Shown here: positions 1 through 64,000 of the stretch, piece after piece | Layout: each line of letters starts with the position of its first letter | Position numbering within the stretch: the first letter of the stretch is position 1 | Assembly: GCA_965198005.1 (NCBI GenBank) | Contig: CBDAOI010000002.1 | Coordinates: 64,001-128,000, forward strand | Direction of reading: 5' to 3' | Origin: Spirochaetia bacterium | Lineage (GTDB): Bacteria > Spirochaetota > Spirochaetia > SZUA-6 > Bin103 | DNA: 64,000 nt | Translations under genes and position numbers: made by a program | Notes under the pieces: generated by a model | The model's input: only the letters and a program-made list of their open reading frames with translations | The model's database searches: none | Told to the model about the DNA's origin: nothing

Positions 1-207
1 ACCAGGGTAAGCGACGCTGGCGGCATGCGCGGGAATTCGTGGAGCTGTTTGCGGAGGCGGTGCGGGAGTGGCCGTGGACGCCGCGCTTTCAGCGCTGCTG
101 ATGGCGGCCCAGAGCATGGGCGAGTTGGCAAGAAGCGGTGAGATCGAACCGTTCGTGGCTCATTTGTTCTTCCTCGAAAGAACGCGTAGTGCGCATAATA
201 ATTTGTG

Positions 208-375
208 TCACGAAAATTGCTTATTAGCCCTGGCTTCCGGTTTCTTCCTGGCTTTCTTAACCGACTTCGTGCCATAGGCACCCATTCGCCCGACACCGCC
301 CCTGAGCCTCGGATCAAGCAGGTCCCTCACTGCGTCGCCGAACATGTTGAAGCTGTACACGACGATGGTCTGGAT
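208..375 (-). pseudogene. 3' fragment of DppC/OppC-type ABC permease
   Basis: Translates TIVVYSFNMFGDAVRDLLDPRLRGG, matching the C-termini of the permeases at 7485-7620 and 12180-12290; the upstream part is absent. Confidence 0.85.
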
Positions 376-450
376 GTGAACGTGCTGATCGCACGGATCG
401 ACCCACGGCACGAGAACCACGAACGGGTCGTCCGCTGGGCAGCTTTCCGA
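370..450 (+). pseudogene. N-terminal fragment of a VapC/PIN toxin
   Basis: LDVNVLIARIDPRHENHERVVRW fits the LDVNVLIA..DPxHxxH VapC N-terminal pattern; no start codon and no continuation. Confidence 0.55.
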
Positions 451-615
451 CGTATATCTCCTTGGACTGGCGGTCAGTGAGGGCATCGACTTCGCCACGA
501 CAGACTCCCGGATTCACCATGAGGCCGTCGTTCGCGGCGAGGAGAAACTGCACGTGATTCCGGTGCTATGACGTTTCGGTATCAGTCTGGAGTCTCCCGA
601 AGGGACCGCGGCGAT

Positions 616-900
616 TCATCTACGCCGGAGCTGGTCTAGGTGGTTCAAGTCTCTCCAGAAGGTCCAGTAACTCAGGGAGCAGTGGACGGAGCGTACGGCC
701 AGCGGTAACCTGCTGAGGTTCTGTTGATACTCCAGATTCTGATCGGCCGTGAGAAACACATCAAAGCCAGGAGCGGCCGTACGCAACAATTCACCATTTT
801 CCAGTCCGGACCAACCACAATCGGTTACTGTGGACGCTGTATGACCAGCAAGCTCGCCGACCAGTCTTCGTGGTAGTGACTCATCAAGCAGAATGCGCAT
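616..900 (-). pseudogene. DUF5615 (PIN-like) toxin, frameshifted near the 3' end by an internal deletion
   Basis: MRILLDESLPRRL...GWSGLENGELL...FDVFLTADQNLEYQQNL; the expected tail LRPLLPELLDLLERLEP lies in another frame after about 690. Confidence 0.75.
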
Positions 901-1102
901 CGGCGTCCAGAGCCGCGCGTGCCATCTCCAGGGCAGCAACGGCCTTCGCGCGATCCACTGCAGGGAAATCGAACAAGAATTGTTCCAGTGTTTCCCCAGC
1001 TTCCAAGTAATCGAACAGGTTCTTTACGGGTGTACGCGTCCCGATGAACACGGGGACACCGCCCTGAATCCGTGGGTTCTTCTGTATGACCTGGTCTTTC
1101 AT
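884..1102 (-). CDS. DUF433 family antitoxin
   Basis: IQGGVPVFIGTRTPVKNLFDYLEAGETLEQFLFDFP motif; overlaps the DUF5615 start. Confidence 0.9.
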   Translation of the reverse strand: MKDQVIQKNPRIQGGVPVFIGTRTPVKNLFDYLEAGETLEQFLFDFPAVDRAKAVAALEMARAALDADAHSA

Positions 1103-1231
1103 TGTCGTCTGCTCAATGCGCGTACGGTAGAGATAACCACACCGTGATCCGCAACAGGCGTGAGAACACCCTATCACCGATGCACCCGTCGTTCAAGCTG
1201 GCATCAGCATCAGGCGGTCGAGTGGGTGCGT

Positions 1232-1645
1232 GAAGCCATATACCACGATGGTCAGGATGTCGCGCCCGGTGTGATCGGTGCCCAGCAGATGCTCGGCCGA
1301 GGAGCCCTGCCGTCGCCGGGTTACGTCCTGACGCTGCTCGGGGTCCGGGGCCAGCACATCGGCGAAGACGCTCACCAGCACGAACAGCACGATGATGACG
1401 GCGCCGAGCAGGCCCATCGGCTTCTCCCGGACCAGCCGGTAGAAGAAGTCCGCAAGAGGGCCGCGCCGGCGTCGCATCTCGCGAAACCGCTCCGTGTCGA
1501 CATTCGGTCGCGCCATACTGAGCGTCGCTCAGCAAGAGGTCGACAAAATCGCCCGGGAGCAGGCGTACCGACAGGAACACCAGCATGCTCACGATGAACA
1601 GCGTGGGGATGAACAGGCCCTTCCCAGCCACAGTTGCCAATCTGC
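1232..1645 (-). pseudogene. Telescoped remnant of an SBP-dppB-dppC operon
   Basis: In order: SBP C-terminus (QIGNCGW), dppB N-terminus (LFIPTLFIVSMLVFLSVRLLPGDF), dppC N-terminus (RRRGPLADFFYRLVREKP..GTDHTGRD), dppC C-terminal piece (ILTIVVY). Confidence 0.8.
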
Positions 1646-2045
1646 TCCGCGCCACGCCGGCTCGGTCGCTGCCAGCTTGCCCACTGCCGCTCCGGCGGTC
1701 GCCGGCCCCCGCGTCGCGCGCGCCGACAGTTCGGCGCAGAACCGGCGAGCGGAGCTGGTAGTAGCGGCCCCGGGGAGCGAGCACGACCAGCGGGCCACAC
1801 CCGGTTCGGCGCAGAACCAACAGGCGGCGCGGGTCCCGGACCGGAGTGGCGCTCGGACACCGCGCCACGCCGCCGGCTCGGCCGATGCCGGTTCTCCCGC
1901 GCCCGGTCCTGCTGCGGCCGACTCCAGCGTCGCACTTGCCGGCGGTTCGGTGCAGAACCAGCAAGCGCAGCGCAGGCAGTACCGGCCCCGGGCCGCGAGC
2001 AGGTTCGGCGCGACACGACCCGCTCGGCGCCGAACCGGCAGGCGG
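1645..2045 (+). repeat. Detached copy of the HNH gene internal repeat region
   Basis: Contains the ttcggcgcagaacc and ccgcgccacgccg(ccg)gctcgg units also seen at 4670-5350. Confidence 0.85.
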
Positions 2046-2049
2046 CGCG

Positions 2050-2148
2050 GGCAGGAGTACGTCGCGCCGTCCAACGTGGTGGCGTCGCCCAACAATGACC
2101 TCGGCCGGATGCTGCTGGCGGGCGAGATCGACGCCGCCATCGCGCCCG
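2050..2148 (+). pseudogene. Fragment of a 4,5-dihydroxyphthalate decarboxylase/NMT1-like substrate-binding protein
   Basis: EYVAPSNVVASPNNDLGRMLLAGEIDAAIAPG resembles this family (recalled motif). Confidence 0.4.
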
Positions 2149-2296
2149 GGTGCATTCTTTCTGTGTGGTAGCGCACTACCGGTGCCACCGGCATCGAGCA
2201 TGGCAGCGAGCGCGGCCAGGGCGCAGCCGGTTAGCGCAGCCGGCGATTGGCGTTGACATCGAAGATGCCGCACGGATACGTTCGCCGGCGGGTCTC

Positions 2297-2776
2297 ATGG
2301 CCGACGAGCGGGCAGCAGAGCAACCGGACATCGACGAGCCGGGGAAGGCGATCAGTCAGCCGCACGACAAGTACTTCCAGCGCGTGTTCTCGAACGAGCA
2401 GGACGCCGCCAGCCTGCTGCGCACCTGCGTGCCGCGCCCGCTCGCCGACACGCTGAAGTGGTCGACGCTCGCCCTGCTGCGCGGTCGCTTCGTGGCTGAC
2501 GACTGGCGGCGCAACGAGACCGATCTGCTGTATTCGGTGGAGCGGGAGGGAACGGAGACGCCGGTGCTGGTGTACGTGCTGCTGGAGCATCAGTCGACGC
2601 CGGACCAGTGGCTGCGGCTGCGGCTGCTGGGCTACTGCGTACAGGTGTGGCAGCAGTGGCACCGGAACCATGAAGATGAAGCGCGGTTGCCGCTACTGGT
2701 GCCGGTGGTACTCTCGGAGCTGGTCGGATACGACAGCTCCGAGAGAGAGGTTCGGCTGGGCGAAAAGCGGCGCTGA
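2297..2776 (+). pseudogene. Rpn family recombination-promoting nuclease (Transposase_31), truncated
   Basis: QPHDKYFQRVFS, ETDLLYSV, VYVLLEHQSTPD and LPLLVPVVL motifs; premature end, with the C-terminal part separate at 2820-3087. Confidence 0.85.
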
Positions 2777-2859
2777 AAGCGGCGGTTTTCGGGCGCTATC
2801 AGGGAGCGCTGTTTGCGGAGTCGTTGCGGAGGAACGTGCCGGGCCGCGGAGGAGAGGTG

Positions 2860-3087
2860 ATGAATTACGTGGAGGAAATGATTGAGCGAGGCCGTCGGGA
2901 AGGCCGTCGGGAAGGCCACCGGGAAGATGAGTTGAAGGGGCGCGTGCGAGCCATTGAGGGCTTTGTGGCACGAGATATACCGTGGTCCACCATCGAAGCG
3001 GCCACGGGAATCGACGAGGCCACATTCCGGCGCCTCAGGCAGCGAATAAACAGGCCAATGATCGGATCTCTGGTCTGCGACCCGTAG
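2860..3087 (+). CDS. Rpn C-terminal small protein (RpnS-like)
   Basis: GGAGAGGTG-ATG internal start; MNYVEEMIERGRREGRREGHRE...IEAATG is typical of the Rpn C-terminus. Confidence 0.6.
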   Translation: MNYVEEMIERGRREGRREGHREDELKGRVRAIEGFVARDIPWSTIEAATGIDEATFRRLRQRINRPMIGSLVCDP

Positions 3088-3120
3088 CCCGTTTCTTGCT
3101 TGCGCCGGTAACACCGGCTT
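3062..3120 (-). promoter_or_regulatory. Copy of the SBP 5' leader element (two short hairpins)
   Basis: Near-identical to 11127-11186, which lies directly upstream of the SBP ATG at 11107. Confidence 0.7.
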
Positions 3121-3330
3121 TCACTCCCGACGACGACGCCACGCCGCCGGCCCTCACCGGACGCGAGCGGGAGGAGCGGTGCTGACGCGGTGTCTAGGCG
3201 ACCTGACGTGGCCGCCAGGATCACCGACTACTACGAGGATCGATCTCCGGAGTTGGACCGATCCGGCTGGCTGGCCGTTGCCGAGCGCGTGGGCGACCGC
3301 TTTCAATCCATGCCGACGATGACCTATCCA
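3119..3330 (+). pseudogene. Internally deleted paralog of the AAA ATPase at 18506-19675
   Basis: Matches about 18530-18615 joined directly to about 19335-19455. Confidence 0.85.
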
Positions 3331-3401
3331 GCGATCTAGTCACCGAGTTTCTGCAGTCCTTATCGAATCATGGATTATTCTAGAATTACGCCGCTGTAAG
3401 C

Positions 3402-3430
3402 TTGCATATTGTTTCGCTTCGTGGTATACT
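3402..3430 (+). promoter_or_regulatory. sigma70-like promoter for the HNH gene (likely leaderless)
   Basis: TTGCAT(3402-3407)-N17-TATACT(3425-3430), with ATG at 3437. Confidence 0.55.
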
Positions 3431-3436
3431 ATCGAC

Positions 3437-5714
3437 ATGAATAATGTCGTATCTGATGCCTCTTGCCAGTCTCTCGATGTACCCAACACTTTCCACTTGG
3501 TAAGCGACGCCGATCTACTGTTCAGGACCAGAGAACTGGCCCGCCACGAGACCGCACTCACCATCGTCACGATCCGGCACTTGGACGAAATAGAGCGCCG
3601 TGAGCTGTACGAAGAACGTGGCTATCCGAGTCTGTTCGCGTACGCGGTACGGGAGCTGAACTACAGTAATGGATGCGCTTGGCGGAGAATCATGGTGATG
3701 AAGTTGTGTCGTGAAATGCCAGGGATAGCAGACAAGCTGCGCAGCGGCGAGTTGAATCTCACGACCGCGAGTCAGTTGCAGAACGCGATTGAAAAGCGTG
3801 CGCGGAAAGCGGCTCGTAAGGCTTCCCGTAAAGCCGTCCGTGAGCGGGCGAGTGAGTCGGCGAGCGTGTCGGCGACGGGCGCTGTAAGGGTGGGCGCCGG
3901 GGAGTCGTCGGCTGGAGGGGTGCACCCGGCGCAGACGGAAGTCGCGGGAACCCAGGAAGTCGCGCCTGCCGCAGCGCTGGCGCCAGGGCCGGCGACGTCG
4001 CCGGCTGCGGAAACCGCGGCCGCCGCCGGGAAGGCCGCGGCCGCATCCCCGGCGGCGTTGGCGTCGGCCGCTGCGTCGCCGCCCCCGGGTGCGGCCCGCG
4101 AGTCTGCGCCGCCGCCGCCCGCGACGGAACCACCACCGGCATGGACCCGGGACCAGAAGGTCGAACTGGTCGATCTGGTCGCCAACAAGTCGGCCCGTGA
4201 GACCGAGAAGCTGCTGGCGGAACTGGAGCCGGAGCTGGGCCTGCCGCGAGAGCAGCAGCGCGCCCTCGGCGGCGGCCGCTACGCGGTGCGGGTGATCCTG
4301 GACCAGAGCAGTATAGGGACCATCGCCAAGCTGAAGGGCTGGCTGTCGCACGTGAACCCGGGCTTCACCACCGGGCAACTGCTCGCCTACCTGCTGCAGC
4401 AGGCGGAGCGGAAGTACGACCCGATGCGGGAGCGGAGTCGCGCCAAGCGGGGGGCGGCGGTGCCGGCGCGGCCCGCCGAGACGTGCGAGCAGGAACGCGC
4501 CGTCACCGGCAAACGCCGGGTCGCCGGAGGTGCGGTGGGCGCGGCTACGCCCGAGGCCGGCTCGTCGACCTGCGCCACCAGTGTGCCTGGCGAGGGGGTG
4601 CCCGCGACCGCGGCTGCCCGCAGTTCGGTTGCCGCGGGTCCGGTTGCTGGCAGCCCCGCACCCGCTCCGGTCGCCGCCGGCCCCGGCGTCGCACTTGCCG
4701 GCGGTTCGGCGCAGAACCAACAGGCGCCGCGGGTCCCGGACCCGAGTGGCGATCGGACTCCGCGCCACGCCGCCGGCTCGGCCGATGCCGGCTCTCCCGC
4801 TCCCGCTTCGGCCGCCGCCGGCCCCAGCGTCGCACGCGCCGGCAGTTCGGCGCAGAACCGGCGAGCGCCGCGGGCAGCGGATCGGAGTGGCGATCGGACT
4901 CCGCGCCACGCCGGCTCGGTCGCTGCCAGAACCCACTGCCGCTCCGGCGGTCGCCGGACCGCCGAGTGGCGATCGCACGACATACCCGGTTCTGCGCAGA
5001 ACCAACACGGACCGGAGTGGCGATCGGACTTCGCGCCACGCCGGCTCGGTTGATGGCGGCTTTCCCACACGCGGTCCGGTCGCCGCCGGCACCGCGGGCG
5101 CACGCGGTGGCAGTTCGGCGCAGAACCAACAAGCGCCGCGGGCAGCGGATCGGAGTGGTGATCGGACTCCGCGCCACGCCGGCTCGGTCGCTGCCGGCTC
5201 TCCTGCGCCCGGTCCTGTTGCGGCCGACTCCAGCGTCGCACCTGCCGGCGGTTCGGCGCCGAACCGGCAAGCGCAGACAGTAGCGACCCCGGGAAGCGAG
5301 CAGGTTCGCCGCGGCACTCCGAGTTCGGCGCAGAACCAGCAGGCGCCGCGGGCAGGGAAGGGGCCTTCCCGGACGGCCGCCGAGTTGCACTGCGGGGTGC
5401 GAGCGCGGCTGTCCGGAGATCGCACGGCGGCGCAGCCGCCAGCACCCGAATCCGCCCGCGCGCGCCGGGGGAGGCGGCACATTCCGGCGGCGGTGCGACG
5501 TGCGGTGTGGCGGAGGGACGGTGGGGCTTGCTGCTACCAGGACCCGCTCACCGGCGTGACCTGCGGGTCGACCCACCTGGTGCAGATCGACCACATCGTG
5601 CCGGTGGCGCAGGGCGGCAGTAACGACATGGTCAATTTGCGTTTGCGCTGCACCGTCCATAACCGACGGCGCGACCCGCGCTGTGCCAGCTACCGCTCTG
5701 CTCCGGCCGCGTAG
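3437..5714 (+). pseudogene. HNH endonuclease with DUF222-like N-terminus, split by a frameshift at about 4930
   Basis: N-terminal HLDEIERRELYEERGYPSLFAY..ELNYS in ORF 3437-5053; HNH domain RHIPAAVRRAVWRRDGGAC..IDHIVPVAQGGSND..NLRLRCTVHN in the frame ending at 5714. Confidence 0.85.
4670..5350 (+). repeat. Imperfect intragenic tandem repeat, mostly ~125-145 bp units
   Basis: Core ttcggcgcagaacc (or variant) at about 4705, 4846, 4990, 5114, 5252 and 5324; peptide GSAQNQQAPR..SGDRTPRHAGS. Confidence 0.9.
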
Positions 5715-5986
5715 CGCGGTCGGGTTCGCGCCAGCAGTTCCTCAGGCGATCAGAGGTCATCGTGATTAACGCGGCGGCGGATCGGCTCATGTGCGTGGCC
5801 CGGTGTACCCGGATGCCGGCCATGGATTATGACCATGGTCCATCATTTGTCGGCCTACGACTTCCGCACGGGCTGCGCGGGCAGCGTACAGCCGACCAGC
5901 AGCGACAGGCGTGCTCCGGTGATGGGGGTTTGACCGGACGGCCGTAGACGAGCGAGTATGACTCCATGCAATGAAGCAATGGAGGC

Positions 5987-6265
5987 ATGTCTATGAGTCA
6001 CATCACGCTGCGAGACGTTCCTCAGGCATTGGATCGCCGATTGCGCGAGTTGGCACGGACGCAAAACAAGAGCCTGAACAAAACAATCATCCAGGTCCTG
6101 ATTGAATCGCTTCATCTCGGAGACGGGAACGATCGTCAACGTGACGTGTCCGACCTCGCCGGGACCTGGAGCAACGAACAAGCAGCGGAGTTTGAAGCCA
6201 ACACGCGGGTCTTCGACCAGCTCGACAACATTCCCGGTGTGTTTGCCACAGGACCGGAGCTCTGA
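5987..6265 (+). CDS. FitA/Arc-like RHH antitoxin, orphan, with altered C-terminus
   Basis: ITLRDVPQALDRRLRELARTQNKSLNKTII..DLAGTWS pattern; no intact VapC follows. Confidence 0.7.
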   Translation: MSMSHITLRDVPQALDRRLRELARTQNKSLNKTIIQVLIESLHLGDGNDRQRDVSDLAGTWSNEQAAEFEANTRVFDQLDNIPGVFATGPEL

Positions 6266-6401
6266 ACTTCGTGTCGGTCGCGGTCTTCCCACATAGCTGT
6301 GCCGCTCGCACAACGGCTGCTGCTCGTGGTCACTTGATGCCATCATATTTGACACACCCGGCGAGACCACCTACCCTTGCAGAGACGAGGACCGGATTCT
6401 G

Positions 6402-7420
6402 GTGATGAGAACCGTGAAATATGTGTATTGGCAAGAAGGCGGCTTGTGGATCGGCTATCTCCAAGACTATCCCGACTACTGGACTCAGGGTGAGACGTCT
6501 TTTGCATCCGTTCCAACCCGAGGCGCCTACCCTGGCACACTTGCGGCAAACAAGTCAACCGGGCGGCAAAATGAACAAAATAAACAAAACGCGATCACCT
6601 CATGCCTCGCTCCGCTCCGCAGCCTTCCCGAGCCTCCCGCAGTGTTCATCCAGCCACGATTGACCCGTGACGGCATCGAATCGCTACCCATTGAACACCG
6701 TCACGCCTGCCGGGTCGCGCAGTTGCCTGATCATCATCGCGATCCGTTCGACCGGCTGCTCGTTGCAGTGGCACAACTGGAATCTCTCAGGGTGCGCCAT
6801 GCGCTGCAGATGGCGATCGACCTCGAGACCGCCAACGGCAACTACTTCTCCGTCTGCTTACTCTGTCATGGAATACCGAACACTGCCCCGACCGTGAAGC
6901 CGGAGTACGGCGGGATCATTGGTTCTGGTCCTACGACCCGGCGGGTGCCGAGCGAGTACTTCTCGTCGTCCTTCCAGTAGTCCGACGCTGTTCATCCTGA
7001 GCACGCTGGTGTTCTTTACCGTGCGCCTACTCCCCGGCGACTACGTCGACATCTTGCTGAGCGACCGCGCCCTTGATTCCTTCGCCGCCGCTGGCGTCGA
7101 CAGCGCGGCGGCTCCCGTAGACGTCCACACCCAGCGTCCTTTGTGGCAGCGGCCGGCGCCGACGCCACAATCGAGCGGCGCCTGACTGCGCATGAGCGTT
7201 ACTACCGAACAGGCGTACCGTATCAGCGGAGACTAAACCAAACTAAGTCAATTTCGGCAACACACAATTGCCCGGGGATCGGCTTGTGCAGGAGGCTATC
7301 CCCGGCGAGATTGCCGCCGGTCCGCGCGGGGCGCACGGCAGCGGGCGTAGCGCATCAAGCTCCCGCTTGAGGCGATCGATGGTCTCGAGGATGTTGCCCG
7401 GCATACTCACCCGCTCCGAA
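6402..7420. pseudogene. Mosaic of short gene fragments (HicB-like, VapC C-terminus, SBP, dppB, Fic-like N-terminus)
   Basis: YVYWQEGGLWIGYLQDYPDYWTQGET; LPDHHRDPFDRLLVAVAQLESL; RVRHALQMAIDLET; KPEYGG; PTLFILSTLVFFTVRLLPGDYVD; and on the minus strand ILETIDRLKRELDALRPLP. Confidence 0.7.
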
Positions 7421-7484
7421 TCAGCACGGGCCACGGAGAGGTATCGCCGGTTTCGTTGCTCGTGGTTTGGCGCCCCCGTGTCGG

Positions 7485-8455
7485 TCAGCTGCGCGACGAG
7501 CGCGCCCGCACCGCTTTCTGCAGCGCCTTGCCGCCGTGGGCGCCCATGCGGCCCACCCCGCCGCGCAGCCGCGGGTCGAGCAGGTCGCGCACCGCGTCGC
7601 CGAACATGTTGAAACTGTACACCACGATGGTGAGGAAGATGCCGGGCCACATGGCCAGCCACGGTGCCTGCTGCATGTAGTGGCGGCCCTCGCGGCTCAG
7701 CAGGCCGCCCCAGCTGGGAACGCTCAGCGGCAACCCGAAGCCCAGAAAGCTCAGCGAGGCCTCGGTGATGATGACCGCGCCGACGCGCCGATAGTGATGC
7801 TGAAGATGACGATGATGGGCGCCAGCACGTTCGGCAGCACGTGGCGCAGCACCGTGCGCCAGGGCGGGCTGCCGAACGCCTGTGCAGCCTGGAAGTAGGC
7901 GTTCTCCTTCACCCCGATCACCGCGCCCCGGATCACGCGCGAACTGCCAATGCCGTAGGTCAGGCCCAGCACGATGATGATTTGCGGCGCACCGGTACCC
8001 AGGATCGACATGATGGTCATGAGCAGGAGAAGTCCCGGAAACGCCATCCAGGCATCGACGAATCTCTGCGTCAGCAGGTCGAGTCGGCCGCCGACGAACC
8101 CCGACAGGCCGCCGACGGCGGTGGCCACCAGCACCGCCACCGTGGTCGCCGCGAAGCCGACCAGCAGCGACAGGCGCGCGCCGTAGATGTTGCGGCTCAA
8201 GAAGTCGCGCCCCGTATGATCGGTTCCCAGCAGATGCTCGGCCGAGGAGCCCTGCAGCCTCCGGGTCACGTCCTGACGCTGCTCGGGGTCCGGTGCCAGC
8301 ACGTCGGCGAAGACGCTCACCAGCACGAACACCACGATGATGACGGCACCGAGCAGGCCCAACGGCTTCTCCCGGACCAGCCGGTAAATGAAGTCCGCAA
8401 GAGGGCCGCGCCGGCGTCGCTCTTCGGCGCCGGCGGGTTCAGCGAAGTTGCTCAC
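7485..8455 (-). pseudogene. DppC/OppC-type ABC permease, frameshifted
   Basis: Full-length permease interrupted by an 8-bp tandem duplication at 7776-7791; removing one copy restores ITIGAVIITEASLSFLG. Confidence 0.9.
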
Positions 8456-9411
8456 TGGTAGCGAATCCTCGGGTCGAGGTAAGCGTACAGCAGGTCGATG
8501 AGCAGGTTGGCGAACAGGATGAAGGTGGCAATGAAGAGGTTGATGCCCGAGACCATCGGATAGTCACGCAACGACAGCGCCTGGACGAGCAGCGACCCCA
8601 GGCCGGGCAGGTTGAACAGCGTCTCGATGATGACCGAACCACCCACCAGGATCGGCAACTGCAGCCCGATGAGCGTCACCACCGGAATGAGCGCGTTCTT
8701 CATCGCGTGGCGGACGACGACCAGCCGCTCGCGTAGGCCCTTGGCCCACGCCGTGCGCACGTAGTCCTGCCGCAGCACTTCCAGCATCATGGTGCGCGTC
8801 ATCCGCATCGTGGCGGCAGAGAGGCCGGTGCCCAGGATCAGGCCGGGGATGATGAACATGCCGACGTGGGCCAGCGGATCCTCGCTGAAGTCGAACAGTC
8901 GCAGCGGTGGCGTCCAACCCCACCAGATGCCGGGAAAGATGAGGACCATGAGGGCCAGCCAGAAGTTGGGCGTGGCCAGCCCGAAGATGGCGGCACTGCG
9001 GCCCGCGTAATCGCCCAGGGTGTCCTGACGCACCGCCGAGTAGATGCCCACCGGCAGCGCGATTAACAGGCCGATGAGCAGCGCGGCGCCCCCCAGCTCC
9101 AGGGTGACGGGCACTCGGTCGAGGATCTTGATCTCCACGGGCTTGTGACCCCGGAGCAGGGATTCACCAAGCGTCCCGTGCAACAGGATCCCCGACACCC
9201 AGCGCGCGTAAGCGATGTGCGCTGGGACGTTCAGCCCCAGCCTCTCGCGAAACCGCTCCCTGTCAACCTCGGTCGCGCCATACTGAGGGTCGTTCAGCAA
9301 GATGTCGACAAAATCGCCGGGGAGCAGGCGTACCGACAGGAACACCAGCATGCTCACGATGAACAGCGTGGGGATGAACAGCAGCAGCCGGCGGATGACG
9401 TAGGTTCGCAC
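8452..9411 (-). CDS. DppB/OppB-type ABC permease
   Basis: EAA-loop region MLEVLRQDYVRTAWAKGLRER..HAMKNALIPVVT, ends YLDPRIRY; GTG start at 9411. Confidence 0.92.
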   Translation of the reverse strand: MRTYVIRRLLLFIPTLFIVSMLVFLSVRLLPGDFVDILLNDPQYGATEVDRERFRERLGLNVPAHIAYARWVSGILLHGTLGESLLRGHKPVEIKILDRVPVTLELGGAALLIGLLIALPVGIYSAVRQDTLGDYAGRSAAIFGLATPNFWLALMVLIFPGIWWGWTPPLRLFDFSEDPLAHVGMFIIPGLILGTGLSAATMRMTRTMMLEVLRQDYVRTAWAKGLRERLVVVRHAMKNALIPVVTLIGLQLPILVGGSVIIETLFNLPGLGSLLVQALSLRDYPMVSGINLFIATFILFANLLIDLLYAYLDPRIRYQ

Positions 9412-9475
9412 GCGAGAAGGAAGGCCTGGGGCCACGCAGGCCGACCCCAGGCGCAAAAAGGCAAAGACGAGCTAG

Positions 9476-11107
9476 CTAGTTCAACTCGGACTTGAGCTGA
9501 CTATCGATCCACGACCGAGCCAATAGCCCTCCCCAGCCGCAGTTGCCAATCTGCAACTCGCCGTTGAGGCCGACGATCCACGGCTGCGCAACGTTGAACG
9601 TTCCAACCCGCACACCCCAGATGTAGGGGTGCTGCTCGATCACCCACATGTCGAGCTCCTTCGCCAGCCGTATGGCTGCGTCCTGGTCGGTCATCGCCTG
9701 GTACTCCGCGTACCTGGTGGCGTCGTCGAGCACATTCAGCTCGACCTCCACCCCGATCTCCTTCCAGTAACCGACTTGCAGCTCATGGTAGCCGACGTCG
9801 GATCGTTGCGCGCTTTGCCACATCGAGGTCCGGAAGCGGACGCCATCCGCCCCGCGTGGGTAGCCGGCCTCGTCGAGGAGTCGCTCGGCACCTTCCGGGT
9901 CGTAGACCCAGTGCTGCTTGATCTCTTCGGGCCAAGTATCGAAGGAGTTATAGGAGCCCCACGACGGCCCGGTGGGGCCCATTGGCTCCCAGGTTCCGAA
10001 GCCCGAGAAGTAGGTGTCCCTGATGGTCTCGTTGTCGATCGCCATCTGCAGTGCGTGGCGCACCCGTATGTCGGTGAGAGGCCCCTCCTCTGTCAACTTG
10101 ATGGCCGACGCCGTGTCGTTTCGGAACGCGATCGGCCAGGCCTGCATGCCGGGGTTGCTTTTCCGGAGGTCCTGCACGCTTTGGGGCGAAGCGATCTGCG
10201 CAACACCCGGCGACCCGCTGAAATCGACCTGACCCGAGCGCAGCGCCGCAAGCTTGGTCGCCTCGTCGCCCATCGTCAGCGCCACGATCCTGTCGACATA
10301 GGGCAGCCGGTTCCCGGGGAATTTCTCGTCGTCCTTCCAGTAGTTGGGGTTCCTGTCATACGTGATCGAGCTGCCGAGGTCGGCCTCGACCATGGTGAAG
10401 GGCCCGGTGCCGATCAACTTGTTGGGGTCGTCGAGCGTGTCTAACGTCTCCGGTGCAAATACCCGGATGTGGCAGTCGTCGAACAGCTGTCGATACGTGT
10501 CCGCGTGCGGCCGCGAAAGCTTGATCACGAACGTCAGCTCGTCGGTAGCCGTTACCGACTCGACGGGGATCGACTTGGTTCCCCAGGTGTGCGGCGCGGG
10601 CTCCTGGCCGGCAAACCTGCCGATGCCAAACAGGCGCTCGTAGTTCCAGGCCACGTCGTCGGCAGTCAGCTGGCGGCCGTTCACCGGCGGCTTGTCGTGA
10701 AAGAAGACGTTATCGTGGAGCTTATAGATGTAGGTCAACGGATCCGGGTTCTCCCAGCTCTCTGCCAGGTGGCCGGTCACGACGCTCTCGGGAAAGAAGG
10801 TTGTGAACGCGAGGATACTGCGGTCGGTAGCCCAGTCCGCCTGGCCCAGCTTGTCCGTCACCGGTGCCGAGATTAGCCCCGCCGCGTGGGTGACCCAGCT
10901 GTCGCCATGCGTCTCCGGGCGCTTATTCATCACGTACGTGAGGGTCCCGCCGTATTCCGGCGCGACAACCTGCTTGCCGGTGGACGGATCGGTCACGTAC
11001 TCCTTCTCGGCCGCCGCGGCCGAGTCGTCATCGCTGTCGCCGCTGGCGAACGTAACGGTAGCCACCAGCGCGAACGCCAGTGCCAAAGAAATAAATCGAA
11101 GAGCCAT
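9476..11107 (-). CDS. ABC transporter family 5 (peptide/nickel) substrate-binding protein, with a probable in-frame internal deletion
   Basis: Signal peptide, VTDPSTGKQVVAPEYGGTLT, IGTGPF, DIRVRHALQMAID; shorter than the paralog at 14210-15994 around 9710. Confidence 0.88.
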   Translation of the reverse strand: MALRFISLALAFALVATVTFASGDSDDDSAAAAEKEYVTDPSTGKQVVAPEYGGTLTYVMNKRPETHGDSWVTHAAGLISAPVTDKLGQADWATDRSILAFTTFFPESVVTGHLAESWENPDPLTYIYKLHDNVFFHDKPPVNGRQLTADDVAWNYERLFGIGRFAGQEPAPHTWGTKSIPVESVTATDELTFVIKLSRPHADTYRQLFDDCHIRVFAPETLDTLDDPNKLIGTGPFTMVEADLGSSITYDRNPNYWKDDEKFPGNRLPYVDRIVALTMGDEATKLAALRSGQVDFSGSPGVAQIASPQSVQDLRKSNPGMQAWPIAFRNDTASAIKLTEEGPLTDIRVRHALQMAIDNETIRDTYFSGFGTWEPMGPTGPSWGSYNSFDTWPEEIKQHWVYDPEGAERLLDEAGYPRGADGVRFRTSMWQSAQRSDVGYHELQVGYWKEIGVEVELNVLDDATRYAEYQAMTDQDAAIRLAKELDMWVIEQHPYIWGVRVGTFNVAQPWIVGLNGELQIGNCGWGGLLARSWIDSQLKSELN

Positions 11108-11126
11108 AGTGCTCCCCCTTGTTTCG

Positions 11127-11186
11127 GGATCTCGGGTCTGCGACCCGTAGCCCGGGGTTTTTTGCTTGCGCCGGTAACACCGGCTT
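11127..11186 (-). promoter_or_regulatory. SBP 5' leader with hairpins GCCGGT-GTT-ACCGGC and CGGGTC-GCA-GACCCG
   Basis: Inverted repeats read directly; a second copy is at 3062-3120. Confidence 0.55.
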
Positions 11187-11404
11187 CCTTGCATGATGGT
11201 GGTGGTGTCGCCCCACGGCGTGCAGCGGCCGGCGCCGAGCCGGCGGCCGCGTGGGAGTGAGGGACGTTGGGTGTGGACGTCTACGGGAGCCGCCGCGCTG
11301 TCGACGCCAGCGGCGGCGAAGGAATCAAGGGCGCGGCCAAGCGCGCCGTCAGGGCTTTCTAGTAGGCTGCTTGCAAATCTTGGGGGGGGGTAGGATGCAC
11401 CGGC

Positions 11405-11870
11405 TGCGCCACCGCCAGCCGGTTACTGCGCTGACTGTCGTCGTGGCACTTCATCGGCATCCGTCGTCCCAGACGAGGCAAGCTTGCTGTGGACGCGGCC
11501 ACTCTGTCAACAACTCGGACGTCACCGAACATCACCGGCCACCGGCCACTGTGCTGACTGTCGTCATGGCGCTTCATCATCGATCCGTCGAACCCCAGAC
11601 GAGGCAAGCTTGCTATGGACGCGGTCACCCTGTCAACGACTCGGGGGTCACCGGGGTCACCGAACGTCACCGCCAACCGGTCACCGCGCTGACTGTCATC
11701 ATGGCGCTTCATCGGCATCCGTCGAAACCCCAAGCGACGCACGCTAGCATAGGCGCGGCGCGCCTGTCAACGACTCGGAGGTGACCGACAGTCACCGCCG
11801 ACCGGCCACTGCGCTGACTGTCGTCATGGCGCTTCATCACCGATCCGTCGAACCCCAAGCGAGGCACGGA
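11405..11870. repeat. Intergenic tandem array of 4 imperfect units (periods 123, 135 and 125 bp)
   Basis: ctgactgtc anchors at 11431, 11554, 11689 and 11814; the whole unit is conserved. Confidence 0.92.
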
Positions 11871-12179
11871 TACCCCGTTAAACGAAATAAATCAAGTAAT
11901 CAGCCGCCGTAGCTTGGCGTCCCCGTAGGAGCTTCGCCACCGCCACGCCGACCGGTTGGTGTTCGAGCACCTCCCCATCGTCCCAGGCGGTGCTCGCTTA
12001 CAAATAGCGACAACGCGCGCGGGTGGCCGTCCACCCCTCCCACCGACGTTGGACCAGGTCGGTCGCAGACGTTTTTCGCTCGATCACCCCGGCGCCAGCA
12101 GTCGTGGCGTGTCACGAGACTGCCATGGATTGGCGCTATCCTGGTCAGAGGGGGGTGCATGGTTACCCTGCGGGCCGTA

Positions 12180-13112
12180 TTAAACCGACCTGGCGGCATC
12201 GGCACCGAGGCGACTGCCACTGCCGCGCAGCCGCGGGTCGAGCAGATCGCGCACCGCGTCGCCGAACATGTTCAGACAAAAAACGACAATCGTCAGGCAA
12301 AGACCGGGCCAGAGAGCCAGCCATGGCGCCATCTCCATGAACTGGCGCCCTTCCCGGCTGAGCAGACCTCCCCAGTCAGGAGTCGAGATTGGCAGGCCGA
12401 ATCCCAGGAAGCTCAGAGAAGCCGCAGCCAGGATGTTGCCTCCTATGCTTATCGAGAATATGATGATTATGAGGGGCATAATATTCGGCAGGACATGCTG
12501 GATAAATGTTCTCCATATTGAGGAGCCAATCGCTTCTGCTGCCTGAAAATACACATTCTCTCCAATATCGATAACGGCGCCTCTGACTACTCTTGAGCCG
12601 CCGATGCCTCCGGCTATCCCCAGGACCACTATTATCTGTGGCAAACCCCGCCCCACCAGGGACATTATGGTCAGCAACAGGAGCAGTCCCGGGAAACTCA
12701 TCCAGCCATCAACAAATCTCTGCACAGCCAGGTCAAATACACCACCAAGGAATCCTGATGTGCCGCCTATCAGGACCGCCACCACAACATTAAGAGCGGT
12801 CGCTGACAGACCGACAAGTAACGAAAGACGGGCTCCGTAGAGAAGGCGGCTCAAGGAGTCTCGCCCTAGGTGGTCGGTACCCAGCAGATATTGGGCTGAT
12901 GGGCCCTGCAGCCTGTCTGCCAGGTGTATTTCAAGAAAGCCATAAGGGGCCAGAACATTGGCAAAGATAGCGACAAGAAACAATATCAATATGATAATCC
13001 CGCTGAAGGTACCCACTGGCTTCTCCCTCCACAGCCTGGTAAAGAAATCAGCCAGCCAGGTTCGTCTCTTTGGCTCACTTGCTGGTGGTGGTATCCCTGT
13101 GGCGTCACTCAT
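12180..13112 (-). CDS. DppC/OppC-type ABC permease
   Basis: LLGTDHLGRD, HVLPNIMP, ASLSFLGFG and NMFGDAVRDLLDPR motifs. Confidence 0.93.
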   Translation of the reverse strand: MSDATGIPPPASEPKRRTWLADFFTRLWREKPVGTFSGIIILILFLVAIFANVLAPYGFLEIHLADRLQGPSAQYLLGTDHLGRDSLSRLLYGARLSLLVGLSATALNVVVAVLIGGTSGFLGGVFDLAVQRFVDGWMSFPGLLLLLTIMSLVGRGLPQIIVVLGIAGGIGGSRVVRGAVIDIGENVYFQAAEAIGSSIWRTFIQHVLPNIMPLIIIIFSISIGGNILAAASLSFLGFGLPISTPDWGGLLSREGRQFMEMAPWLALWPGLCLTIVVFCLNMFGDAVRDLLDPRLRGSGSRLGADAARSV

Positions 13113-13130
13113 ACTCGTGATTTCCCCCCT

Positions 13131-14135
13131 TTATCTATAACGGACCCTGGGGTCTAAATAAGGATAGATCAGGTCGATCATTAGATTGGCCCCCATAACC
13201 GCGGCGCCGAAAACCAGGTTTACTCCGGAGACCACCGGGTAGTCTCTGTCATCGAGGGCAGTCACCATGAGACGACCTAACCCGGGCAGGTTGAAGATGT
13301 TCTCCATGATAACGGAGCCGCCTACGAGGAGAGGCAACTGCATGCCTACCAGGGTAACTACCGGGATGAGGGCATTTTTTATGGCGTGTCTCATAACAAC
13401 CACCCTCTCCTTGAGACCCTTGGACCAGGCTGTCCTGACATAGTCCTGCCGGAGCACCTCCAGCATCGTGGTGCGCGTCATCCGCATTGTGGCTGCGGAC
13501 ATGGCTGTCCCCAGAATCAGGCTGGGAATGATTAGAATCCCGAGATTCCCCAGCGGGTCTTCCGTGAAAGGAACCAGCTCCATCGGTGGCGACCAGCCCC
13601 ACCAGATTGCCGGGAATATCATGACCATCAGTGCCAGCCAGAAGTTAGGCACTGACATGCCGATGATGGCCGCGGTGCGCCCCACGTAGTCCTCGGCCGT
13701 ATCCTGGCGAATCGCCGAGTAGATGCCGACTGGCAGGGCTATCAAGAGCCCGATGATGATTGCTATGACACCAAGCTCGATGGTTACCGGCAAACTATCT
13801 ATTATCCTCTCCTCTATCGTAAAAGCGCCCATCAGTGATTTTCCAAGGGTGCCCTGGAGGAGACCTCTAAAGTGGGACTCACCGGTAACCCAGTCAGGGG
13901 TCGGCAACACTCCTATCCAGCGTCCATACTGCACGTGGACAGGCACGTCCAATCCCAGCATATGTTCAAGAGTTTCACGGTCAACCCTCCCCACGCTTGG
14001 GAACATTTCCATCCTACTCAATATTACGTCTATTACATCGCCGGGGATAAAGTGGACCGAGAAAAAGACCAGGATAGTCAATATCCACAGGGTGGGGATT
14101 ACCAGCAATAACCGCCTGATAAGATAGACTTTCAC
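13131..14135 (-). CDS. DppB/OppB-type ABC permease
   Basis: MLEVLRQDYVRTAWSKGL..HAIKNALIPVVT, ends YLDPRVRYR. Confidence 0.93.
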   Translation of the reverse strand: MKVYLIRRLLLVIPTLWILTILVFFSVHFIPGDVIDVILSRMEMFPSVGRVDRETLEHMLGLDVPVHVQYGRWIGVLPTPDWVTGESHFRGLLQGTLGKSLMGAFTIEERIIDSLPVTIELGVIAIIIGLLIALPVGIYSAIRQDTAEDYVGRTAAIIGMSVPNFWLALMVMIFPAIWWGWSPPMELVPFTEDPLGNLGILIIPSLILGTAMSAATMRMTRTTMLEVLRQDYVRTAWSKGLKERVVVMRHAIKNALIPVVTLVGMQLPLLVGGSVIMENIFNLPGLGRLMVTALDDRDYPVVSGVNLVFGAAVMGANLMIDLIYPYLDPRVRYR

Positions 14136-14154
14136 AATGAGAAGTGTGACATGT

Positions 14155-14188
14155 CATTGCGAGCCCCGATTTATCGGGGCTCGCAATG
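14155..14188. repeat. Perfect intergenic palindrome (REP-like or mRNA-stabilising hairpin) between SBP and dppB
   Basis: cattgcgagccccgat-tt-atcggggctcgcaatg, 16-bp arms. Confidence 0.8.
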
Positions 14189-14209
14189 GCGTTGTCGGCT
14201 GCAAAACCC

Positions 14210-15994
14210 CTAATAACTCATTGCTTCCTTCAGCTCACTATCAATCCAGAGGCGCTCGAGAGGGGGAGTATAGCCGTTGAGGTAGAAATCACCGTTAAAC
14301 CCTATGACCCACGGCTGGGTTCCGCCAAATTGGGGAACTTTAGGACCCCATATGTACCAATGCTGCTCTATGATGTACATATCTGCCTCTGCAACCAGCC
14401 TCTGCTGCTCCTCAACGGTGGTGGCGGCCATGGCGGCTTCAGCCATGGCGTCAAACACAGGGTCCTGGTGTCCAGTGCGGTTGTTGTAATTTCTCGAGTG
14501 AATCCTGTCCATCAGCCCACCGGGGGACCAGTCCACACCGAGATCAATATAGGTCATACCTTCATAAGTACCTTCCCTTACTAGCTGCGAACGAAAAGCC
14601 CCGTCACCTGTATAAATCTCTACATCAACGCCAATCTCAGCCCAGTATTCAACGGCTATTTCTTGATAACCTACATCCCAAGAGGGCAGGTAGAGACGGA
14701 AGGTCTTGAATCTAATGCCATCCGCGCCACGCGGATGCCCAGCCTCATCAAGCAACGCTTCGGCACCTTCCGGGTCGTAGTCAAAGACCTTCTTGACATC
14801 TTCGGACCACTCTTCAAATGGGACGTAATACCCCTTCAGACCATCCCCTATAACCCCCTGAGGCTTCCAACTTGCAAAACCCTGGAAGTAGGTATTGTTG
14901 ATTGTCTCCAGGTCAATTGCCATCTGCATTGCCTTGCGCACCCTGATGTCGAGAAAGGGCGACGGGTGGCGCAGGTTAAAAGCACTAGGGGTCTCCGACC
15001 GAAACGCAGACGGCCATAGCACGATTTCGGGGTTGGTACGCTGGAGACTCGCTGCCTGGTCGAGAGACCGTAATTGAGTGCTGTCGGGACCTATGTAATC
15101 AATCTTACCCGAGCGCAATGCCGCCAGACGTGTTGCTACCTCTGGCATAATCAGCCGCCTTAACTGGTCAATATAGGGCAAGCGGTTCTCCGGGTACTTT
15201 TCGTCGTAGCCCCAGTAGTCAGGATTCCTGGTATAGGTCAGAGAGGTGCCCTTGACCCAGTCAGTCAGCATATAGGGCCCGGTGCCGACTATGGTCCTCC
15301 AATCCTCAGCGTTGCCGTGTTCCTCGATTACCTCGGGGGGCAATGTGACAGCGGCGCGGTTCAAGAGCATAATAAGCGGCGTATCTATGCGTGGCTCCTT
15401 CAGCTTCACAACAACCGTATATTTGTCGGTTGCCGTTATCGATTCGAATGGTATGGAGGCGATTGCGCCAGTAACGGGGCCTGGTCCGACTTCGCTGAAC
15501 TGGCCCAGACCCGCATTACGTTCAAAGTTATATGCGACATCCTCGCCAGTTAGCTCCCGACCGTTCATCGGTGGCTTATCGTGCCAGTGAACGCCCTGAC
15601 GGATGCGGAAGATATAGGTTGTGTCGTCGGTCATTTCCCAGCTTTCCGCCAGCTTCCCTGTTACGACATGTAGAGGCATGTAAGGGTCTGTAAAGCCATA
15701 TTCGTCCCTATCTATTGCCCAGTTCCCCATGCCTAGCCTCTCTACAACGTCCTCAATGGCCCTTGGCGACCCGGACCAGGGGTCAGCATGCGGAGGCTCG
15801 ACCCCATCGCTGTAGGTCAATGTGCCGCCGTACTCTGGCGCCACCACCACCTTCCCGGTCGTGGGGTCGGTCACGTACTTCTTGTCGGCGGCGGCTGCCG
15901 GCTCCTCTTCTGCGCCGCTGGCCCAGAGGCCGGTTGCGGTCAGAATCACGACCAACGCAACCGCGAAGGTCATTCTGATTTTTACAATGTTCAT
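14210..15994 (-). CDS. ABC transporter family 5 substrate-binding protein
   Basis: Signal peptide ..LWASGAEEEPAAAADKKYVTDPTTGKVVVAPEYGG; VGTGPY; DIRVRKAMQMAID; RBS GGAG upstream. Confidence 0.93.
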   Translation of the reverse strand: MNIVKIRMTFAVALVVILTATGLWASGAEEEPAAAADKKYVTDPTTGKVVVAPEYGGTLTYSDGVEPPHADPWSGSPRAIEDVVERLGMGNWAIDRDEYGFTDPYMPLHVVTGKLAESWEMTDDTTYIFRIRQGVHWHDKPPMNGRELTGEDVAYNFERNAGLGQFSEVGPGPVTGAIASIPFESITATDKYTVVVKLKEPRIDTPLIMLLNRAAVTLPPEVIEEHGNAEDWRTIVGTGPYMLTDWVKGTSLTYTRNPDYWGYDEKYPENRLPYIDQLRRLIMPEVATRLAALRSGKIDYIGPDSTQLRSLDQAASLQRTNPEIVLWPSAFRSETPSAFNLRHPSPFLDIRVRKAMQMAIDLETINNTYFQGFASWKPQGVIGDGLKGYYVPFEEWSEDVKKVFDYDPEGAEALLDEAGHPRGADGIRFKTFRLYLPSWDVGYQEIAVEYWAEIGVDVEIYTGDGAFRSQLVREGTYEGMTYIDLGVDWSPGGLMDRIHSRNYNNRTGHQDPVFDAMAEAAMAATTVEEQQRLVAEADMYIIEQHWYIWGPKVPQFGGTQPWVIGFNGDFYLNGYTPPLERLWIDSELKEAMSY

Positions 15995-16103
15995 AGTAGC
16001 TCCCTATGTAGATGTTTCGAGAGTATTGCGTAGCGGATTGCCGCTCCCTGGCTACTCTGACGCCCGCAACCGCGGGCGCGCCCGCAAACGCGGACGGCCA
16101 GTC

Positions 16104-16203
16104 TGAGTCAAATTCCTGAAGCGCGCGGCGTGTGACTCACCGGGTTCACCCGGGCTCACGCCGCGCGCGCGTGCGGTTCTTTCAGTATCATCTTCACCTC
16201 CTT
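16104..16203 (-). promoter_or_regulatory. Candidate leader peptide (MILKEPHARAA, 16156-16191) with alternative hairpins
   Basis: AAGGAGGTG SD; the ORF end overlaps a 12-bp hairpin arm (16157-16168 pairs with 16121-16132); a competing TGAGTCA/TGACTCA pair lies at 16104-16110 and 16133-16139. Confidence 0.45.
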
Positions 16204-16520
16204 CTTGGGGCACAGGGTGCCCTGCCAGATGGCTGACATAAGATGGGATCCGCGTGCGCGGCCCATCATGCGAACGCCCACCGCTCGGCGGACGTCGGGA
16301 CCTGCGTCACAACGCCACGCGGGGCGGTGGTCGGCCGAGCAACGAATGTGGTTGACCGGCGACGTCGGCGGTCGGTTCTGTGACGGTGAGTTGGGGGGCG
16401 GGGATCCCGGACCGTTGCGGTCGTAGCCGGCCGCTACCCCGGTGCTGAGGGCGACGGCGTGCGCGGGGGCACGTACGGGGCGATCAGCCGGAGCGGCTAG
16501 TTGTTTCTCGGTTCGAAAAA

Positions 16521-16547
16521 GTGTGTGTGTGTGGGGGGGGGGGGGGG
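16521..16547 (+). repeat. Simple sequence repeat (GT)6 followed by G15
   Basis: Read directly from the sequence. Confidence 0.85.
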
Positions 16548-17594
16548 ACTCCTCACCATTAAGCAAGCGCGCCGCGAGCTGATTTTCAGCAAATCTCGGC
16601 GAGCGGCTGTCAGGGGAACAGAGTGTCATAAGCGTTGACGTGTTATAGGTCACTCAAGCCCTCCGCAGGTGAGGCACAGCTATACCCAGACCCAGATGTA
16701 GTCGCGATGTCGCGATTGACTGCATCCCACCCTATCATAACCTCCGCCCCCGAGGACATCAACCACGAATCGGCCCAGCAATTCTCGGTGAACGGCAGTC
16801 GATGGCCTGAAGAGACAGTCTGGGGGGCCCCCCATTTGTCAACCCCCGCCGCGAAAGGATTCCGGGGGGGCAAGGGTAGGACGCGCCGGTTGCGTTGCCC
16901 CTAACCGGTGGCAGCGCTGAGTAGTGTTTTCAGCCATCTTTTGCATCCGTGAAACCTGAGCCGTTTACTCTGCCACCCCTGCGGCAAACACGTCAACAGG
17001 AAAAACTGGCGAATTGAAGGTTTCTTGAGATTTCGTTCGGGCAGCCGCGGCAGCCGAGAGCCCCTCGCGGCGCCGACTCGGGCGCATCGCCCCTCCGGAG
17101 CCGTCATTCGCCGGCGATGTGGTCGTCCGCAGGCCGTTCACCGTCCACGTCGGCCTCACAGCGGCCCGCTGAGGGCCTTCCAGCCCCTCGGGGGTAAGCC
17201 TGGGGTACCCCCTGCAACACCCGTCAACGCCGATTCCCGGCACCGCTGGCTCCGTATTGACCGCGCCGCCACCGCCCGCAGCCCAGCCTGGTCGGGTCGC
17301 AGCCACCTCCAGGACCAGCTACTAGCGACGGCAGACCTCCTCGAGCGTCAAGCCGCCGCTCCGTCAGTCGGCGCGCGCGGGGGGAATGGGCCGTTGCTGC
17401 GGCCGTCGCGGCGCTCCGGAGGTGCAACCGCGAGCCGCTCGCCGGTTGAGTTCGAGGCTGCTCGGACAGGAGCGGCAGCACGAGCGCCGCCGCGGCGACG
17501 ATCTCGGCACTCGGACCCGTTCAGGGCCGGCATTCACCGCCGATTGGCCGGCAGCGGGCCGCTCGGCGTCCGAGTCGGCCTCATAGCGGCCCCC

Positions 17595-18375
17595 TGACGG
17601 CGTGCGGTCACGCAGCATCGCGCACGCCACCGCGAGCAACCGGTCCGCGACCGTACGCAGCGCCCGGCCATGGCGCTGCCCGCGCGCGCGCAGCGCCGCA
17701 TACCGCTCCCGACTCACCGGATCGTGCTGGATCGCCACCCGCGCCCAGTGATACATCGCGTTGCTCAGCCGCTGGTTGCAGGCACGGCGCATGCTCACCT
17801 GGCAACTCTTCCCCGACCGGCGCGACTCCGGTCAGAATCCGCAAACTGCGGTAGTCTCGCTCAGCCAGCAACTGTGAGGCCTCCGCGAACAGCGTGGCGA
17901 GCACGATCCGACCAACACCGGGCATCGAACGCAGGATGACGGCGTCACGCTGCTCTTCTGGTTCACCCGAGTCGTCGTCGGCCACAATCTCGGCCACGAA
18001 TGCTCGGCCAGCAGTTCGCTCGAGCGCTGCTGCCGCAGGATGCGCAGCACACTGACAGCATCATGGCGCCGGATGCGGTTGCGCTTCAGGATGGCCGCGA
18101 CCGACGCCTTCCGGACCCGCGCTGCCTCCGCCGGCGTCGAAGCCTTCTCCCACAACTCCAGAACCCAGCCCGCGCCGAGATCACCGCCCAGCTCCAGCAT
18201 CTCCGGGTAGTAGCGGCGCAGTTGCTCGCGCATGCGATTGATCAGCCCGTTGCGTTCCTCCTGCAACTCGGCAGTCAGGCGCGACCATTCCCGCAACTCG
18301 ATCACCGGCGGTGCCTGCACCTGCAACTGACGAAAGCTGCGGCGGTCGGTGCGCAGCGAGTCTGCCAACACTCCG
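17595..18375 (-). mobile_element. IS110 family transposase pseudogene (5' truncated, frameshifted)
   Basis: VLADSLRTDRRSFR..ELREWSR, ILRSMPGVGRIVLATL..TGVAPV and MRRACNQRLSNAMYHWARVAIQHDP pieces in different frames. Confidence 0.88.
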
Positions 18376-18505
18376 AAGTTGAGACGCGCTATGCATACGT
18401 GTGGCGCCGATTGACTGCACGTCCCCGCTATAACCGCGTTTCCCGTCGAGGTCAAACAAAAAGGCCCGGATGGCGAAATTGTTGATATACGTTACGTTGG
18501 TCGAC

Positions 18506-19675
18506 ATGAAGACAACGGAGCAACGCCTGTTCACTCCCGGCGACGGCGCCACGCCGCCGGCCCTCACCGGACGCGAGCGGGAGGAGGCGGTGCTGACGCG
18601 GTGCCTGGGGGACCTGCTCGGCGGCAGGGCTCCGCCGCACAACGTCGCCCTGACGGGGCCGCGCGGCACCGGCAAGACGGTGCTGCTCAATTGGTTCAAG
18701 CGCGCCTGCCGCGAGCGCGAGCCGGAAGTGGACGTGGTGAACCTGACCCCGGCCGACATCCCGACCCGCGACGCGCTGATCGAGGTCCTGACGCCGCCGC
18801 CCGGGATCGCGAAGCTGCTGCCCCGGAAATTCGGCGTGGCCGCGGTGGGCTCGGTCGAGTGGGCGCCGCCGTCGGGGGGTGTGGGAAACCTGCGAGCGGA
18901 ATTGACCGCCCGGTGCCGCAAGAGACCGCTTGCGGTCCTGCTCGACGAAGCACACACGCTGGACCCGGAGGTGGGCAGAACGCTGCTCAACGCCAGTCAA
19001 CAGGTGCGCGACGAGGCGCCGTTTCTGCTGGTGTTGGCCGGCACGCCGGGCCTGCCGGCGCATCTCGGCGCCATGAATGCGTCCTTCTGGAGTCGGCTGG
19101 GCGAGGGCCGCCTGGGCATCGGCCTGCTGAGCGCCGCGGCTACCCGAGCCGCCCTGGTGGAGCCGCTCGCCGCCCACGGCGTGCGCATCGACGCCGACGC
19201 CCTCGATGCGGCCGTCGAAGACAGCCAGCGGTATCCGTATTTCGTCCAACTCTGGGGCGAGGCCCTGTGGAAGCGGCGTCTGGTCACCGGCGCGACCCGA
19301 CTGACCGCCGCCCACGCGGCGGCAGCGCAGCCCGACGTGGCCGCCCTGGTCACCGATTACTACGAGGATCGGTATCTCGAGTTGGACCAATCCGGCTGGC
19401 TGGCCGTTGCCGAGCGCGTGGCCGACCGCTTTCAATCCATGCCGACGCTGACCTACGAGCAGTTGAAGGTCGTGGTCGCCTCAGGCCTCGGCGCGCACGC
19501 GGACCCGGGGCAGGTGCAGACGGCCCTGACCGCCCTACAGCGCCTGGGTTTCGCCTGGCGCCCGCCCGGACAGCTTGCGCCGGTTCGCTACGAGCCCGGA
19601 ATTCCCTCGCTGATGGCCTACGTACTCGACCACGCCGCACCGACGCATGGAGAAGCACTTCCCGAGACCCGATAG
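18506..19675 (+). CDS. AAA family ATP-binding protein
   Basis: FTPGDGATPPALTGRE, Walker A GPRGTGKT, Walker B LLDEAH, YPYFVQLWG. Confidence 0.85.
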   Translation: MKTTEQRLFTPGDGATPPALTGREREEAVLTRCLGDLLGGRAPPHNVALTGPRGTGKTVLLNWFKRACREREPEVDVVNLTPADIPTRDALIEVLTPPPGIAKLLPRKFGVAAVGSVEWAPPSGGVGNLRAELTARCRKRPLAVLLDEAHTLDPEVGRTLLNASQQVRDEAPFLLVLAGTPGLPAHLGAMNASFWSRLGEGRLGIGLLSAAATRAALVEPLAAHGVRIDADALDAAVEDSQRYPYFVQLWGEALWKRRLVTGATRLTAAHAAAAQPDVAALVTDYYEDRYLELDQSGWLAVAERVADRFQSMPTLTYEQLKVVVASGLGAHADPGQVQTALTALQRLGFAWRPPGQLAPVRYEPGIPSLMAYVLDHAAPTHGEALPETR

Positions 19676-19676
19676 C

Positions 19677-21071
19677 TCAGAGGATAAAGCGGGTGAGGTC
19701 GCGGTCCTGGATGATGGCGTTGAGGCGCTCGTCGACGTAGTCGGGGGTGATGATGACGGTCTGCCCCTTGAGGTCGCAGGCGTTGAACGAAAGATCTTCC
19801 AGCAACAGCTCCATGATGGTGTGCAGCCGCCGCGCGCCGATGTTCTCGCTGCTGCGGTTGACCTCGGAGGCCAGCTCGGACAGCCGTTCGATCGCATCGT
19901 CGGTGAATTCCAGCGTCACCTCTTCGGTGGCGAGCAGCGCGGTGTACTGCGTGATCAGGGCGTTGCGCGGCTGGGTGAGGATGCGCTTGAAGTCCTCCTT
20001 GTCCAGCGCGGCGAGCTCGACGCGAATCGGGAACCGGCCCTGCAGCTCGGGTATGAGATCGGCCGGCTTGCTCATGTGGAATGCGCCGGCAGCGATGAAC
20101 AGGACGTGGGAGGTGTCGACCATCCCCCACTTGGTGTTGACCGTGCTGCCCTCGACAATCGGCAGAATGTCGCGCTGCACGCCCTCGCGCGAGACGTCCG
20201 CCCCCATGCGACCATCCTTGGAGGCGACCTTGTCGATCTCGTCCAGAAACACGATCCCCATCTGCTCGACCCGATCGATCGCCAGCTCCGACACCCGGTC
20301 CATGTCCACCAGCCGGTCGATCTCCTCGGCCATCAGGACCTCGCGCGCGCGCCGCACCGGCACTTTCTTCTTCTTCTTGCGGCCGCCGAACAGGTTCTCC
20401 AGCCCGCCCAGGTTCACGTCCATCTCCTCGACGCTCTGGCCGGAGAAGATCTCGATCGAGGGCATGCCGATGCGGCGGGCGACGCTCACCTCGACCAGCT
20501 TCTCCTCCAGCTCGCCGGCGCGCAGCCGCTGCCGGAACTTTTCCGCGGTCTCGTTGCGCGGCGGCGCGGCCGGCTCCTGGCGCGGTGGCTGGAAGCCGGG
20601 GCCCCGCTGCGGGCCGGCCGGGGCGCTCACCGGCGGCTTGTTCAGCCCCGGCAGCAGCAACTCCAGAAGCTGCTCCTCGACCCGGGCCTGCGCCTCCTCC
20701 CTGACCCCCTCCTGCAGCTCGGCCTTGACCATGGTCACTGCCACCGACGTGAGGTCGCGGATCATCGACTCGACGTCACGCCCGACGTAACCGACCTCGG
20801 TGTACTTGGTGGCCTCGACCTTCACGAACGGCGCCCGGCACAGCTTGGCCAGGCGGCGCGCGATCTCGGTCTTGCCCACCCCGGTGGGGCCGATCAGGAT
20901 GATGTTCTTGGGCGTAACCTCGTCGGCCAGCTCGGGGTCCAGCCGTTGCCGCCGCAGGCGGTTGCGCAGCGCAATGGCCACGGCCTTCTTGGCCGGTTCC
21001 TGGCCGATGATGTAGCGGTCCAGCTCGAGTACGATCTCGGCCGGTGTGAGTTGATCCAGATCCACGCTCAT
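19677..21071 (-). CDS. hslU: ATP-dependent protease ATPase subunit HslU
   Basis: [48 protein letters not shown]. Confidence 0.98.
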
Positions 21072-21619
21072 GTCAGTTCCTCGACGGTGATTTCGGTGTT
21101 GGTGTAGACGCAGATGTCGGCCGCGATCTGCAGCGCGCGTACCGCGACCTCACGCGCGCTCAGCGCGGCGTCGCCGCCGGCCGCCGGCCGATCGAGATAG
21201 GCGCGGGCGGCGGCCAGCGCGTAGTTGCCGCCGGACCCGATCGCGATCACCCCGTGATCGGGCTCCAGCACGTCGCCGTTGCCGGAGATGAGCAGGGTCT
21301 GCGCCCGGTCGGCCGCCAGCAGCAGTGCCTCGAGCCGGCGCAGCAGCCGGTCGGAGCGCCAGTCGCGGGCCAACTCCACGCTGGCGCGGGTCAGGTCGCC
21401 GCTGAATTCCTTGACCTTGGCCTCGAACCGGTCGAACAGGGTGAAGGCGTCGGCGGTGCCGCCGGCGAACCCCACCAGGATGGTGCCGTCGGCCACGGTC
21501 CGGATCTTGCGCGCGCTGCCCTTGACGATGGTGGCGTCCAGGGTCACCTGGCCGTCCCCGGCCATCGCCACCTGGCCGCCGCAGCGCACCGCGACGATGG
21601 TGGTACCGTGCATCGTCAT
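21068..21619 (-). CDS. hslV: ATP-dependent protease subunit HslV
   Basis: [44 protein letters not shown]. Confidence 0.97.
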
Positions 21620-22578
21620 CCTCCTTTGCTCCGCGTGGTTCGGGCCCGCGGGTGGGCGTCGCGGTGCACCTGCCGCAGGCGGGCGAGGCTGGTATGAGTA
21701 TACACCTGGGTGGTGGAGATGCTGGCATGGCCGAGCAGCTCCTGCACCACGCGCACGTTGGCGCCGGCGTCGAGCAGGTGGGTCGCGAACGAGTGCCGCA
21801 GGCTGTGCGGGGAGACGCGCTTGTCGATGCCGGCCGCGGCCGCGGCCGCGGCCACGATTTGGCGCGCGCTGCGCTGGTGCAGGCGGCCGCCGCGGCGGTT
21901 GTGGAACAGCGCGTAGGCGGCGATGCGCTCCGGTTGGACGGCGCCGGCGCTCCACTGCTGCAGCTGCGCGGCCCGCTGCGGCAGGTACGTCTCCAGCAGC
22001 CGGGCGCAACCGGCGCCGAAGAACACCACCCGCTCCTTCCTGCCCTTGCCCATGACGCGGGCGACGCCGCCGCCAGGGTCCACGTCGCCCACGTCCAGCG
22101 CCACCGCCTCGGCCACCCGGCAGCCGCTGCCGTACAGCAGCTCCAGCAGCACCCGGTCGCGCAGCCCCCAGAAGTCGTCACCAGCCTCGGCACCGGTGTC
22201 CTGCCCCGCCAGCAGCCGCTCCGCTTCGCGCGCGAACAGGAACGTCGGCAGCCGCTTGCCGGTGCGCAGCCCGCGCTGCGCCTGCGCCGGGTTGCCGCCG
22301 CCGGCGCCCTCGATCTCGTTCAGGAACCGGTAGTATCCGCGCACCGCCGACAGGGTGCGGTTGACCGTGGCGGCGCCCTGGCCGGCGCGGGTCAGCGCTC
22401 CCACGAACGAGCGCAGGTGGACGGCGGTGGCCTCCGGCGCCGCCACGCCGGCCCGGGCGAGGTGGTCCAGGTACGCTCCCACGTCGCGCCGGTAGGCGCG
22501 CACGGTCTCGGGCGAGTAGCCGCGCACCGCGCCCAGGTACCGCACGTAACGCTCGGCGGGCGCACCTTCCGGCGCCAT
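21616..22578 (-). CDS. xerC: Tyrosine recombinase XerC
   Basis: [50 protein letters not shown]; directly upstream of hslV. Confidence 0.88.
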
Positions 22579-22733
22579 CAGCACCCTCCCCCGACGGCGC
22601 CCGCCCGGTTGCCGGCGGCCCCGCACTCCAGGTTGATGCGGACCCGCTCCAGGTCGCCGTTCGCGCCGGCGCCGGCGCGCGGGCTGCGCTCCACCAGAAA
22701 CCAGCCGCAGGCCGGGCAATCGTTCTTCCCCAT
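22578..22733 (-). pseudogene. topA: Remnant C-terminal zinc ribbon of DNA topoisomerase I (51-aa mini-ORF)
   Basis: MGKNDCPACGWFLVERS..RINLEC between dprA and xerC, where topA normally lies; TGATG overlap with xerC. Confidence 0.65.
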
Positions 22734-22757
22734 ACTTATCTGATCGGATTCCTTGCT

Positions 22758-23843
22758 CTACATCCGGTCTTCAATCGACCAATCATTCACCACGATCTGC
22801 CGCTCCCGCTCGAGGGCGAAGCGCCCAGCCAGCCACGCCCCCGCGGCGCGCTGATGCCGCGGCACCTCGCACCGGACCGGCGCCGCGGCCGGCGGCGGCG
22901 CCCCCGGAGCCGTCAGCCCGACCTCCGCCAGCAACGCGCCGGCGCCGTCCACCGGCGGCGCCCCCGCCGCGGCCAGGGCGGCGCAGCCCGCGGCGCGGGA
23001 GCTGCCCAGCACGTCCGCCGAGACCAGCACCTCGCGTCCCTCGTCGGCGGCGCAGGCGGCGGTGATCAGCGCTCCGGAGCGGGCCGGCGCCTCGACCACC
23101 AGCACCGCGCGACTGAAACCGGCGATGATGCGATTCCGCAGCGGGAAGTGATGGGGGTAGGCTGCGGCACCGGGCGGGAACTCGCTGACCAGGCAACCCC
23201 GGCGCACCACTTCGCGCGCCACCTCGCGACTGCTGTACGGGTAGATGCGATCGATGCCGCACCCGAGCACGGCCACCGTCGCGCACCGTTCCCCCCGCCA
23301 CCCGGCGAGGCTGCCGCGATGGGCTGCCAAGTCGATCCCACGCGCCAGACCCGAAACCGTGGGAATCCCACACCGGGCAAGCTCGAACCCGAACCCGCAG
23401 GCCGTGTTGCGGCCATGCCCGGTGGGCTGCCGCGTACCCACCACCGCCACCAGCGGCCAAGCCGGCGGCGGCAGTTCACCGCGATAGAACAGCACCTGCG
23501 GAGGATCATGGAGCTCCCGCAGCGCGCGCGGAAACCCCGATTCCCACAGAAAGGTGCATTTCAGCCTCCCGGCGGTCAAGTGATTTTGGTCCCGCGCGGC
23601 CCGGGCCAAGTACTCCGCGGGCGGCCGGTGGCGGTGGCGCCGGGTGCCCACGCGCCGGCCCAGCACCGCCGCCAGCCGCTCCAGCGACATCCGTTCGAGC
23701 TCCGCCAGCCGGCACCGGCGCGCTACCCGGCAGCGCTCCGCCGGCCGCAGAAACGACATGCGCGCCAAGCCCATGGCCAGGAGGCGGCGCGCCGGCAGGT
23801 CGGCTTCCGCCCACTCCATTGCCCACTCCATTGCCCACTCCAT
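22758..23843 (-). CDS. dprA: DNA-processing protein DprA/Smf
   Basis: DPPQVLFYRG, AVVGTRQPT, VSGLARGID, FPLRNRIIAG, VEAPARSGALITA; start codon uncertain. Confidence 0.92.
   Translation of the reverse strand: MEWAMEWAMEWAEADLPARRLLAMGLARMSFLRPAERCRVARRCRLAELERMSLERLAAVLGRRVGTRRHRHRPPAEYLARAARDQNHLTAGRLKCTFLWESGFPRALRELHDPPQVLFYRGELPPPAWPLVAVVGTRQPTGHGRNTACGFGFELARCGIPTVSGLARGIDLAAHRGSLAGWRGERCATVAVLGCGIDRIYPYSSREVAREVVRRGCLVSEFPPGAAAYPHHFPLRNRIIAGFSRAVLVVEAPARSGALITAACAADEGREVLVSADVLGSSRAAGCAALAAAGAPPVDGAGALLAEVGLTAPGAPPPAAAPVRCEVPRHQRAAGAWLAGRFALERERQIVVNDWSIEDRM
23809..23843 (-). repeat. 12-bp tandem repeat x3 at the dprA start (MEWA-MEWA-MEWA)
   Basis: gcccactccatt repeated on the + strand. 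Confidence 0.9.
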
Positions 23844-23877
23844 CACCCTGAACAACGGCGGCGGAACCGGCGGCGCT

Positions 23878-24912
23878 TCAACCGCGCGGGTGATAGCGGC
23901 GGTGCTGCCGTTTGAGATCGTCGCGCTGGACGTGGGTATAGATCTGGGTGGTGGTGATGTCGGCGTGGCCGAGCAGCTCCTGCACCGAGCGCAGGTCGGC
24001 GCCGCCGGCCAGCAGGTGGGTGGCGAACGAATGGCGCAAGGTATGGATCTTGGCCTCCACCCCGGCCCCGGCGCAGATCTCATGGAACCGTTTCCACATG
24101 CCCTTGCGGGACAGCCGGCCGCCCCGCTGGTTGAGGAACACCGCGTCGGTGGCGGCCGCGGCGCGCGCGCGGGCGCGGCCGGCGGCGCCGGTCGCGGGAG
24201 CTGCGGTCGCAGCGGCGGCGGTGCCGGTGGCGGTGGCGGCCCGCCGGCCGGACCGCACCAGCCGGGGGCGCGCCTCGGTCAGGTAGCGGCGCAGCCAGGC
24301 GATCGCCGGTTCGCCCAGCGGGACGATCCGCTCGCGCGACCCCTTGCCGTGCAGGCGCACGCACGCTTGCTCCAGGTAGAGCCACGCCAGGTCCAGGCTG
24401 ACCGCCTCGCTCACCCGCAGGCCGCTGGAGTAGATCAGCTCGAACAGGGCGCGGTCGCGCAGCCCCAGCGGGGTGCTCAGGTCGACCGCGGCGAAGAACC
24501 GCTCGAGCTCGTGCACTGCGAGCACGCGCGGGATGCGGCGCGGTGCCCGCGGCGGCCGCACCGCGGCGGCCGGGTTGGCGGCGTGCCCGTTGGCGGGGCC
24601 GGCGCCGTGCGCGCCCGCGGGGAGCGCCTGCGGCGCGGGCGGTTCGGCCTGCAGGAACCGGAACCAGGCGCGCAGGGCGCTGATCGCCTTGGCCAGGGTG
24701 CGGCTGTCGGCGCCGCCGGACTGGCGGTACAGCAGGTACTCCACCACCGCCGGAGGTTGCGCCGCCCGCTCCGGCTCGGCGGCGCAGAACCCCACGAACC
24801 GCAGCGCCTCGCCCGCGTAGGTGTCGATGGTCAGCTCCGCCAGCCCCTCGACCGCGCGCAGGTAATCGGCAAACCGCGTAACCTGGTCGACCCCGGTGCC
24901 GGCGCCATCCAC
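23878..24912 (-). CDS. xerD: Tyrosine recombinase XerD
   Basis: [54 protein letters not shown], ends YHPRG. Confidence 0.88.
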
Positions 24913-24928
24913 GGTGGCCGGTTCCGCG

Positions 24929-26086
24929 TCAGCCTCCGGAACGGCGCTTCTCGCGCAGCACCGTGGGCACGCTCAGGTCGTCGAGCCCGCCGGCGCCGAC
25001 CGCGCTCTCCACCGGCTCGGGCAGCGCGTCGCCCAGCTTGCCGATTCCCTTGTTGAGCTTCACCCATTCCTCGTAGGAGATGATGTCGGGGTCGGACGCG
25101 GCCTGCTCCGCATCGGGCACCGGCTCCCGGTTGAACCCGGTGGCCACCACCGTGACCCGCACCTCGTCCGACAGCGCGGCGCTGGTGGTGGTGCCGGCGA
25201 TGATCAGCGCGTCCTCGGAGGCGCTGGCGGTGATGATCTTCAGCACCTCTTCGTATTCGGTGAGGCACAAGTCGTCGCCGCCGGTGACGTTGACCAGAAT
25301 CCCCTGCGCGCCCTCGATGCGGGCGTCTTCCAGCAGCGGGTTGTTGATCGCGTTGGTCGCGGCGTCGACCGCGCGGTTGTCGCCGGTGCCGGAGCCGATG
25401 CCCATCAGCGCGTCGCCCTGCCCCTGCATGATGGTGCGCACGTCGGCGAAGTCGATGTTGATGTCGCCGGGCTCGGTGATCAGGTCCGAGATCCCCTGCA
25501 CGCCCTGGCGAAGCACGTCGTCGGCGAGCACGAACGCCTCCTTGATCGGCGTACGCCGCTCGACGATCTTGAGCAGATGCTGATTGGGAATGACGATCAG
25601 CGTATCCACCTCCTGGCGCAGCTTCTCGATCCCCTCCTCGGCCAGGCGGCGCTTGCGGCGGCCCTCGAAGTCGAACGGCTTGGTGACCACCGCCACCGTC
25701 AGAATGTCCAGCTCGCGCGCCACGTGCGCGATCACCGGACCCGCCCCGGTACCGGTTCCGCCGCCGAATCCGGCCGTGATGAACACCATGTCCGCGCCGT
25801 TGAGCACGTTCTCCAACGAGCCCTGGTCTTCCAGGGCGGCTTTCTCACCCACCTCCGGAACCCCGCCGGCGCCGAGGCCGGCGGTCAGCTTGTTGCCGAT
25901 CGGCAGCCGGGTATCGGCATCGCACAGCTCCAGCGCCTGTTGGTCCGTGTTCACCGCGATGAACTGGACGTGCTTGAGACCGGACTCGATCATCCGGTTG
26001 ACCGCGTTGTTACCACCGCCACCCACCCCGATCACCTTGATGTCGGTGAGGTGGGCGCGCCGGTCCTCGTGAATTTCAAACGTCAT
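24929..26086 (-). CDS. ftsZ: Cell division protein FtsZ
   Basis: [30 protein letters not shown]-terminal [10 protein letters not shown]. Confidence 0.99.
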
Positions 26087-26114
26087 GTGTTCCCCTCCAA
26101 ATCAATAGACGTTG

Positions 26115-27362
26115 CTAAAAGAACTCTCCAAACCACTTGCGCATGCGGGCCCACACGCTGGTGAACCCCGCTTCGCTGGTATTCATGTCAAATTGTTCGA
26201 CCCCGAGCCGGGTCGCGCCGTACTGCACCAGCCCCACCGCGGTAGCGAAGATCGGGCTGTGGTACTCCTCGACCAGACCGCCGAGCCGCATCGGATAGCC
26301 GACCCGGGCCGGCAGCGAGAAGATGTCGCTGGCCAGCTCGGCGGTGCCCGGCAGCAGCGCCCCGCCGCCAGTAAGCACCAGCCCCCCGGCCAGCCGCGAC
26401 AGGTAGCCGGCGCGTTCGATCTGGGTCTTCACGCTGCTGAGCATCTCGGACATGCGCGGCTGAATGATGTCGGTGAGCTGGCGGCGGGTGACGATGTGCG
26501 GCGGGCGCCCGCCGATGCCGGGGATGCTGGTCTCCAAGTCGGGCTCGTCGAGCGCCGGCACGTAGCAGCAGCCGGCATCGCGCTTGACCTGCTCGGCCGC
26601 CTCGTTGGGGGTGCGCAGCATGATCGAAAGATCGTTGGTCACGTGGTCGCCGCCGACCGCCAGCACCTCCGTGTGATGCGGCACGCCTTCCAGATGGACC
26701 AGCACGTCGGTGGTGCCTCCGCCCAGGTCCACCAGCAGCACGCCCAGCTCCTTCTCGTCGTCGGCCAGCACCGCGCGCGAAGACGCGATCGGCTCCAGCA
26801 CGATGTCATTGGCCTTGAACCCGGCGCGATTGACGCACCGAATGATGTTCTGCGCCGACGAGACCGCCCCGGTGACGATGTGCACTTCGGCCTCCAAGCG
26901 GACGCCGATCATGCCCTGAGGGCTGCGGATGCCGCCCTGGTCGTCGACGACGTATTCCTGCGGGATCACGTGCAGGACCTCCCGATCCATCGGAATGACG
27001 ATGGCCCGGGCGGCGTCGATGACGCGATCGATGTCGTCCTTGCCGATCTCGCGGTTCTTGCCGGTGACCGCGACCACGCCGCGCGAATTCACGCTCTCGA
27101 TGTGGCCGCCGGCGATGCCGGCGTAGACCCCCTGCACCTGGCGGCCCGACATCATCTCCGCCTCTTCCATCGCCGTGGTGATCGACTGCACGGTGGCGTC
27201 GATGTTGATCACCACGCCGCGCCGCAGCCCGCGCGAGGGGGTGAGGCCGACCCCGGTAATCTCCAGCTTGCCGTGCTCGCCAACCTGGCCAATGACGACA
27301 CACACCTTGGTGGTGCCGATATCCAGTCCTACGATCAGATCGTCGTTGCTCATGCTCGTCAT
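26115..27362 (-). CDS. ftsA: Cell division protein FtsA
   Basis: IVGLDIGTTKV, VDLGGGTTD, VLTGGGA, C-terminal amphipathic helix KWFGEFF. Confidence 0.98.
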   Translation of the reverse strand: MTSMSNDDLIVGLDIGTTKVCVVIGQVGEHGKLEITGVGLTPSRGLRRGVVINIDATVQSITTAMEEAEMMSGRQVQGVYAGIAGGHIESVNSRGVVAVTGKNREIGKDDIDRVIDAARAIVIPMDREVLHVIPQEYVVDDQGGIRSPQGMIGVRLEAEVHIVTGAVSSAQNIIRCVNRAGFKANDIVLEPIASSRAVLADDEKELGVLLVDLGGGTTDVLVHLEGVPHHTEVLAVGGDHVTNDLSIMLRTPNEAAEQVKRDAGCCYVPALDEPDLETSIPGIGGRPPHIVTRRQLTDIIQPRMSEMLSSVKTQIERAGYLSRLAGGLVLTGGGALLPGTAELASDIFSLPARVGYPMRLGGLVEEYHSPIFATAVGLVQYGATRLGVEQFDMNTSEAGFTSVWARMRKWFGEFF

Positions 27363-28333
27363 GTCCCGTTGGCCGGCTCCGAGCCGGTCACTGCGACCGG
27401 AGGTCCGGCCCGCAGATCGAGTTCGCGCAACCGTGGCAACTCCTGACTCGCCGCGCGCGTGCGCCACAGTTCCAGCAGCACGAAGGCCTCGGCCAAGTCG
27501 TGCGGTACCAGCCGCGGCCCCAGGCGCAGCGGCGTGGTGTAGCCGATCGGGTACAGCAGGACGTCGAACCCCGCGCCCACGGCCAGGGCTTCCGCCAGCC
27601 CGCCGCCGGACTCCGGATTGGTGCCGGAGGCGCCGGTGGGGACCACTTCCAGTTCCGAAATCAGATCGGACAGCGCCGGCCGGGTGGCGCGCAGGTGGTC
27701 GAGATCCTGCAGCAGCAGCGCGACCCCCGCCGGCAGATAGTCGCCCAGCCGCACCAGCTCCGCCGGCAGGCCCGTGACCAGGGGCAGATCGAAGCCCGGG
27801 TCGGCCGGCGGCAGCCCGTCGCGGAACACGAACCCGCTCTCGTCCACCACGGCCGGCACCAGCTCGCCGGTCTCGGCCGCGGTGAGCACCACGGCGAGCG
27901 GTTCGCGCGCGCTCACCGTCAGGTACAGAGTGTCGGGAAACCGCAGCTCCACCACCGCCTCGCGGATCAGCGGGTGCTCCTGCAGGCGGGCGCCGATGGT
28001 GTCCGTGTCGAGCGAGAAGAACAGCTCGTTGCCGGTCAGGTCGGCCATCGCCAGCACCTCGGAATCGCTGACCGGCAGGTCGCTGACCACCTGGATCGTG
28101 GAGATCCGCAGGCGCGGCGCCAGCACCAGATAGAACACCAGCTCCAGGGCCAGCACCGCCAGCAGCGCGGCGATGACGAAGTGCAGAACGCGGCGCAGGC
28201 GGTTCCTGCGGCTGGACTGCGCGCTGCGCAAAGTGCTCGCGGCGGCGGCCGCGCCGACGCTGCCCGTGCCTCTGGCCGGGCCGCGGCCGGCGGCGGGGCG
28301 TTCAGCCAGATAGGGAGCTACCGCGTTAGCCAT
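27359..28333 (-). CDS. ftsQ: Cell division protein FtsQ/DivIB
   Basis: Single TM segment, POTRA-like HPLIREAVVELRFPDTL, C-terminal ELDLR; position between ftsW and ftsA. Confidence 0.85.
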   Translation of the reverse strand: MANAVAPYLAERPAAGRGPARGTGSVGAAAAASTLRSAQSSRRNRLRRVLHFVIAALLAVLALELVFYLVLAPRLRISTIQVVSDLPVSDSEVLAMADLTGNELFFSLDTDTIGARLQEHPLIREAVVELRFPDTLYLTVSAREPLAVVLTAAETGELVPAVVDESGFVFRDGLPPADPGFDLPLVTGLPAELVRLGDYLPAGVALLLQDLDHLRATRPALSDLISELEVVPTGASGTNPESGGGLAEALAVGAGFDVLLYPIGYTTPLRLGPRLVPHDLAEAFVLLELWRTRAASQELPRLRELDLRAGPPVAVTGSEPANGT

Positions 28334-29510
28334 GGCCGCTCCGCACCGGCGCCAGGACGGGTGCCGCGGCGGACCGCGCCGCCTGCCGCGACAGACCGAT
28401 CAGCAGTCCGCACATGGTAAAGGTGGTCAACAGCGAGGAGCCGCCGGACGAGAAGAACGGCAGCGGCAACCCGGTGGCCGGCACCAGACTGGATACCACC
28501 GCCACGTTGAGCAGTGCCTGCGAGACGATGCTGGTGGTCAGCCCGAACGCGAGGTAGCGGCCGAACCGGTCGGGATGGTCGCGGGCGATCAGGTAGCCGC
28601 GCCAGGCGATGATCCCGAACAGGCCGAGGATCAGGACCACGCCCACCAGCCCGAGTTCCTCTCCGGCGATGGCGAAGATGAAGTCGGTATGCGCCTCCGG
28701 CAGGGTGCCCAGCTTCATTTCGCCGCGGCCGATGCCGGCGCCCCAGGTGCCGCCGCGCGCCAGTGCGTCGCGCGCCTGCAGCACCTGGTAGCCGCTGCCG
28801 GCGGGGTCCGCGTACGGTTCGAGAAACGCGATCAGGCGCAGCACGCGGTGCTCCTTCGACAGCAGCAGCAGCAGCACCAAGGGGGCGCCTACCACCGCCA
28901 TGCCGGCGAACAGCCCCAGCCGCACGCCGGCAATCCAGAACATCGCCATCGCCACGAACACCAGAAAAATCGGAGTGGAAAAATCGTTCTGGAGATACAC
29001 CAGACCCGCGAACAGCAGCACGATCAGCAACGGCGGCAGCGTGGCGCGCAGACTCTGGGAGTAGCTGAGCTCGGGCAGGTTCCCCTTGCGGTCCAGGATG
29101 TGCGCCAGATAGAGCACCAGCGCCAGCTTGGCCAGCTCCGACGGCTCGAACGACAGTCCCGCGACCGAGAGCCAACGCTGCGCACCCATCGCGCGCACGC
29201 CGATTCCCGGCACGAAGGTGAGCATGATCGCCGGCAGGCTCACGGCGAGCAGCACCGGCATCGCCTGGCGCAGGCGCGGCAACTTGATCAGAGACGCGAT
29301 CACCGCGGCCCCGCTGCCGAGCGCCAGCCACATGACGTGGCGGCGAAAGAAATACAGCGAGTCGCCGAACAGCCGCTCGCCGGAGAAGTAGGACGCCGAC
29401 AGGAGCAACGCCAGGCCGCTGCCGGCAAGGATGAACAGCGTCGACACCAGCACGGTGTCGCTCGTGGCCTGGCCGGCCGGCCGCGGCGGGCGCGCGTCGG
29501 ACACCGTCAC
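28326..29510 (-). CDS. ftsW: Peptidoglycan glycosyltransferase FtsW
   Basis: GAQRW, FEPSELAK, LPEAHTDFIFA, PATGLPLPFFSSGGSS. Confidence 0.96.
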   Translation of the reverse strand: MTVSDARPPRPAGQATSDTVLVSTLFILAGSGLALLLSASYFSGERLFGDSLYFFRRHVMWLALGSGAAVIASLIKLPRLRQAMPVLLAVSLPAIMLTFVPGIGVRAMGAQRWLSVAGLSFEPSELAKLALVLYLAHILDRKGNLPELSYSQSLRATLPPLLIVLLFAGLVYLQNDFSTPIFLVFVAMAMFWIAGVRLGLFAGMAVVGAPLVLLLLLSKEHRVLRLIAFLEPYADPAGSGYQVLQARDALARGGTWGAGIGRGEMKLGTLPEAHTDFIFAIAGEELGLVGVVLILGLFGIIAWRGYLIARDHPDRFGRYLAFGLTTSIVSQALLNVAVVSSLVPATGLPLPFFSSGGSSLLTTFTMCGLLIGLSRQAARSAAAPVLAPVRSGHG

Positions 29511-30937
29511 GCCGCCTCCAGCGCGGGCACGAGCCGGTCGAGGGCGACTGCCCGCGAGCCCTTGAGCAGCACCGTGTCGCCGGGGCGCAGCGCCGCGACC
29601 ACGGCGCGTTCCAGCTCCGCGAAGCAGCAGGTCCGCACCAGCGGCCGGTCGTAGCCGGCGTGCGCGAGCACCGCCGCCGTGGCCTCGGTTTCGCGGCCGA
29701 ACAGGAACACCGCATCCGCCTTGACGGCGGCCAGCAGGGAACCGAGCGCGGCGTGCGCCGCCGCCGATGCCGCCCCCAGTTCGAGCATGCTGCCAAGCAC
29801 CACCAACACTCGTCCCACGTCCGGCACCGAGGTGAGCGAGCTCACCGCGGCCGCCATCGACTCGGGATTCGCGTTGTAGGCATCGTTGACGATGGTAATA
29901 CGTCCCCGTATCACCTGTGAACGCCCCGGCATCGGACGTACCGCTTCGATTCCCTGCTGGATTGCCGCCGCACTTACTCCCAGGGTCGACGCCACCGTGA
30001 TTGCGGCCAACACGTTGGCGACGTTGTGACTCCCGAATAGAGGGAAGTGAATCTGGAGACCCTCCCAGTGGATGAGCGAACCCTCCAACCCCAGAGGTTC
30101 ACTCCCCTCGTATCCGGGTGTCGTGGTCGGACCGAATCGCACCACCGTTACGTCCGGCGCCAGCGGCAGCCGTGCGCGGTCGAGCAGCTCTTCCTGCTCG
30201 GGAACGAAGGCACGCCCGCCGCGGTGGAGATACGTGAATACCCGGCTCTTCTCGTCGGCGATGCGGGCCCGCGAGCCCAGGGGCCCGATATGGGCGCTGC
30301 CGATGCCGGTGATCAGCGCGTGGTGCGGCCGCGACATCGCGCCCAGCAGATCCATCTCGCCCGCGTGGTCGATGCCCAGTTCCAGGATCGCCACCCGGTG
30401 GCGGTGATCGATCCCGCACAGCGCCAGCGGCAGGCCGATCTCCGAGTTGTAGTTGGCCGGCGCCTCGTAGGTGGGCGCATGCTGGTTGAAGATCGACGCC
30501 AGGATGCGCCGCGTGGTGGTCTTGCCGTTGGACCCGGTGACCGCGATCGACAGCAGCGCGCCGTGCCGCGCGCGGTGGTCGGTCGCCAGCCGCTGCAGCG
30601 CCGCCAGCGGGTCGGGGACCAGCAGCAGCAGCGCGTCGTGTTGGCGCGCGGCCGCCAACAGCGCCGCCGTGCGCCGCCCCCACCGGCGGCCGCCCCACCG
30701 GGAGGCGTCCACCAGCGCCGCGCGCGTGCCGGCCGCGAACGCGGCCGGCACGTAGTCATGGCCGTCGACGCGGGCGCCGGCAAGGGCCACGAACAGGGCG
30801 CCCGGCGTAACCCGGCGCGAGTCCACGACGACGCCGGTGACGCACCGGGCCGCCACCTTCGGCGCGGGCGCCGCGCCGCTGCCGGCCACCAGGTCGGCAC
30901 CGGTGATCCGGGCCAGGTCGGCCAGGGCGAGCGTCAT
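29507..30937 (-). CDS. murF: UDP-MurNAc-tripeptide:D-Ala-D-Ala ligase MurF
   Basis: AVTGSNGKTTT, NYNSEIGLP, NDAYNANPES, VLLKGSR. Confidence 0.96.
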   Translation of the reverse strand: MTLALADLARITGADLVAGSGAAPAPKVAARCVTGVVVDSRRVTPGALFVALAGARVDGHDYVPAAFAAGTRAALVDASRWGGRRWGRRTAALLAAARQHDALLLLVPDPLAALQRLATDHRARHGALLSIAVTGSNGKTTTRRILASIFNQHAPTYEAPANYNSEIGLPLALCGIDHRHRVAILELGIDHAGEMDLLGAMSRPHHALITGIGSAHIGPLGSRARIADEKSRVFTYLHRGGRAFVPEQEELLDRARLPLAPDVTVVRFGPTTTPGYEGSEPLGLEGSLIHWEGLQIHFPLFGSHNVANVLAAITVASTLGVSAAAIQQGIEAVRPMPGRSQVIRGRITIVNDAYNANPESMAAAVSSLTSVPDVGRVLVVLGSMLELGAASAAAHAALGSLLAAVKADAVFLFGRETEATAAVLAHAGYDRPLVRTCCFAELERAVVAALRPGDTVLLKGSRAVALDRLVPALEAA

Positions 30938-31272
30938 TCGCCGGCCTCCTCGGACGCCGGAGCGGGGGCCGGAGCGGGGGCCGCGGCCATCAGCCGCACC
31001 GCAATGCGGCGCTCCACCGTGAGCCGCTGCAGCTCGGGGTCGGCGCCGGCCAGCGCCGCCAGCCGTTGCGGCGACCGCAGCTCGGCGGCCGCGGCGATGA
31101 GCTGCTTGTTGCGCTCGTGCCAGAGGCGCTGCTCGCGCTCGCGCACGTTGACGGCGTTCAGCAGCCGCTCGTAGCGGTAGCCCTGCCAAGCGCCGAGCAA
31201 CAGCGCCGCCCCGAGCAGAGCGGCGGTGAGGAACAACGCCACGCGCGGAACGCGCCGGGTCTCGCTCAGCAT
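30934..31272 (-). CDS. ftsL: Cell division protein FtsL-like
   Basis: TM segment plus coiled coil and LRSPQRL motif; between rsmH and murF. Confidence 0.7.
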   Translation of the reverse strand: MLSETRRVPRVALFLTAALLGAALLLGAWQGYRYERLLNAVNVREREQRLWHERNKQLIAAAAELRSPQRLAALAGADPELQRLTVERRIAVRLMAAAPAPAPAPASEEAGE

Positions 31273-32204
31273 GGCCGGGGCACCTGCCGGCCCGGCTTTT
31301 CGGCCACCCGCAGGCGCGCGCTGCGTGCGCGCGGGTTGCGCCGCACCTCGTCCGCGCCCGGGCGCAACGGCCGGCGCGTGAGCACCTGCACCAGGGCGGG
31401 CGCGGTGGTGTCCGGCTGCGCGCTCTCCAGCAACGTGCGCTTCACGATCCGGTCTTCCAGCGAGTGAAAGGCGATGACCCCCAGGCGCCCGCCCGGCGCC
31501 AGCCGCTCGATGGCCTGGGTCAGGCCCCGCTGCAGCCGCCCCAACTCGTCGTTGACCGCGATCCGCAACGCCTGAAATACGCGCGTGGCCGGGTGCACCC
31601 CACGCCGCCGCTGCGCCGGAGGACACGCGCTCCAGGCAACCTGCTCCAGCTCGTCGCTGGTCCGGAACGGCCGCGTCGCCCGGCGGCGCACCACTTCCCG
31701 CGCCAGCCGGCGCGCCCGGCGTTCCTCTCCGTACCGATGGAACAGATCCGCCAAGATCGACTCCGGCTCCTCATTGAGAATATCGGCCGCGGTGCGCGAC
31801 AGGCGCGTGGTGAGCCGCATGTCCAACGGCTCCGCGCGCCGGAACGAGAACCCCCGGCCGCTGGCGTCGAAGTGAAAGCTGGCCACCCCGAGGTCGAGCA
31901 GCACCAGGTCGGGGGTGCGGCTGGTGCCGGCCAGGACGTCCGCGAACCAGCCGTGCACGAACTCCGCCCGGCCGCCGAACCGGCCCAGATTGGTGCGGGC
32001 GCGCGCTAGCATGGCCTCATCCGCGTCCACGGCCAGCAGCGAGAGCGAGGGGTAGCGGTCCAGGAAGCGCGCGGCATGGCCGCCGTCGCCCACGGTGCCG
32101 TCGAGCAGCAGTCCGCCGCACGGCGGCGGCGCCAGCCATTCCAGACATTCATCGACCAGTACCGGGGTGTGGGGTGCAGCGTCCGCATCAGAACTTGATC
32201 GCAC
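31266..32204 (-). CDS. rsmH: 16S rRNA m4C1402 methyltransferase RsmH
   Basis: HTPVLVDE, DGTVGDGGHA, RGFSF, FHSLEDRIVK, NPRARSARLR. Confidence 0.97.
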   Translation of the reverse strand: MRSSSDADAAPHTPVLVDECLEWLAPPPCGGLLLDGTVGDGGHAARFLDRYPSLSLLAVDADEAMLARARTNLGRFGGRAEFVHGWFADVLAGTSRTPDLVLLDLGVASFHFDASGRGFSFRRAEPLDMRLTTRLSRTAADILNEEPESILADLFHRYGEERRARRLAREVVRRRATRPFRTSDELEQVAWSACPPAQRRRGVHPATRVFQALRIAVNDELGRLQRGLTQAIERLAPGGRLGVIAFHSLEDRIVKRTLLESAQPDTTAPALVQVLTRRPLRPGADEVRRNPRARSARLRVAEKPGRQVPRPC

Positions 32205-32628
32205 CGCCGAATTCCTCAGCGGCCTCCTTGAAGAGGGAATCGCTCTCCTCCAGATAGGTCGCGTAGGTGGCCTCGTCCCAGATCTCCACCCACTTGATCA
32301 TTCCGAGAATGGTGCAATCCTTGCTGAGCCCCGCGTACAGGCGCAGGCTCTGTGGAATCGCGATCCGGCCGCTGCGATCGATCTCGGCCTCCTGCGCCGG
32401 CGCCAGAATCCGCCGCTGAATGAGCCTGGCCTTCTCTTGGAACGGCGACAGGTTGCCGATAAGGTGTTCGGATATGTGGCGCCACTCCTCGGCGGGAAAC
32501 AACCACAGACAGCGGTCGACGCCGCGCGTGAGGATCATGACGTTGCCGGTGACCACCGAACGCACCTTGGCCGGGACCATCAGGCGGCCCTTCTCGTCGA
32601 GCGCGTATCGGTACTCACCGGTAATCAT
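32188..32628 (-). CDS. mraZ: Division/cell wall cluster repressor MraZ
   Basis: LDEKGRLMVP and IDRSGRIAIP repeats. Confidence 0.97.
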   Translation of the reverse strand: MITGEYRYALDEKGRLMVPAKVRSVVTGNVMILTRGVDRCLWLFPAEEWRHISEHLIGNLSPFQEKARLIQRRILAPAQEAEIDRSGRIAIPQSLRLYAGLSKDCTILGMIKWVEIWDEATYATYLEESDSLFKEAAEEFGGAIKF

Positions 32629-32678
32629 GTTCAGTTCGCCCTATCCGGCGGACAGGCGGTAATCCTCGGCTTTATTTA

Positions 32679-32729
32679 CCACCATAATCCAACAAATCCC
32701 ACTTTCTCCCACCTGGCCACCCTTGTCAA
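32679..32729 (-). promoter_or_regulatory. dcw promoter with MraZ-binding GTGG repeats
   Basis: Minus strand: TTGACA, then GTGG-N4-GTGG-N6-GTGG-N6-TTGG-N6-GTGG (10-bp periodicity). Confidence 0.8.
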
Positions 32730-32896
32730 CAACCCTCCGGCCCCTGATTCGCGGTTTTTGGGGCGACAATTTTCAAAACACCTTGAACTTTGTAGGGGTG
32801 TTGTGGGCTTCCGGGGGTGGGCAAGCGGAAAAGCGGGTGCGGGCTTGCTCTCGGCGCGTTGCCGGGTTATGGTACTGGGAGAGAGCCGATAGTCCC

Positions 32897-33229
32897 TTGT
32901 ATCGCGTGTATTTCAAATGGAAGGGTAAGGAGGTCCAGCTCGCCGCCAGGAGCCTCGATCTCACGCATCCCTATTTCGTCTCCATCAAGGACATAGTCTT
33001 TGAGCGCCACCAGCAGTTGATCATCAACCCGTCGGAGGAGGACCTGCGCCGCACGTTCGGCAGCGCCGAGCATCTGATGATCCCGTTCCAGACGGTGTCG
33101 CTGATCGAGGAATTTCCCGACTCCGCGGTGGACCGGATCCGGCCGTTCACGCTGGTGAACGAGCTGGCGGACGATGCGGAGGCCACCGAGCCGGCGCTGG
33201 ACCGCGACGACTCCCCGCCGGTGGACTAG
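32897..33229 (+). CDS. DUF1820-like protein
   Basis: LYRVYF..FVSIKDIVF..IINPSEEDLRRTF..IPFQTVSLIEE pattern; TTG start inferred. Confidence 0.65.
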   Translation: MYRVYFKWKGKEVQLAARSLDLTHPYFVSIKDIVFERHQQLIINPSEEDLRRTFGSAEHLMIPFQTVSLIEEFPDSAVDRIRPFTLVNELADDAEATEPALDRDDSPPVD

Positions 33230-33236
33230 GCGCGGA

Positions 33237-34928
33237 TCAGCCGCGCCCCCCGTGCCGGGCCAGCAGCTCGGCCGCGTGCCGCAGCGAGACCTCGGCCCGG
33301 TGGTCGCCGGACAGCATGCGGGCCAGTTCCGCGATCCGCCGGTCGCCGGTGATCGCGGCGATCTCGGTTACGGTGCGGCCGTCGCGTTCCCGCTTCATCA
33401 CCTGCAGGTGGGTGTGCGCGCGCGCCGCCAGCGTGGCGAGGTGGGTGATGCACAGGATCTGCCGCTGCCGGGCCACGTGCGCCAGCTTGTCGCCCACCGC
33501 CAGGGCCACGGTACCGCCGATGCCGGCGTCCACCTCGTCGAATACGAGCGTGCCGACCGGGTCGGCGGCGGAGAACACCGACTTCAACGCCAGCATGACG
33601 CGCGAGATTTCCCCGCCCGACGCGATGGCGCGCAACGGCTTGAGCGGCTCCCCGGCATTGGCGGTGAACCGGAAGGCCACGCTCTCGGCGCCGGTCGCGG
33701 CAATCGCCGGAGACCGGTCGCGGGTGCGCGGCTCGAGCGCCACCGCAAATCGCGCCCGCGGCATGCCCAGCGCCCGCAACTCGCGCTGCACCTCCCGGCG
33801 CAGCCGGTCGGCGACGTCCCGGCGGCCGGCGGACAGCTCTGCCGCGGCGGCCCGCAGTTCACGCTCGAGCTGTTGCTCCCGTTGCGCTGCGCGGGTGCGT
33901 TCGGCGCCGCTGTGCTCCAGCCCGGCCAGCTCGGTCCGGGCTCGTTCGGCATGGTTCAGCACCGCCGCCACCGAGGCGCCGTACTTGCGTTGCAGCGCGC
34001 GAATCAGATCGAGTCGGGCGTGCACCGCGTCCAGCCGGTCGCGGTCGAAGAACATCCGGTCCCGGTAACCGCGCACGCTGTCCGCCATGTCCTCGAGCTC
34101 GTAGAACGCGGCTTCAACCCGCTCCCGATGGGGTGCGAACACCGGGTCGAGCGCGGTCAGCCCCTCCAGGTCGGCCAGCACCGCGCGCAGCGTGGCCAGC
34201 GCGCCGCCCCCCGCCTCCGCGGTGCGCTCGTACAGGGCGTGCACCGCGGCGCTGATCCGCTCGTGGCCGGCCAGCCGGCGCTGTTCCTGCTCCAGTTCCT
34301 GCTCCTCGTCCGGCGCGAGGCCGGCGGCGTCGATCTCGCCGATCGCGTGCCGCAGCAGCTCCAGCTCGTGCGCGCGCACCGCGGCGCCGCTCTCCAGTTC
34401 GCGCCGGCGGGCGCGGGTCGCCGCCAGCTCCGCGTGCAGCGCCGCCACCCGTCCGGCCAGCGGTTCCTGCCCGGCGTAGCGGTCCAGCAACCGGCGGTGC
34501 TGCTCGGCCCGCAGCAGCGACTGATGCTCGTGCTGACCGTGCAGGTCGAACAGGGCCTGGCCGAACTGCGCGAGCTGCGCGGCCGGCACCGGCACGCCGC
34601 CGATGAAGCTGGCCGCGCGGCCGCCGCGGCGCAGCGTGCGGCGCAGGATCACGCCGTCGTCCTCGGGCGTCAGCTCGCGCTCGGCAAGCCACGCGCGCAA
34701 CAGGTCGGCGTCGTGGTCGAGCCGGACGACCGCGCTTACCTGGGCGCTGTCGGCGCCGGTGCGGATGTCCGCGGCGCCCGCGCGCGCCCCCAGGAGCAGC
34801 CCCAGGGCGCCGATGATGATCGACTTGCCGGCGCCGGTCTCGCCGGTAAGGACGTTGAGGTGGGGGCCGAACTGGATCTCGAGGTGTTCGATCAGGGCAA
34901 AGTCGCGTACCGCCAGCGACTCAAGCAC
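33237..34928 (-). CDS. recN: DNA repair protein RecN
   Basis: VLTGETGAGKSII, HGQHEHQ, ASGGEISRVMLA, FDEVDAG, CITHL. Confidence 0.97.
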   Translation of the reverse strand: MLESLAVRDFALIEHLEIQFGPHLNVLTGETGAGKSIIIGALGLLLGARAGAADIRTGADSAQVSAVVRLDHDADLLRAWLAERELTPEDDGVILRRTLRRGGRAASFIGGVPVPAAQLAQFGQALFDLHGQHEHQSLLRAEQHRRLLDRYAGQEPLAGRVAALHAELAATRARRRELESGAAVRAHELELLRHAIGEIDAAGLAPDEEQELEQEQRRLAGHERISAAVHALYERTAEAGGGALATLRAVLADLEGLTALDPVFAPHRERVEAAFYELEDMADSVRGYRDRMFFDRDRLDAVHARLDLIRALQRKYGASVAAVLNHAERARTELAGLEHSGAERTRAAQREQQLERELRAAAAELSAGRRDVADRLRREVQRELRALGMPRARFAVALEPRTRDRSPAIAATGAESVAFRFTANAGEPLKPLRAIASGGEISRVMLALKSVFSAADPVGTLVFDEVDAGIGGTVALAVGDKLAHVARQRQILCITHLATLAARAHTHLQVMKRERDGRTVTEIAAITGDRRIAELARMLSGDHRAEVSLRHAAELLARHGGRG

Positions 34929-35790
34929 GCGGCTCCCCCGCCCAATCCAGCTTGGCGCGCAACACCTGGTAGAAGTTGCGCTCGCCGGAACGGATGATGT
35001 GCGTGCGGTGCACCGAGCGCGCGAACGTGACGCGGTCTCCCGGCCGGAGCTGCGCCTCCTCGACGCCGTCCACCATGAGGCTGATCCCGGTGCGCTGGGC
35101 GGTCTCGACCTCCACCTCCACCGGCCGGTCGGCGGGCACCACCAGCGGCCGGTTCGACAGCGTGAACGGGCAGATCGGCGTGATCACGAACGCGTCCATC
35201 TCCGGATGCAGGATCGGACCGCCGGCGGCCATCGCGTAGGCGGTGGAGCCGGTCGGCGTGGCAACGATCATCCCGTCGGCGCGATAGTTCGCCACCGCGG
35301 TGCCGAACATGTACACCCGCAGGCGGATGATCTTGGACCGGCCGTGGGCGGCGATCACGGTATCGTTGAGGGCGTCGACGCTGTTCTCGACCCGGTCGCC
35401 GGCGCGTGTGATGCGGGTTTCGAGCATGATGCGCGTGGAGACGCCGAGCGTCCCGGCAGCGTAGGCGGTATAGACGTCGCGCCATTCCGCCGCCGGGATT
35501 TCGGTAATGAACCCCACCGTGCCGAGGTTGACCGGAAGAATCGGGACGTCGCTTCCCGCCAGCAGGCGCGCGCAGTTCAGCAGCGTGCCGTCGCCGCCGA
35601 AGGAGATCGCCAGGTCGGTATCGTGCGGCACGGCCACCGCCGGGCGGGCGCCGTCGCCGAACTCCGCCTCGATCAGGGCAACCCGCTCGCGCCGGAAGAA
35701 GTGCCGCAGGTCGGCCACGAATTCGGCGCTCGCACGGGCCGTGTTGAGCAGCGCGAACACCTTGCGGATGGTTCGGGGCGATGGGTTCAT
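34921..35790 (-). CDS. nadK: NAD(+) kinase
   Basis: GGDGTLL, NLGTVGF, ADGMIVATPTGSTAYAMAAGGP. Confidence 0.95.
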   Translation of the reverse strand: MNPSPRTIRKVFALLNTARASAEFVADLRHFFRRERVALIEAEFGDGARPAVAVPHDTDLAISFGGDGTLLNCARLLAGSDVPILPVNLGTVGFITEIPAAEWRDVYTAYAAGTLGVSTRIMLETRITRAGDRVENSVDALNDTVIAAHGRSKIIRLRVYMFGTAVANYRADGMIVATPTGSTAYAMAAGGPILHPEMDAFVITPICPFTLSNRPLVVPADRPVEVEVETAQRTGISLMVDGVEEAQLRPGDRVTFARSVHRTHIIRSGERNFYQVLRAKLDWAGEPRA

Positions 35791-35802
35791 CGGCGCCCTG
35801 CT

Positions 35803-35808
35803 ATTATA
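35803..35808 (-). promoter_or_regulatory. Possible -10 element for nadK-recN
   Basis: TATAAT 12 nt upstream of the nadK ATG; no clear -35. Confidence 0.4.
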
Positions 35809-35882
35809 GCCGCTAGAGTCGGTATAACCAGGCCGCCAAGGCTGCCCAGGGCCGCCGGGACGGCCGCCGGGCGCCCGGGGCG

Positions 35883-37199
35883 CTACGGCAGGGTGGCCAG
35901 GACGCGCGCGATCTGGCCGGCGGCGGCGTCGGACAGGGTCGGGTGCATCGGGAACAGGATGCAGCGCCGGGCCAGGTCCGCGGCCGCGTGCAGGTCGAAC
36001 GGTTCCGTGGCGGCAGAGTCCGGTGCGCCGGGTTCGGGCGCGACCTGCGCTACGGCGCAGCCGTCGAACGCCAGCGCCGTTTCGACTCGGTGCCGGGAGG
36101 CGTACCGGCGCACGGCGGGCATGCCGTCCGCCACCACCACCGGGAACAGTTGGCCGGGCGCTGCCGCCGCGGCCACCCCGTCGCCGGCCGGCGCCGGGGC
36201 CAGCGTGCGATGCCGGCTGCGCGCCAAAGCGTCACGGAACAGGGTGGCCAAGTGCGCGCACCGGCGGCGATAGTCGGCCAGCTCGGGAAGCTGGGCCAGG
36301 GTGAGGGCGGCGTTCATGTCGGCCAGCTCGGTGCACCCGCGCGCAGCCGGGTAGTCCGCCAGGAACCGCTGGAGCCGGCGGCGGCGCGCCAGCACCAGCG
36401 CGCCGGCGGCGGCGGTAATTGCGCCCTCGGGCGCCAGCGCCATGACTACCACCTCACCGGCGCGGCCGGGCGCCGTGGGAAGGGCGGGCGGCGAGTCGCC
36501 GCCGGCCGCCGAACCCGTGCCGGCGCCATTGCTGCGGGCGACCTCACGCGTGCTCACGCGCCCGCCGCCGGCGTCGCTCACGGCGCCGAGCGCAGTGGAG
36601 GTGACATCCTCGACCATGGGCAGGCCAAGCTCACGCAGGACGTCGAGCGGTTCGGTCTGCCCCAATGGGTGATGCACCACCAGCGCCACCGGTTTCGGTC
36701 CCTGCTCCGGTTCGGTTGCGGCCAGCCGCCGCAACCGGTCGAGACACAGCGTGCCGGAATCGGGATCGACCTCCACCAGCACCGGAGTCAGCCCGAGCCG
36801 CCGGGCGGCGCGCACGTAGCCGTACGGCACCAGCGCGGACATCAGCACCCGGCCGGGGCCGCGGCCGTCGCCCTGCTCGTCGCCGGCGGTCACCGCCTCC
36901 AGCGCCGCCCCGAGCGCGGCGCCTTCGTCGGCCATGGCCGCGCCGCCGAGCAGGCCCAGCCGGACGGCCAGCTCGCGCACCAGCCTGCGCGCCAGAGCTC
37001 CCGGCCCGATCGCCTCCGACACCAGACATTCCAGCACTGCGTGCATCTGCCGGCGGCGGATCGTGGGGCGAAACAACGGTACCGCCTCGGGCTGTCGATT
37101 GCCGGTCTCGCGCACGCCCGCGCGGCGGATGCCGGCCCGCCGGACATGCGGCTGCCGGATGGCGGCGGCGGCGGCGCCGGTCTGCCGAATGCGCGCCAC
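35883..37199 (-). CDS. DegT/DnrJ/EryC1/StrS aminotransferase-like protein (degenerate)
   Basis: PLFRPTI, PVLVEVDP, LPMVED, ILFPMHPTL; TAGTG overlap with pcm. Confidence 0.75.
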   Translation of the reverse strand: MARIRQTGAAAAAIRQPHVRRAGIRRAGVRETGNRQPEAVPLFRPTIRRRQMHAVLECLVSEAIGPGALARRLVRELAVRLGLLGGAAMADEGAALGAALEAVTAGDEQGDGRGPGRVLMSALVPYGYVRAARRLGLTPVLVEVDPDSGTLCLDRLRRLAATEPEQGPKPVALVVHHPLGQTEPLDVLRELGLPMVEDVTSTALGAVSDAGGGRVSTREVARSNGAGTGSAAGGDSPPALPTAPGRAGEVVVMALAPEGAITAAAGALVLARRRRLQRFLADYPAARGCTELADMNAALTLAQLPELADYRRRCAHLATLFRDALARSRHRTLAPAPAGDGVAAAAAPGQLFPVVVADGMPAVRRYASRHRVETALAFDGCAVAQVAPEPGAPDSAATEPFDLHAAADLARRCILFPMHPTLSDAAAGQIARVLATLP

Positions 37200-37882
37200 T
37201 AAGCGGTGCTCCCGGCGGCGGCGCTGCCGCGGCTGCTTACCAACGGCACGAAGCGGCACGCCACGCCGGCGCTGACCTCGAACCGTGCTCCCCGGCGCCG
37301 CACGATCTGCAACCGCTGCCCGGCCTCGACCCCCACCGGCATCACCAGGATTCCGTCATCGGCCAACTGCTCGCGCAGCGGCGCCGGTACCGCCGGCGCC
37401 CCCGCCGTCACGAGAATGCGGTCGAACGGCCCCGCGTCGCGCCAGTCCGACACACCGTCTCCCACCCGCGCATGCACATTGAAAAAGCCCAGCTCCCGCA
37501 GTGCGGCCACCGCCTGGACCGACAGCGGCGCGATCCGTTCGATGGTGTAGAGCTCGGCCACCAGCCGCGCGAGCACCGCCGACTGATAGCCGCTGCCGCT
37601 GCCTACCTCCAGCACCCGTTCGTGACCGTGCAGCTCCAGCAGCTCGGTCATCAGTGCCACCATGTACGGCTGCGACATGGTCTGGCCGTAGCCGATCGGA
37701 ATCGGGGCGTCGTGGTAGCATGCGGCCGGGTCGCGGCCGGGAGCGAAGCGGTGGCGCGGGACGGTACGCATCGCCGCCAGCACCCGCTCGTCGCAGACGC
37801 CGCGGGCCGCGAGCTGGCACTCCACCATGCGCGCCGCCAAGCCGGAGACCGCGGCGGGCTCGGCCGGCGTAACGGCGGTCAC
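37199..37882 (-). CDS. pcm: Protein-L-isoaspartate O-methyltransferase
   Basis: VPRHRF, IGYGQTMSQPY, VLEVGSGSGYQ, PFDRILVTA, FVPLV. Confidence 0.95.
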   Translation of the reverse strand: MTAVTPAEPAAVSGLAARMVECQLAARGVCDERVLAAMRTVPRHRFAPGRDPAACYHDAPIPIGYGQTMSQPYMVALMTELLELHGHERVLEVGSGSGYQSAVLARLVAELYTIERIAPLSVQAVAALRELGFFNVHARVGDGVSDWRDAGPFDRILVTAGAPAVPAPLREQLADDGILVMPVGVEAGQRLQIVRRRGARFEVSAGVACRFVPLVSSRGSAAAGSTA

Positions 37883-37897
37883 GCGCGCCAGCCGCCG

Positions 37898-38104
37898 CTA
37901 GGACGAGACGACCGCGTCGGCAGCCCGGGTCGCGCCTCGCACCCGCGCGTCCTTGGCGTGCAGCCTGGATAGCTTGTAACTCTTCAACAGGATACGGATC
38001 GCGTCATTCACCGCTTCCGCTCGGTCGTGGTAGAATCCCCGCCGGATCATCTCATCCAGCCCCTCCAGCAGATACTCCGACGTCTCGACGTACGCTTTTG
38101 ACAC
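37898..38104 (-). CDS. Small ribbon-helix-helix (CopG/Arc-like) protein
   Basis: LLEGLDEMIRRGFYHDRAEAVNDAIR pattern; GAGGGG RBS. Confidence 0.65.
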   Translation of the reverse strand: MSKAYVETSEYLLEGLDEMIRRGFYHDRAEAVNDAIRILLKSYKLSRLHAKDARVRGATRAADAVVSS

Positions 38105-38148
38105 TGGCTTCCCCTCCTCACCCGGTGTACCCGATACGATCGGTCCGT

Positions 38149-38222
38149 TGGGCCTGGCTAGAATTGAACTAGCGACCTCACGCTTATCAGGCGTGCGCTC
38201 TGACCAACTGAGCTACAGGCCC
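38149..38222 (-). tRNA. tRNA-Ile (GAT), CCA not encoded
   Basis: GGGCCTGTAGCTCAGTTGGTCAGAGCGCACGCCT-GAT-AAGCGTGAGGTCGCTAGTTCAATTCTAGCCAGGCCCA folds as a cloverleaf. Confidence 0.97.
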
Positions 38223-38317
38223 GCGCTCCCGCGGTACCGACCAACGGCCGATATGACCGATGATGGCGCGGCCGGCCGCCCCTGTCAACGGCCCGCGGAT
38301 CACTTGGATCACTTCGG

Positions 38318-38662
38318 TCAATCGGAGGAATCGGCAGCCGCCGGGTCCTCGCGCGACTGCTCCAGCGCCTGCTCCTTGTCCTTGATGCGGCGCTCGAGAT
38401 CGGCCAGCTCGGCAACCAGCTCTTTCACCCCCGCCGTGTTGCGGGATACGGTGTTCTGGTTGCGCTTGCTGAGCGCGTCGTAGACCTCGGCGCCGAGGCG
38501 CGTCATCAGTTTCGCCGACTGCCGCTCAAGCTGGATCAGGTCGAACTTGAGCACGCCCTTCTCGCCCAGGTCCTTGGCGCCCCCGCGCGCCTTGTCGAGC
38601 ACACCGCGCGAGGCATCGAGCCCCTGCTCCATCACCTTCTCGATTCGGGTCCAAAGCGTCAT
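38318..38662 (-). CDS. Hypothetical coiled-coil protein
   Basis: GAGGAG RBS, GC3-biased 114-aa helical ORF. Confidence 0.75.
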   Translation of the reverse strand: MTLWTRIEKVMEQGLDASRGVLDKARGGAKDLGEKGVLKFDLIQLERQSAKLMTRLGAEVYDALSKRNQNTVSRNTAGVKELVAELADLERRIKDKEQALEQSREDPAAADSSD

Positions 38663-38846
38663 GCGACTTCTCCTCGATCAGCCGCCGCGGCGGCTGCTGA
38701 CTCGCTGGTAAATGTACCGAGGAGGCCGGTCGCCGACTACCGGGAACTCACGGAACTCACTGCGCGGCAGAATCCCGCGAATCCCGCCGACCCCTTTGCA
38801 TGCACGGCGCCGGGTACTTAGAATCCTCAGGATACCTGTACTGCGA

Positions 38847-40127
38847 ATGACCGAGGCCTTCAAGATAAAGGATCCCGCCCTGGCCGAGCAGGGCGCGCTC
38901 AAGCTGCGCTGGGCCGAGTCGCGGATGCCCGTGCTCGCCAGTCTGCGCAGCGAGTACGAGCAGACCAGACCGCTGGCGGGGCAGCGCATCGCGGGGTGCC
39001 TGCACGTCACCAAGGAAACCGGCGTGTTGATCCGGACGCTGCGCGCGGCCGGTGCCGAGCTGGCGTGGTGCGGCTGCAACCCGCTGTCCACCCAGGACGA
39101 CGTGGCCGCGGCGCTGGCCGCGGAAGATACCAGCATCTTCGCCTGGCACGGGCTGTCGGTGGACGAGTTCTACTGGTGCATCGACGCCACCCTGGAGCTC
39201 CAGCCGACGCTGACACTGGACGATGGCGCGGACCTGATCTTTCGCGCGCACGCCCGCTATCCCGAACTGGCCGACCGCATCCGCGGCGGCACCGAGGAGA
39301 CCACCACCGGCGTGCAGCGGCTGCAGGCGATGGCCGACGAGGGCAAGCTGCGCTACCCGGTGGTGGCGGTGAACAACGCCGAGACCAAGTGGGAATTCGA
39401 CAACGTCTACGGCACCGGCCAGTCCGCGCTGGACGGCATCCTGCGCGCCACCTCGATCCTGCTGGCGGGCAAGAACCTGGTGGTGGCCGGCTTCGGCCAT
39501 TGCGGCCGCGGCACCGCGCAGCGCGCCCGTGGGCTCGGCGCGCACGTGATCGTGACCGAGGTGGATCCGGTCTCGGCGCTCAAGGCGACCCACGAAGGGT
39601 TTCGGGTGATGCCGATGGCGCAGGCCGCCGAGGTGGGCGACATCTTCATCACCACCACCGGCATGCGCGACGTGATTACCGGCGACCACTTCGAGCGCAT
39701 GCGCGACGGCGCGGTGATCTGCAACGCCGGCCACTACGACTGCGAGGTAAACCTCGACGACCTCGGCCAGTTGGCCGCGGCCCCGGTCGAGGTGCGCGCC
39801 AACAACCAGGAGTACCGCCTGCCCGACGGCCGGCGGGTGTACCTGCTGGCGCAGGGGCGGCTGGTCAACCTGGTCGCGGCCGAGGGGCACCCGTCCGAAG
39901 TGATGGACATGTCCTTCGCGCACCAGTTCCTGAGCATGGTGGCCTTGGCGCAGGGCAGCGTCGGCGGCACCGGGAGCGCCGGCGGGCTCGAGCACAGGGT
40001 CTACCCGGTGTCGCCCGACCAGGACGCCCGGATCGCGGCGATGAAGCTGCGGACCATGGGAATCGAGATCGACCGTCTCACCCCCGCGCAGCACGCCTAC
40101 CTGCGCGACTATTCGCAGGGCACCTGA
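38847..40127 (+). CDS. ahcY: Adenosylhomocysteinase
   Basis: GCLHVTKET, CNPLSTQD, EETTTGV, FDNVYGTGQS, GRLVNL..EGHPSEVMDMSF. Confidence 0.97.
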   Translation: MTEAFKIKDPALAEQGALKLRWAESRMPVLASLRSEYEQTRPLAGQRIAGCLHVTKETGVLIRTLRAAGAELAWCGCNPLSTQDDVAAALAAEDTSIFAWHGLSVDEFYWCIDATLELQPTLTLDDGADLIFRAHARYPELADRIRGGTEETTTGVQRLQAMADEGKLRYPVVAVNNAETKWEFDNVYGTGQSALDGILRATSILLAGKNLVVAGFGHCGRGTAQRARGLGAHVIVTEVDPVSALKATHEGFRVMPMAQAAEVGDIFITTTGMRDVITGDHFERMRDGAVICNAGHYDCEVNLDDLGQLAAAPVEVRANNQEYRLPDGRRVYLLAQGRLVNLVAAEGHPSEVMDMSFAHQFLSMVALAQGSVGGTGSAGGLEHRVYPVSPDQDARIAAMKLRTMGIEIDRLTPAQHAYLRDYSQGT

Positions 40128-40876
40128 TGAGTATCGGAAAGGGCGCGGCGCCCGCTACCGAAATCGCCGCCGCCGACGGCGCCGCCGCCCGGCCCGGGCC
40201 GGACCCGAGCACGCTGCCGTGCCCCTGCAACCTGGTGTTCCTCGGGCCGCCAGGCGCCGGCAAGGGCACCGTGACCGACCTGCTGTGCGCGCAGCTCGAC
40301 ATTCCCCACATTTCGACGGGCGAGATGTTCCGCCGGGCGATCAACGCCGGCAGCGAGCTCGGCCGGCAGGTGGCGCAGATCATCCGGCAGGGCCGTCTGG
40401 TTCCGGACCAGGTGACCGTGCGGCTGGTCCGGGAGCGGTTGGCGGCGGCCGACGTGCAACGCGGCTACCTGCTGGACGGCTTTCCGCGCACGCTGGACCA
40501 GGCGCAGGCGCTGGGCGATCTGGGTCCGGTCACCGCCGCCATCGATCTGGTGGTGAGCGACGACGAGATCGTGCGGCGGCTGACGGGCCGCCGCGTATGC
40601 GCCTGGGACGGGGAAACCTACCATCTGGAGAACCGTCCGCCGCGCCTGCCGGACGTCTGCGACCGCTGCGGCCGACCGCTGATCCAGCGCGACGACGACC
40701 AGCCGGAGGCGATCCGCCACCGGCTGCAGGTCTATCAGCGGCAGACCGCGCCGCTGACCCGGTTCTACCGCGAACGCGGCCTGCTGCACGGCGTCGACGG
40801 CAGTCCCGCCCCCGAGCGGGTACGGGACAGCATCCTCGACCTGCTGCCCACCCTGCCGGCCGCCGCGCCCGCGTAG
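40127..40876 (+). CDS. adk: Adenylate kinase (zinc-lid type)
   Basis: LGPPGAGKGT, HISTGEMFR, LDGFPRT, RRVC..CDRCG..QRDDD; TGATG coupling to ahcY. Confidence 0.96.
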   Translation: MSIGKGAAPATEIAAADGAAARPGPDPSTLPCPCNLVFLGPPGAGKGTVTDLLCAQLDIPHISTGEMFRRAINAGSELGRQVAQIIRQGRLVPDQVTVRLVRERLAAADVQRGYLLDGFPRTLDQAQALGDLGPVTAAIDLVVSDDEIVRRLTGRRVCAWDGETYHLENRPPRLPDVCDRCGRPLIQRDDDQPEAIRHRLQVYQRQTAPLTRFYRERGLLHGVDGSPAPERVRDSILDLLPTLPAAAPA

Positions 40877-40901
40877 CGCCCGGCTTGGTGACCACGCCCG
40901 G

Positions 40902-42095
40902 ATGGTCCGGATGGTGACCAGAATCGCCCTGAAGAACTACAAGAGCATCGCCGCGTGCGACGTGCGACCGGCGGCGCTCTCCTTCCTGGTGGGCCCCAAT
41001 GGGTGCGGCAAGAGCAACTTCCTGGATGCGCTGCGCTTCGTCGCCGAGGCCGTCCGGTGTTCGCTGGACGACGCGCTACGCGCGCGCGGCGGCATGCAGG
41101 AGGTGCGCCGGCGCGCGGGCGGCCAGGCCAACCACTTCGGCATCCGGCTCGACCTGCGGCTGCCGCGGGCCGAGGGCTGGTACGCGTTCGAAGTGGCGGC
41201 GAAACTCGGCGGACGGTACGGCGTGCGCCAGGAGGAGTGTGCCGTGGAGGGTCCGGACGGCCGCAGCTTCTACCGCGTGGTGGACGGACAGGTGGTGGCC
41301 GGCACGATCCCCGATCCACCCGCCGCGGCCGGCGACCGCCTGTATCTGGCCGCCGCGGCGGGGCTGGACGGGTTCCGTCCGCTGTACGAGGGGCTCTGCG
41401 GCATGGCGGTCTACAACCCGAATCCCGCGGCGATCCGGGAACTCCAGGCGCCGGCCCCCGGCGCGCCGCTGCAGCGCGACGGCGGCAACCTGGCGAGCGT
41501 CCTGTCGACCCTCGAGCGCAGCCGGCGGACCGCCGTGGAGGAGTACCTCGCGGCGATCAGCCCCGGCATCAGGGGGGTGGCGGCGCGGGCCGAGGGCGGC
41601 GCGCTCACCCTCGACTTCCGGCAGGAGGTAGGCGGTGCCCGACGCGTGCGCCGGTTCCCGGCCCGCGACGTGTCCGACGGCACCCTGCACGCGCTCGGCG
41701 TCCTCGTGGCGCTGTTCCAGGGCGGCGGCGGAACCGCTCCCCGGCCCACCCTGATCGGCATCGAGGAGCCGGAGGGCACCCTGCACCCGGCCGCCGCCGG
41801 CGTGCTCATCGACAGCTTCACCGAGGCCGGCCGCTCGGCCCAGATAATCGTCACCACCCACAGCCCCGATCTGCTCGACACCGACGCCATCGCCGACCCC
41901 TCGATCCTCGCCGTGCACGTGGACCACGCCGAAACCCGCGTCGGCCCCCTCGACGAAGCGGCCCGCTCCGCCATCCACGACCACCTCTTCACCGCCGGCG
42001 AACTGCTGCGCAAGGACCAGCTCCGCCCCGACCCCGCCCAGTCCGCTCCCCCCCACCTCGACCTGTTCGAGCCGGCTCGACTGATCGCTCCTTGA
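40902..42095 (+). CDS. AAA_21/AAA_15-type ABC ATPase
   Basis: GPNGCGKSN, SDGT, IEEPE..LHP, TTHSPDL. Confidence 0.88.
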   Translation: MVRMVTRIALKNYKSIAACDVRPAALSFLVGPNGCGKSNFLDALRFVAEAVRCSLDDALRARGGMQEVRRRAGGQANHFGIRLDLRLPRAEGWYAFEVAAKLGGRYGVRQEECAVEGPDGRSFYRVVDGQVVAGTIPDPPAAAGDRLYLAAAAGLDGFRPLYEGLCGMAVYNPNPAAIRELQAPAPGAPLQRDGGNLASVLSTLERSRRTAVEEYLAAISPGIRGVAARAEGGALTLDFRQEVGGARRVRRFPARDVSDGTLHALGVLVALFQGGGGTAPRPTLIGIEEPEGTLHPAAAGVLIDSFTEAGRSAQIIVTTHSPDLLDTDAIADPSILAVHVDHAETRVGPLDEAARSAIHDHLFTAGELLRKDQLRPDPAQSAPPHLDLFEPARLIAP

Positions 42096-42130
42096 CCTCG
42101 ATTCGCGGTCCGGTGGAACATCCGCTCCTG

Positions 42131-44701
42131 ATGAACGACAGCCGCCCCGACACCGGAACCAATGGCCTGCCGCCACTGACGGGCATTCGCGTCGTCGACT
42201 TCGGCCACTACCTCGCCGGACCGCTTACCGGCATGCTGCTGGCCGATCAGGGCGCCGAGGTGATCAAGATCGACCGTCCCGGCCAGGCCTCGTGCGCCAC
42301 TCCCGCGGGCGCGGTATTCAATCGCGGCAAGCAGCTTCTGGAACTGGACCTGAAGAGCGCCGCCGGCCGCGACGCCGCGCAGCAACTGGTGGCGTCGGCG
42401 GACGTGCTGATCGAGAACTTCCGCCCCGGAGTGATGGAGCGGCTCGGGCTCGGTTCCACCGCCATGGCGACCGCCAACCCGCGTCTGGTGTACCTGTCCC
42501 TGCCGGGCTTCGGCGCCGGCGAGGAACGTGCTTCACTGCGTGCCTTCGAAGGCGTGCTCAGCGCGGCCACCGGGGTGTTCACCGACCTGCATTGGATTCG
42601 CCGCGAGCTGCAGGCGCCGCCGCAGTACACGCCGATCCCGCTGGCCTCGGCCTACGGCGCGGTCCACGGCGCGCTGGCGGTGACCCTGGCGCTCTACGCG
42701 CGTGCGGAGAGCGGGCGCGGCGAGGTGATCGAGGTGCCGCTGGCCGGCGCCGCGCTGTCGGCGATGGGCGCCTTCCTGCTGCGCGTGGCGGATGCGCCGG
42801 CGCGCTACGGCAAACGTCCCAATCCCGCCAACGACGCGCTGCGCGCGCGGATGCGGCAGGCCGACGCGGCCGAGCGGCGCCGGCTGATCGATCAGCTCCG
42901 TCCGTGGCTGCCGCCGATGTTCGACAGTTACCAGGCCGGCGACGGCGGCTGGGTGTTCCTGCTCGCGGGCAACAGCCGCCGCAACTCGACGCAGTTGGTC
43001 AAGGCGCTGGGGATCTACGACGGCTTGATCGCCGACGGCATGGTCGACCTGCCGCCCTACGCCGACCTCACGCGGACCAACAACATCCAGGATGTCGACG
43101 GCCTGTCGCGGGAGTGGAAGAAAACCCTGCGCGACCGGATGGCGGCCGCCTTCCGGCAGAAACCGGCGGACGACTGGACGCCGATCATGCGCCGGTTCGG
43201 GGTGCCGTTCAGCGTCCACCGGACCACGCAGGAGTGGTTGCACGCCCCGGAAACCGATGCCGCGGCGCTCACCGTCGAGGTAGAGGATCCGGTGCACGGA
43301 GCGATCCGCCAGTTCGGCGTGCAAACCTCGCTGGGCCGCACCGCCGAGCGGTGGCACCAGCCGCAGCCGGCCCGACCGGGCGACCTGGGCGCTCTGCTGC
43401 CGGATCGCGCGGCCGCGTTCGCCGCCGACGGCGGCGGCGCCGATGGAACCGATGGAGGCGCGGCGCAGTCGGCCCCGCACCGGACGCAGATCCTCGCCGG
43501 CATCAAGGTGCTCGACCTGTCCACCGTGCTGGCCGGGCCCTGCTGCGCCCGCACGCTGGCGGAGTATGGCGCCGACGTGATCAAGATCGACGCGCCCGAC
43601 CCTTACTTTCTCCCCTCGACCGCGTGCATGCTGCACCTTGAGGTGAGCCAGGGCAAACGCAGCATGATCCTGGACCTCAAGCAGGCGGCGGGCAAGCGCC
43701 TGTTCCAGCAGTTGGCCGGCGATGCCGACGTGATCGTGCACAACTTCCGCCCCGGCGTGGCCGAGCGGCTCGGCATCGACTACGCCAGCGTGGCGCGCAT
43801 CAACCCCGGCATCGTCTATCTCAACCTGACCGCGTTCAATGGGCCGCGGCGCGGGCCGTGGACCGAACTGCCCGGCTTCGACCCGGTGCTGCAGGCGGCC
43901 ACCGGGATCCAGCTCCGCTACGGCGGCCCCGGCGAACCGCCCGAGCTGCACGGCTTCGCCTCCTGCATCGACTACCTGACCGGCTACTCCGGCGCCTTCG
44001 GCATCGCCCTGGCCCTGCTGCGCCGCACACGCGAGGGCGGCGGCGACCTGGTGCTCACCTCTCTGGCGCAGAGCGGGCAACTGGTGCAGGCGCCGTTCGT
44101 GTGGGCCACCGCAGATGCCCGGCCCGACGACCGCCCGCACGGGCAGGAGGCCCTGGGTGCGCACTCCCTGGAGCACCTCTACCGCGCCGCCGACGGCTGG
44201 CTGATGCTGACCGGCCTGCCGGCGGACCTGCCGCGGCTGCGGGATCTTCCCGAGCTGGCGGCGACGCCGGTCGAGGCGTCCGAGGAGGCGGCGCGCATCG
44301 CCGCCATGCAGGCGGCCATCGCACAGCAGCCGCTGGCCCACTGGGAGCAGGCGTTCAACGCCGCCGGCTTCGGCTGCCACCGCGTCGCCTGCATCGAAGA
44401 CCTGCGCCGCGCCGGCCTGCGCGAGCTGACCGACGCCGAGCGCGCGGCATGGCGTGACGGCCCGTCGATCTCGGTCATCCGCCTGCTCGACCACCCGGTC
44501 GGCAGCCCGGTCGACAACCCGGCCCCCACCTACGCCCGCTTCGCCACCACCTCGCTGCGCCTCACCAACCCCATGCCCAAGATCGGCAGCCACACCCGCT
44601 CCATCCTGCGCGAGCTGGGCCACGACGACGCCCGGATCGACCGCTGGATCGCCGCCGGGGTCGCCGCCGAGCAGATCCACGACGCCTACCTCCCCCACTG
44701 A
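42131..44701 (+). CDS. CaiB/BaiF family III CoA-transferase with two tandem domains
   Basis: Two copies of the LxGIxVxD..LAGP..LAxxGAxVIKID and NFRPGV motifs; ATG at 42131. Confidence 0.9.
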   Translation: MNDSRPDTGTNGLPPLTGIRVVDFGHYLAGPLTGMLLADQGAEVIKIDRPGQASCATPAGAVFNRGKQLLELDLKSAAGRDAAQQLVASADVLIENFRPGVMERLGLGSTAMATANPRLVYLSLPGFGAGEERASLRAFEGVLSAATGVFTDLHWIRRELQAPPQYTPIPLASAYGAVHGALAVTLALYARAESGRGEVIEVPLAGAALSAMGAFLLRVADAPARYGKRPNPANDALRARMRQADAAERRRLIDQLRPWLPPMFDSYQAGDGGWVFLLAGNSRRNSTQLVKALGIYDGLIADGMVDLPPYADLTRTNNIQDVDGLSREWKKTLRDRMAAAFRQKPADDWTPIMRRFGVPFSVHRTTQEWLHAPETDAAALTVEVEDPVHGAIRQFGVQTSLGRTAERWHQPQPARPGDLGALLPDRAAAFAADGGGADGTDGGAAQSAPHRTQILAGIKVLDLSTVLAGPCCARTLAEYGADVIKIDAPDPYFLPSTACMLHLEVSQGKRSMILDLKQAAGKRLFQQLAGDADVIVHNFRPGVAERLGIDYASVARINPGIVYLNLTAFNGPRRGPWTELPGFDPVLQAATGIQLRYGGPGEPPELHGFASCIDYLTGYSGAFGIALALLRRTREGGGDLVLTSLAQSGQLVQAPFVWATADARPDDRPHGQEALGAHSLEHLYRAADGWLMLTGLPADLPRLRDLPELAATPVEASEEAARIAAMQAAIAQQPLAHWEQAFNAAGFGCHRVACIEDLRRAGLRELTDAERAAWRDGPSISVIRLLDHPVGSPVDNPAPTYARFATTSLRLTNPMPKIGSHTRSILRELGHDDARIDRWIAAGVAAEQIHDAYLPH

Positions 44702-44729
44702 CGGATGTGGCACAATGGCAAAAGGACGG

Positions 44730-45046
44730 TGAACGCGCGAGCCTGACCGCCCGATGATCGTCAAGGACCTGCTCACCCACACCTCCGGCCTCACCTACGG
44801 CTTCATGCGCAGCCACGCCGTGGACGCGCTGTACCGGGCCCGCATCGGGCTGCCGCCAAAGGAGTCGCTGGAGGCGGTGATCGCCACGCTCGGCGAGCTG
44901 CCGCTGCAGTTCTCGCCGGGCAGGCGCTGGCAGTACGGCATGTCCACATCGCCCAACTCACCAACTCGGACGGCGTCCCCGCCAGCCCACCCCGCGTGCT
45001 CCGCCGCCTCCTCAAACCCCTGATCTACCAGGCCCTGGTCGACTGA
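44730..45046 (+). pseudogene. Serine hydrolase (beta-lactamase-like) remnant
   Basis: DLLTHTSGLTYGF, LPLQFSPGRRWQYG, then a detached C-terminus LKPLIYQALVD*. Confidence 0.75.
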
Positions 45047-45089
45047 CCCTCGGCCGCAACGCCGTCGCGGCAGTCACCGCCGCCCTCCG

Positions 45090-46616
45090 TCATTCAAGCG
45101 GAAGCTCTTGCGGCGCGACAACGTAGCGTACCGGGCTCTTCTCCTTCACCAACGTGCGTTCATCAACGAGGCGCTTCAACCATGGGCCCAAAGTCGTCGC
45201 GGATATCTCCAGCTCGTCGGCGATTGTATTGCGGTCTCTTGGTTCCACGCAAATGCTCTGCACGTAAGAACCGACCTCTCGATAGAGAAGTTCGGCGTAG
45301 GAACTACCCCGATATTGAACTGACGGAGCCGACTCCAAAATCACATCCGACTTCGCTTCGTCGTCCTGCGGTGAGATAACGTAGGTCTCTCTACCAAGCT
45401 TCTCCACGGCTCCGCCAGCGGCAAGCCGCTTCAGCCAGGTATTGGCCATGGTCTTGGGGACTCCCAACTCGGCGGCAACATGCTCGGCCTTCTGAGGTTC
45501 GGCACAGATGCGCGTGACGTACGACTCGACGTCTCGAAGGAGAAGTCGCGCGTAGTCCTGCGGCTGGGGCAATGCATCGGCCGGCGCGGAGATGGGTTCC
45601 GGGCTCGTCGCGCCAATCTCCGGTCCCACGGAGCGTTCGACCTCGCCAGTCGCCGGTTCATGCACAGAGACGACGCGACCAAGAATCTCCTCGATCCCAT
45701 CCGCGTCTTTCGGTTCTGGCCACGGGCGTGCGCCACGATCTTGCAGAGCCTCAAGGCCCGCGGAAGGATCGCCGCTCGAACGCACGAAGACGGGCACGGG
45801 GTACTTTTTCAACTGCTCGACGGCCCCGGACCACGTGCCCCCTCGGTTGAAGTCCGCGTTCACCACCAGACCCGCTTCCGCCAGTGCATAGATCACCTTG
45901 TTGCGCTGCATCGCCTGCGCGACCGTGAATCTCAGGCTCGGGTCGAATGGAGAAACCAGTACGAGCCGCTCTTCCAGCATCAGGTTGCGATGCTCGCGGT
46001 TCATGACCGTCCTCTCCAAGTCTCCGGGCAGCACTCCTACGACGCGGCCACCGGCCTCCAAAGCACCGTTCATGGCGGCCCGATCAACGCCTCTGGCACC
46101 ACCCGAGACCACGGTCAACCCGGCGCCGGCGACCAGCGCTGCAGTTTCCCGCGTGTACTCGATGAGTGGATCAGTAACGTCGCGCGATCCGACAATCGCG
46201 AAGCTCCGGGTATGCATGATCTCTTGCAGTCCACACCCGTAAAGCACGCTCGGCGCATCGTTCTTCAAACGCTGCTTGAGCAACGGTGGGTAGGCTGCAT
46301 CGGCGCGGCTCACGACCCAGATCCCTCGCGTCTGCCAACGCTCCACCGCCTGGCTCAGCAGGAATCCTCGGTTCAGCAATGCTCTCAGGCGAGTCTCGTC
46401 GATCACCTCGCCGCATTGCGCGAGGAGCCGATCAGCCCCCGACTCCAGCAGGTTGGCCGGCTCGGACTGGAGCGATGCCAGACAAGGGGCCAGCTTCCGG
46501 TACTCGCCGGCGGTAAGGATTTGCGCTCGTGGCCCGCGGTTGCCGACGACCAGGGGAGCGGTGAGCAGCAGGATCGCCATGGTGTTGGCGGACAGGCCAT
46601 CGGCCCCGTTCATCAT
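45090..46616 (-). CDS. DprA/SMF-domain protein (RqlI-like) with two C-terminal wHTH repeats
   Basis: APSVLYGCG, AIVGSR, VSGGARGVD, AMQRNKVIYAL, GGTWSGA; follows the RecQ-like gene. Confidence 0.88.
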   Translation of the reverse strand: MMNGADGLSANTMAILLLTAPLVVGNRGPRAQILTAGEYRKLAPCLASLQSEPANLLESGADRLLAQCGEVIDETRLRALLNRGFLLSQAVERWQTRGIWVVSRADAAYPPLLKQRLKNDAPSVLYGCGLQEIMHTRSFAIVGSRDVTDPLIEYTRETAALVAGAGLTVVSGGARGVDRAAMNGALEAGGRVVGVLPGDLERTVMNREHRNLMLEERLVLVSPFDPSLRFTVAQAMQRNKVIYALAEAGLVVNADFNRGGTWSGAVEQLKKYPVPVFVRSSGDPSAGLEALQDRGARPWPEPKDADGIEEILGRVVSVHEPATGEVERSVGPEIGATSPEPISAPADALPQPQDYARLLLRDVESYVTRICAEPQKAEHVAAELGVPKTMANTWLKRLAAGGAVEKLGRETYVISPQDDEAKSDVILESAPSVQYRGSSYAELLYREVGSYVQSICVEPRDRNTIADELEISATTLGPWLKRLVDERTLVKEKSPVRYVVAPQELPLE

Positions 46617-46683
46617 CTCGTGTCTCGTCCGAAAGTGCCGGCAATCGGCGATGCCTGTATCTCGACTATCATCGTCTTCCGTG

Positions 46684-48759
46684 TCATGAAGTGGCGCTGC
46701 TGCCTCCTGCATCAGCCAGGGCCAGGGGCCACACTTCCCCACTGCCGCGGCGCCGAAGCTCCCAGGCGACCACGGTGAAGGTCCAGCGCGAGTCTACCAT
46801 GTCATCTACCAACAGCACGGGCCCGGGAAGCATCTGACGCCGGTCGACCACCAGCGATCCGATAACATTGCGCGCCTGCTTGTCGCTGTTCTCCATCGTC
46901 TTCTGCTCCGGTCGCTCCTCCTTCCGCTCGAGCACCGCTTGAAACGGAAGTTCAAGCGCATGGGCCAGCCGTCTGGCAAAGTCAGGCACCAGATGCGGAC
47001 GCCGGTGCGAGGGCACGGCGGCAACCCAGGTGGGATACGGGGCAGGCTGCCACTTCCGAACCAGGGCCGCGCAGGCGTCCACGAGCTCCTCGGCGAAATG
47101 ATCGTCTCGGTACTTTCCGTCCGCTACCAGGCGGCCCCAGCCGGCATCTCCCCAGACGCACAATGCCATTCCCGGCTGCGCACGATGTTCACGCTCGATC
47201 CACTTGCCGGTTGGCCATTGCTTGCGCGGAACGATCGGCAGGTTCTCGTTGCGGAGGAAGGTGATGGCGTCCCTGACGCTGGCCGGATGCACGGTTGTCG
47301 GCAGGTGGGGCACCTCGGGCGGTCGAAAATCGCCCGGGTCGCCGTCCAGCGACCGGATGAGAAACTCCATGTGGTCGGAGGAGAGATCCACGTACTGCTG
47401 CATCTGTTGCTGCTCTGCCTGCCTGAGTTCGGTGAGCCGTTCCGTCCGCTGCCAGAACGCCTCGCTCAGTCTGGCCGCCGTGAGCTGCCACTTCGTGCCG
47501 AACGTCGCTATTGGCGCGGGTGACTCGAGCGCGAGGAGCTGGATCGTCTTCCGTATGCGCCCGTAGCCGAGGTTGACTTCGGCTGCGATCTCGCGAATCG
47601 ACAGACCCTCCGGGGCGGCCTCCAACGCGTCGAGGACGGCCGCGACCTGATCGCGATTGGGGAATGCGCTCGCTATGAAGTAGTTCGTGATGTCGGTTTC
47701 TTCGGTACCGCTCAGCAGCACGCCGTAGGCCGCATCGAGCGCGCGACCCGCGCGCCCCACCTGTTGATAGTAGGCCACGACCGAGCCTGGCGTCTGGTAG
47801 TGGATGACGAATGCGAGGTCCGGTTTGTCGAAGCCCATCCCCAATGCCGTCGTCGCGACCAGCGCTTTCACCTTGTTGTCAAGGAGAGCCTGCTCCAGTT
47901 CGGGCCGGCGCTCACCTGACTTGCCGGTGTATGCCTCGGCCTCGATGCCGCGCGTCCTGAGCCATCGGGCCACCTGCTCGGCGTCGCGGATCGTGAGGGT
48001 ATAGACGATTCCGCTTCCCGGCAGGTCCAGCAGCAGGTCGGACAGCCACGCGAGCCTTTCCGCCTGACTGGGCAGGCGCATTGTCTGCAGCGCCAGCGAA
48101 GGACGCGCCAAGTCGCCGCGGGAAACCGTCAAGTTCGGGCCAAGGATCTTCTGCAGGTCCTCCATGACCCGATTGTTGGCGGTTGCGGTGGTAGCCAGCA
48201 GACGAAGATTCGGAGGCAAAACGCGGAGGGTGCGTTCGATCCGTCGGTAGTCAGGACGGAAGTCATGCCCCCAGTCGGAGATGCAGTGCGCTTCGTCGAC
48301 GACGAGGAGCGAGACCCGACTGCCGATTTGAGACAACACCTGGTTATTGAAGCGCTCGTTGGCAAAGCGTTCCGGCGCGATGAGGACGATGTCCACCTCG
48401 CCACGGCGTATCGCCGCCTCCACATCCCGCCAGCGCTCCGCATTGTCGGAATTGATGGTCTCGGCCCGCACGCCCATCCGCTCTGCTGCCGAGATCTGGT
48501 TCCGCATCAGTGCGAGCAGTGGGCTGACGAGCAACGCCGGTCCCATGCCGGCCTCGCGCAACAGCTTGGTCGCGATGAAGTAGACGAAGCTCTTCCCCCA
48601 ACCCGTCTTCTGCACCACCAGAAGCCGCCGGCTGCCCTGGAAGACGTGGCGGATCGCTTCTTCCTGGCCTGCCCGAAACCGCGCTCGCGGATCGCCCACC
48701 CCCGCTCGCAGCAGCGCCAGGGCCCGTGCCGAAGAAAAACTCCCTGGTGTCTGTTTCAT
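46684..48759 (-). CDS. RecQ-like helicase with C-terminal phosphoribosyltransferase domain (RqlH-like)
   Basis: QKTGWGKS, DEAHCISDWGHDFRPDY, TATA, ALGMGFDKPD, YYQQVGRAGR; PRT motif VLLVDDMVDSRWT. Confidence 0.92.
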   Translation of the reverse strand: MKQTPGSFSSARALALLRAGVGDPRARFRAGQEEAIRHVFQGSRRLLVVQKTGWGKSFVYFIATKLLREAGMGPALLVSPLLALMRNQISAAERMGVRAETINSDNAERWRDVEAAIRRGEVDIVLIAPERFANERFNNQVLSQIGSRVSLLVVDEAHCISDWGHDFRPDYRRIERTLRVLPPNLRLLATTATANNRVMEDLQKILGPNLTVSRGDLARPSLALQTMRLPSQAERLAWLSDLLLDLPGSGIVYTLTIRDAEQVARWLRTRGIEAEAYTGKSGERRPELEQALLDNKVKALVATTALGMGFDKPDLAFVIHYQTPGSVVAYYQQVGRAGRALDAAYGVLLSGTEETDITNYFIASAFPNRDQVAAVLDALEAAPEGLSIREIAAEVNLGYGRIRKTIQLLALESPAPIATFGTKWQLTAARLSEAFWQRTERLTELRQAEQQQMQQYVDLSSDHMEFLIRSLDGDPGDFRPPEVPHLPTTVHPASVRDAITFLRNENLPIVPRKQWPTGKWIEREHRAQPGMALCVWGDAGWGRLVADGKYRDDHFAEELVDACAALVRKWQPAPYPTWVAAVPSHRRPHLVPDFARRLAHALELPFQAVLERKEERPEQKTMENSDKQARNVIGSLVVDRRQMLPGPVLLVDDMVDSRWTFTVVAWELRRRGSGEVWPLALADAGGSSATS

Positions 48760-48966
48760 GATCCGCGCGCCACTGTTCGCTCGACGTGTCGAGTGCCCTC
48801 TCCCAAAACAAGGTGTAGATGATGCCCAGACACGGGTCAATCCCGTTGATCGCTCCACGAGCTTGTCTCCAGCGCCATCGTTACGGACTACCTTCGCACT
48901 CGCTCGCAGGGCGCGAGCCGGGAACAACAAGCCGGCACCACGGCCATGAACGAAGTCCCTCCCGGT

Positions 48967-51900
48967 TCACGATGACGCGGAGATGCTCAGTATCTCCAGC
49001 GCCTCCTTGCGGTCCAGGTGCGGGTGGGCGAACTGATTTCGATAGCTGCGCAAGCAGCCGTAGCAACTCGAATCGCATCCGCACGCGCCGCTCACACGGT
49101 CCCGAGCGTGCCGGAGCACCGCCGCGAACACCTCTTCGCGCTCCAGTTGAGCAACCAAGCCAGCGCCACCGGGGACGTTGTCGTAGAGCACTATCGACGC
49201 GGTTGTCGATGCCACCGCCGCGGTCGCGTCGACGCCTGCGATCGTGACATTCAGGTCGGTGTCCGGCACCCCCAACCGTTCGGCTGCTCCCAACAGGAGT
49301 GCGTAACCCACGGAATAGGCCATCCACTCGCCGTTCAGGTGGGGCACCTGCAGCCGCACCACGTCCGTAACCAGCTCGTGCCCAAGCGAGAAGTGCCGCA
49401 GCGTACCGGAGCACGGGGTATCCCACGGAGTTCGGTGTTCATGCTCCTGTTCGGTGAGGTGGCTCCCGCACGTGAGACAGATATAGAATCCCTGCCGGTT
49501 ATGCCCCTCGCAGAGAACGACGAGCGTACCGGGCAGCGCCTTCGTCACCTCGATGCCGAACAGTTTCCTCGTCTCCAGACGGACGTCACCGCCGAATCCC
49601 TTGAAGAACGGGCGAGTCGTATACAGCCGGCGCACCCGGCCGCGCGGCTCTTTCGGCTGCTGAAACAGCGCCGTAACGAACCCGAACTGCGGGATGAGAT
49701 ATTGCCTCATCCCCGGTGGCCGCGGTCCGCTGTCCTCGATCTGGGTGAAGTTCCGCGCCTCATTGTAATCGTAGTATGGCGTCTGTAGCGCCTTGCCGGG
49801 TACGATCTTGACTCCGACCGATTCCCACTCCCGCTTGTCCGCTATCACCTTGCCGCCGGGCGCGTACTCGGCGATCGCCTGTGACAGATCCCTCTGCAAC
49901 GCCACTCCGGTGGACTCCCGCGATTGGCCGCTCCGGGTGTCGAGCTCCACCACGTCTACCGGAAATCCATACTTCGGGATGGCCGCCTTGCGCGACAGGA
50001 AGCTCAGGGTCTGCTCTTCCGCAATGGTCCTCATACGACGCTCGATGTGGCCGACTTTAGTCGTCCAGCCTTTCGGCTGCTCCCGTATCAGGACCTCCTT
50101 CGCCTCCTGCATGGCACGATAGTCCGCGCACACCTCCAGTTCGACTTCGGCAAGGCGACTTTCCGGTCCCGCGACGTGATCGACCCACCCGCCGCTGGTC
50201 AATCCGGTGGCTGGGTGCATCGGCTCAGGCACAATGCGCTTCAATGCCGACTGCAGCGCGGCGTTGCCATGGCAGAAACGCTTCAGTTCGGAGACCGCAT
50301 CCGGGGCCTGCCAGTCGCCGACGAACTGCTGTACGTTGATGAAGCGGCCGCCCTTCCCCAGGTCCCTGAAAAACGCCGACAAAGCGGTGGCCGCCATGTG
50401 CCGTACGACGATTTTCGTATTCGTCACCTGCAGACGCGGCGGCTGCAATGGACTGTTGATTATGCGTTCGCACGGTTTCTCGTAGTGATAGAGATCGTGT
50501 GGATTGCGGCGGCAGTAAGTAACGGCGAAGCCTGGAGTCTCGCTGCGACCAGCGCGTCCAACGCGCTGCGTGTAGTTGAATGGCTCCGGCGGTACGTTGC
50601 GCACGAACACCGCCTCCAGATCGCCGATATCGACTCCCACCTCGAACGTAGTTGACGAACTGAGCAGGTGGATGTCTCCGTTTTTGAACCGCTCCTGACG
50701 CTGCCGCGCTTCATCGCTTGCGATCTGCGCCGTGTGTTCTTCGGCATGCAGCGTCGGGGGCAACGACGCGCTCTCGTAGAGGATGCGGTAGTGGTTGTTG
50801 CTTAGCCGCCGTTGGTCGGCTACACGCAACCTGCCGGGACAACGGTTTCTCGGACAAACGGCGCGAATACTGTGCAGGCTGATGCTTGCGCACGTGTCGC
50901 ACTCCCAAATCTCGTCGGATCGAGTAAGTGCGATGCGCAGCCAGCGCGAGTTGAGACGAAACGTGCCATTGGCGCTTCCCCGGGACAAGAGCTGGTCGGC
51001 GGGGCGCGAGTTGCCGTCGCGTGTTCGTAAGACGCTCCACGCCTGCCTCATGAGCCGGATGGACACCGACCGCTTGTCTTCATCGGACAACCCGCTGTCA
51101 GACAGAAGCCGATGCAGGAAATGCGCTACGACAGCCGACGCCGCGGAGCCCCACTGCCTCACGTTGCGACGTCTCCCCGGTGCCCCGATACCGTACGACG
51201 CCTGCGGCCAGGGCGAGACGTCGTTCCAGGCCGGCGCGCCGGCCTCTGCAGGCAGCGCCAACGCGCCGCGCAGACGAAGCTCGTCGAGGAGATATGCAAG
51301 AAGTCCGCGAGTGTCTTGCTCGGACAGACTCCAGGGCGGCATTCGTGCTACCTCCGGCAGCGCTACGTCATCGGGAATCTCGACGCTCCACTTGAGCAGT
51401 CCGACCCCGCTCAACGACAGCCGGCGCTCGTCGGTCAACGCTTCGCTGAGAATCGACTCCAACACCCTTCGCCGTCTACCTTCGGCGGTATCAGAAGCGC
51501 TGAACAGCCCCGCATGATCCCATTGGCTGAGCAATCGGGATCTGAGGTCGTCGATGGACAGCCCCTCGGGAGCGATCGCGCCTTGTTGCAGAGCGCGCAG
51601 CATGAGATTGCGATCGCGCAGCTTGCCGTAGGAGTCCTCGGCGTACCAGGCGAAGAATGCCGCTTCCTGACGGCTGTCCGCAAACGCCAACAGCTTGCGC
51701 CCAGTTTCCGGCAGCAACTCGTGCAGAGCGGTGGCGATGACCGCGTTCGGGCCGTCCGAGCCGTGCACGATCTCCTGCACCGGATCTCCCACGCCGCCAC
51801 GCCGATAGCCACAGGTCGCGCACTCCTTCAATTGATCGGGTTGCTCCTTGTGGGACGCACACTTCGCAACGTGGAGCGCAGCCGGAGCGCCGCAGGTACA

Positions 51901-53253
51901 CCCCGGCGTGGCACTCGCGGCGGCGGACAGGCGGCCGCAACGGCGACACAGTACGTGCGATGCACCAGCACTCGACTCCAACGGCCGATAGTACTCGACT
52001 CCGAAGCCCGGCTGGCTCGGGTCCCGCACCGCCTCCTCCAGCCTGCCGTGACGCTCACGGCCGACGTAATAGTGCTGACCGCATTCGCGACACAGCGCGA
52101 TCTCCAGCGGCACGGATCCGGTCCCGTTGGCCAACTCCCCCTTGCGGTTGAGAACCACTGCGTCCCGGCCCTCGCGGTGAACGAGGAACGCACCTTCCAA
52201 CGCGCGCAGGAACGTATGATACCGCCGCGGCGACCGCTGATCGCCCGGCCGCGACGAGCCGAAGATGACGCCGGACGGCGAAAACGATTCTCCGAACAGC
52301 TCCGCAGCGAATTTCGCCACGGCGGTCTTGTCGTCTTCTCCCTCGCCGGAGGACAGCGTTGCGCTGGTGGCGATGCACCGGAATGGCTCGCTACGCCCGC
52401 CGGTGGTCAGGCGCTGCTTCAGGCGCCGAATCAATATGCCCATCTCCATGCCCTTGGCGCCCCGGTACTGATGCGCCTCGTCCAAGACGATGAACTGCCA
52501 GCGCGTGCCGCGCCCGCCATCGAACAGCGGGCTGTCGTCGGGCCGAATCAGCAGGTACTCGAGCATCGAGTAGTTGGTCAGCAGGATATGCGGCGGCGTG
52601 ATCCGCATCTCTTCCCGGAAGATCAACTCCCCGGTGAGTCGTTCTTGCTCTCGATCCGCCGCGTTGCGCCACGTGTCGCTTCTGCTCTTGGGTGTCTGGC
52701 CGGTGTATTGTCCAAAGGTCGGACGAAAATCCGACCCGGCGATGCTCAGCGATTTCGCTATCTCACCGAGGCGTTCCCGTTGATCGTTGGCGAGCGCATT
52801 CATCGGATAGAGAATCATCGCACGCACGCCCGGTTGACCCAGCTCGCCCGCGAGATGCTGTCGGTACAGCTCGAACAGAATCGGGTAGAGAAAGCTCTCC
52901 GTCTTGCCGCTTGCGGTACCGGTCGCGACCACGACGTTCCGCCGCTCGCCGTAAGCAGCCCGAACCGCGCGCTCCTGGTGTACGTACAGCGGCCCGTGCC
53001 TCAGTCCCGGAAGCAGCCGGTCCGCCATGCCTGGAAAACACTGTCGCGCCAACTCGTGTGCCTCCGCACCGTGCTCGAATCCGCGATCGGGTTCGGGATA
53101 CGGCCCCTTCAGCAGACTCCCCTCCTTCCCAAGAGCGGACTCGAAGGAATCCCGCAGCGCGCGATCTTTGAAGAAGAATGATGTCTTCAGGTAATTCTCG
53201 TAGCGACTTCGAATGGTGTCAGTCCACCGTTCGACGTGTTCTGCTTTGGGCAC
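48967..53253 (-). CDS. Large SF2 DEAD/DEAH helicase with C-terminal DUF1998 (DruE/DpdJ/DrmB/MrfA-related)
   Basis: TGTASGKT, YPMNALANDQ, TNYSMLEYLL, DEAH, TSAT, TFEVGVDIG, QRVGRAGR, DNVPGGAG, CGCDSSCYGCL. Confidence 0.93.
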   Translation of the reverse strand: MPKAEHVERWTDTIRSRYENYLKTSFFFKDRALRDSFESALGKEGSLLKGPYPEPDRGFEHGAEAHELARQCFPGMADRLLPGLRHGPLYVHQERAVRAAYGERRNVVVATGTASGKTESFLYPILFELYRQHLAGELGQPGVRAMILYPMNALANDQRERLGEIAKSLSIAGSDFRPTFGQYTGQTPKSRSDTWRNAADREQERLTGELIFREEMRITPPHILLTNYSMLEYLLIRPDDSPLFDGGRGTRWQFIVLDEAHQYRGAKGMEMGILIRRLKQRLTTGGRSEPFRCIATSATLSSGEGEDDKTAVAKFAAELFGESFSPSGVIFGSSRPGDQRSPRRYHTFLRALEGAFLVHREGRDAVVLNRKGELANGTGSVPLEIALCRECGQHYYVGRERHGRLEEAVRDPSQPGFGVEYYRPLESSAGASHVLCRRCGRLSAAASATPGCTCGAPAALHVAKCASHKEQPDQLKECATCGYRRGGVGDPVQEIVHGSDGPNAVIATALHELLPETGRKLLAFADSRQEAAFFAWYAEDSYGKLRDRNLMLRALQQGAIAPEGLSIDDLRSRLLSQWDHAGLFSASDTAEGRRRRVLESILSEALTDERRLSLSGVGLLKWSVEIPDDVALPEVARMPPWSLSEQDTRGLLAYLLDELRLRGALALPAEAGAPAWNDVSPWPQASYGIGAPGRRRNVRQWGSAASAVVAHFLHRLLSDSGLSDEDKRSVSIRLMRQAWSVLRTRDGNSRPADQLLSRGSANGTFRLNSRWLRIALTRSDEIWECDTCASISLHSIRAVCPRNRCPGRLRVADQRRLSNNHYRILYESASLPPTLHAEEHTAQIASDEARQRQERFKNGDIHLLSSSTTFEVGVDIGDLEAVFVRNVPPEPFNYTQRVGRAGRSETPGFAVTYCRRNPHDLYHYEKPCERIINSPLQPPRLQVTNTKIVVRHMAATALSAFFRDLGKGGRFINVQQFVGDWQAPDAVSELKRFCHGNAALQSALKRIVPEPMHPATGLTSGGWVDHVAGPESRLAEVELEVCADYRAMQEAKEVLIREQPKGWTTKVGHIERRMRTIAEEQTLSFLSRKAAIPKYGFPVDVVELDTRSGQSRESTGVALQRDLSQAIAEYAPGGKVIADKREWESVGVKIVPGKALQTPYYDYNEARNFTQIEDSGPRPPGMRQYLIPQFGFVTALFQQPKEPRGRVRRLYTTRPFFKGFGGDVRLETRKLFGIEVTKALPGTLVVLCEGHNRQGFYICLTCGSHLTEQEHEHRTPWDTPCSGTLRHFSLGHELVTDVVRLQVPHLNGEWMAYSVGYALLLGAAERLGVPDTDLNVTIAGVDATAAVASTTASIVLYDNVPGGAGLVAQLEREEVFAAVLRHARDRVSGACGCDSSCYGCLRSYRNQFAHPHLDRKEALEILSISASS

Positions 53254-55441
53254 GTCGTTGTATCCCCCTTAGTGCATCGATATTGAAACCGTACGCGGTA
53301 TGGCGCCGCCAGTCGATAGGAATATCCACCTGCTTCGCAGCGGCAGCCGTCAGCCCTGCGGCGTGGATCTCGCGCAAACTGAATCCCCTTCCGGGCCGCC
53401 TGCCGCGCCCATGCGTGTGCGTGACGTAGGCACGCAATCGACCGATCTTCAGCGGAGAAAACACGGTTACTTCTGCGTGTTGTGTCACCTTCTCGCCAGT
53501 CATCACCACATCCGGATGCGCATGGAACGAGACAATCTCTGGAACAGCATCAGCGATGACACGGACCAGTGGCACAATGGATGAGCCGCATCGAGCATGC
53601 AATAGAGCATCCTCGTGCAACCAGCTATCGATCTGCGAATCGTCCGCGAAGTCGATGAGAGGAAGCTGTACCGTGCGAATCAAGTCCTCTGTCTGTATTG
53701 AGCGATAGCTTCTGGTCAAGTCATGATCGAATCCCACGTCTACGGCATTGATCTCCCGTGGTAGACGGATCCGAACCACAGAGTCGGAGTTGGCGTGGTC
53801 ACGAAACTCACTGCGCGTCATCGCCAGCCGTGTCGCGCACCAGGGTGCTGATTCCTCTCCTTCGTGCCCAAGACACCACCAAATCCTCGGTAACCTGATC
53901 ACCACCTCGACACTGCCCGATGGAGTCTCTAGCGAGCAGGCAACCTCGTCGGCAGCCGGATACGGAGCCACCATCACGGCCGCTTCCTCTTCCACCCATC
54001 GTTGGTGGGAACCTGGTCTCAACGAGGGCCGAATGGCTGCGCCCTTCACCCCCACGAACTGCACCTTGGTCGGAGTATGGCCTTCTATCGCTGGCGCCAG
54101 CAGCGTTTCCCCGGTGTAGGGTCTACCATTTACGAGGATCTCGCGGAGGCCCTCGACGTAGCGGAATTCGCCATTGTCGCACAGCTTCGTATCGCTGTCG
54201 TACACGCGCACAAAAAAGCGTCCCTGACGTTGATCCAGCACGTCCGCCAACGGGCGTTCCGCGGGCAGGAAGCTTTCCCCGCGCCAGCCGCCATCCTTCT
54301 CTTCGCCGACGCGCGCCCAAGTGACTCCGCGCCCCGGTCTCAGTTCCGGAGGCCTGCCAATGAACAGTCCGCCTTCGGTCGAGTCGTCGTAGAGTCGCTC
54401 GCCGATCAGCGAGAAGCCCGCGCGGGTCAGCTCCAAGTCGCACTCCTCGAAGCCAACGCCGTCCGCTGACGGGTCGCCGTTGCGAAAGAAGTAGTGCGCC
54501 TGGAACGCAGGATCGGCGCTCGCCTCCGGTGCGACCGGCGCGCGCCCCCTGCGGTTCCATCCTGTCGGTGCTATCACGATGAAGTGACCGCGACTGACGG
54601 CGTCGATTCTCCGACCGACACCGCTCCACCTGTCGGCCAACTTGAAGATCATCGGCGCTCGCGCGGTGCATAACGGAAGCTCGGTTGCACTGCCGTCCGC
54701 ATGATCGACGGAGAGAACCCCCGCAAAGGATGAAAGGCGGTACTCGGCCCGTTCCGCGCGTAGGCGGGTGTCGTCGAGCCGAACGCCGGTTACATTGCAT
54801 TCGTCGGGCGCCGACAAGACTACCCCCCATTGCCATGACCCGGGCGCCTTTCGGCATATCAACTCCGGTAGGGCAGGAGGCGGGGCTGGGCGGTTCGCTG
54901 CCCTCGGGACGGCGACCGCAGCGCGCACGCCCCGCCGTGCGCCGTGCCTGCGCGGTGGCCGACGCGGTGTTGTCGCACTACCGCGAGAAGGTTCCGGACC
55001 GTGCTCCGCAGGCTGTTGGGCGATGCGTTGGCCAATTTCTAGCTTGCGGAAGTCCGGCCCGACCAATCGCCTGTCGAGAGTGAAAACGGTCGTCACACCG
55101 AGCTGAGACATCAGCGCGCGGCTGGTTCGGGGGATCAGAGCACCCAGATCGCGCTTGCCCCGGGTAAGGGCTCGGGCATGAAGCCCGGAATCGACCGTCA
55201 GAACCGTCACGCGCGGTTTCAGCTCGGCGAGGAACGCCCGCGCTTTGTCGAATCCGAGCCGTGCCTGCACGAGCGCCAGCAACTCCGCGCACACGTAGCT
55301 GGAAGTGATCAGCGGAGCCCCGGAGCGCAACAATTCGTCCCAGGCCGAACCAACCTGAGCATGCGCCTCATGGGTCGGGTCAAGCAGCGCGTAAAACGCT
55401 GTCGTGTCGATGAATATGGCGTTTCCGTCGGAGCGCTCCAT
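53219..55441 (-). CDS. Multidomain protein: PIN domain, beta-rich middle region, C-terminal eL13 (L13e)-like motif
   Basis: IFIDTTAFYALLD..AEL..FTLD (PIN); RPGRGFSLREIHAAGL..IPIDWRRHT..NIDAL (eL13-like); overlaps the helicase start. Confidence 0.75.
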   Translation of the reverse strand: MERSDGNAIFIDTTAFYALLDPTHEAHAQVGSAWDELLRSGAPLITSSYVCAELLALVQARLGFDKARAFLAELKPRVTVLTVDSGLHARALTRGKRDLGALIPRTSRALMSQLGVTTVFTLDRRLVGPDFRKLEIGQRIAQQPAEHGPEPSRGSATTPRRPPRRHGARRGVRAAVAVPRAANRPAPPPALPELICRKAPGSWQWGVVLSAPDECNVTGVRLDDTRLRAERAEYRLSSFAGVLSVDHADGSATELPLCTARAPMIFKLADRWSGVGRRIDAVSRGHFIVIAPTGWNRRGRAPVAPEASADPAFQAHYFFRNGDPSADGVGFEECDLELTRAGFSLIGERLYDDSTEGGLFIGRPPELRPGRGVTWARVGEEKDGGWRGESFLPAERPLADVLDQRQGRFFVRVYDSDTKLCDNGEFRYVEGLREILVNGRPYTGETLLAPAIEGHTPTKVQFVGVKGAAIRPSLRPGSHQRWVEEEAAVMVAPYPAADEVACSLETPSGSVEVVIRLPRIWWCLGHEGEESAPWCATRLAMTRSEFRDHANSDSVVRIRLPREINAVDVGFDHDLTRSYRSIQTEDLIRTVQLPLIDFADDSQIDSWLHEDALLHARCGSSIVPLVRVIADAVPEIVSFHAHPDVVMTGEKVTQHAEVTVFSPLKIGRLRAYVTHTHGRGRRPGRGFSLREIHAAGLTAAAAKQVDIPIDWRRHTAYGFNIDALRGIQRRAQSRTRRTVD

Positions 55442-55612
55442 AGGAATCCGAAACTGCCGTGATAATACACGACTGGGCACACGTCTTACCATAAGCGGTG
55501 TGCCGGTTGCGGCTCGCATCCAGCGCGGTACTCGGGGCTGCGCGGCCCCGAAGGCCGGTATCTGCGCCCAGCCGGTGGCGGGCACGCAGCAGACGTTCAG
55601 AAACGGCCGGCT

Positions 55613-57697
55613 TCACCGCTGAGGCAGGCTAGGTCGCACCGCGTCCAGAACCACTTCAAGACACTGGTCCAGGTCGCGTGATAGTTCGCGGACGCTGAAG
55701 CGCGTCACCTGCCACCCCTCGGCCTCGATGGCTCGGTCCCGGTTGGAACTCGCTCCCGGTTTCCGAGGAAAGGCAGCCCCATCGCACTCGACGTCCAGTC
55801 GAACCTCCCCGTCTTCGACAGCGACGTCGAGTCGGTGCCCCGCCACCACTGCGCCCGTTCTGGCGGGAACGCCACGGCGCAGAAGCGCCTCGAACAATTC
55901 CATCGCGACCGGACTGTCGAAACCGCTCGCTTCGATCCTGGTCACGTAGCCCGCCAAGCGCCTCAGTACGGTCTCATGTGCGATCCACGCTTCGATGTCT
56001 CCAATGATGACCAGGCGACGGCGCGCACGCGTCAGAGCGACGTTGATCAGATTCCGGTCGGACACTTGCCGGACCACAGCCTCGGCCTCGGCGCGATTGA
56101 TCCGGCTCCGCCCGCGCGGACCGCGGGCGGCCTGTCCCGCAACTCGTACCCACTCGATGGCACGCAAGCCGGCGGGTGGCTTCCGGTCGCTGCACAGCTC
56201 CATGTTCCCGTCGTAGAACTCGGTATTGGCGAAGCCGATGATGGCCGGATGCGACCGGAAGTGCAGGTCGAGGAACAGGGGCGGCGCCACGATCCGCGCC
56301 ACCGCCAAGTCGAAACAGCTATGGTAGCGGTAGCTGAACGCTTCGGCGCGCTCCTCCGCCAAGCCCCATCTCCGCGCAATGAGCCGCTCACGCGCGTGGC
56401 TGAGCGTAGTGACGTGAATCAGTTGTCGCTGATCGCCAATGATCAGCGCACGCTCCGCACGCACGAGCAACGGTAGCGCGGACGCCACGTCGCACTGTGA
56501 CGCCTCGTCTATCACCACCAGATCGAACAGCCCGGGTTGCAGCGGCAGATTGGTGCGAGCGGAAAGATTCGTCACCTGCGACCTCCTCCCTGAGAGCGGC
56601 GCCCCCGGCTCGCACGACGATCCCGTGCGGGGAGGTCTCGCGCAGCCGATCGACCACGACATCCACCGCCTTGTTGTTCTTCGACGCCAGCAGCACGGTC
56701 TCGCCGCGGCATACGGCGGCGGCTACGACATTCACCAGCACCTGCGACTTTCCGGTCCCGGGCGGGCCGGTTACCACCGTGAACTGGTTCGTCATCGCAG
56801 CGTGCACCGCGTGATCCTGCGCCAGGGAGGAGGGTACGAGCGTCGGATGCGCCTCCGGGAGCGGCGGTTCCGCAACCGAACCGGTACCCAACAACACGGC
56901 GGCCGGGCCACGCCGCAGCAGCTCCGGCCGATTCGCCAGTTCGTGCAGGTCGACGACAAGGTTCCGCACGAATGGCAGGCGGCCTGACGTTGCCATCAAA
57001 CCTCCGGGCTCTCATCCACCGCTTTCACGAATGCCTCACGCTCATCCCGAGCGAAACCGAGAAGATCAAGCGCGAAGGGATTGAGCTCCACGAACTCACC
57101 GGGGCGTTGGCAACGCCATGTTCCGTGTTGGAACTGTAGTCGCACCTCGGTGAGCAGCAACGGGGATGCGGCGATGTCACCCGGTCCCGAGGACGTGCAC
57201 CCCACGATGAGCGGCCAGCCGGCTATCTGCGTCTCGCCCACAGCCCGTGCGCGCCGCTCGCACCAGTCGCGGCTGTCCGGATCATCGGATACCGAGATCG
57301 AGGCATGGAACGGGCTCTTGCGGCCGGCGAGCTCGATATGATCGCGACTGCCGGGAACCAAGCGCAGCGAGCCGGCGGCTTCCGCTTCTACGCAATCGCG
57401 AAAGAATCCGACCAGGGCGACCAACTCGTCCTCAGGTGGTTTGTTCCGGTCGACCATCGTCTGCCGCGCGTGGATTTCAGGGGCGCCGTTGAACATGCGC
57501 ACCTTGCCCTGGACGCGAACCTGATCGCCGGATTGCGGAGCCAGGCCGGCCTCCCACCACACGACCGTCAGCTCATCGTCGCCTTGCGCGCGTAGCGTCG
57601 CCTTCACCGCCGGGCCGTTCCCGGTCGCGAAAGTCCGTCGCCTGCCTACCTTGCCCACCACGTCGACCGATTGTCCCTCTGTCAGGGGGTGCTGCAT
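55613..57697 (-). pseudogene. OB-fold plus SF1 (AAA_11/AAA_12, Upf1/DNA2-like) helicase plus DUF559/Vsr-like nuclease, fragmented
   Basis: Three frames: OB-like N-terminus; GPPGTGKS..SKNNKAVD; DEASQ, GDQRQL, HFRSHP, NVALTRAR, DVECDG..GWQVTRF. The motif V region is missing. Confidence 0.85.
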
Positions 57698-57896
57698 CAC
57701 TTCGTCTCCACGTCGGGTGGCCGGGGCCACACCATGCCACGCTACCGCGGACGTGATCGCGCGAACCGATCGGCGTGATAGTATAGAATACTTGGCATAA
57801 TGGCCCTCCCGGCGGCCGATCGCCCTGCCGTCTGCCGGGCCCGACGCAGGAGCCCGCCCGATAACTGATCTCCCGCGCGGCAAGGAGCAGGTTGAA

Positions 57897-58106
57897 ATGG
57901 AGTACACGGCTATCGTCAAACGTAGCGGAGAGTGGTGGATCGGCTGGATCGAGGAAGTGCCCGGCGTCAACTGCCAGGAACGCACTCACGAGGAGCTCCG
58001 CAAGAGCCTCGCCGAAGCCCTCTCCGAAGCCCTGGAATTCAATCGTCGCGAGGCTCGCGCCGCTGCAGGTGACAACTACCGCGAGGAAAAAGTCGCCGTG
58101 GCATGA
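57897..58106 (+). CDS. hicB: HicB family antitoxin
   Basis: YTAIVKRSGEWWIGWIEEVPGVNCQERT. Confidence 0.9.
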   Translation: MEYTAIVKRSGEWWIGWIEEVPGVNCQERTHEELRKSLAEALSEALEFNRREARAAAGDNYREEKVAVA

Positions 58107-58291
58107 AGCGGATCCAATTGCTGAAGCATCTTCGGCAGAGTGGGTGCAAATTGATTCGGGAAGGAAGAAGACATTCGTGGTGGTGCAACAACCGTGGGGA
58201 CCGACGCTCCGCGATCCCCAGGCATAGAGAGATCGATGACACGCTGGCTCGGAAGATCTGCAGGGATCTCGGCGTAGAACCGGTCAAGTAG
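58103..58291 (+). CDS. hicA: HicA family toxin
   Basis: LIREGRRHSWW..AIPRHREID..ARKICRDL; ATGA overlap with hicB. Confidence 0.9.
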   Translation: MKRIQLLKHLRQSGCKLIREGRRHSWWCNNRGDRRSAIPRHREIDDTLARKICRDLGVEPVK

Positions 58292-58360
58292 GAGATCAAC
58301 CCCAACCGCTCGGCCTCCGGAACATCAACACCGGCACAGCGAATGAGGTAGTATGCCCGC

Positions 58361-61300
58361 GTGGAGCAGCGGTTCTTCGAACAACCGATCCTCAACTCGC
58401 CGTACGAGTACCCCGCCCGGCACTGGGAGCTGGACGCGAACCGGCAGCCCACCAACCGCATCGTGGAGCGCCGCCGCACGGTGTCGTTCATCACGCCGAT
58501 CCCCGCCGCCCGCAAGCGGCGTGCGAAGCAGCAGGAGATGGTGTTCGACCAGGCTGCCAGGGCGCTGGCGACCGACGGCCAGCAATACGACCTGACCGCC
58601 ATCATCGAGAGCGTGCGCCACAGCGTCGGCGAATGGCGCAGGCTGCCCCGCGCCCAGTGGCGGGTCACCCCCGAGACCGCGCGCCTGCTGGAACACTGGC
58701 GGCACCACCAGTTCAGCGACATCCGTCCGTTCTTCTGTCAGGTCGAAGCGGTCGAGACCGTGATCTGGCTGACCGAGGTGGCCCCCGGCCCCGGACGCGA
58801 GGGGCGGCAGTTCGTGCAGCGCCTGGAGGCGGCCAACGAGGAGGCCAATCCCGGCCTCGCCCGGCTGGCGCTCAAGCTCGCCACCGGCGCCGGCAAGACC
58901 ACCGTAATGGCGATGCTGATCGCGTGGCAGACCATCAACGCCGTGCGCCATCCGGGCAGCCGCCGCTTCACGCGCGGCTTCCTGGTGGTGACCCCCGGCC
59001 TCACCATCCGCGACCGGCTGCGGGTGCTGCAGCCCAACGACCCGGACAGCTACTACCAGAGCCGCGAGCTGGTGCCGCGCGACCTGCTCGGCGACCTGAA
59101 CCGGGCCAAGATCGTCATCACCAACTACCACGCCTTCATGCCGCGGGAGACGCAGGAGATCTCGCGCGGCGGGCGCGCCCTGCTGCAGGGCCGCGGCCCC
59201 GAGCTGCGCACGCTGGAGTCCGAGGGTCAGATGCTGCAGCGCGTCATGCCCGGCCTGATGGGCATGAAGCAGATCATGGCGTTCAACGACGAGGCCCACC
59301 ACTGCTACCGCGAGCAGCCGGACAAGGAGAGCGACGAGGCCAAGCTCACGGGCGACGACCGCGAGGAGGCCAAGAAGAACAGCGAAGCCGCGCGGGTATG
59401 GATCTCCGGCCTGGAGGTGGTACAGCGCAAGCTGGGGCTGAGCCGGGCGATCGATCTCTCGGCCACGCCGTTCTTTCTGCGCGGCTCCGGCTACGCGGAG
59501 GGCACCCTGTTCCCCTGGACGATGAGCGACTTCTCGCTGATGGACGCGATCGAGTGCGGCATCGTCAAACTGCCGCGCGTGCCGGTGGCCGACAACATCC
59601 CCGGCGCCGACATGCCCAAGTTCCGCAACCTGTGGGAGCACATCGGCAAGCGCATGCCCCGCAAGGGGCGCGCCAAGTCCGTGGCGCTCGACCCGCTGAG
59701 CATTCCCGTCGAGCTGCAGACCGCCCTCGAAGCCCTCTACGGCCACTACGTGAAGATCTTCGACCAGTGGCGCGAAGCCGGCATCGAGGTGCCGCCCTGC
59801 TTCATCGTGGTGTGCAACAACACGTCAACCTCGAAACTGGTCTACGACTACATTTCCGGGTTCCAGCGCCAGCATGAGGACGGCTCCTCGTCGCTGGAGA
59901 ACGGACGGCTGGAACTGTTCCGCAACTTCGACGACTACGGCAACCCGCTCGCCAGACCGCACACCCTGCTGATCGACAGCGAACAGCTCGACTCCGGGGA
60001 AGCGCTCGGCAGGGACTTCCGGGTGGCCGCGACCGATGAGATCGAGCGCTTTCGCCGGGAGATCATCGAACGCACCGGCGACCGCCGCCAAGCCGAGAGC
60101 CTTTCCGACCACGACCTGCTGCGCGAAGTGATGAACACCGTCGGCGTCGCGGGCCGGCTCGGGGGCGCCACCCGCTGCGTGGTATCGGTGTCGATGCTCA
60201 CCGAGGGCTGGGACGCGCGCACCGTCACCCACATCCTCGGCGTGCGCGCCTTCGGCACGCAGCTTCTGTGCGAGCAGGTCGTCGGCCGCGCCCTGCGCCG
60301 CCAGTCCTACGATCTGAATGAAGAGGATCTGTTCGACGTCGAGTATGCCGACGTGCTCGGCATCCCGTTCGACTTCACCGCCGAGCCGGTGGTGGCCAAA
60401 CAGCCGAAGCCACGCGAGACCGTACCGGTCAGGGCGATCACCCCGGATCGGGATGCGTGCGAGATTCGGTTCCCGCGCGTCCAGGGCTACCGCGTCGAAC
60501 TGCCCGAAGAGCACGTGGACGCAACGTTCGACGACGACTCGACCCTCGTGCTCACCCCGGAGATCGTCGGTCCTTCCATCACCCACAACGCCGGGATCAT
60601 CGGCCAGGGCGTCGACCTGAACCTGATCCACCGCCGGGATCTGCGCCTTTCCACGCTGGTCTACCATCTCACCAAGACCCTGCTGGAGAAACACTGGCGC
60701 GACCCGGAACAGAACCCGAAGCTGCACCTGTTCGGCCAGCTCAAGCGGGTCACGCGCCGCTGGCTGGACGATCACCTGGTCTGCAAGGGCGGCACCTACC
60801 CCGCGCAGCTCATGTACCAGGAGCTGGCGGATCAAGCCTGCACCCGCATCACGCGCGCCATCGTGGCGCGGCATCTCGGCGACCGCGCAGTCACGGCCGT
60901 GCTCGACCCCTACAACCCGACCGGCTCCACCATCCACGTCAACTTCACCACCTCGAAGCGGACCCGCTGGCAAACCGACGCGCGCCGCTGCCACGTCAAC
61001 TGGGTAGTCTGCGACAGCGACTGGGAGGCCGAATTCTGCCGCTTCGTCGAGTCGCAGCCGTCGGTACGCGCCTACGTCAAGAACCACGGTTTGGGGCTGG
61101 AGGTCCCCTACCGGTACGGCTCCGAGGCGCGCACCTACCTCCCCGACTTCATCGTGCTCGTCGATGACGGCCACGACGACGACGACCTGCTCCACCTCGT
61201 GGTCGAGATCAAGGGCTACCGCCGCGAGGACGCCAAGGAGAAAAAAGCGACCATGGAGACCTACTGGGTACCAGGCGTGAACCGCTCCGGCGCCTACGGC

Positions 61301-61378
61301 CGCTGGGCCTTCGCCGAGTTCACCGACGTGTATACGATCCAGGAAGATTTCCTGCGTGCGGTCGGGAAGAGCCAGTGA
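58361..61378 (+). CDS. Type III restriction Res subunit-like helicase-endonuclease (BPTD_3080-like family)
   Basis: PILNSPY, LATGAGKT, NDEAHHCY, SATP, MLTEGWD, QVVGRALRR, nuclease motif YLPDF..EIKG. Confidence 0.9.
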   Translation: MEQRFFEQPILNSPYEYPARHWELDANRQPTNRIVERRRTVSFITPIPAARKRRAKQQEMVFDQAARALATDGQQYDLTAIIESVRHSVGEWRRLPRAQWRVTPETARLLEHWRHHQFSDIRPFFCQVEAVETVIWLTEVAPGPGREGRQFVQRLEAANEEANPGLARLALKLATGAGKTTVMAMLIAWQTINAVRHPGSRRFTRGFLVVTPGLTIRDRLRVLQPNDPDSYYQSRELVPRDLLGDLNRAKIVITNYHAFMPRETQEISRGGRALLQGRGPELRTLESEGQMLQRVMPGLMGMKQIMAFNDEAHHCYREQPDKESDEAKLTGDDREEAKKNSEAARVWISGLEVVQRKLGLSRAIDLSATPFFLRGSGYAEGTLFPWTMSDFSLMDAIECGIVKLPRVPVADNIPGADMPKFRNLWEHIGKRMPRKGRAKSVALDPLSIPVELQTALEALYGHYVKIFDQWREAGIEVPPCFIVVCNNTSTSKLVYDYISGFQRQHEDGSSSLENGRLELFRNFDDYGNPLARPHTLLIDSEQLDSGEALGRDFRVAATDEIERFRREIIERTGDRRQAESLSDHDLLREVMNTVGVAGRLGGATRCVVSVSMLTEGWDARTVTHILGVRAFGTQLLCEQVVGRALRRQSYDLNEEDLFDVEYADVLGIPFDFTAEPVVAKQPKPRETVPVRAITPDRDACEIRFPRVQGYRVELPEEHVDATFDDDSTLVLTPEIVGPSITHNAGIIGQGVDLNLIHRRDLRLSTLVYHLTKTLLEKHWRDPEQNPKLHLFGQLKRVTRRWLDDHLVCKGGTYPAQLMYQELADQACTRITRAIVARHLGDRAVTAVLDPYNPTGSTIHVNFTTSKRTRWQTDARRCHVNWVVCDSDWEAEFCRFVESQPSVRAYVKNHGLGLEVPYRYGSEARTYLPDFIVLVDDGHDDDDLLHLVVEIKGYRREDAKEKKATMETYWVPGVNRSGAYGRWAFAEFTDVYTIQEDFLRAVGKSQ

Positions 61379-61406
61379 GTGGATTGATTACACTTATCGG
61401 AGGTGA
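61374..61406 (+). pseudogene. C-terminal remnant of a DUF4258-like toxin
   Basis: SEWIDYTYRR* immediately before the YgiT-type gene. Confidence 0.45.
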
Positions 61407-61408
61407 GC

Positions 61409-61639
61409 ATGTCCAGTTGTACGATCTGCGGCTCGGACGAAAGGCAAGGAAAGCTTGTAGAAGAGGTGTTCCGAATCGATGGACAGTATGTGCTGGTTGA
61501 CCATATCCCGGCGAACGTGTGCAACCGTTGCGGCGAAGAGACGTTGAGCCGAGAAACCGCAGACAGGATCCGTCTGCTGGTCCGCGGAGAGGCAAGGCCA
61601 ACCCGGTCCATTGCGGTTAAGGTTTTCGAGTTTGCTTAG
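61409..61639 (+). CDS. YgiT-type zinc finger (MqsA-like) antitoxin
   Basis: CTICGS..VLVDHIPANVCNRCGEETLS; GGAGG RBS. Confidence 0.88.
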   Translation: MSSCTICGSDERQGKLVEEVFRIDGQYVLVDHIPANVCNRCGEETLSRETADRIRLLVRGEARPTRSIAVKVFEFA

Positions 61640-61697
61640 GATTACCGGCTGGGGAGTTCTCGGTTGCCGCAAAAAGGTCGGAGACTGAAGGTGGGGC

Positions 61698-61784
61698 TCA
61701 GTGCAGCAAGCGCAGCAACTGATCCACGGTCAACGCCAGGACGCCGTACATCAGGTGGCATAGCACCTTCCCGTGCCCGCGCAC
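61698..61784 (-). mobile_element. C-terminal fragment of a DDE (IS4/IS5-like) transposase
   Basis: VRGHGKVLCHLMYGVLALTVDQLLRLLH* resembles transposase C-termini (recalled motif). Confidence 0.55.
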
Positions 61785-62092
61785 ATCACCGACCATGCCG
61801 ATGAAGAAGCCCGGGCAAACCGGTTATCTTACGACGAGATATTCAACAGAGTCTCCAGGTTCGAACCGTTGGGGCAATCATTTCAGGTAAGGTGATTTGG
61901 TCGGGTCAATCATCTTGAAGGCTATTTGGAGACGACACGCAGGCGGCAAGCAGGACGACGGTGCCGTAACAAGCGGCGATCAGACGCTGGTCGATCTCGG
62001 TTTGGAGGCTGCGGGCAAGACGGTCCCAGCGGTCGAGGGAACCGGCCATAGTAAGACCACCTCGCGACCTTCATTTCTTATGCTCATCCATG

Positions 62093-64000
62093 TCAATGGA
62101 TCCCCTCTACAGCCTCGGCCGTCTCTCGGACAGTCGCCTCTTGTTCTCGCATGCTCGTGTATTCGATGCCCGCGCGCCCGACTACCGCTATCCCCTCATT
62201 TGCGTCGTTCAGCAGCGCCTCGAACCCGCGTCGCTCTCCCGCCCACATCTCGCTCGCCGGCCCCACCCAAGACCTGATTCGACCAAGGGTTGCGTGCAGG
62301 ACGTCCTGCACTGAGTAACCTCGATCCAGAGCCATCAGAACTATTTCCCGCCACGTGGCGTCCAGGCTACCCTCCAGCGGATCGAGGTGATGTTCCTTCA
62401 ATGGCTCCGAGTCGACCAACTGGCGGTAGAGATCGAAGTCGCCGCCAACGAGCAGCTTGATCACCTCGGGCAATGCGATAACCGCATCAGCGGTGCCAAG
62501 GCGTGCCAGAACGTTTTGCCGCTGTTCGTGTCCCAACGACTTGGCCGCCGTCTTGGCCAGATCGTGCGTCATCCAGCGAGACGGGGATTCCACTGTCAGG
62601 TTCGACACCAGCCAGTCGGCGGCAAGATCTCTGTCTTGGGACAATATCTCCCCGATCCAATAGTCGTTGGATCGTCCGCTGGCTCCTCCCCGTGCCGAGC
62701 GAAGAATCGCTTGGCGCCACGCGGCACAAAGCCACTCAGGGACTTGACGCTCTCGATCCAGCCAATAGCCGACCGCCGTGGCCACCGCGATCCGCGTGAC
62801 GTTCGAATGCAGCATCGCATTGGTCACTACCTCCGGAATCTCATTGCGCGAGAACCTAATGAAATTCTCCAGGTGCGGCATATCGGCCGCACGACAGAGC
62901 GCCGCAGCGAATAGATCGCTCGGTGCCTCGCGTTGCGTCAACACCGTCTCGACGGCGATCCAGCGATACTCGTCCGCGTCGAGGCACCGGCGCGCGATAC
63001 ACGCCCACCCGGAGTGGCGGTTGGCTGCAGCTTTGCGGAAGAATGGCGTAACCAGCGCACTCGGGAGCGCATGATTGACGAGAACTTCGGCCGCTGTCAC
63101 GGGATCCGACACCCGTTCAGCCAAGTGTGCACAGAACGCGGGCGACAGTCGCGGATGATCGATTCCTACCAGATCGGCCTCATACTCGCACCACTTCAGA
63201 AACGACGCGACATCCTCCAGGGAACGGCTTCTCCAGTTGTCCGCGAGTTCGGCGATCGCATCATACCGTAGACGGTGTTGGCGTTCCCAATCCTGCGAGT
63301 CAAATGATTCCGGCGGACACAACACTTCGAACTCTGGGTGGAGGGTAGATTCTATTTCTATCTCGAAATGGCGAGCTATCTCACCAATCCGATGCTGTAC
63401 ACCGGGATGTCGCCGAGAAACGGCGGCCATCCCTTCGAGCATCGTACTCGCGGAGTTGCGCAGAATCCTGTCAGTGGTATCGCCGAACTTGACGGGCGGG
63501 AAGAACGACGCCTGAGGGATTAGCCATGCACGTACTAACTCGAACAGCTCGCGCCACGGCACGTGCTCCGATTCGCGCACCACGTTCAGGACCGCCGGCC
63601 AAAGTTCGACTATCGCCCGAAGATCGGAATCGCCAAGCATCTCGCTCCAGTAGGAAACGGTCTTCCCGATGCCTGGGTCCAGAACGGAATAGTCGAACCC
63701 CGGCATAAGAGCTACGCACAGCGCTCGCACGGCAGGCAAGCCGTTCCGGGTCCTCATCCACCATGCAACCGTCTCCCTCACGAGCGCTAGACGTCGCTCG
63801 ATGACGTGTTCTCCGTCGGATGAAGTACCCTTTACCCACTCTTTCAGATGATCTATAGCGCCTTCTGTCGTTGACTCGCCGGAACGGCCACGGTCGTCGA
63901 CCATCCTGGCGAGAAGCAAGGGTATCGCCGTCTCCGGCGCATTGAGCAGGGCCGGCTGTGCAATCTCGTGAATGAACGCGGGATGCCTTTCGAGGGTGTA
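62093..64000 (-). CDS. Large helical hypothetical protein, 5' end outside the window (possible C-terminus of a large ATP-binding/STAND-like protein)
   Basis: Open frame to the window edge (>630 aa); C-terminal SWVGPAS..FEALLND..RE pattern. Confidence 0.75.
   Translation of the reverse strand, partial: YTLERHPAFIHEIAQPALLNAPETAIPLLLARMVDDRGRSGESTTEGAIDHLKEWVKGTSSDGEHVIERRLALVRETVAWWMRTRNGLPAVRALCVALMPGFDYSVLDPGIGKTVSYWSEMLGDSDLRAIVELWPAVLNVVRESEHVPWRELFELVRAWLIPQASFFPPVKFGDTTDRILRNSASTMLEGMAAVSRRHPGVQHRIGEIARHFEIEIESTLHPEFEVLCPPESFDSQDWERQHRLRYDAIAELADNWRSRSLEDVASFLKWCEYEADLVGIDHPRLSPAFCAHLAERVSDPVTAAEVLVNHALPSALVTPFFRKAAANRHSGWACIARRCLDADEYRWIAVETVLTQREAPSDLFAAALCRAADMPHLENFIRFSRNEIPEVVTNAMLHSNVTRIAVATAVGYWLDRERQVPEWLCAAWRQAILRSARGGASGRSNDYWIGEILSQDRDLAADWLVSNLTVESPSRWMTHDLAKTAAKSLGHEQRQNVLARLGTADAVIALPEVIKLLVGGDFDLYRQLVDSEPLKEHHLDPLEGSLDATWREIVLMALDRGYSVQDVLHATLGRIRSWVGPASEMWAGERRGFEALLNDANEGIAVVGRAGIEYTSMREQEATVRETAEAVEGIH

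Follow-up and report, generated by a model that had tools for sequence, protein, structure and literature searches.

A conserved two-gene cassette with a DruE-like helicase and an eL13-tailed partner, resembling type III Druantia in layout

A DruE-like helicase gene coupled to one upstream partner gene recalls type III Druantia. The question raised by this locus is whether it belongs to that system or shares only its plan. The locus lies in a window of 64,000 nt, the whole stretch of DNA that was analysed (Spirochaetia bacterium, GCA_965198005.1, contig CBDAOI010000002.1, positions 64,001-128,000 of the forward strand). A sequence-only reading had described it as a Druantia-III-like but distinct antiphage module, in which the partner adds an RNA-related domain. 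The features, in window coordinates, are:

48967..53253, minus strand: helicase gene, 1428 aa, GTG start; DruE-like SF2 helicase of the YprA/MrfA family
49051..49308, minus strand: MZB (DUF1998) zinc-binding domain, aa 1316-1401; Pfam E 3.1e-12
50542..50751, minus strand: RecA2 / Helicase_C domain, aa 835-904; QRVGRAGR at 50545-50568
52351..52980, minus strand: RecA1 / DEAD domain, aa 92-301; GTASGKT at 52900-52920, DEAH at 52471-52482
53219..53270, minus strand: coupling region; overlap of partner stop and helicase start (53219-53253) plus purine run AAGGGGGA (53263-53270)
53219..55441, minus strand: partner gene, 740 aa; PIN-like head, basic linker, Ig-like beta core, eL13-like tail
53237..53434, minus strand: eL13-like tail, aa 670-735; GRGFS at 53378-53392, DWRR at 53303-53314
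53492..54874, minus strand: all-beta core, aa 190-650, tandem Ig-like sandwiches; pLDDT about 90; PELICR, RQGRFF, LPRIWW
54875..55063, minus strand: Pro/Arg-rich linker, predicted with low confidence; motif PRRHGARR at 54932-54955
55064..55417, minus strand: PIN-like head, aa 9-126; Pfam and VapC26 (5x3t) match

The two genes overlap by 35 nt, and both frames are present where the sequence-only reading had placed them, on the minus strand. At its longest, the partner frame reaches 55585 (788 aa). Its supported start is the ATG at 55441: among the 22 closest cluster representatives, 21 begin their PIN-like head at the same methionine, and only P0026 differs at the N-terminus. An identical 740-aa sequence is recorded as P0005. 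The purine run, which had been proposed as a ribosome binding site, ends 9 nt upstream of the helicase GTG and sits in the final codons of the eL13-like domain. In ten related loci the helicase match begins 8 or 17 nt ahead of the partner stop; in twelve others it begins 1-34 nt past it.

The helicase has the full set of SF2 motifs (GTASGKT, DEAH, TSAT and QRVGRAGR), the internal CxxC clusters (six pairs) and the DUF1998 zinc motif that had been read from its translation. Pfam assigns DEAD (5e-18), Helicase_C (3.2e-10) and MZB/DUF1998 only, with no nuclease domain, and the protein ends 27 aa past the MZB domain. It carries DruE-type zinc-ribbon inserts and matches the PADLOC models DruE3 (PDLC00037; E 2.3e-153, 511 bits, in three stretches) and DruE1 (504 bits). 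It also matches PDB 9tu7 (chain 9tu7_Y, E 8.6e-81), a DEAD/DEAH box helicase from an entry series adjoining that of DruH (9tud).

The gene pair is conserved across genomes, a check that had been suggested for this locus. In 28 of 31 related loci the partner is followed directly downstream by a DruE-like gene of the same orientation. This gene is missing from L010, from L015, whose contig has 2.4 kb, and from L039, which is matched only as a fragment; the helicase match in L027 is partial. The MAGs that hold these loci are titled as at least ten phylum-level lineages. Identity across the related loci is 57-71% for the helicase and 34-48% for the partner, and the family is large in metagenomes (the best 150 cluster representatives at 50% identity all have E < 1e-180). 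Among the 31 sources of the flank comparison (30 related loci, L009-L038, and the window), no other flanking gene family is common to more than four, and those four loci are mostly Latescibacterota. In the window, a complete PsyrT/PsyrA pair (PsyrTA) follows immediately downstream of the cassette; a type III restriction-like gene and an AbiEii-type ABC ATPase are close by. GC content drops from 0.70-0.74 to 0.60-0.66 across 44-64 kb of the window, and the cassette is located in this lower-GC defence island.

These observations bear on whether the cassette is a defence system at all. The helicase has an MrfA/YprA core (PDB 6znp, E 8.4e-20; NCBIfam DECH_helic, 8.2e-38, well under the model's own cutoff), as a housekeeping DNA-repair helicase with an accessory protein would. 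This explanation is extremely improbable. Among 401 genomes sampled in the phylum of the window, the full match is found in its own genome only; such patchy spread, the helicase identity of 57-71% across unrelated phyla with varying flanks, and the island adjoining PsyrTA all count against it, as do the DruE-type zinc-ribbon inserts (described in the available text of Bell et al. 2025, bioRxiv 10.1101/2025.09.15.676423).

Compared with Druantia III-A (DruH-DruE of E. coli and P. aeruginosa; PDB 9tu7 helicase, 9tud DruH), the cassette has the same two-gene operon with the partner upstream, a DruE-type YprA/MZB helicase with zinc-ribbon inserts, a partner built of a head, an Ig-like string and a C-terminal module, and a defence-island location. 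The parts themselves differ. The III-A helicase has 2104 aa and tandem PLD nuclease domains, which the 1428-aa helicase lacks, and E. coli DruE aligns with the latter at 28-35% identity in two blocks only. DruH has no detectable homology to the window partner; its head is a helical exonuclease rather than PIN-like, and its tail is a helical domain of roughly 250 aa rather than an eL13-like module of roughly 70 aa.

A similar layout is found in Druantia III-B, or 'type III-like', a compact DruE plus DruH (Bell et al. 2025); M. smegmatis MSMEG_1253/1254 is an example (PMC13316683). The III-B pair compared here, from genome G405 (1108 + 1678 aa), likewise has a compact helicase without PLD domains, one upstream partner and overlapping genes. 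However, on DruE3 the G405 helicase reaches 1951 bits in a single stretch, and the window helicase 511 bits in three. In pairwise scores, III-A DruE and the compact DruH-paired form reach 1057-1063 bits with each other (1063 for G405 against E. coli DruE), whereas the window helicase reaches 332-366 summed bits with type III DruE (366 with G405) and 308 with the ARMADA II helicase of an E. coli plasmid. It is thus about equally distant from type III DruE and this ARMADA helicase, and far from both type III forms compared. Since by these scores it is not nested with type III DruE, the term 'Druantia-III-like' is more apt for the layout than for the lineage. The same ARMADA II helicase also matches DruE3 (347 bits), so matches to DruE models alone are no proof of Druantia membership. 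ARMADA, TALON and DISARM are further defence systems with a YprA helicase, and they share with the window helicase its superclade, the beta-barrel zinc module and the OB-CON-MZB canopy, according to the available text of Bell et al. 2025. No conserved BrxHII-like helicase, PglX-like methylase, NERD nuclease, TPR-CSD or TBP gene accompanies the cassette in the 31 sources, and Pfam detects neither a Vsr nor an RNase H domain at the C-terminus of the window helicase.

The partner could still be a true but extremely diverged DruH, making the cassette a far-flung III-B member. The equal layout and coupling would fit, as would the shared head, Ig-like string and C-terminal module (bioRxiv 10.64898/2026.05.13.724313, available text) and the description of III-B as a compact DruE without PLD domains plus one partner (bioRxiv 10.64898/2026.05.13.724758, available text). 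This reading is rather unlikely, and the partner is not DruH by any comparison run. PADLOC matched the helicase to DruE models and the partner to no family. None of 58 partner relatives matches a PADLOC DruH model, whereas the controls, E. coli DruH and the distant, canonical G405 DruH, match 10 and 12 of them. hhalign puts the partner family profile at 0.17% probability with E. coli DruH and at 0.93% with an alignment of 30 DruH sequences. Precomputed annotations place PF27205 and PF27201 together in 41 of 43 DruH relatives but in 0 of the 120 partner relatives listed. All 53 matches of the family profile in the PDB sequence set are eL13 chains, although the set contains DruH 9tud. Genome G405 holds both its DruH-DruE pair and a partner/helicase cassette, separate systems side by side, and by pairwise score the helicase groups with neither type III form. 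The claim of a Druantia-III-like but distinct module is supported on each point compared here: the pair is conserved, the helicase matches DruE3, and the partner matches no described family over its length.

The partner begins with a PIN-like head (Pfam PIN, 24.6 bits against a cutoff of 23.6). This head was absent from the earlier description of the protein. Its best PDB match is VapC26 (5x3t; 120 residues, E 8.7e-6). VapC-type PIN toxins stand alone, whereas here the domain is part of a large fusion protein. Of the four canonical acidic residues, the first, second and fourth are kept (D12, E53 and D123), but Arg takes the place of the third catalytic Asp, in LIPRTS; all 21 PIN-bearing relatives have either Arg or Gln there. 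Because one of the four acidic residues is missing, the head may be catalytically dead. It is restricted to the closest subclade (9/58 sampled relatives) and so cannot be the general effector of the family; most members have no evident nuclease. The conserved linker motif is PRRHGARR here and PRxIGGRR in the family consensus. Residues 190-650 are all-beta in the AF2 model, as expected of a partner described as beta-rich, and PELICR, RQGRFF and LPRIWW are signatures of the family, with invariant columns. This core matches titin, LILRB3, contactin and S-layer proteins, and structurally SiiE, complement MG and filamin domains (Z 5.5-6.8).

The likeness of the tail to eL13 had also been noted, and it is beyond chance. 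Pfam Ribosomal_L13e (PF01294) scores 30.0 bits (curated cutoff 24.9), the archaeal L13e model of NCBIfam (NF008914) gives E 4.1e-12, and among PDB chains yeast eL13 is matched at E 2.1e-5, 18 of 31 core-motif residues being identical. The predicted tail superposes on solved eL13 chains with Z 8.5-10.0 (rmsd 1.7-3.5 A, 64-74 residues, 26-39% identity); all 29 rows at Z >=8.5 in the fold search are ribosome entries, as is rank 30 (Z 7.7). It resembles ribosomal eL13 in core sequence and predicted fold, but covers Pfam positions 55-95 of 180 and, instead of being a free ribosomal subunit, forms the C-terminal module of a bacterial protein of 740 aa. The phrase 'RNA-related domain' holds for the origin of the tail; it does not denote a demonstrated activity. 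No paper linking eL13 to such helicase systems was found in the literature searched, Bell et al. 2025 being covered by its available text.

Of 120 family representatives, 85 carry the tail motif. Other relatives have ribosomal S17 (P0041, residues 678-744 of 752), ribosomal S6 (P0080, residues 847-925 of 958), or NusB inserted ahead of the eL13 tail (P0078, P0121). The ribosomal S5 N- and C-domains form the end module in one of 50 scanned representatives, which were chosen for long extra ends, so that module frequencies are biased. The tails of L020 and L033 are plain Lys/Arg-rich stretches, and the L037 open frame has a sigma-70 region 2-3-4 head. That the tail can be swapped for unrelated folds counts against one specific tail function.

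It is conceivable that such ends are integrated decoys: copies of transcription and translation parts that bait phage take-over proteins and, once bound or modified, switch the helicase on. The alternative modules are all gene-expression components, a class that random gene-call fusions would be unlikely to favour, and the partner evolves faster than the helicase. Even so, this idea is quite unlikely. No eL13 counterpart is known in bacterial ribosomes, so the dominant tail cannot mimic a host protein. The modules are also small basic nucleic-acid binders, which a simpler grip model explains equally well; two tails are plain basic stretches, those of P0041, P0078, P0080 and P0121 may be gene-call fusions, and the scanned sample is biased.

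Tails derived from rRNA- or RNA-binding proteins, and a head whose best match is a ribonuclease, could instead indicate a system directed at phage transcripts, R-loops or ribosome-bound RNA rather than DNA. This is very unlikely: MrfA and DruE are DNA helicases and DruH does not degrade ssRNA (bioRxiv 10.64898/2026.05.13.724313 and 10.64898/2026.05.13.724758, available text of both), the PIN head lacks a catalytic acid, and most family members have no PIN domain.

The favoured explanation is a DNA-directed one, modelled on characterised DruE. When a phage replicates, the helicase would probably load on the single-stranded or forked phage DNA and unwind it with ATP. The partner would be a variable sensor or adaptor; its Ig-like core probably holds the helicase, the basic linker motif would be a second region of this adaptor, and the basic eL13-type tail probably grips nucleic acid, the role of the DruH C-terminal domain. 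DruH binds ssDNA at the Ig5/C-terminal interface (bioRxiv 10.64898/2026.05.12.722862, available text). In this subclade the PIN-like head would stand in place of the DruH nuclease head, and may supply the cleavage that the helicase lacks. We infer that the proteins bind each other, as we do the nucleic-acid target and any activity of the PIN head; phage defence is probable from family and context. On balance, the cassette is likely to be a self-contained, horizontally mobile two-gene unit of defence type, which has the build of type III Druantia but is made of different parts.

The two minus-strand genes at 48967-55441 probably form a Druantia-III-like defence cassette, when their anatomy, conservation and family relations are taken together. 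The partner gene lies directly upstream of the helicase gene, which is the operon layout of Druantia type III. For the partner, a form of 740 aa starting at ATG 55441 is supported as the true one by protein records. Exactly this sequence is on record (as the family representative P0005), and 21 of the 22 closest cluster representatives share its start Met; the 22nd, P0026, differs at its N-terminus. The coding regions of partner and helicase have 35 nt in common (53219-53253), and a purine run, AAGGGGGA, is present at 53263-53270, 9 nt ahead of the helicase GTG and within the last codons of the eL13-like domain.

Features of the cassette and its surroundings (coordinates, strand, description)
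40902-42095, plus strand, AAA_21/AbiEii-type ABC ATPase, a defence-type gene in the lower-GC stretch
45090-46742, minus strand, PsyrA (E 3.7e-127), DprA/SLOG plus TrmB-type HTH
46684-48930, minus strand, PsyrT (E 1.1e-266), RecQ-type helicase plus phosphoribosyltransferase-like end
48967-53253, minus strand, helicase ORF, 1428 aa, GTG start
53219 to at most 55585, minus strand, partner ORF, longest form 788 aa
55613-56999, minus strand, upstream of the partner, broken SF1 (DNA2/Nam7-type) helicase with a DUF559/MTES_1575 endonuclease end, in two ORFs with an internal deletion
56996-57985, minus strand, upstream of the partner, OB-fold protein, also counted as defence-type
58361-61378, plus strand, upstream of the partner, defence-type, type III restriction-like gene, 1005-aa ResIII helicase with a restriction-endonuclease end and weak type III REase matches

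The window is GC-rich, and GC falls from 0.70-0.74 to 0.60-0.66 across 44-64 kb. Immediately downstream of the helicase is a complete PsyrTA pair (45090-48930, minus strand). Outside the window and about 11 kb off, the same genome has at L002 (G000:C2 about 129.7-132.8 kb) a fuller, 400-aa copy of the broken SF1 gene, after which come the decayed remains of the PIN head together with its upstream spacer. The arrangement suggests that this junction was copied in a segmental duplication.

The helicase contains the motifs GTASGKT, DEAH, TSAT and QRVGRAGR and six CxxC pairs, and its Pfam domains are DEAD, Helicase_C and MZB (DUF1998) only. It thereby carries the signature of the DruE family, a YprA-like SF2 core with MZB/DUF1998. 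A sequence-only reading of this DNA had described helicase motifs, CxxC clusters and DUF1998, together with the gene overlap and the purine run in the eL13-like coding end; all are present as it described them. Pfam finds no nuclease domain in the helicase, and the protein stops 27 aa past MZB; the tandem PLD nuclease domains that mark the C-terminus of type III-A DruE were likewise not found by Pfam. Such a nuclease-less helicase would perform ATP-driven work on phage DNA intermediates. The PADLOC models DruE3 (PDLC00037, E 2.3e-153, 511 bits in 3 stretches) and DruE1 (PDLC00013, E 2.6e-151) both match it. A sequence search of the PDB returns the Druantia type III helicase 9tu7_Y (2108 aa, 8.6e-81), 9wae_A (3.2e-45) and MrfA/YprA 6znp (8.4e-20). 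Among plasmids, the helicase search gives 136 records, of which not one reaches 60% identity or spans 80% of the query.

These scores were calibrated with reference systems from an E. coli plasmid, which carries Zorya II, DruH (1119 aa), DruE (2104 aa) and ARMADA II, and from the Pseudomonadales MAG G405. At locus L043 (G405:C1:2572000-2590000) this MAG encodes a canonical DruH (1108 aa) and then a compact DruE (1678 aa), and at locus L024 it holds a copy of the cassette; DruH-DruE and the cassette thus coexist in one genome. Its compact DruE matches DruE3 in a single stretch with 1951 bits, and its DruH matches 12 DruH models. Even the ARMADA II helicase, although no DruE, reaches 347 bits on DruE3. 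The type III helicases (III-A and compact, DruH-paired) score 1057-1063 summed bits against each other, whereas the window helicase scores 332 and 366 against the two of them (pairwise scores only), 308 against ARMADA II and 470 against the DruE1-like helicase of the cyanobacterium Tolypothrix. By these summed-bit scores, the window helicase is classed as a DruE-like member of the ARMADA/Druantia superclade and does not look nested within type III. The superclade is described by Bell et al. 2025 (bioRxiv 10.1101/2025.09.15.676423).

The partner is a beta-rich protein with an eL13-like tail, as had been claimed from the sequence. Its AF2 model, built on 58 relatives, has an all-beta core at residues 190-650 (pLDDT about 90) and a confident tail at residues 670-735 (pLDDT 85-93); the head and linker are of low confidence. 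Pfam Ribosomal_L13e matches aa 674-714 with 30.0 bits against a curated cutoff of 24.9, and the NCBIfam archaeal L13e model gives E 4.1e-12 and 45.6 bits, under its whole-protein cutoff of 96. The predicted tail has the eL13 fold: residues 667-740 superpose on solved eL13 chains with Z 8.5-10.0, rmsd 1.7-3.9 A over 64-74 residues and 26-39% identity (VIA-align). The 29 rows at these Z scores and rank 30 (Z 7.7) are ribosome entries throughout, and those chains that were cross-checked against PDB sequence matches are eL13. To our knowledge, an eL13-like domain is not expected in bacteria. After the ribosome rows come single Ig-like domains (SiiE, complement MG, filamin; Z 5.5-6.8). Foldseek of the whole partner model against the PDB finds generic tandem-Ig proteins only, and an ESM Atlas look-up with partner residues 186-740 gave no usable match. 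The small basic tail probably acts as a nucleic-acid grip. The conserved beta core is likely the part that would bind the helicase; a complex prediction with partner residues 186-740 and helicase residues 915-1300 (a guessed stalk) scored 0.00 with no usable answer and has no bearing on whether the two bind.

A PIN domain at the partner N-terminus (Pfam, aa 9-126 of the 740-aa form, 24.6 bits, just over the cutoff of 23.6) had been overlooked in the sequence-only reading. It matches VapC26 (E 8.7e-6), and the first Asp, the Glu and the fourth (last) Asp align. The full set of four acidic PIN/VapC active-site residues was not found in this alignment: the third Asp position is an Arg, in LIPRTS, and all 21 PIN-bearing relatives have Arg or Gln there. 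The catalytic competence of the head is therefore doubtful; in the window's subclade it is a possible nuclease. PIN heads are confined to this subclade (9 of 58 relatives). A system directed at RNA would accommodate both a PIN-like head and a ribosomal-protein-like tail; with the head so restricted and its active site altered, this reading is improbable. Between head and core, the linker motif PRRHGARR (54932-54955, minus strand; consensus PRxIGGRR) lies about 20-25 residues ahead of the first core strand and is kept family-wide amid a disordered, variable linker. The motif may be a docking peptide or may contact nucleic acid.

All tests applied agree that the partner is not DruH. It has no PADLOC family match, and none of the 58 relatives matches a DruH model; the E. 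coli DruH control matches 10 of these models. In hhalign, the family profile has a probability of 0.17% against E. coli DruH and 0.93% against a 30-sequence DruH alignment. The precomputed annotations PF27205 and PF27201 are present in 41 of 43 DruH relatives versus 0 of 120 among the partner relatives listed. A search of PDB sequences, with DruH 9tud included in the set, gives 53 matches to the family profile, all of them eL13. DruH 9tud is not among the fold matches listed; the fold library ends on 2026-04-08 and may lack it, so this says nothing about likeness of fold. The partner's architecture does parallel that of DruH as solved in 2026, a likeness that would suit a DruH diverged beyond detection; set against the profile and model searches, this explanation is unlikely. 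A 2026 preprint (bioRxiv 10.64898/2026.05.12.722862) describes DruH as binding ssDNA, in competition with ATP, at the Ig5/C-terminal interface. The cassette is, as the earlier reading proposed, Druantia-III-like and distinct: DruE models match the helicase, and the partner is without detectable DruH homology. The PADLOC 2.0.0 models recognise the helicase only and match no known partner family, so these models are unlikely to call a two-gene Druantia III system, and counts of such loci would come out too low.

Partner and helicase are conserved as a pair. A word-index search finds 124 partner relatives, none named by any source. An exhaustive profile search finds 1509 cluster representatives at E <= 1e-30, the lower ranks of which take in unrelated Ig-repeat proteins such as P0170; the best 150 all lie below 1e-180. 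Related loci were located in genome contigs with a 13-sequence alignment. There are 31 loci encoding a partner relative, all in MAGs, labelled Latescibacterota, Limisphaerales, Binatia, Rhodothermales, Dehalococcoidia/SAR202, several Gammaproteobacteria, Thermoanaerobaculia/Acidobacteriota, Gemmatimonadota, Nitrospinales, Spirochaetia and others. In 28 of them the next gene downstream on the same strand is DruE-like; the loci without one are L015 (a 2.4-kb contig), L039 (a fragment) and L010, and the match at L027 is partial. The helicase match begins 8 or 17 nt before the partner stop in 10 loci and 1-34 nt after it in 12, these offsets being match starts and not mapped start codons. Identity to the window proteins is 57-71% for the helicase and 34-48% for the partner, which is probably a fast-evolving sensor or adaptor.

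Beyond the two genes, no ORF family is common to more than 4 of the 31 sources (the 30 loci L009-L038 and the window), so a shared flanking gene that would mark membership of ARMADA, TALON or DISARM was not found. A full match is present in 1 of 401 sampled genomes of the window's phylum, which is the window's own; two others have partial 70-residue matches to an optional Ig domain. Pair conservation, spread over phyla, variable flanks and patchy presence are together the signature of a mobile two-gene unit, as judged from sequence comparison. The helicase's match to MrfA/YprA could suggest housekeeping repair. The vertical distribution of such repair helicases is not seen here (one genome in 401 in the phylum, and relatives at 57-71% across unrelated phyla), and a housekeeping role is very improbable.

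The ends of the partner vary. Of 120 representatives, 85 have the strict tail motif G[KR]GF[ST] about 47 residues from the C-terminus; so do 19 of 30 loci, with near-variants in two more. Pfam detects L13e in 26 of 58 relatives; among 50 representatives, a biased subset of the 150 chosen for long extra ends, 17 have it. Other C-terminal modules are S17 (P0041, 678-744 of 752), S6 (P0080, 847-925 of 958) and, in one representative, the S5 N- and C-domains; NusB is placed ahead of the eL13 tail in P0078 and P0121. The S17, S6 and NusB cases are protein records and may be gene-call fusions. Some loci have plain Lys/Arg-rich tails. A Pfam scan of the four non-eL13 tails at L020, L022, L031 and L033 found nothing, and a suspected HARE-HTH likeness of the Dehalococcoidia tails is unsupported. 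In a Thermoanaerobaculia MAG, locus L037 (7388-11461, plus strand) has a continuous 1357-aa ORF with sigma-70 regions 2, 3 and 4 (E 1e-22 to 1e-25) and a region 1.2-like stretch ahead of the core; its eL13 tail is degenerate. In a subgroup (P0109, P0118, P0099-P0103 and P0116; loci L029 and L030), the eL13-like tail is interrupted between the GKGFS and DRRRR motifs by an insert of about 65 residues. P0009 (788 aa, 82% identical to the partner) is annotated with PIN and MZB and is the sole DruE-model match of the 58 relatives; it is probably a gene call running into the helicase, or a frameshifted locus.

It is tempting to see in these ends a modular sensor, and the idea is put forward tentatively, as a long shot. 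Head and tail copies of eL13-like, S17, S6, S5, NusB and sigma-70 domains would serve as baits, or as probes close to the ribosome or RNA polymerase, that detect phage take-over and license the nuclease-less DruE-like helicase. If true, bacteria would in principle have an equivalent of the integrated decoys known from plant immune receptors. That the partner is itself an integrated-decoy sensor is a shade less probable again: the range of gene-expression modules would fit it, and plain basic tails at some loci fit it poorly. For the cassette as a whole, the Druantia-III-like defence reading is preferred. In the literature (full text, with supplements that might list type III-like partners out of reach), no paper was found on the partner family or tying eL13 to defence systems.

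The mechanism of Druantia type III was worked out only in 2026, and all such work concerns DruH-DruE. The cassette shows a DruE-like helicase pairing with an unrelated partner of the same overall build; the functional unit is therefore likely the design, a string of Ig domains plus end modules, rather than DruH itself. Most members are without any nuclease, which prompts the question of how phage would be stopped by a helicase acting alone or aided by host factors. The window contributes a PIN-headed subclade and a clean eL13 tail to the family, and the exchange of eL13 for S17, S6, S5 or NusB offers a natural series on how helicase-based immunity recognises infection.

Follow-up and report, generated by a model that had tools for sequence, protein, structure and literature searches.

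A Druantia-type helicase operon in a spirochaete bacterium whose partner protein ends in an eL13-like domain

Druantia is among the most widespread anti-phage systems. Study of its mechanism has only just begun, in preprints and a single journal paper from 2025-2026, and its way of sensing infection is a matter of dispute. In type III Druantia, two co-oriented, overlapping genes form an operon, the gene for DruH lying upstream of that for DruE, a large YprA/MrfA helicase with DEAD, Helicase_C, and MZB/DUF1998 domains. Canonical DruH has a variable N-terminal head, an Ig-like chain, and a small C-terminal domain, the head being a helical nuclease domain and the tail helical as well. In subtype III-A, DruE bears C-terminal PLD nuclease domains, and the Druantia papers, in their accessible parts, also describe a compact form ('III-B' or 'type III-like') without them. 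DruH evolves faster than DruE, and the accessible part of one preprint reports this as an asymmetry in rate between sensor and effector and argues that canonical DruH senses phage proteins (bioRxiv 10.64898/2026.05.12.724681). The corresponding parts of two others describe single-stranded DNA bound by canonical DruH at the interface between Ig5 and the C-terminal domain (10.64898/2026.05.12.722862), and canonical DruH as a 3'-5' exonuclease whose C-terminal helical domain contacts the DruE stalk in a cryo-EM complex (10.64898/2026.05.13.724313).

The window considered here (the whole stretch of 64,000 nucleotides from a Spirochaetia bacterium) contains an operon of this layout on its reverse strand, to which all coordinates below refer. 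A DruE-like YprA/MrfA helicase of 1428 aa (P0002, 48967..53253) follows a co-oriented partner gene encoding 740 aa (P0001, 53219..55441), and the start of the helicase gene overlaps the end of the partner gene by 35 nt. The helicase was identified through PADLOC (DruE3, E 2.3e-153; DruE1, E 2.6e-151) and through its Pfam domains: DEAD, Helicase_C, and the zinc domain MZB (DUF1998). The last of these, at residues 1316-1401, ends the protein, and Pfam found no C-terminal nuclease or PLD domain. The helicase therefore differs from the DruE of subtype III-A, and its closest branch is the compact III-B form, which has the same layout. It is also shorter than the DruE of E. coli (about 2100 aa), and the identity between the two in RecA1 is only 36%. 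An earlier note on this DNA, made from the sequence alone, had placed the partner in a defence island, a setting borne out by the DruE-like gene immediately beside it. That note mentioned neither the partnership with a Druantia-type helicase nor the two features of the PIN head described below, its restriction to one clade and its doubtful catalysis.

The pair is not peculiar to this genome. In 23 of 24 related loci the partner is followed immediately downstream by a DruE-like sequence (19 near full length, one cut by the end of its contig, one partial, and two fragmentary), and in the 24th the contig ends. The two-gene cassette is present in metagenome-assembled genomes of at least 10 phyla. 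Across loci, the helicases are 49-70% identical and the partners 29-47%; judged by these identities, the partner diverges more quickly than its helicase, as DruH does relative to DruE. A larger conserved operon was considered and rejected, as no other neighbour in the window was matched in the related loci: searches by tblastn of loci L001-L024, L033, and L034 gave no match to the DEAD helicase and the DprA-like gene downstream, nor to the broken helicase and the type III restriction gene upstream.

The partner shares the plan of canonical DruH, but its ends differ. Where DruH has a helical nuclease domain as head, members of the partner family have a PIN domain or an acidic disordered region, and in place of the helical C-terminal domain the window protein has the core of a ribosomal protein. 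Homology to DruH (STY4851/ECs_5259, YjiT) was rejected at the level of sequence. The partner had no match to the DruH profiles of PADLOC at E <= 10, hhalign of the family profile against DruH of E. coli ATCC 8739 gave a probability of 0.15%, and BLASTP of the partner against DruH gave a best E of 0.038, E. coli DruH rather than the partner of the published III-B representative serving for the comparison. A shared Ig-chain fold is possible, since no DruH structure was among the PDB copies searched.

The partner reading frame proved to have exactly the ends given for it in the earlier note, with an ATG start, and the AlphaFold2 (AF2) model of the whole protein has a pLDDT of 78.5. The VapC-like PIN domain proposed for its N-terminus (residues 9-126, 55064..55417) narrowly exceeds the Pfam cut-off (24.8 bits against 23.6), and the first 126 residues match the PIN domain of VapC toxins, with E 8.4e-6 for VapC26 of M. 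tuberculosis (5x3t). VapC toxins pair with a VapB antitoxin, whereas this PIN domain is built into a large protein. Residues D12, E52, and D123 align with acidic residues of VapC26, but P104 occupies the position of the third catalytic Asp. With one of the four acidic residues unaligned, catalysis by the PIN domain appears doubtful, though D97, seven residues upstream of P104 and conserved in the PIN clade, might substitute. The PIN head is restricted to one clade (22 of the 128 rows of the core tree) and is a derived feature of that clade.

A disordered linker rich in Pro and Arg follows (residues 127-184, 54890..55063; pLDDT below 50 at residues 123-182), and within it is a PRxxGxRR motif of which P163 and R170 are nearly invariant in the alignment. 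The long beta-rich middle noticed earlier is modelled by AF2 as an all-strand chain of Ig-like beta-sandwiches (residues 190-640, 53522..54874), with pLDDT mostly 86-95, and it carries the conserved signature of the family. No family in Pfam, NCBIfam, or PADLOC matched this core. Foldseek, given the model of the whole protein, returned only proteins with Ig chains, such as complement C3/C5, titin, and LILRB3; these matches, at TM about 0.1, are generic. A search of the ESM Atlas with the core was uninformative (best score 0.79). The chain ends in what is left of a PKD-like Ig domain (residues 641-666, 53444..53521; pLDDT 47-58). Compared with its closest homologs in the alignment, this domain has lost about 52 residues in frame. 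The full domain is present in P0004, P0006, and P0009 (alignment A1).

This deletion and the unaligned PIN Asp speak against intact function of the window copy, and the gene just upstream of the partner is a frameshifted helicase-nuclease. One might therefore suppose that the partner is a decaying relic with no present role. It is, however, an open frame of 740 codons, both genes of the pair are intact, the motifs of the helicase and the cysteines of its MZB domain are readable, and other members of the family lack the PKD-like domain altogether. Decay is thus highly improbable.

The C-terminal domain (residues 672-733, 53243..53428) consists of a beta-hairpin, two short helices, and a long helix. 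The earlier note had recognised in it a motif of the archaeal/eukaryotic ribosomal protein eL13, in a peptide that corresponds to residues 682-724 (about 53270-53398), within two codons of where it had been put. The observation that a bacterial protein headed by PIN ends in an eL13-like motif was confirmed. The Pfam profile Ribosomal_L13e (PF01294) matches with 30.1 bits (E 5.4e-7), above its curated cut-off of 24.9, over model positions 55-95 of 180, i.e., the core only. The archaeal L13e model of NCBIfam (PRK12277) matches at E 3.7e-12 over positions 25-78 of 83, with a score (45.7 bits) below the equivalog cut-off of 96. Against the PDB, phmmer found yeast eL13 (E 1.8e-5), and a profile of 37 homologs found eL13 of Pyrobaculum calidifontis (E 9e-12, 50 residues aligned without gaps). 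The AF2 model of the last 75 residues (pLDDT 87.9) led Foldseek to eL13 chains in 50 of the 50 matches listed (E from 2.3e-5, TM 0.56-0.73). When VIA-align compared the same model with 48,161 chains, the top eight were eL13 (Z 10.5 to 7.9), the next match having Z 3.1; best among the solved structures was again Pyrobaculum eL13 (Z 10.5, rmsd 1.7 A over 68 residues, 29% identity). These E-values and the match in fold rule out a chance motif.

Ten residues (R682, G684, G686, F687, S688, E691, G696, D710, R713, and N720) are invariant in all 37 aligned homologs. The invariant pattern R.G[RK]GFS..E....G, D.RR, N is identical in the aligned Pyrobaculum protein, and its residues are ones that we take to be hallmarks of eL13 in general. 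The domain shares both signature and fold with the short archaeal form of eL13, and it is evidently a captured copy of an archaeal-type eL13 core. But eL13 is a free ribosomal protein, while the copy forms the C-terminal domain of a bacterial protein of 740 aa from a defence island, and to our knowledge bacteria have no eL13 of their own. The tail is strongly basic (net charge +7, pI 11.6).

Homologs of the partner fall into 124 clusters at E <= 0.001. The eL13 motif stands at the C-terminus in 90 of 120 clusters sampled, although this share may be inflated, since the sample was gathered by words shared with the window protein, with the candidates capped at 8000. The C-terminal position as a whole is an exchange slot, a new finding, of which the eL13-like domain is the majority and probably the ancestral state, this being the order of evolutionary events that we infer. 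In relatives, the eL13-like domain is replaced or supplemented by uS17, bS6, uS5, NusB, or the C-terminal repeat of NusA, and by modules of no recognised family, mostly basic (modules X1-X5 and a basic coiled-coil tail had no match in Pfam or NCBIfam). Ten longer members of the family showed no extra module besides L13e. On the core tree (FastTree, with local support only), the C-terminal label changes 27 times for 14 classes, where 13 changes would be the minimum, and replacement modules occupy 25 of the 128 rows, a further 11 being incomplete or ambiguous. Of 17 C-terminal modules examined, 14 are net positive with pI >=9, the bS6-like ones included; the NusA repeat is acidic (net -7), and the MacB_PCD-like module and X2 are near neutral.

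The earlier note read the fold as an RNA sensor or ribosome-docking module, a view that is supported in part, the sensing and docking being conjectural. Since the slot is filled by uS17, bS6, uS5, NusB, and the NusA repeat, and since most modules are strongly basic, a role connected with nucleic acid or the machinery of gene expression is favoured. The reading to which we would give an even chance is that the partner is an accessory, probably sensing, subunit of a Druantia-III-like anti-phage cassette and that its eL13 module binds nucleic acid. The presumed anti-phage cassette would be centred on the compact DruE-type (YprA/MrfA) helicase, and the eL13-like domain would serve as a basic adaptor keeping the sensor attached to nucleic acid that arises in an infected cell, whether single-stranded or in the form of structured RNA. 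The helicase, and in the PIN clade possibly the PIN head as well, would then act on the nucleic acid so held. A generic basic clamp fails some variants, because the NusA repeat is acidic and the MacB_PCD-like and X2 modules are near neutral. The NusA C-terminal repeat, moreover, is known for binding protein and not RNA. It is striking that the identifiable replacements are parts of the transcription and translation machinery rather than common nucleic-acid-binding folds, which hints at something more specific.

Perhaps, then, the role of the eL13-like domain, and of the modules found in its stead, is to anchor the sensor on ribosomes, rRNA, or RNA polymerase engaged in transcription. Such a system might watch or act at the expression apparatus, for example on phage DNA under transcription and translation, or it might be released when a phage remodels that apparatus. 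Six of the eight identifiable end modules (eL13, uS17, bS6, uS5, NusB, and the NusA repeat) belong to this machinery, an N-terminal sigma-70 in one relative (L022) is a seventh, and the only exceptions are PIN and the MacB_PCD-like module. In the ribosome, eL13 binds the rRNA of the large subunit, and the family has kept the signature residues of eL13. However, bacteria, so far as we know, lack eL13, and there is no sign that bacterial 23S rRNA offers a site for it. Replacement modules, too, are a minority. Finally, in L024 the identity between the uS5-like module and the uS5 of the same genome is a mere 34%, which excludes recent copying of that host protein and would make it a poor displacer or mimic. 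Docking of this kind seems to us rather unlikely.

The low identity of the uS5-like module counts also against an integrated bait, i.e., terminal modules that copy host factors hijacked by phages, so that binding or modification by the phage switches the system on. Nus factors are targeted by antiterminators of the lambda type, sigma-70 by anti-sigma proteins, and ribosomal proteins by phage enzymes; the NusA C-terminal repeat and NusB in particular are protein-interaction targets of lambda N. Repeated, independent exchange at the C-terminus (the 27 changes noted above) and the fast divergence of the partner are what bait would lead one to expect, and canonical DruH is argued, in the accessible part of the preprint, to sense phage proteins (10.64898/2026.05.12.724681). 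But no phage trigger is known, and the majority, probably ancestral, module is eL13-like; since bacterial hosts have no eL13 among their proteins, that module cannot be a decoy for a host target. We regard bait as improbable. Plant NLR immune receptors carry integrated decoy domains, and there too a conserved immune scaffold has repeatedly gained terminal domains derived from host proteins. The likeness is one of logic only: the scaffold and the kingdom are unrelated, a bait role here is hypothetical, and the absence of eL13 from bacteria contradicts such logic for the eL13 module.

The tail might instead bind the DruE-like helicase and have no part in handling nucleic acid, a role suggested by the contact between the DruH C-terminal domain and the DruE stalk in the accessible part of the cryo-EM study (10.64898/2026.05.13.724313). 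But the helicase is 49-70% identical across loci, yet the tail has been swapped for unrelated folds in at least 12 lineages, and with the helicase conserved and the tail exchanged, a single conserved interface is hard to reconcile. The conserved Ig-like core is a better candidate for contact with the helicase. A predicted complex of helicase residues 310-840 with partner residues 430-740 (score 0.00) speaks neither for nor against. A tail confined to protein contact is very improbable.

A sensing subunit whose tail binds nucleic acid thus remains the preferred reading. More speculatively, the Ig-like scaffold of an immune sensor may display parts of the machinery (eL13 core, uS17, bS6, uS5, NusB, NusA repeat, and sigma-70) so as either to station itself on ribosomes or RNA polymerase or to bait phage takeover factors, coupling the state of the translation and transcription apparatus to the helicase; we consider this possible but doubtful. 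If true, prokaryotes would have their own version of the immune receptors with integrated domains, one that began with the gene of an archaeal ribosomal protein. No connection of L13e with Druantia or phage defence appeared in the literature searched. The locus is a plain example of a domain from an archaeal/eukaryotic ribosomal protein put to use in what is presumably bacterial immunity. It is also a natural experiment, in which the type of helicase is constant, the sequence of the partner is unrelated to DruH, and the terminal domain is repeatedly exchanged. The set of small modules (eL13 core, uS17, bS6, uS5, NusB, and NusA repeat) allows a direct test for a common ligand, and the ligand of the tail, once known, would tell us which signal this branch of Druantia detects.

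The distribution of the family is patchy. Of 92 genomes from the order, a single one contains PF01294, as do none of 14 control genomes, and 40 related genomes yielded one full-length homolog and one fragmentary one. Proteins that join an acidic region to L13e were found at one locus, with no DruE-like gene nearby. As for the window gene itself, an alternative GTG start at 55585 is possible and would lengthen the partner reading frame, but its homologs start at the ATG.

The coordinates that the earlier note had given for the open frame, 53219-55441, are exact: on the minus strand, it runs from an ATG at 55441 to a stop codon at 53219-53221 and encodes a protein of 740 residues (P0001, here called the partner). 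A longer version starting with a GTG at 55585 is possible, but the closest homologs start at the ATG. Pfam recognizes two domains in the protein, PIN and Ribosomal_L13e. The second spans residues 674-714, matched to positions 55-95 of the 180 in the Pfam model, with a score of 30.1 bits (cut-off 24.9, E 5.4e-7). A short archaeal L13e model from NCBI matches residues 678-731 (E 3.7e-12, positions 25-78 of 83), under the model's equivalog cut-off, as expected for a domain. In a phmmer search of all PDB chains, the C-terminal tail found dozens of eL13 chains, with that of yeast the best (E 1.8e-5). The earlier note had pointed to an eL13 pattern that the tail follows without gaps, and a profile built from 37 homologs does align with Pyrobaculum calidifontis eL13 (9e6q_AH) over 50 residues with no gap (E 9e-12); with yeast eL13 (E 6e-9), there is a four-residue insertion on the eukaryotic side. 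Homologs keep the motif: the alignment of 37 sequences shows no variation at R682, G684, G686, F687, S688, E691, G696, D710, R713, or N720, and all ten are the same in Pyrobaculum eL13 in the printed profile alignment.

The fold leads to the same protein. Modeled with AlphaFold2 (pLDDT 87.9), the final 75 residues fold into a beta-hairpin, a pair of short helices, and a long one. When compared by Foldseek to the PDB, a check the note had proposed, eL13 accounted for 50 of the 50 matches listed (E from 2.3e-5, TM 0.56-0.73, 25-41% identity). VIA-align, run against 48,161 representative chains, gave eL13 the first eight places (Z 10.5 to 7.9), led by the archaeal protein (rmsd 1.7 A over 68 residues), and the first chain after this block had a Z of 3.1. 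The homology of the tail to eL13 is solid. eL13 is not known as a bacterial protein. Of 92 genomes in the window's order, the window's own is the one in which PF01294 was found; none of 14 control genomes has it, and no second strong eL13-like copy was found in the window's genome.

The rest of the partner also has the layout given in the note, a VapC-like PIN domain followed by a long beta-rich middle. The PIN domain (residues 9-126) scores 24.8 bits in Pfam against a cut-off of 23.6, and phmmer matches it to VapC26 among the PDB chains. When the domain is aligned with VapC26, D12, E52, and D123 lie opposite catalytic acids, and the third Asp lies opposite P104. In the full-length model (pLDDT 78.5), residues 1-122 form a PIN fold, 123-182 a disordered linker rich in proline and arginine, and 190 to about 660 an all-beta region of high confidence, after which comes the eL13-like tail. 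Foldseek matched the whole model only to chains of Ig-like domains (complement C3/C5, LILRB3, titin), with a TM of about 0.1. None of the Pfam, NCBIfam, or PADLOC families covers this core. Compared with the homologs nearest to it, the partner in the window shows an in-frame loss of about 52 residues immediately ahead of the tail, in a PKD-like Ig domain that several family members lack entirely.

The partner's stop codon lies 35 nt inside a gene on the same strand (48967-53253, minus) that encodes a helicase of 1428 residues (P0002) with DEAD, Helicase_C, and MZB (DUF1998) domains. Its top PADLOC matches are DruE3 (E 2.3e-153) and DruE1 (E 2.6e-151), and it terminates with the MZB domain, with no C-terminal nuclease domain. 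A database search for the partner produced 124 clusters at E <= 0.001 (cluster counts are taken from the 120 listed), and a scan in which each prokaryotic species was represented by a single genome produced 24 loci, all in metagenome-assembled genomes. Judged by record title, these span at least 10 phyla or classes, including Latescibacterota, Acidobacteriota, Verrucomicrobiota, Binatia, Rhodothermales, Chloroflexota, Gamma- and Alphaproteobacteria, Spirochaetota, and Gemmatimonadota. By tblastn, 23 of these loci have a DruE-like sequence immediately downstream of the partner (19 near full length, 1 cut by a contig end, 1 partial, and 2 fragmentary); in the last, the contig stops at the partner. 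Since none of the window's other neighbors recurs in the related loci searched, the conserved unit is the gene pair. Its two members have diverged at unequal rates: across the loci, the helicases are 49-70% identical to that of the window, but the partners only 29-47%. The distribution of the family is patchy, as is usual for mobile defense genes; a homolog was found in two of 40 related genomes, full-length in one and fragmentary in the other. Two of the cassettes (L014 and L021) appear to be decaying, the DruE-like gene fragmented or interrupted and the partner frame still open. In P0007, a database protein of 788 residues, roughly the first 620 residues of a partner are joined to a DruE-like end (MZB domain), either through a large deletion within the cassette or as an artifact of assembly or gene calling.

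The partner resembles DruH, the canonical companion of DruE in Druantia III, in gross plan and operon position, but differs in having no detectable sequence homology to it. The comparison was with DruH from E. coli ATCC 8739 (annotated STY4851/ECs_5259 family, 1119 residues): the best BLASTP match from the partner family had an E of 0.038, and the family profile gave an hhalign probability of 0.15%. The cassette appears to pair a helicase of the Druantia type with a partner family not yet described, set apart by sequence from that DruH. In recent reports, DruH is described as binding single-stranded DNA between Ig5 and the C-terminal domain (10.64898/2026.05.12.722862), as possessing 3'-5' exonuclease activity, and as touching the DruE stalk through its C-terminal domain (10.64898/2026.05.13.724313). 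Such reports also describe a compact branch, "III-B" or "type III-like", in which DruE is usually without nuclease domains (10.64898/2026.05.12.722862,.724681,.724758, 10.64898/2026.05.13.724313, 10.1101/2025.09.15.676423). In the libraries searched, nothing was found linking L13e with Druantia or phage defense, nor linking integrated decoys with ribosomal proteins in anti-phage systems. We infer that the two genes form an anti-phage system of Druantia III type; its partner would recognize infection, and its helicase would act on phage DNA.

The C-terminus of the partner is a slot in which modules are exchanged. An HMM of the tail finds the eL13-like domain in 90 of the 120 listed clusters, always at the extreme C-terminus. 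Some of the other 30 are truncated or frameshifted, and the rest carry different modules in the same place: Ribosomal_S17 (P0039, 104.9 bits over positions 1-67 of the 68 in the model), Ribosomal_S6 (P0078, 30.1 bits against a cut-off of 27, and more weakly in three related clusters), ribosomal protein S5 with both of its domains (L024, E 5e-9 and 8e-11), a C-terminal repeat of NusA (P0111, E 1.7e-7), a MacB_PCD-like domain (P0104), and six further groups that match no family. In P0076 (96.6 bits) and P0119 (74.5 bits), NusB is inserted ahead of the eL13-like domain. The S5 module is only 34% identical to the same genome's own uS5, which rules out a fresh copy of the host gene. The N-terminal slot also accepts a domain of the transcription machinery: a family member's open frame at L022:6388-10461, its start codon provisional, opens with sigma-70 regions 2-4 (E values of about 1e-22 to 1e-25) and a region 1.2-like stretch, followed by the Ig core and a degenerate eL13-like tail.

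A FastTree phylogeny of the core has 128 rows, of which 92 have the eL13-like tail and 2 more have NusB together with eL13. The alternative modules sit nested within it at many separate points, and its 14 classes call for 27 changes of label, against a lowest possible number of 13. A single clade (22 rows, support 100) unites the PIN-bearing proteins. Because of this nesting and the confinement of PIN to one clade, the eL13-like tail is probably ancestral and the PIN head a late acquisition. The choice of replacement is not random: 6 of 8 identifiable module types (7 with sigma-70) come from the transcription or translation machinery. It is this slot for machinery domains that most deserves further study.

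Among the 17 modules whose charge was examined, 14 have a net positive charge and a pI of 9 or more, two are close to neutral, and the NusA repeat, with a net charge of -7, is acidic. The likeliest reading, at about even probability, is that the eL13-like tail is a basic nucleic-acid-binding adaptor, filling the role of the Ig5/C-terminal region of DruH. That the tail is purely a surface for contacting the helicase is very unlikely, as the helicase is conserved while the tail keeps changing. Two other readings are kept alive by the prevalence of machinery parts among the modules and by the NusA repeat, which is a protein-binding domain. Perhaps the modules dock on ribosomes or RNA polymerase, though this seems rather unlikely. 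Or perhaps they serve as baits for phage takeover factors, a proposal weakened by eL13 not being bacterial and one we consider improbable.

The eL13-like domain has other homes besides this family. Run against 1.84 billion proteins, the tail profile matched 1308 representatives (E <= 0.001). Among the best 150 of these, 101 have the family core (85 of 134 new sequences, by HMM, and 16 already known), 5 are coreless C-terminal pieces in which a PKD-like or short low-complexity lead precedes the tail, and 1 (P0242) has weak matches in many short stretches. Another 30 are coreless and at most 150 residues long; at least 2 look like fragments of family members, and the rest, read by eye from sequences without taxonomy, resemble free, short, lysine-rich, archaeal L13e-like proteins. 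The survey of architectures called for in the note also turned up a second arrangement in the remaining 13 (P0176, P0187, P0192, P0193, P0196, P0202, P0203, P0214, P0220, P0227, P0230, P0238, and P0248), in which a short basic N-terminal helix is followed by 150-400 very acidic residues of disordered repeats (e.g., EEYGLDLELL) and then the tail, with no Ig core. The one locus found for this arrangement (L038:7719-8846) has no DruE-like neighbor; beside it are a DUF4145 gene, a hydrolase, and an NmrA-like gene. By eye, P0236 and P0241, both short, have the look of archaeal L13e fusions, with an N-terminal L13e domain followed by helix-hairpin-helix-like repeats.

The note had set the partner in a defense island, and helicase, DprA/SLOG-wHTH, REase, and type III Res-like genes do surround it. 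Directly downstream of the DruE-like gene (45090-48930, minus) are a DEAD/ResIII helicase (748 residues) and an overlapping DprA/SLOG-wHTH (TrmB-like) gene (550 residues), which may be a separate defense pair and are not conserved beside the cassette in other loci. Directly upstream, a Dna2/NAM7-type helicase (AAA_11, AAA_12) with a REase_MTES_1575/DUF559 end occupies two overlapping frames (55613-56999 and 56996-57985, minus), an apparent frameshift, and is preceded by an OB-fold ORF. On the plus strand, two small overlapping ORFs of 69 and 62 residues (57897-58291) make, by eye, a putative HicB/HicA antitoxin-toxin pair, and a type III restriction Res-like gene (ResIII and RE_endonuc) lies at 58361-61378, on the strand opposite to the cassette. 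The G+C fraction falls from 0.68-0.745 (windows spanning 20-44 kb) to a lower 0.60-0.675 in the island (44-64 kb), and the sole tRNA in the window, tRNA-Ile, is at 38149-38222.
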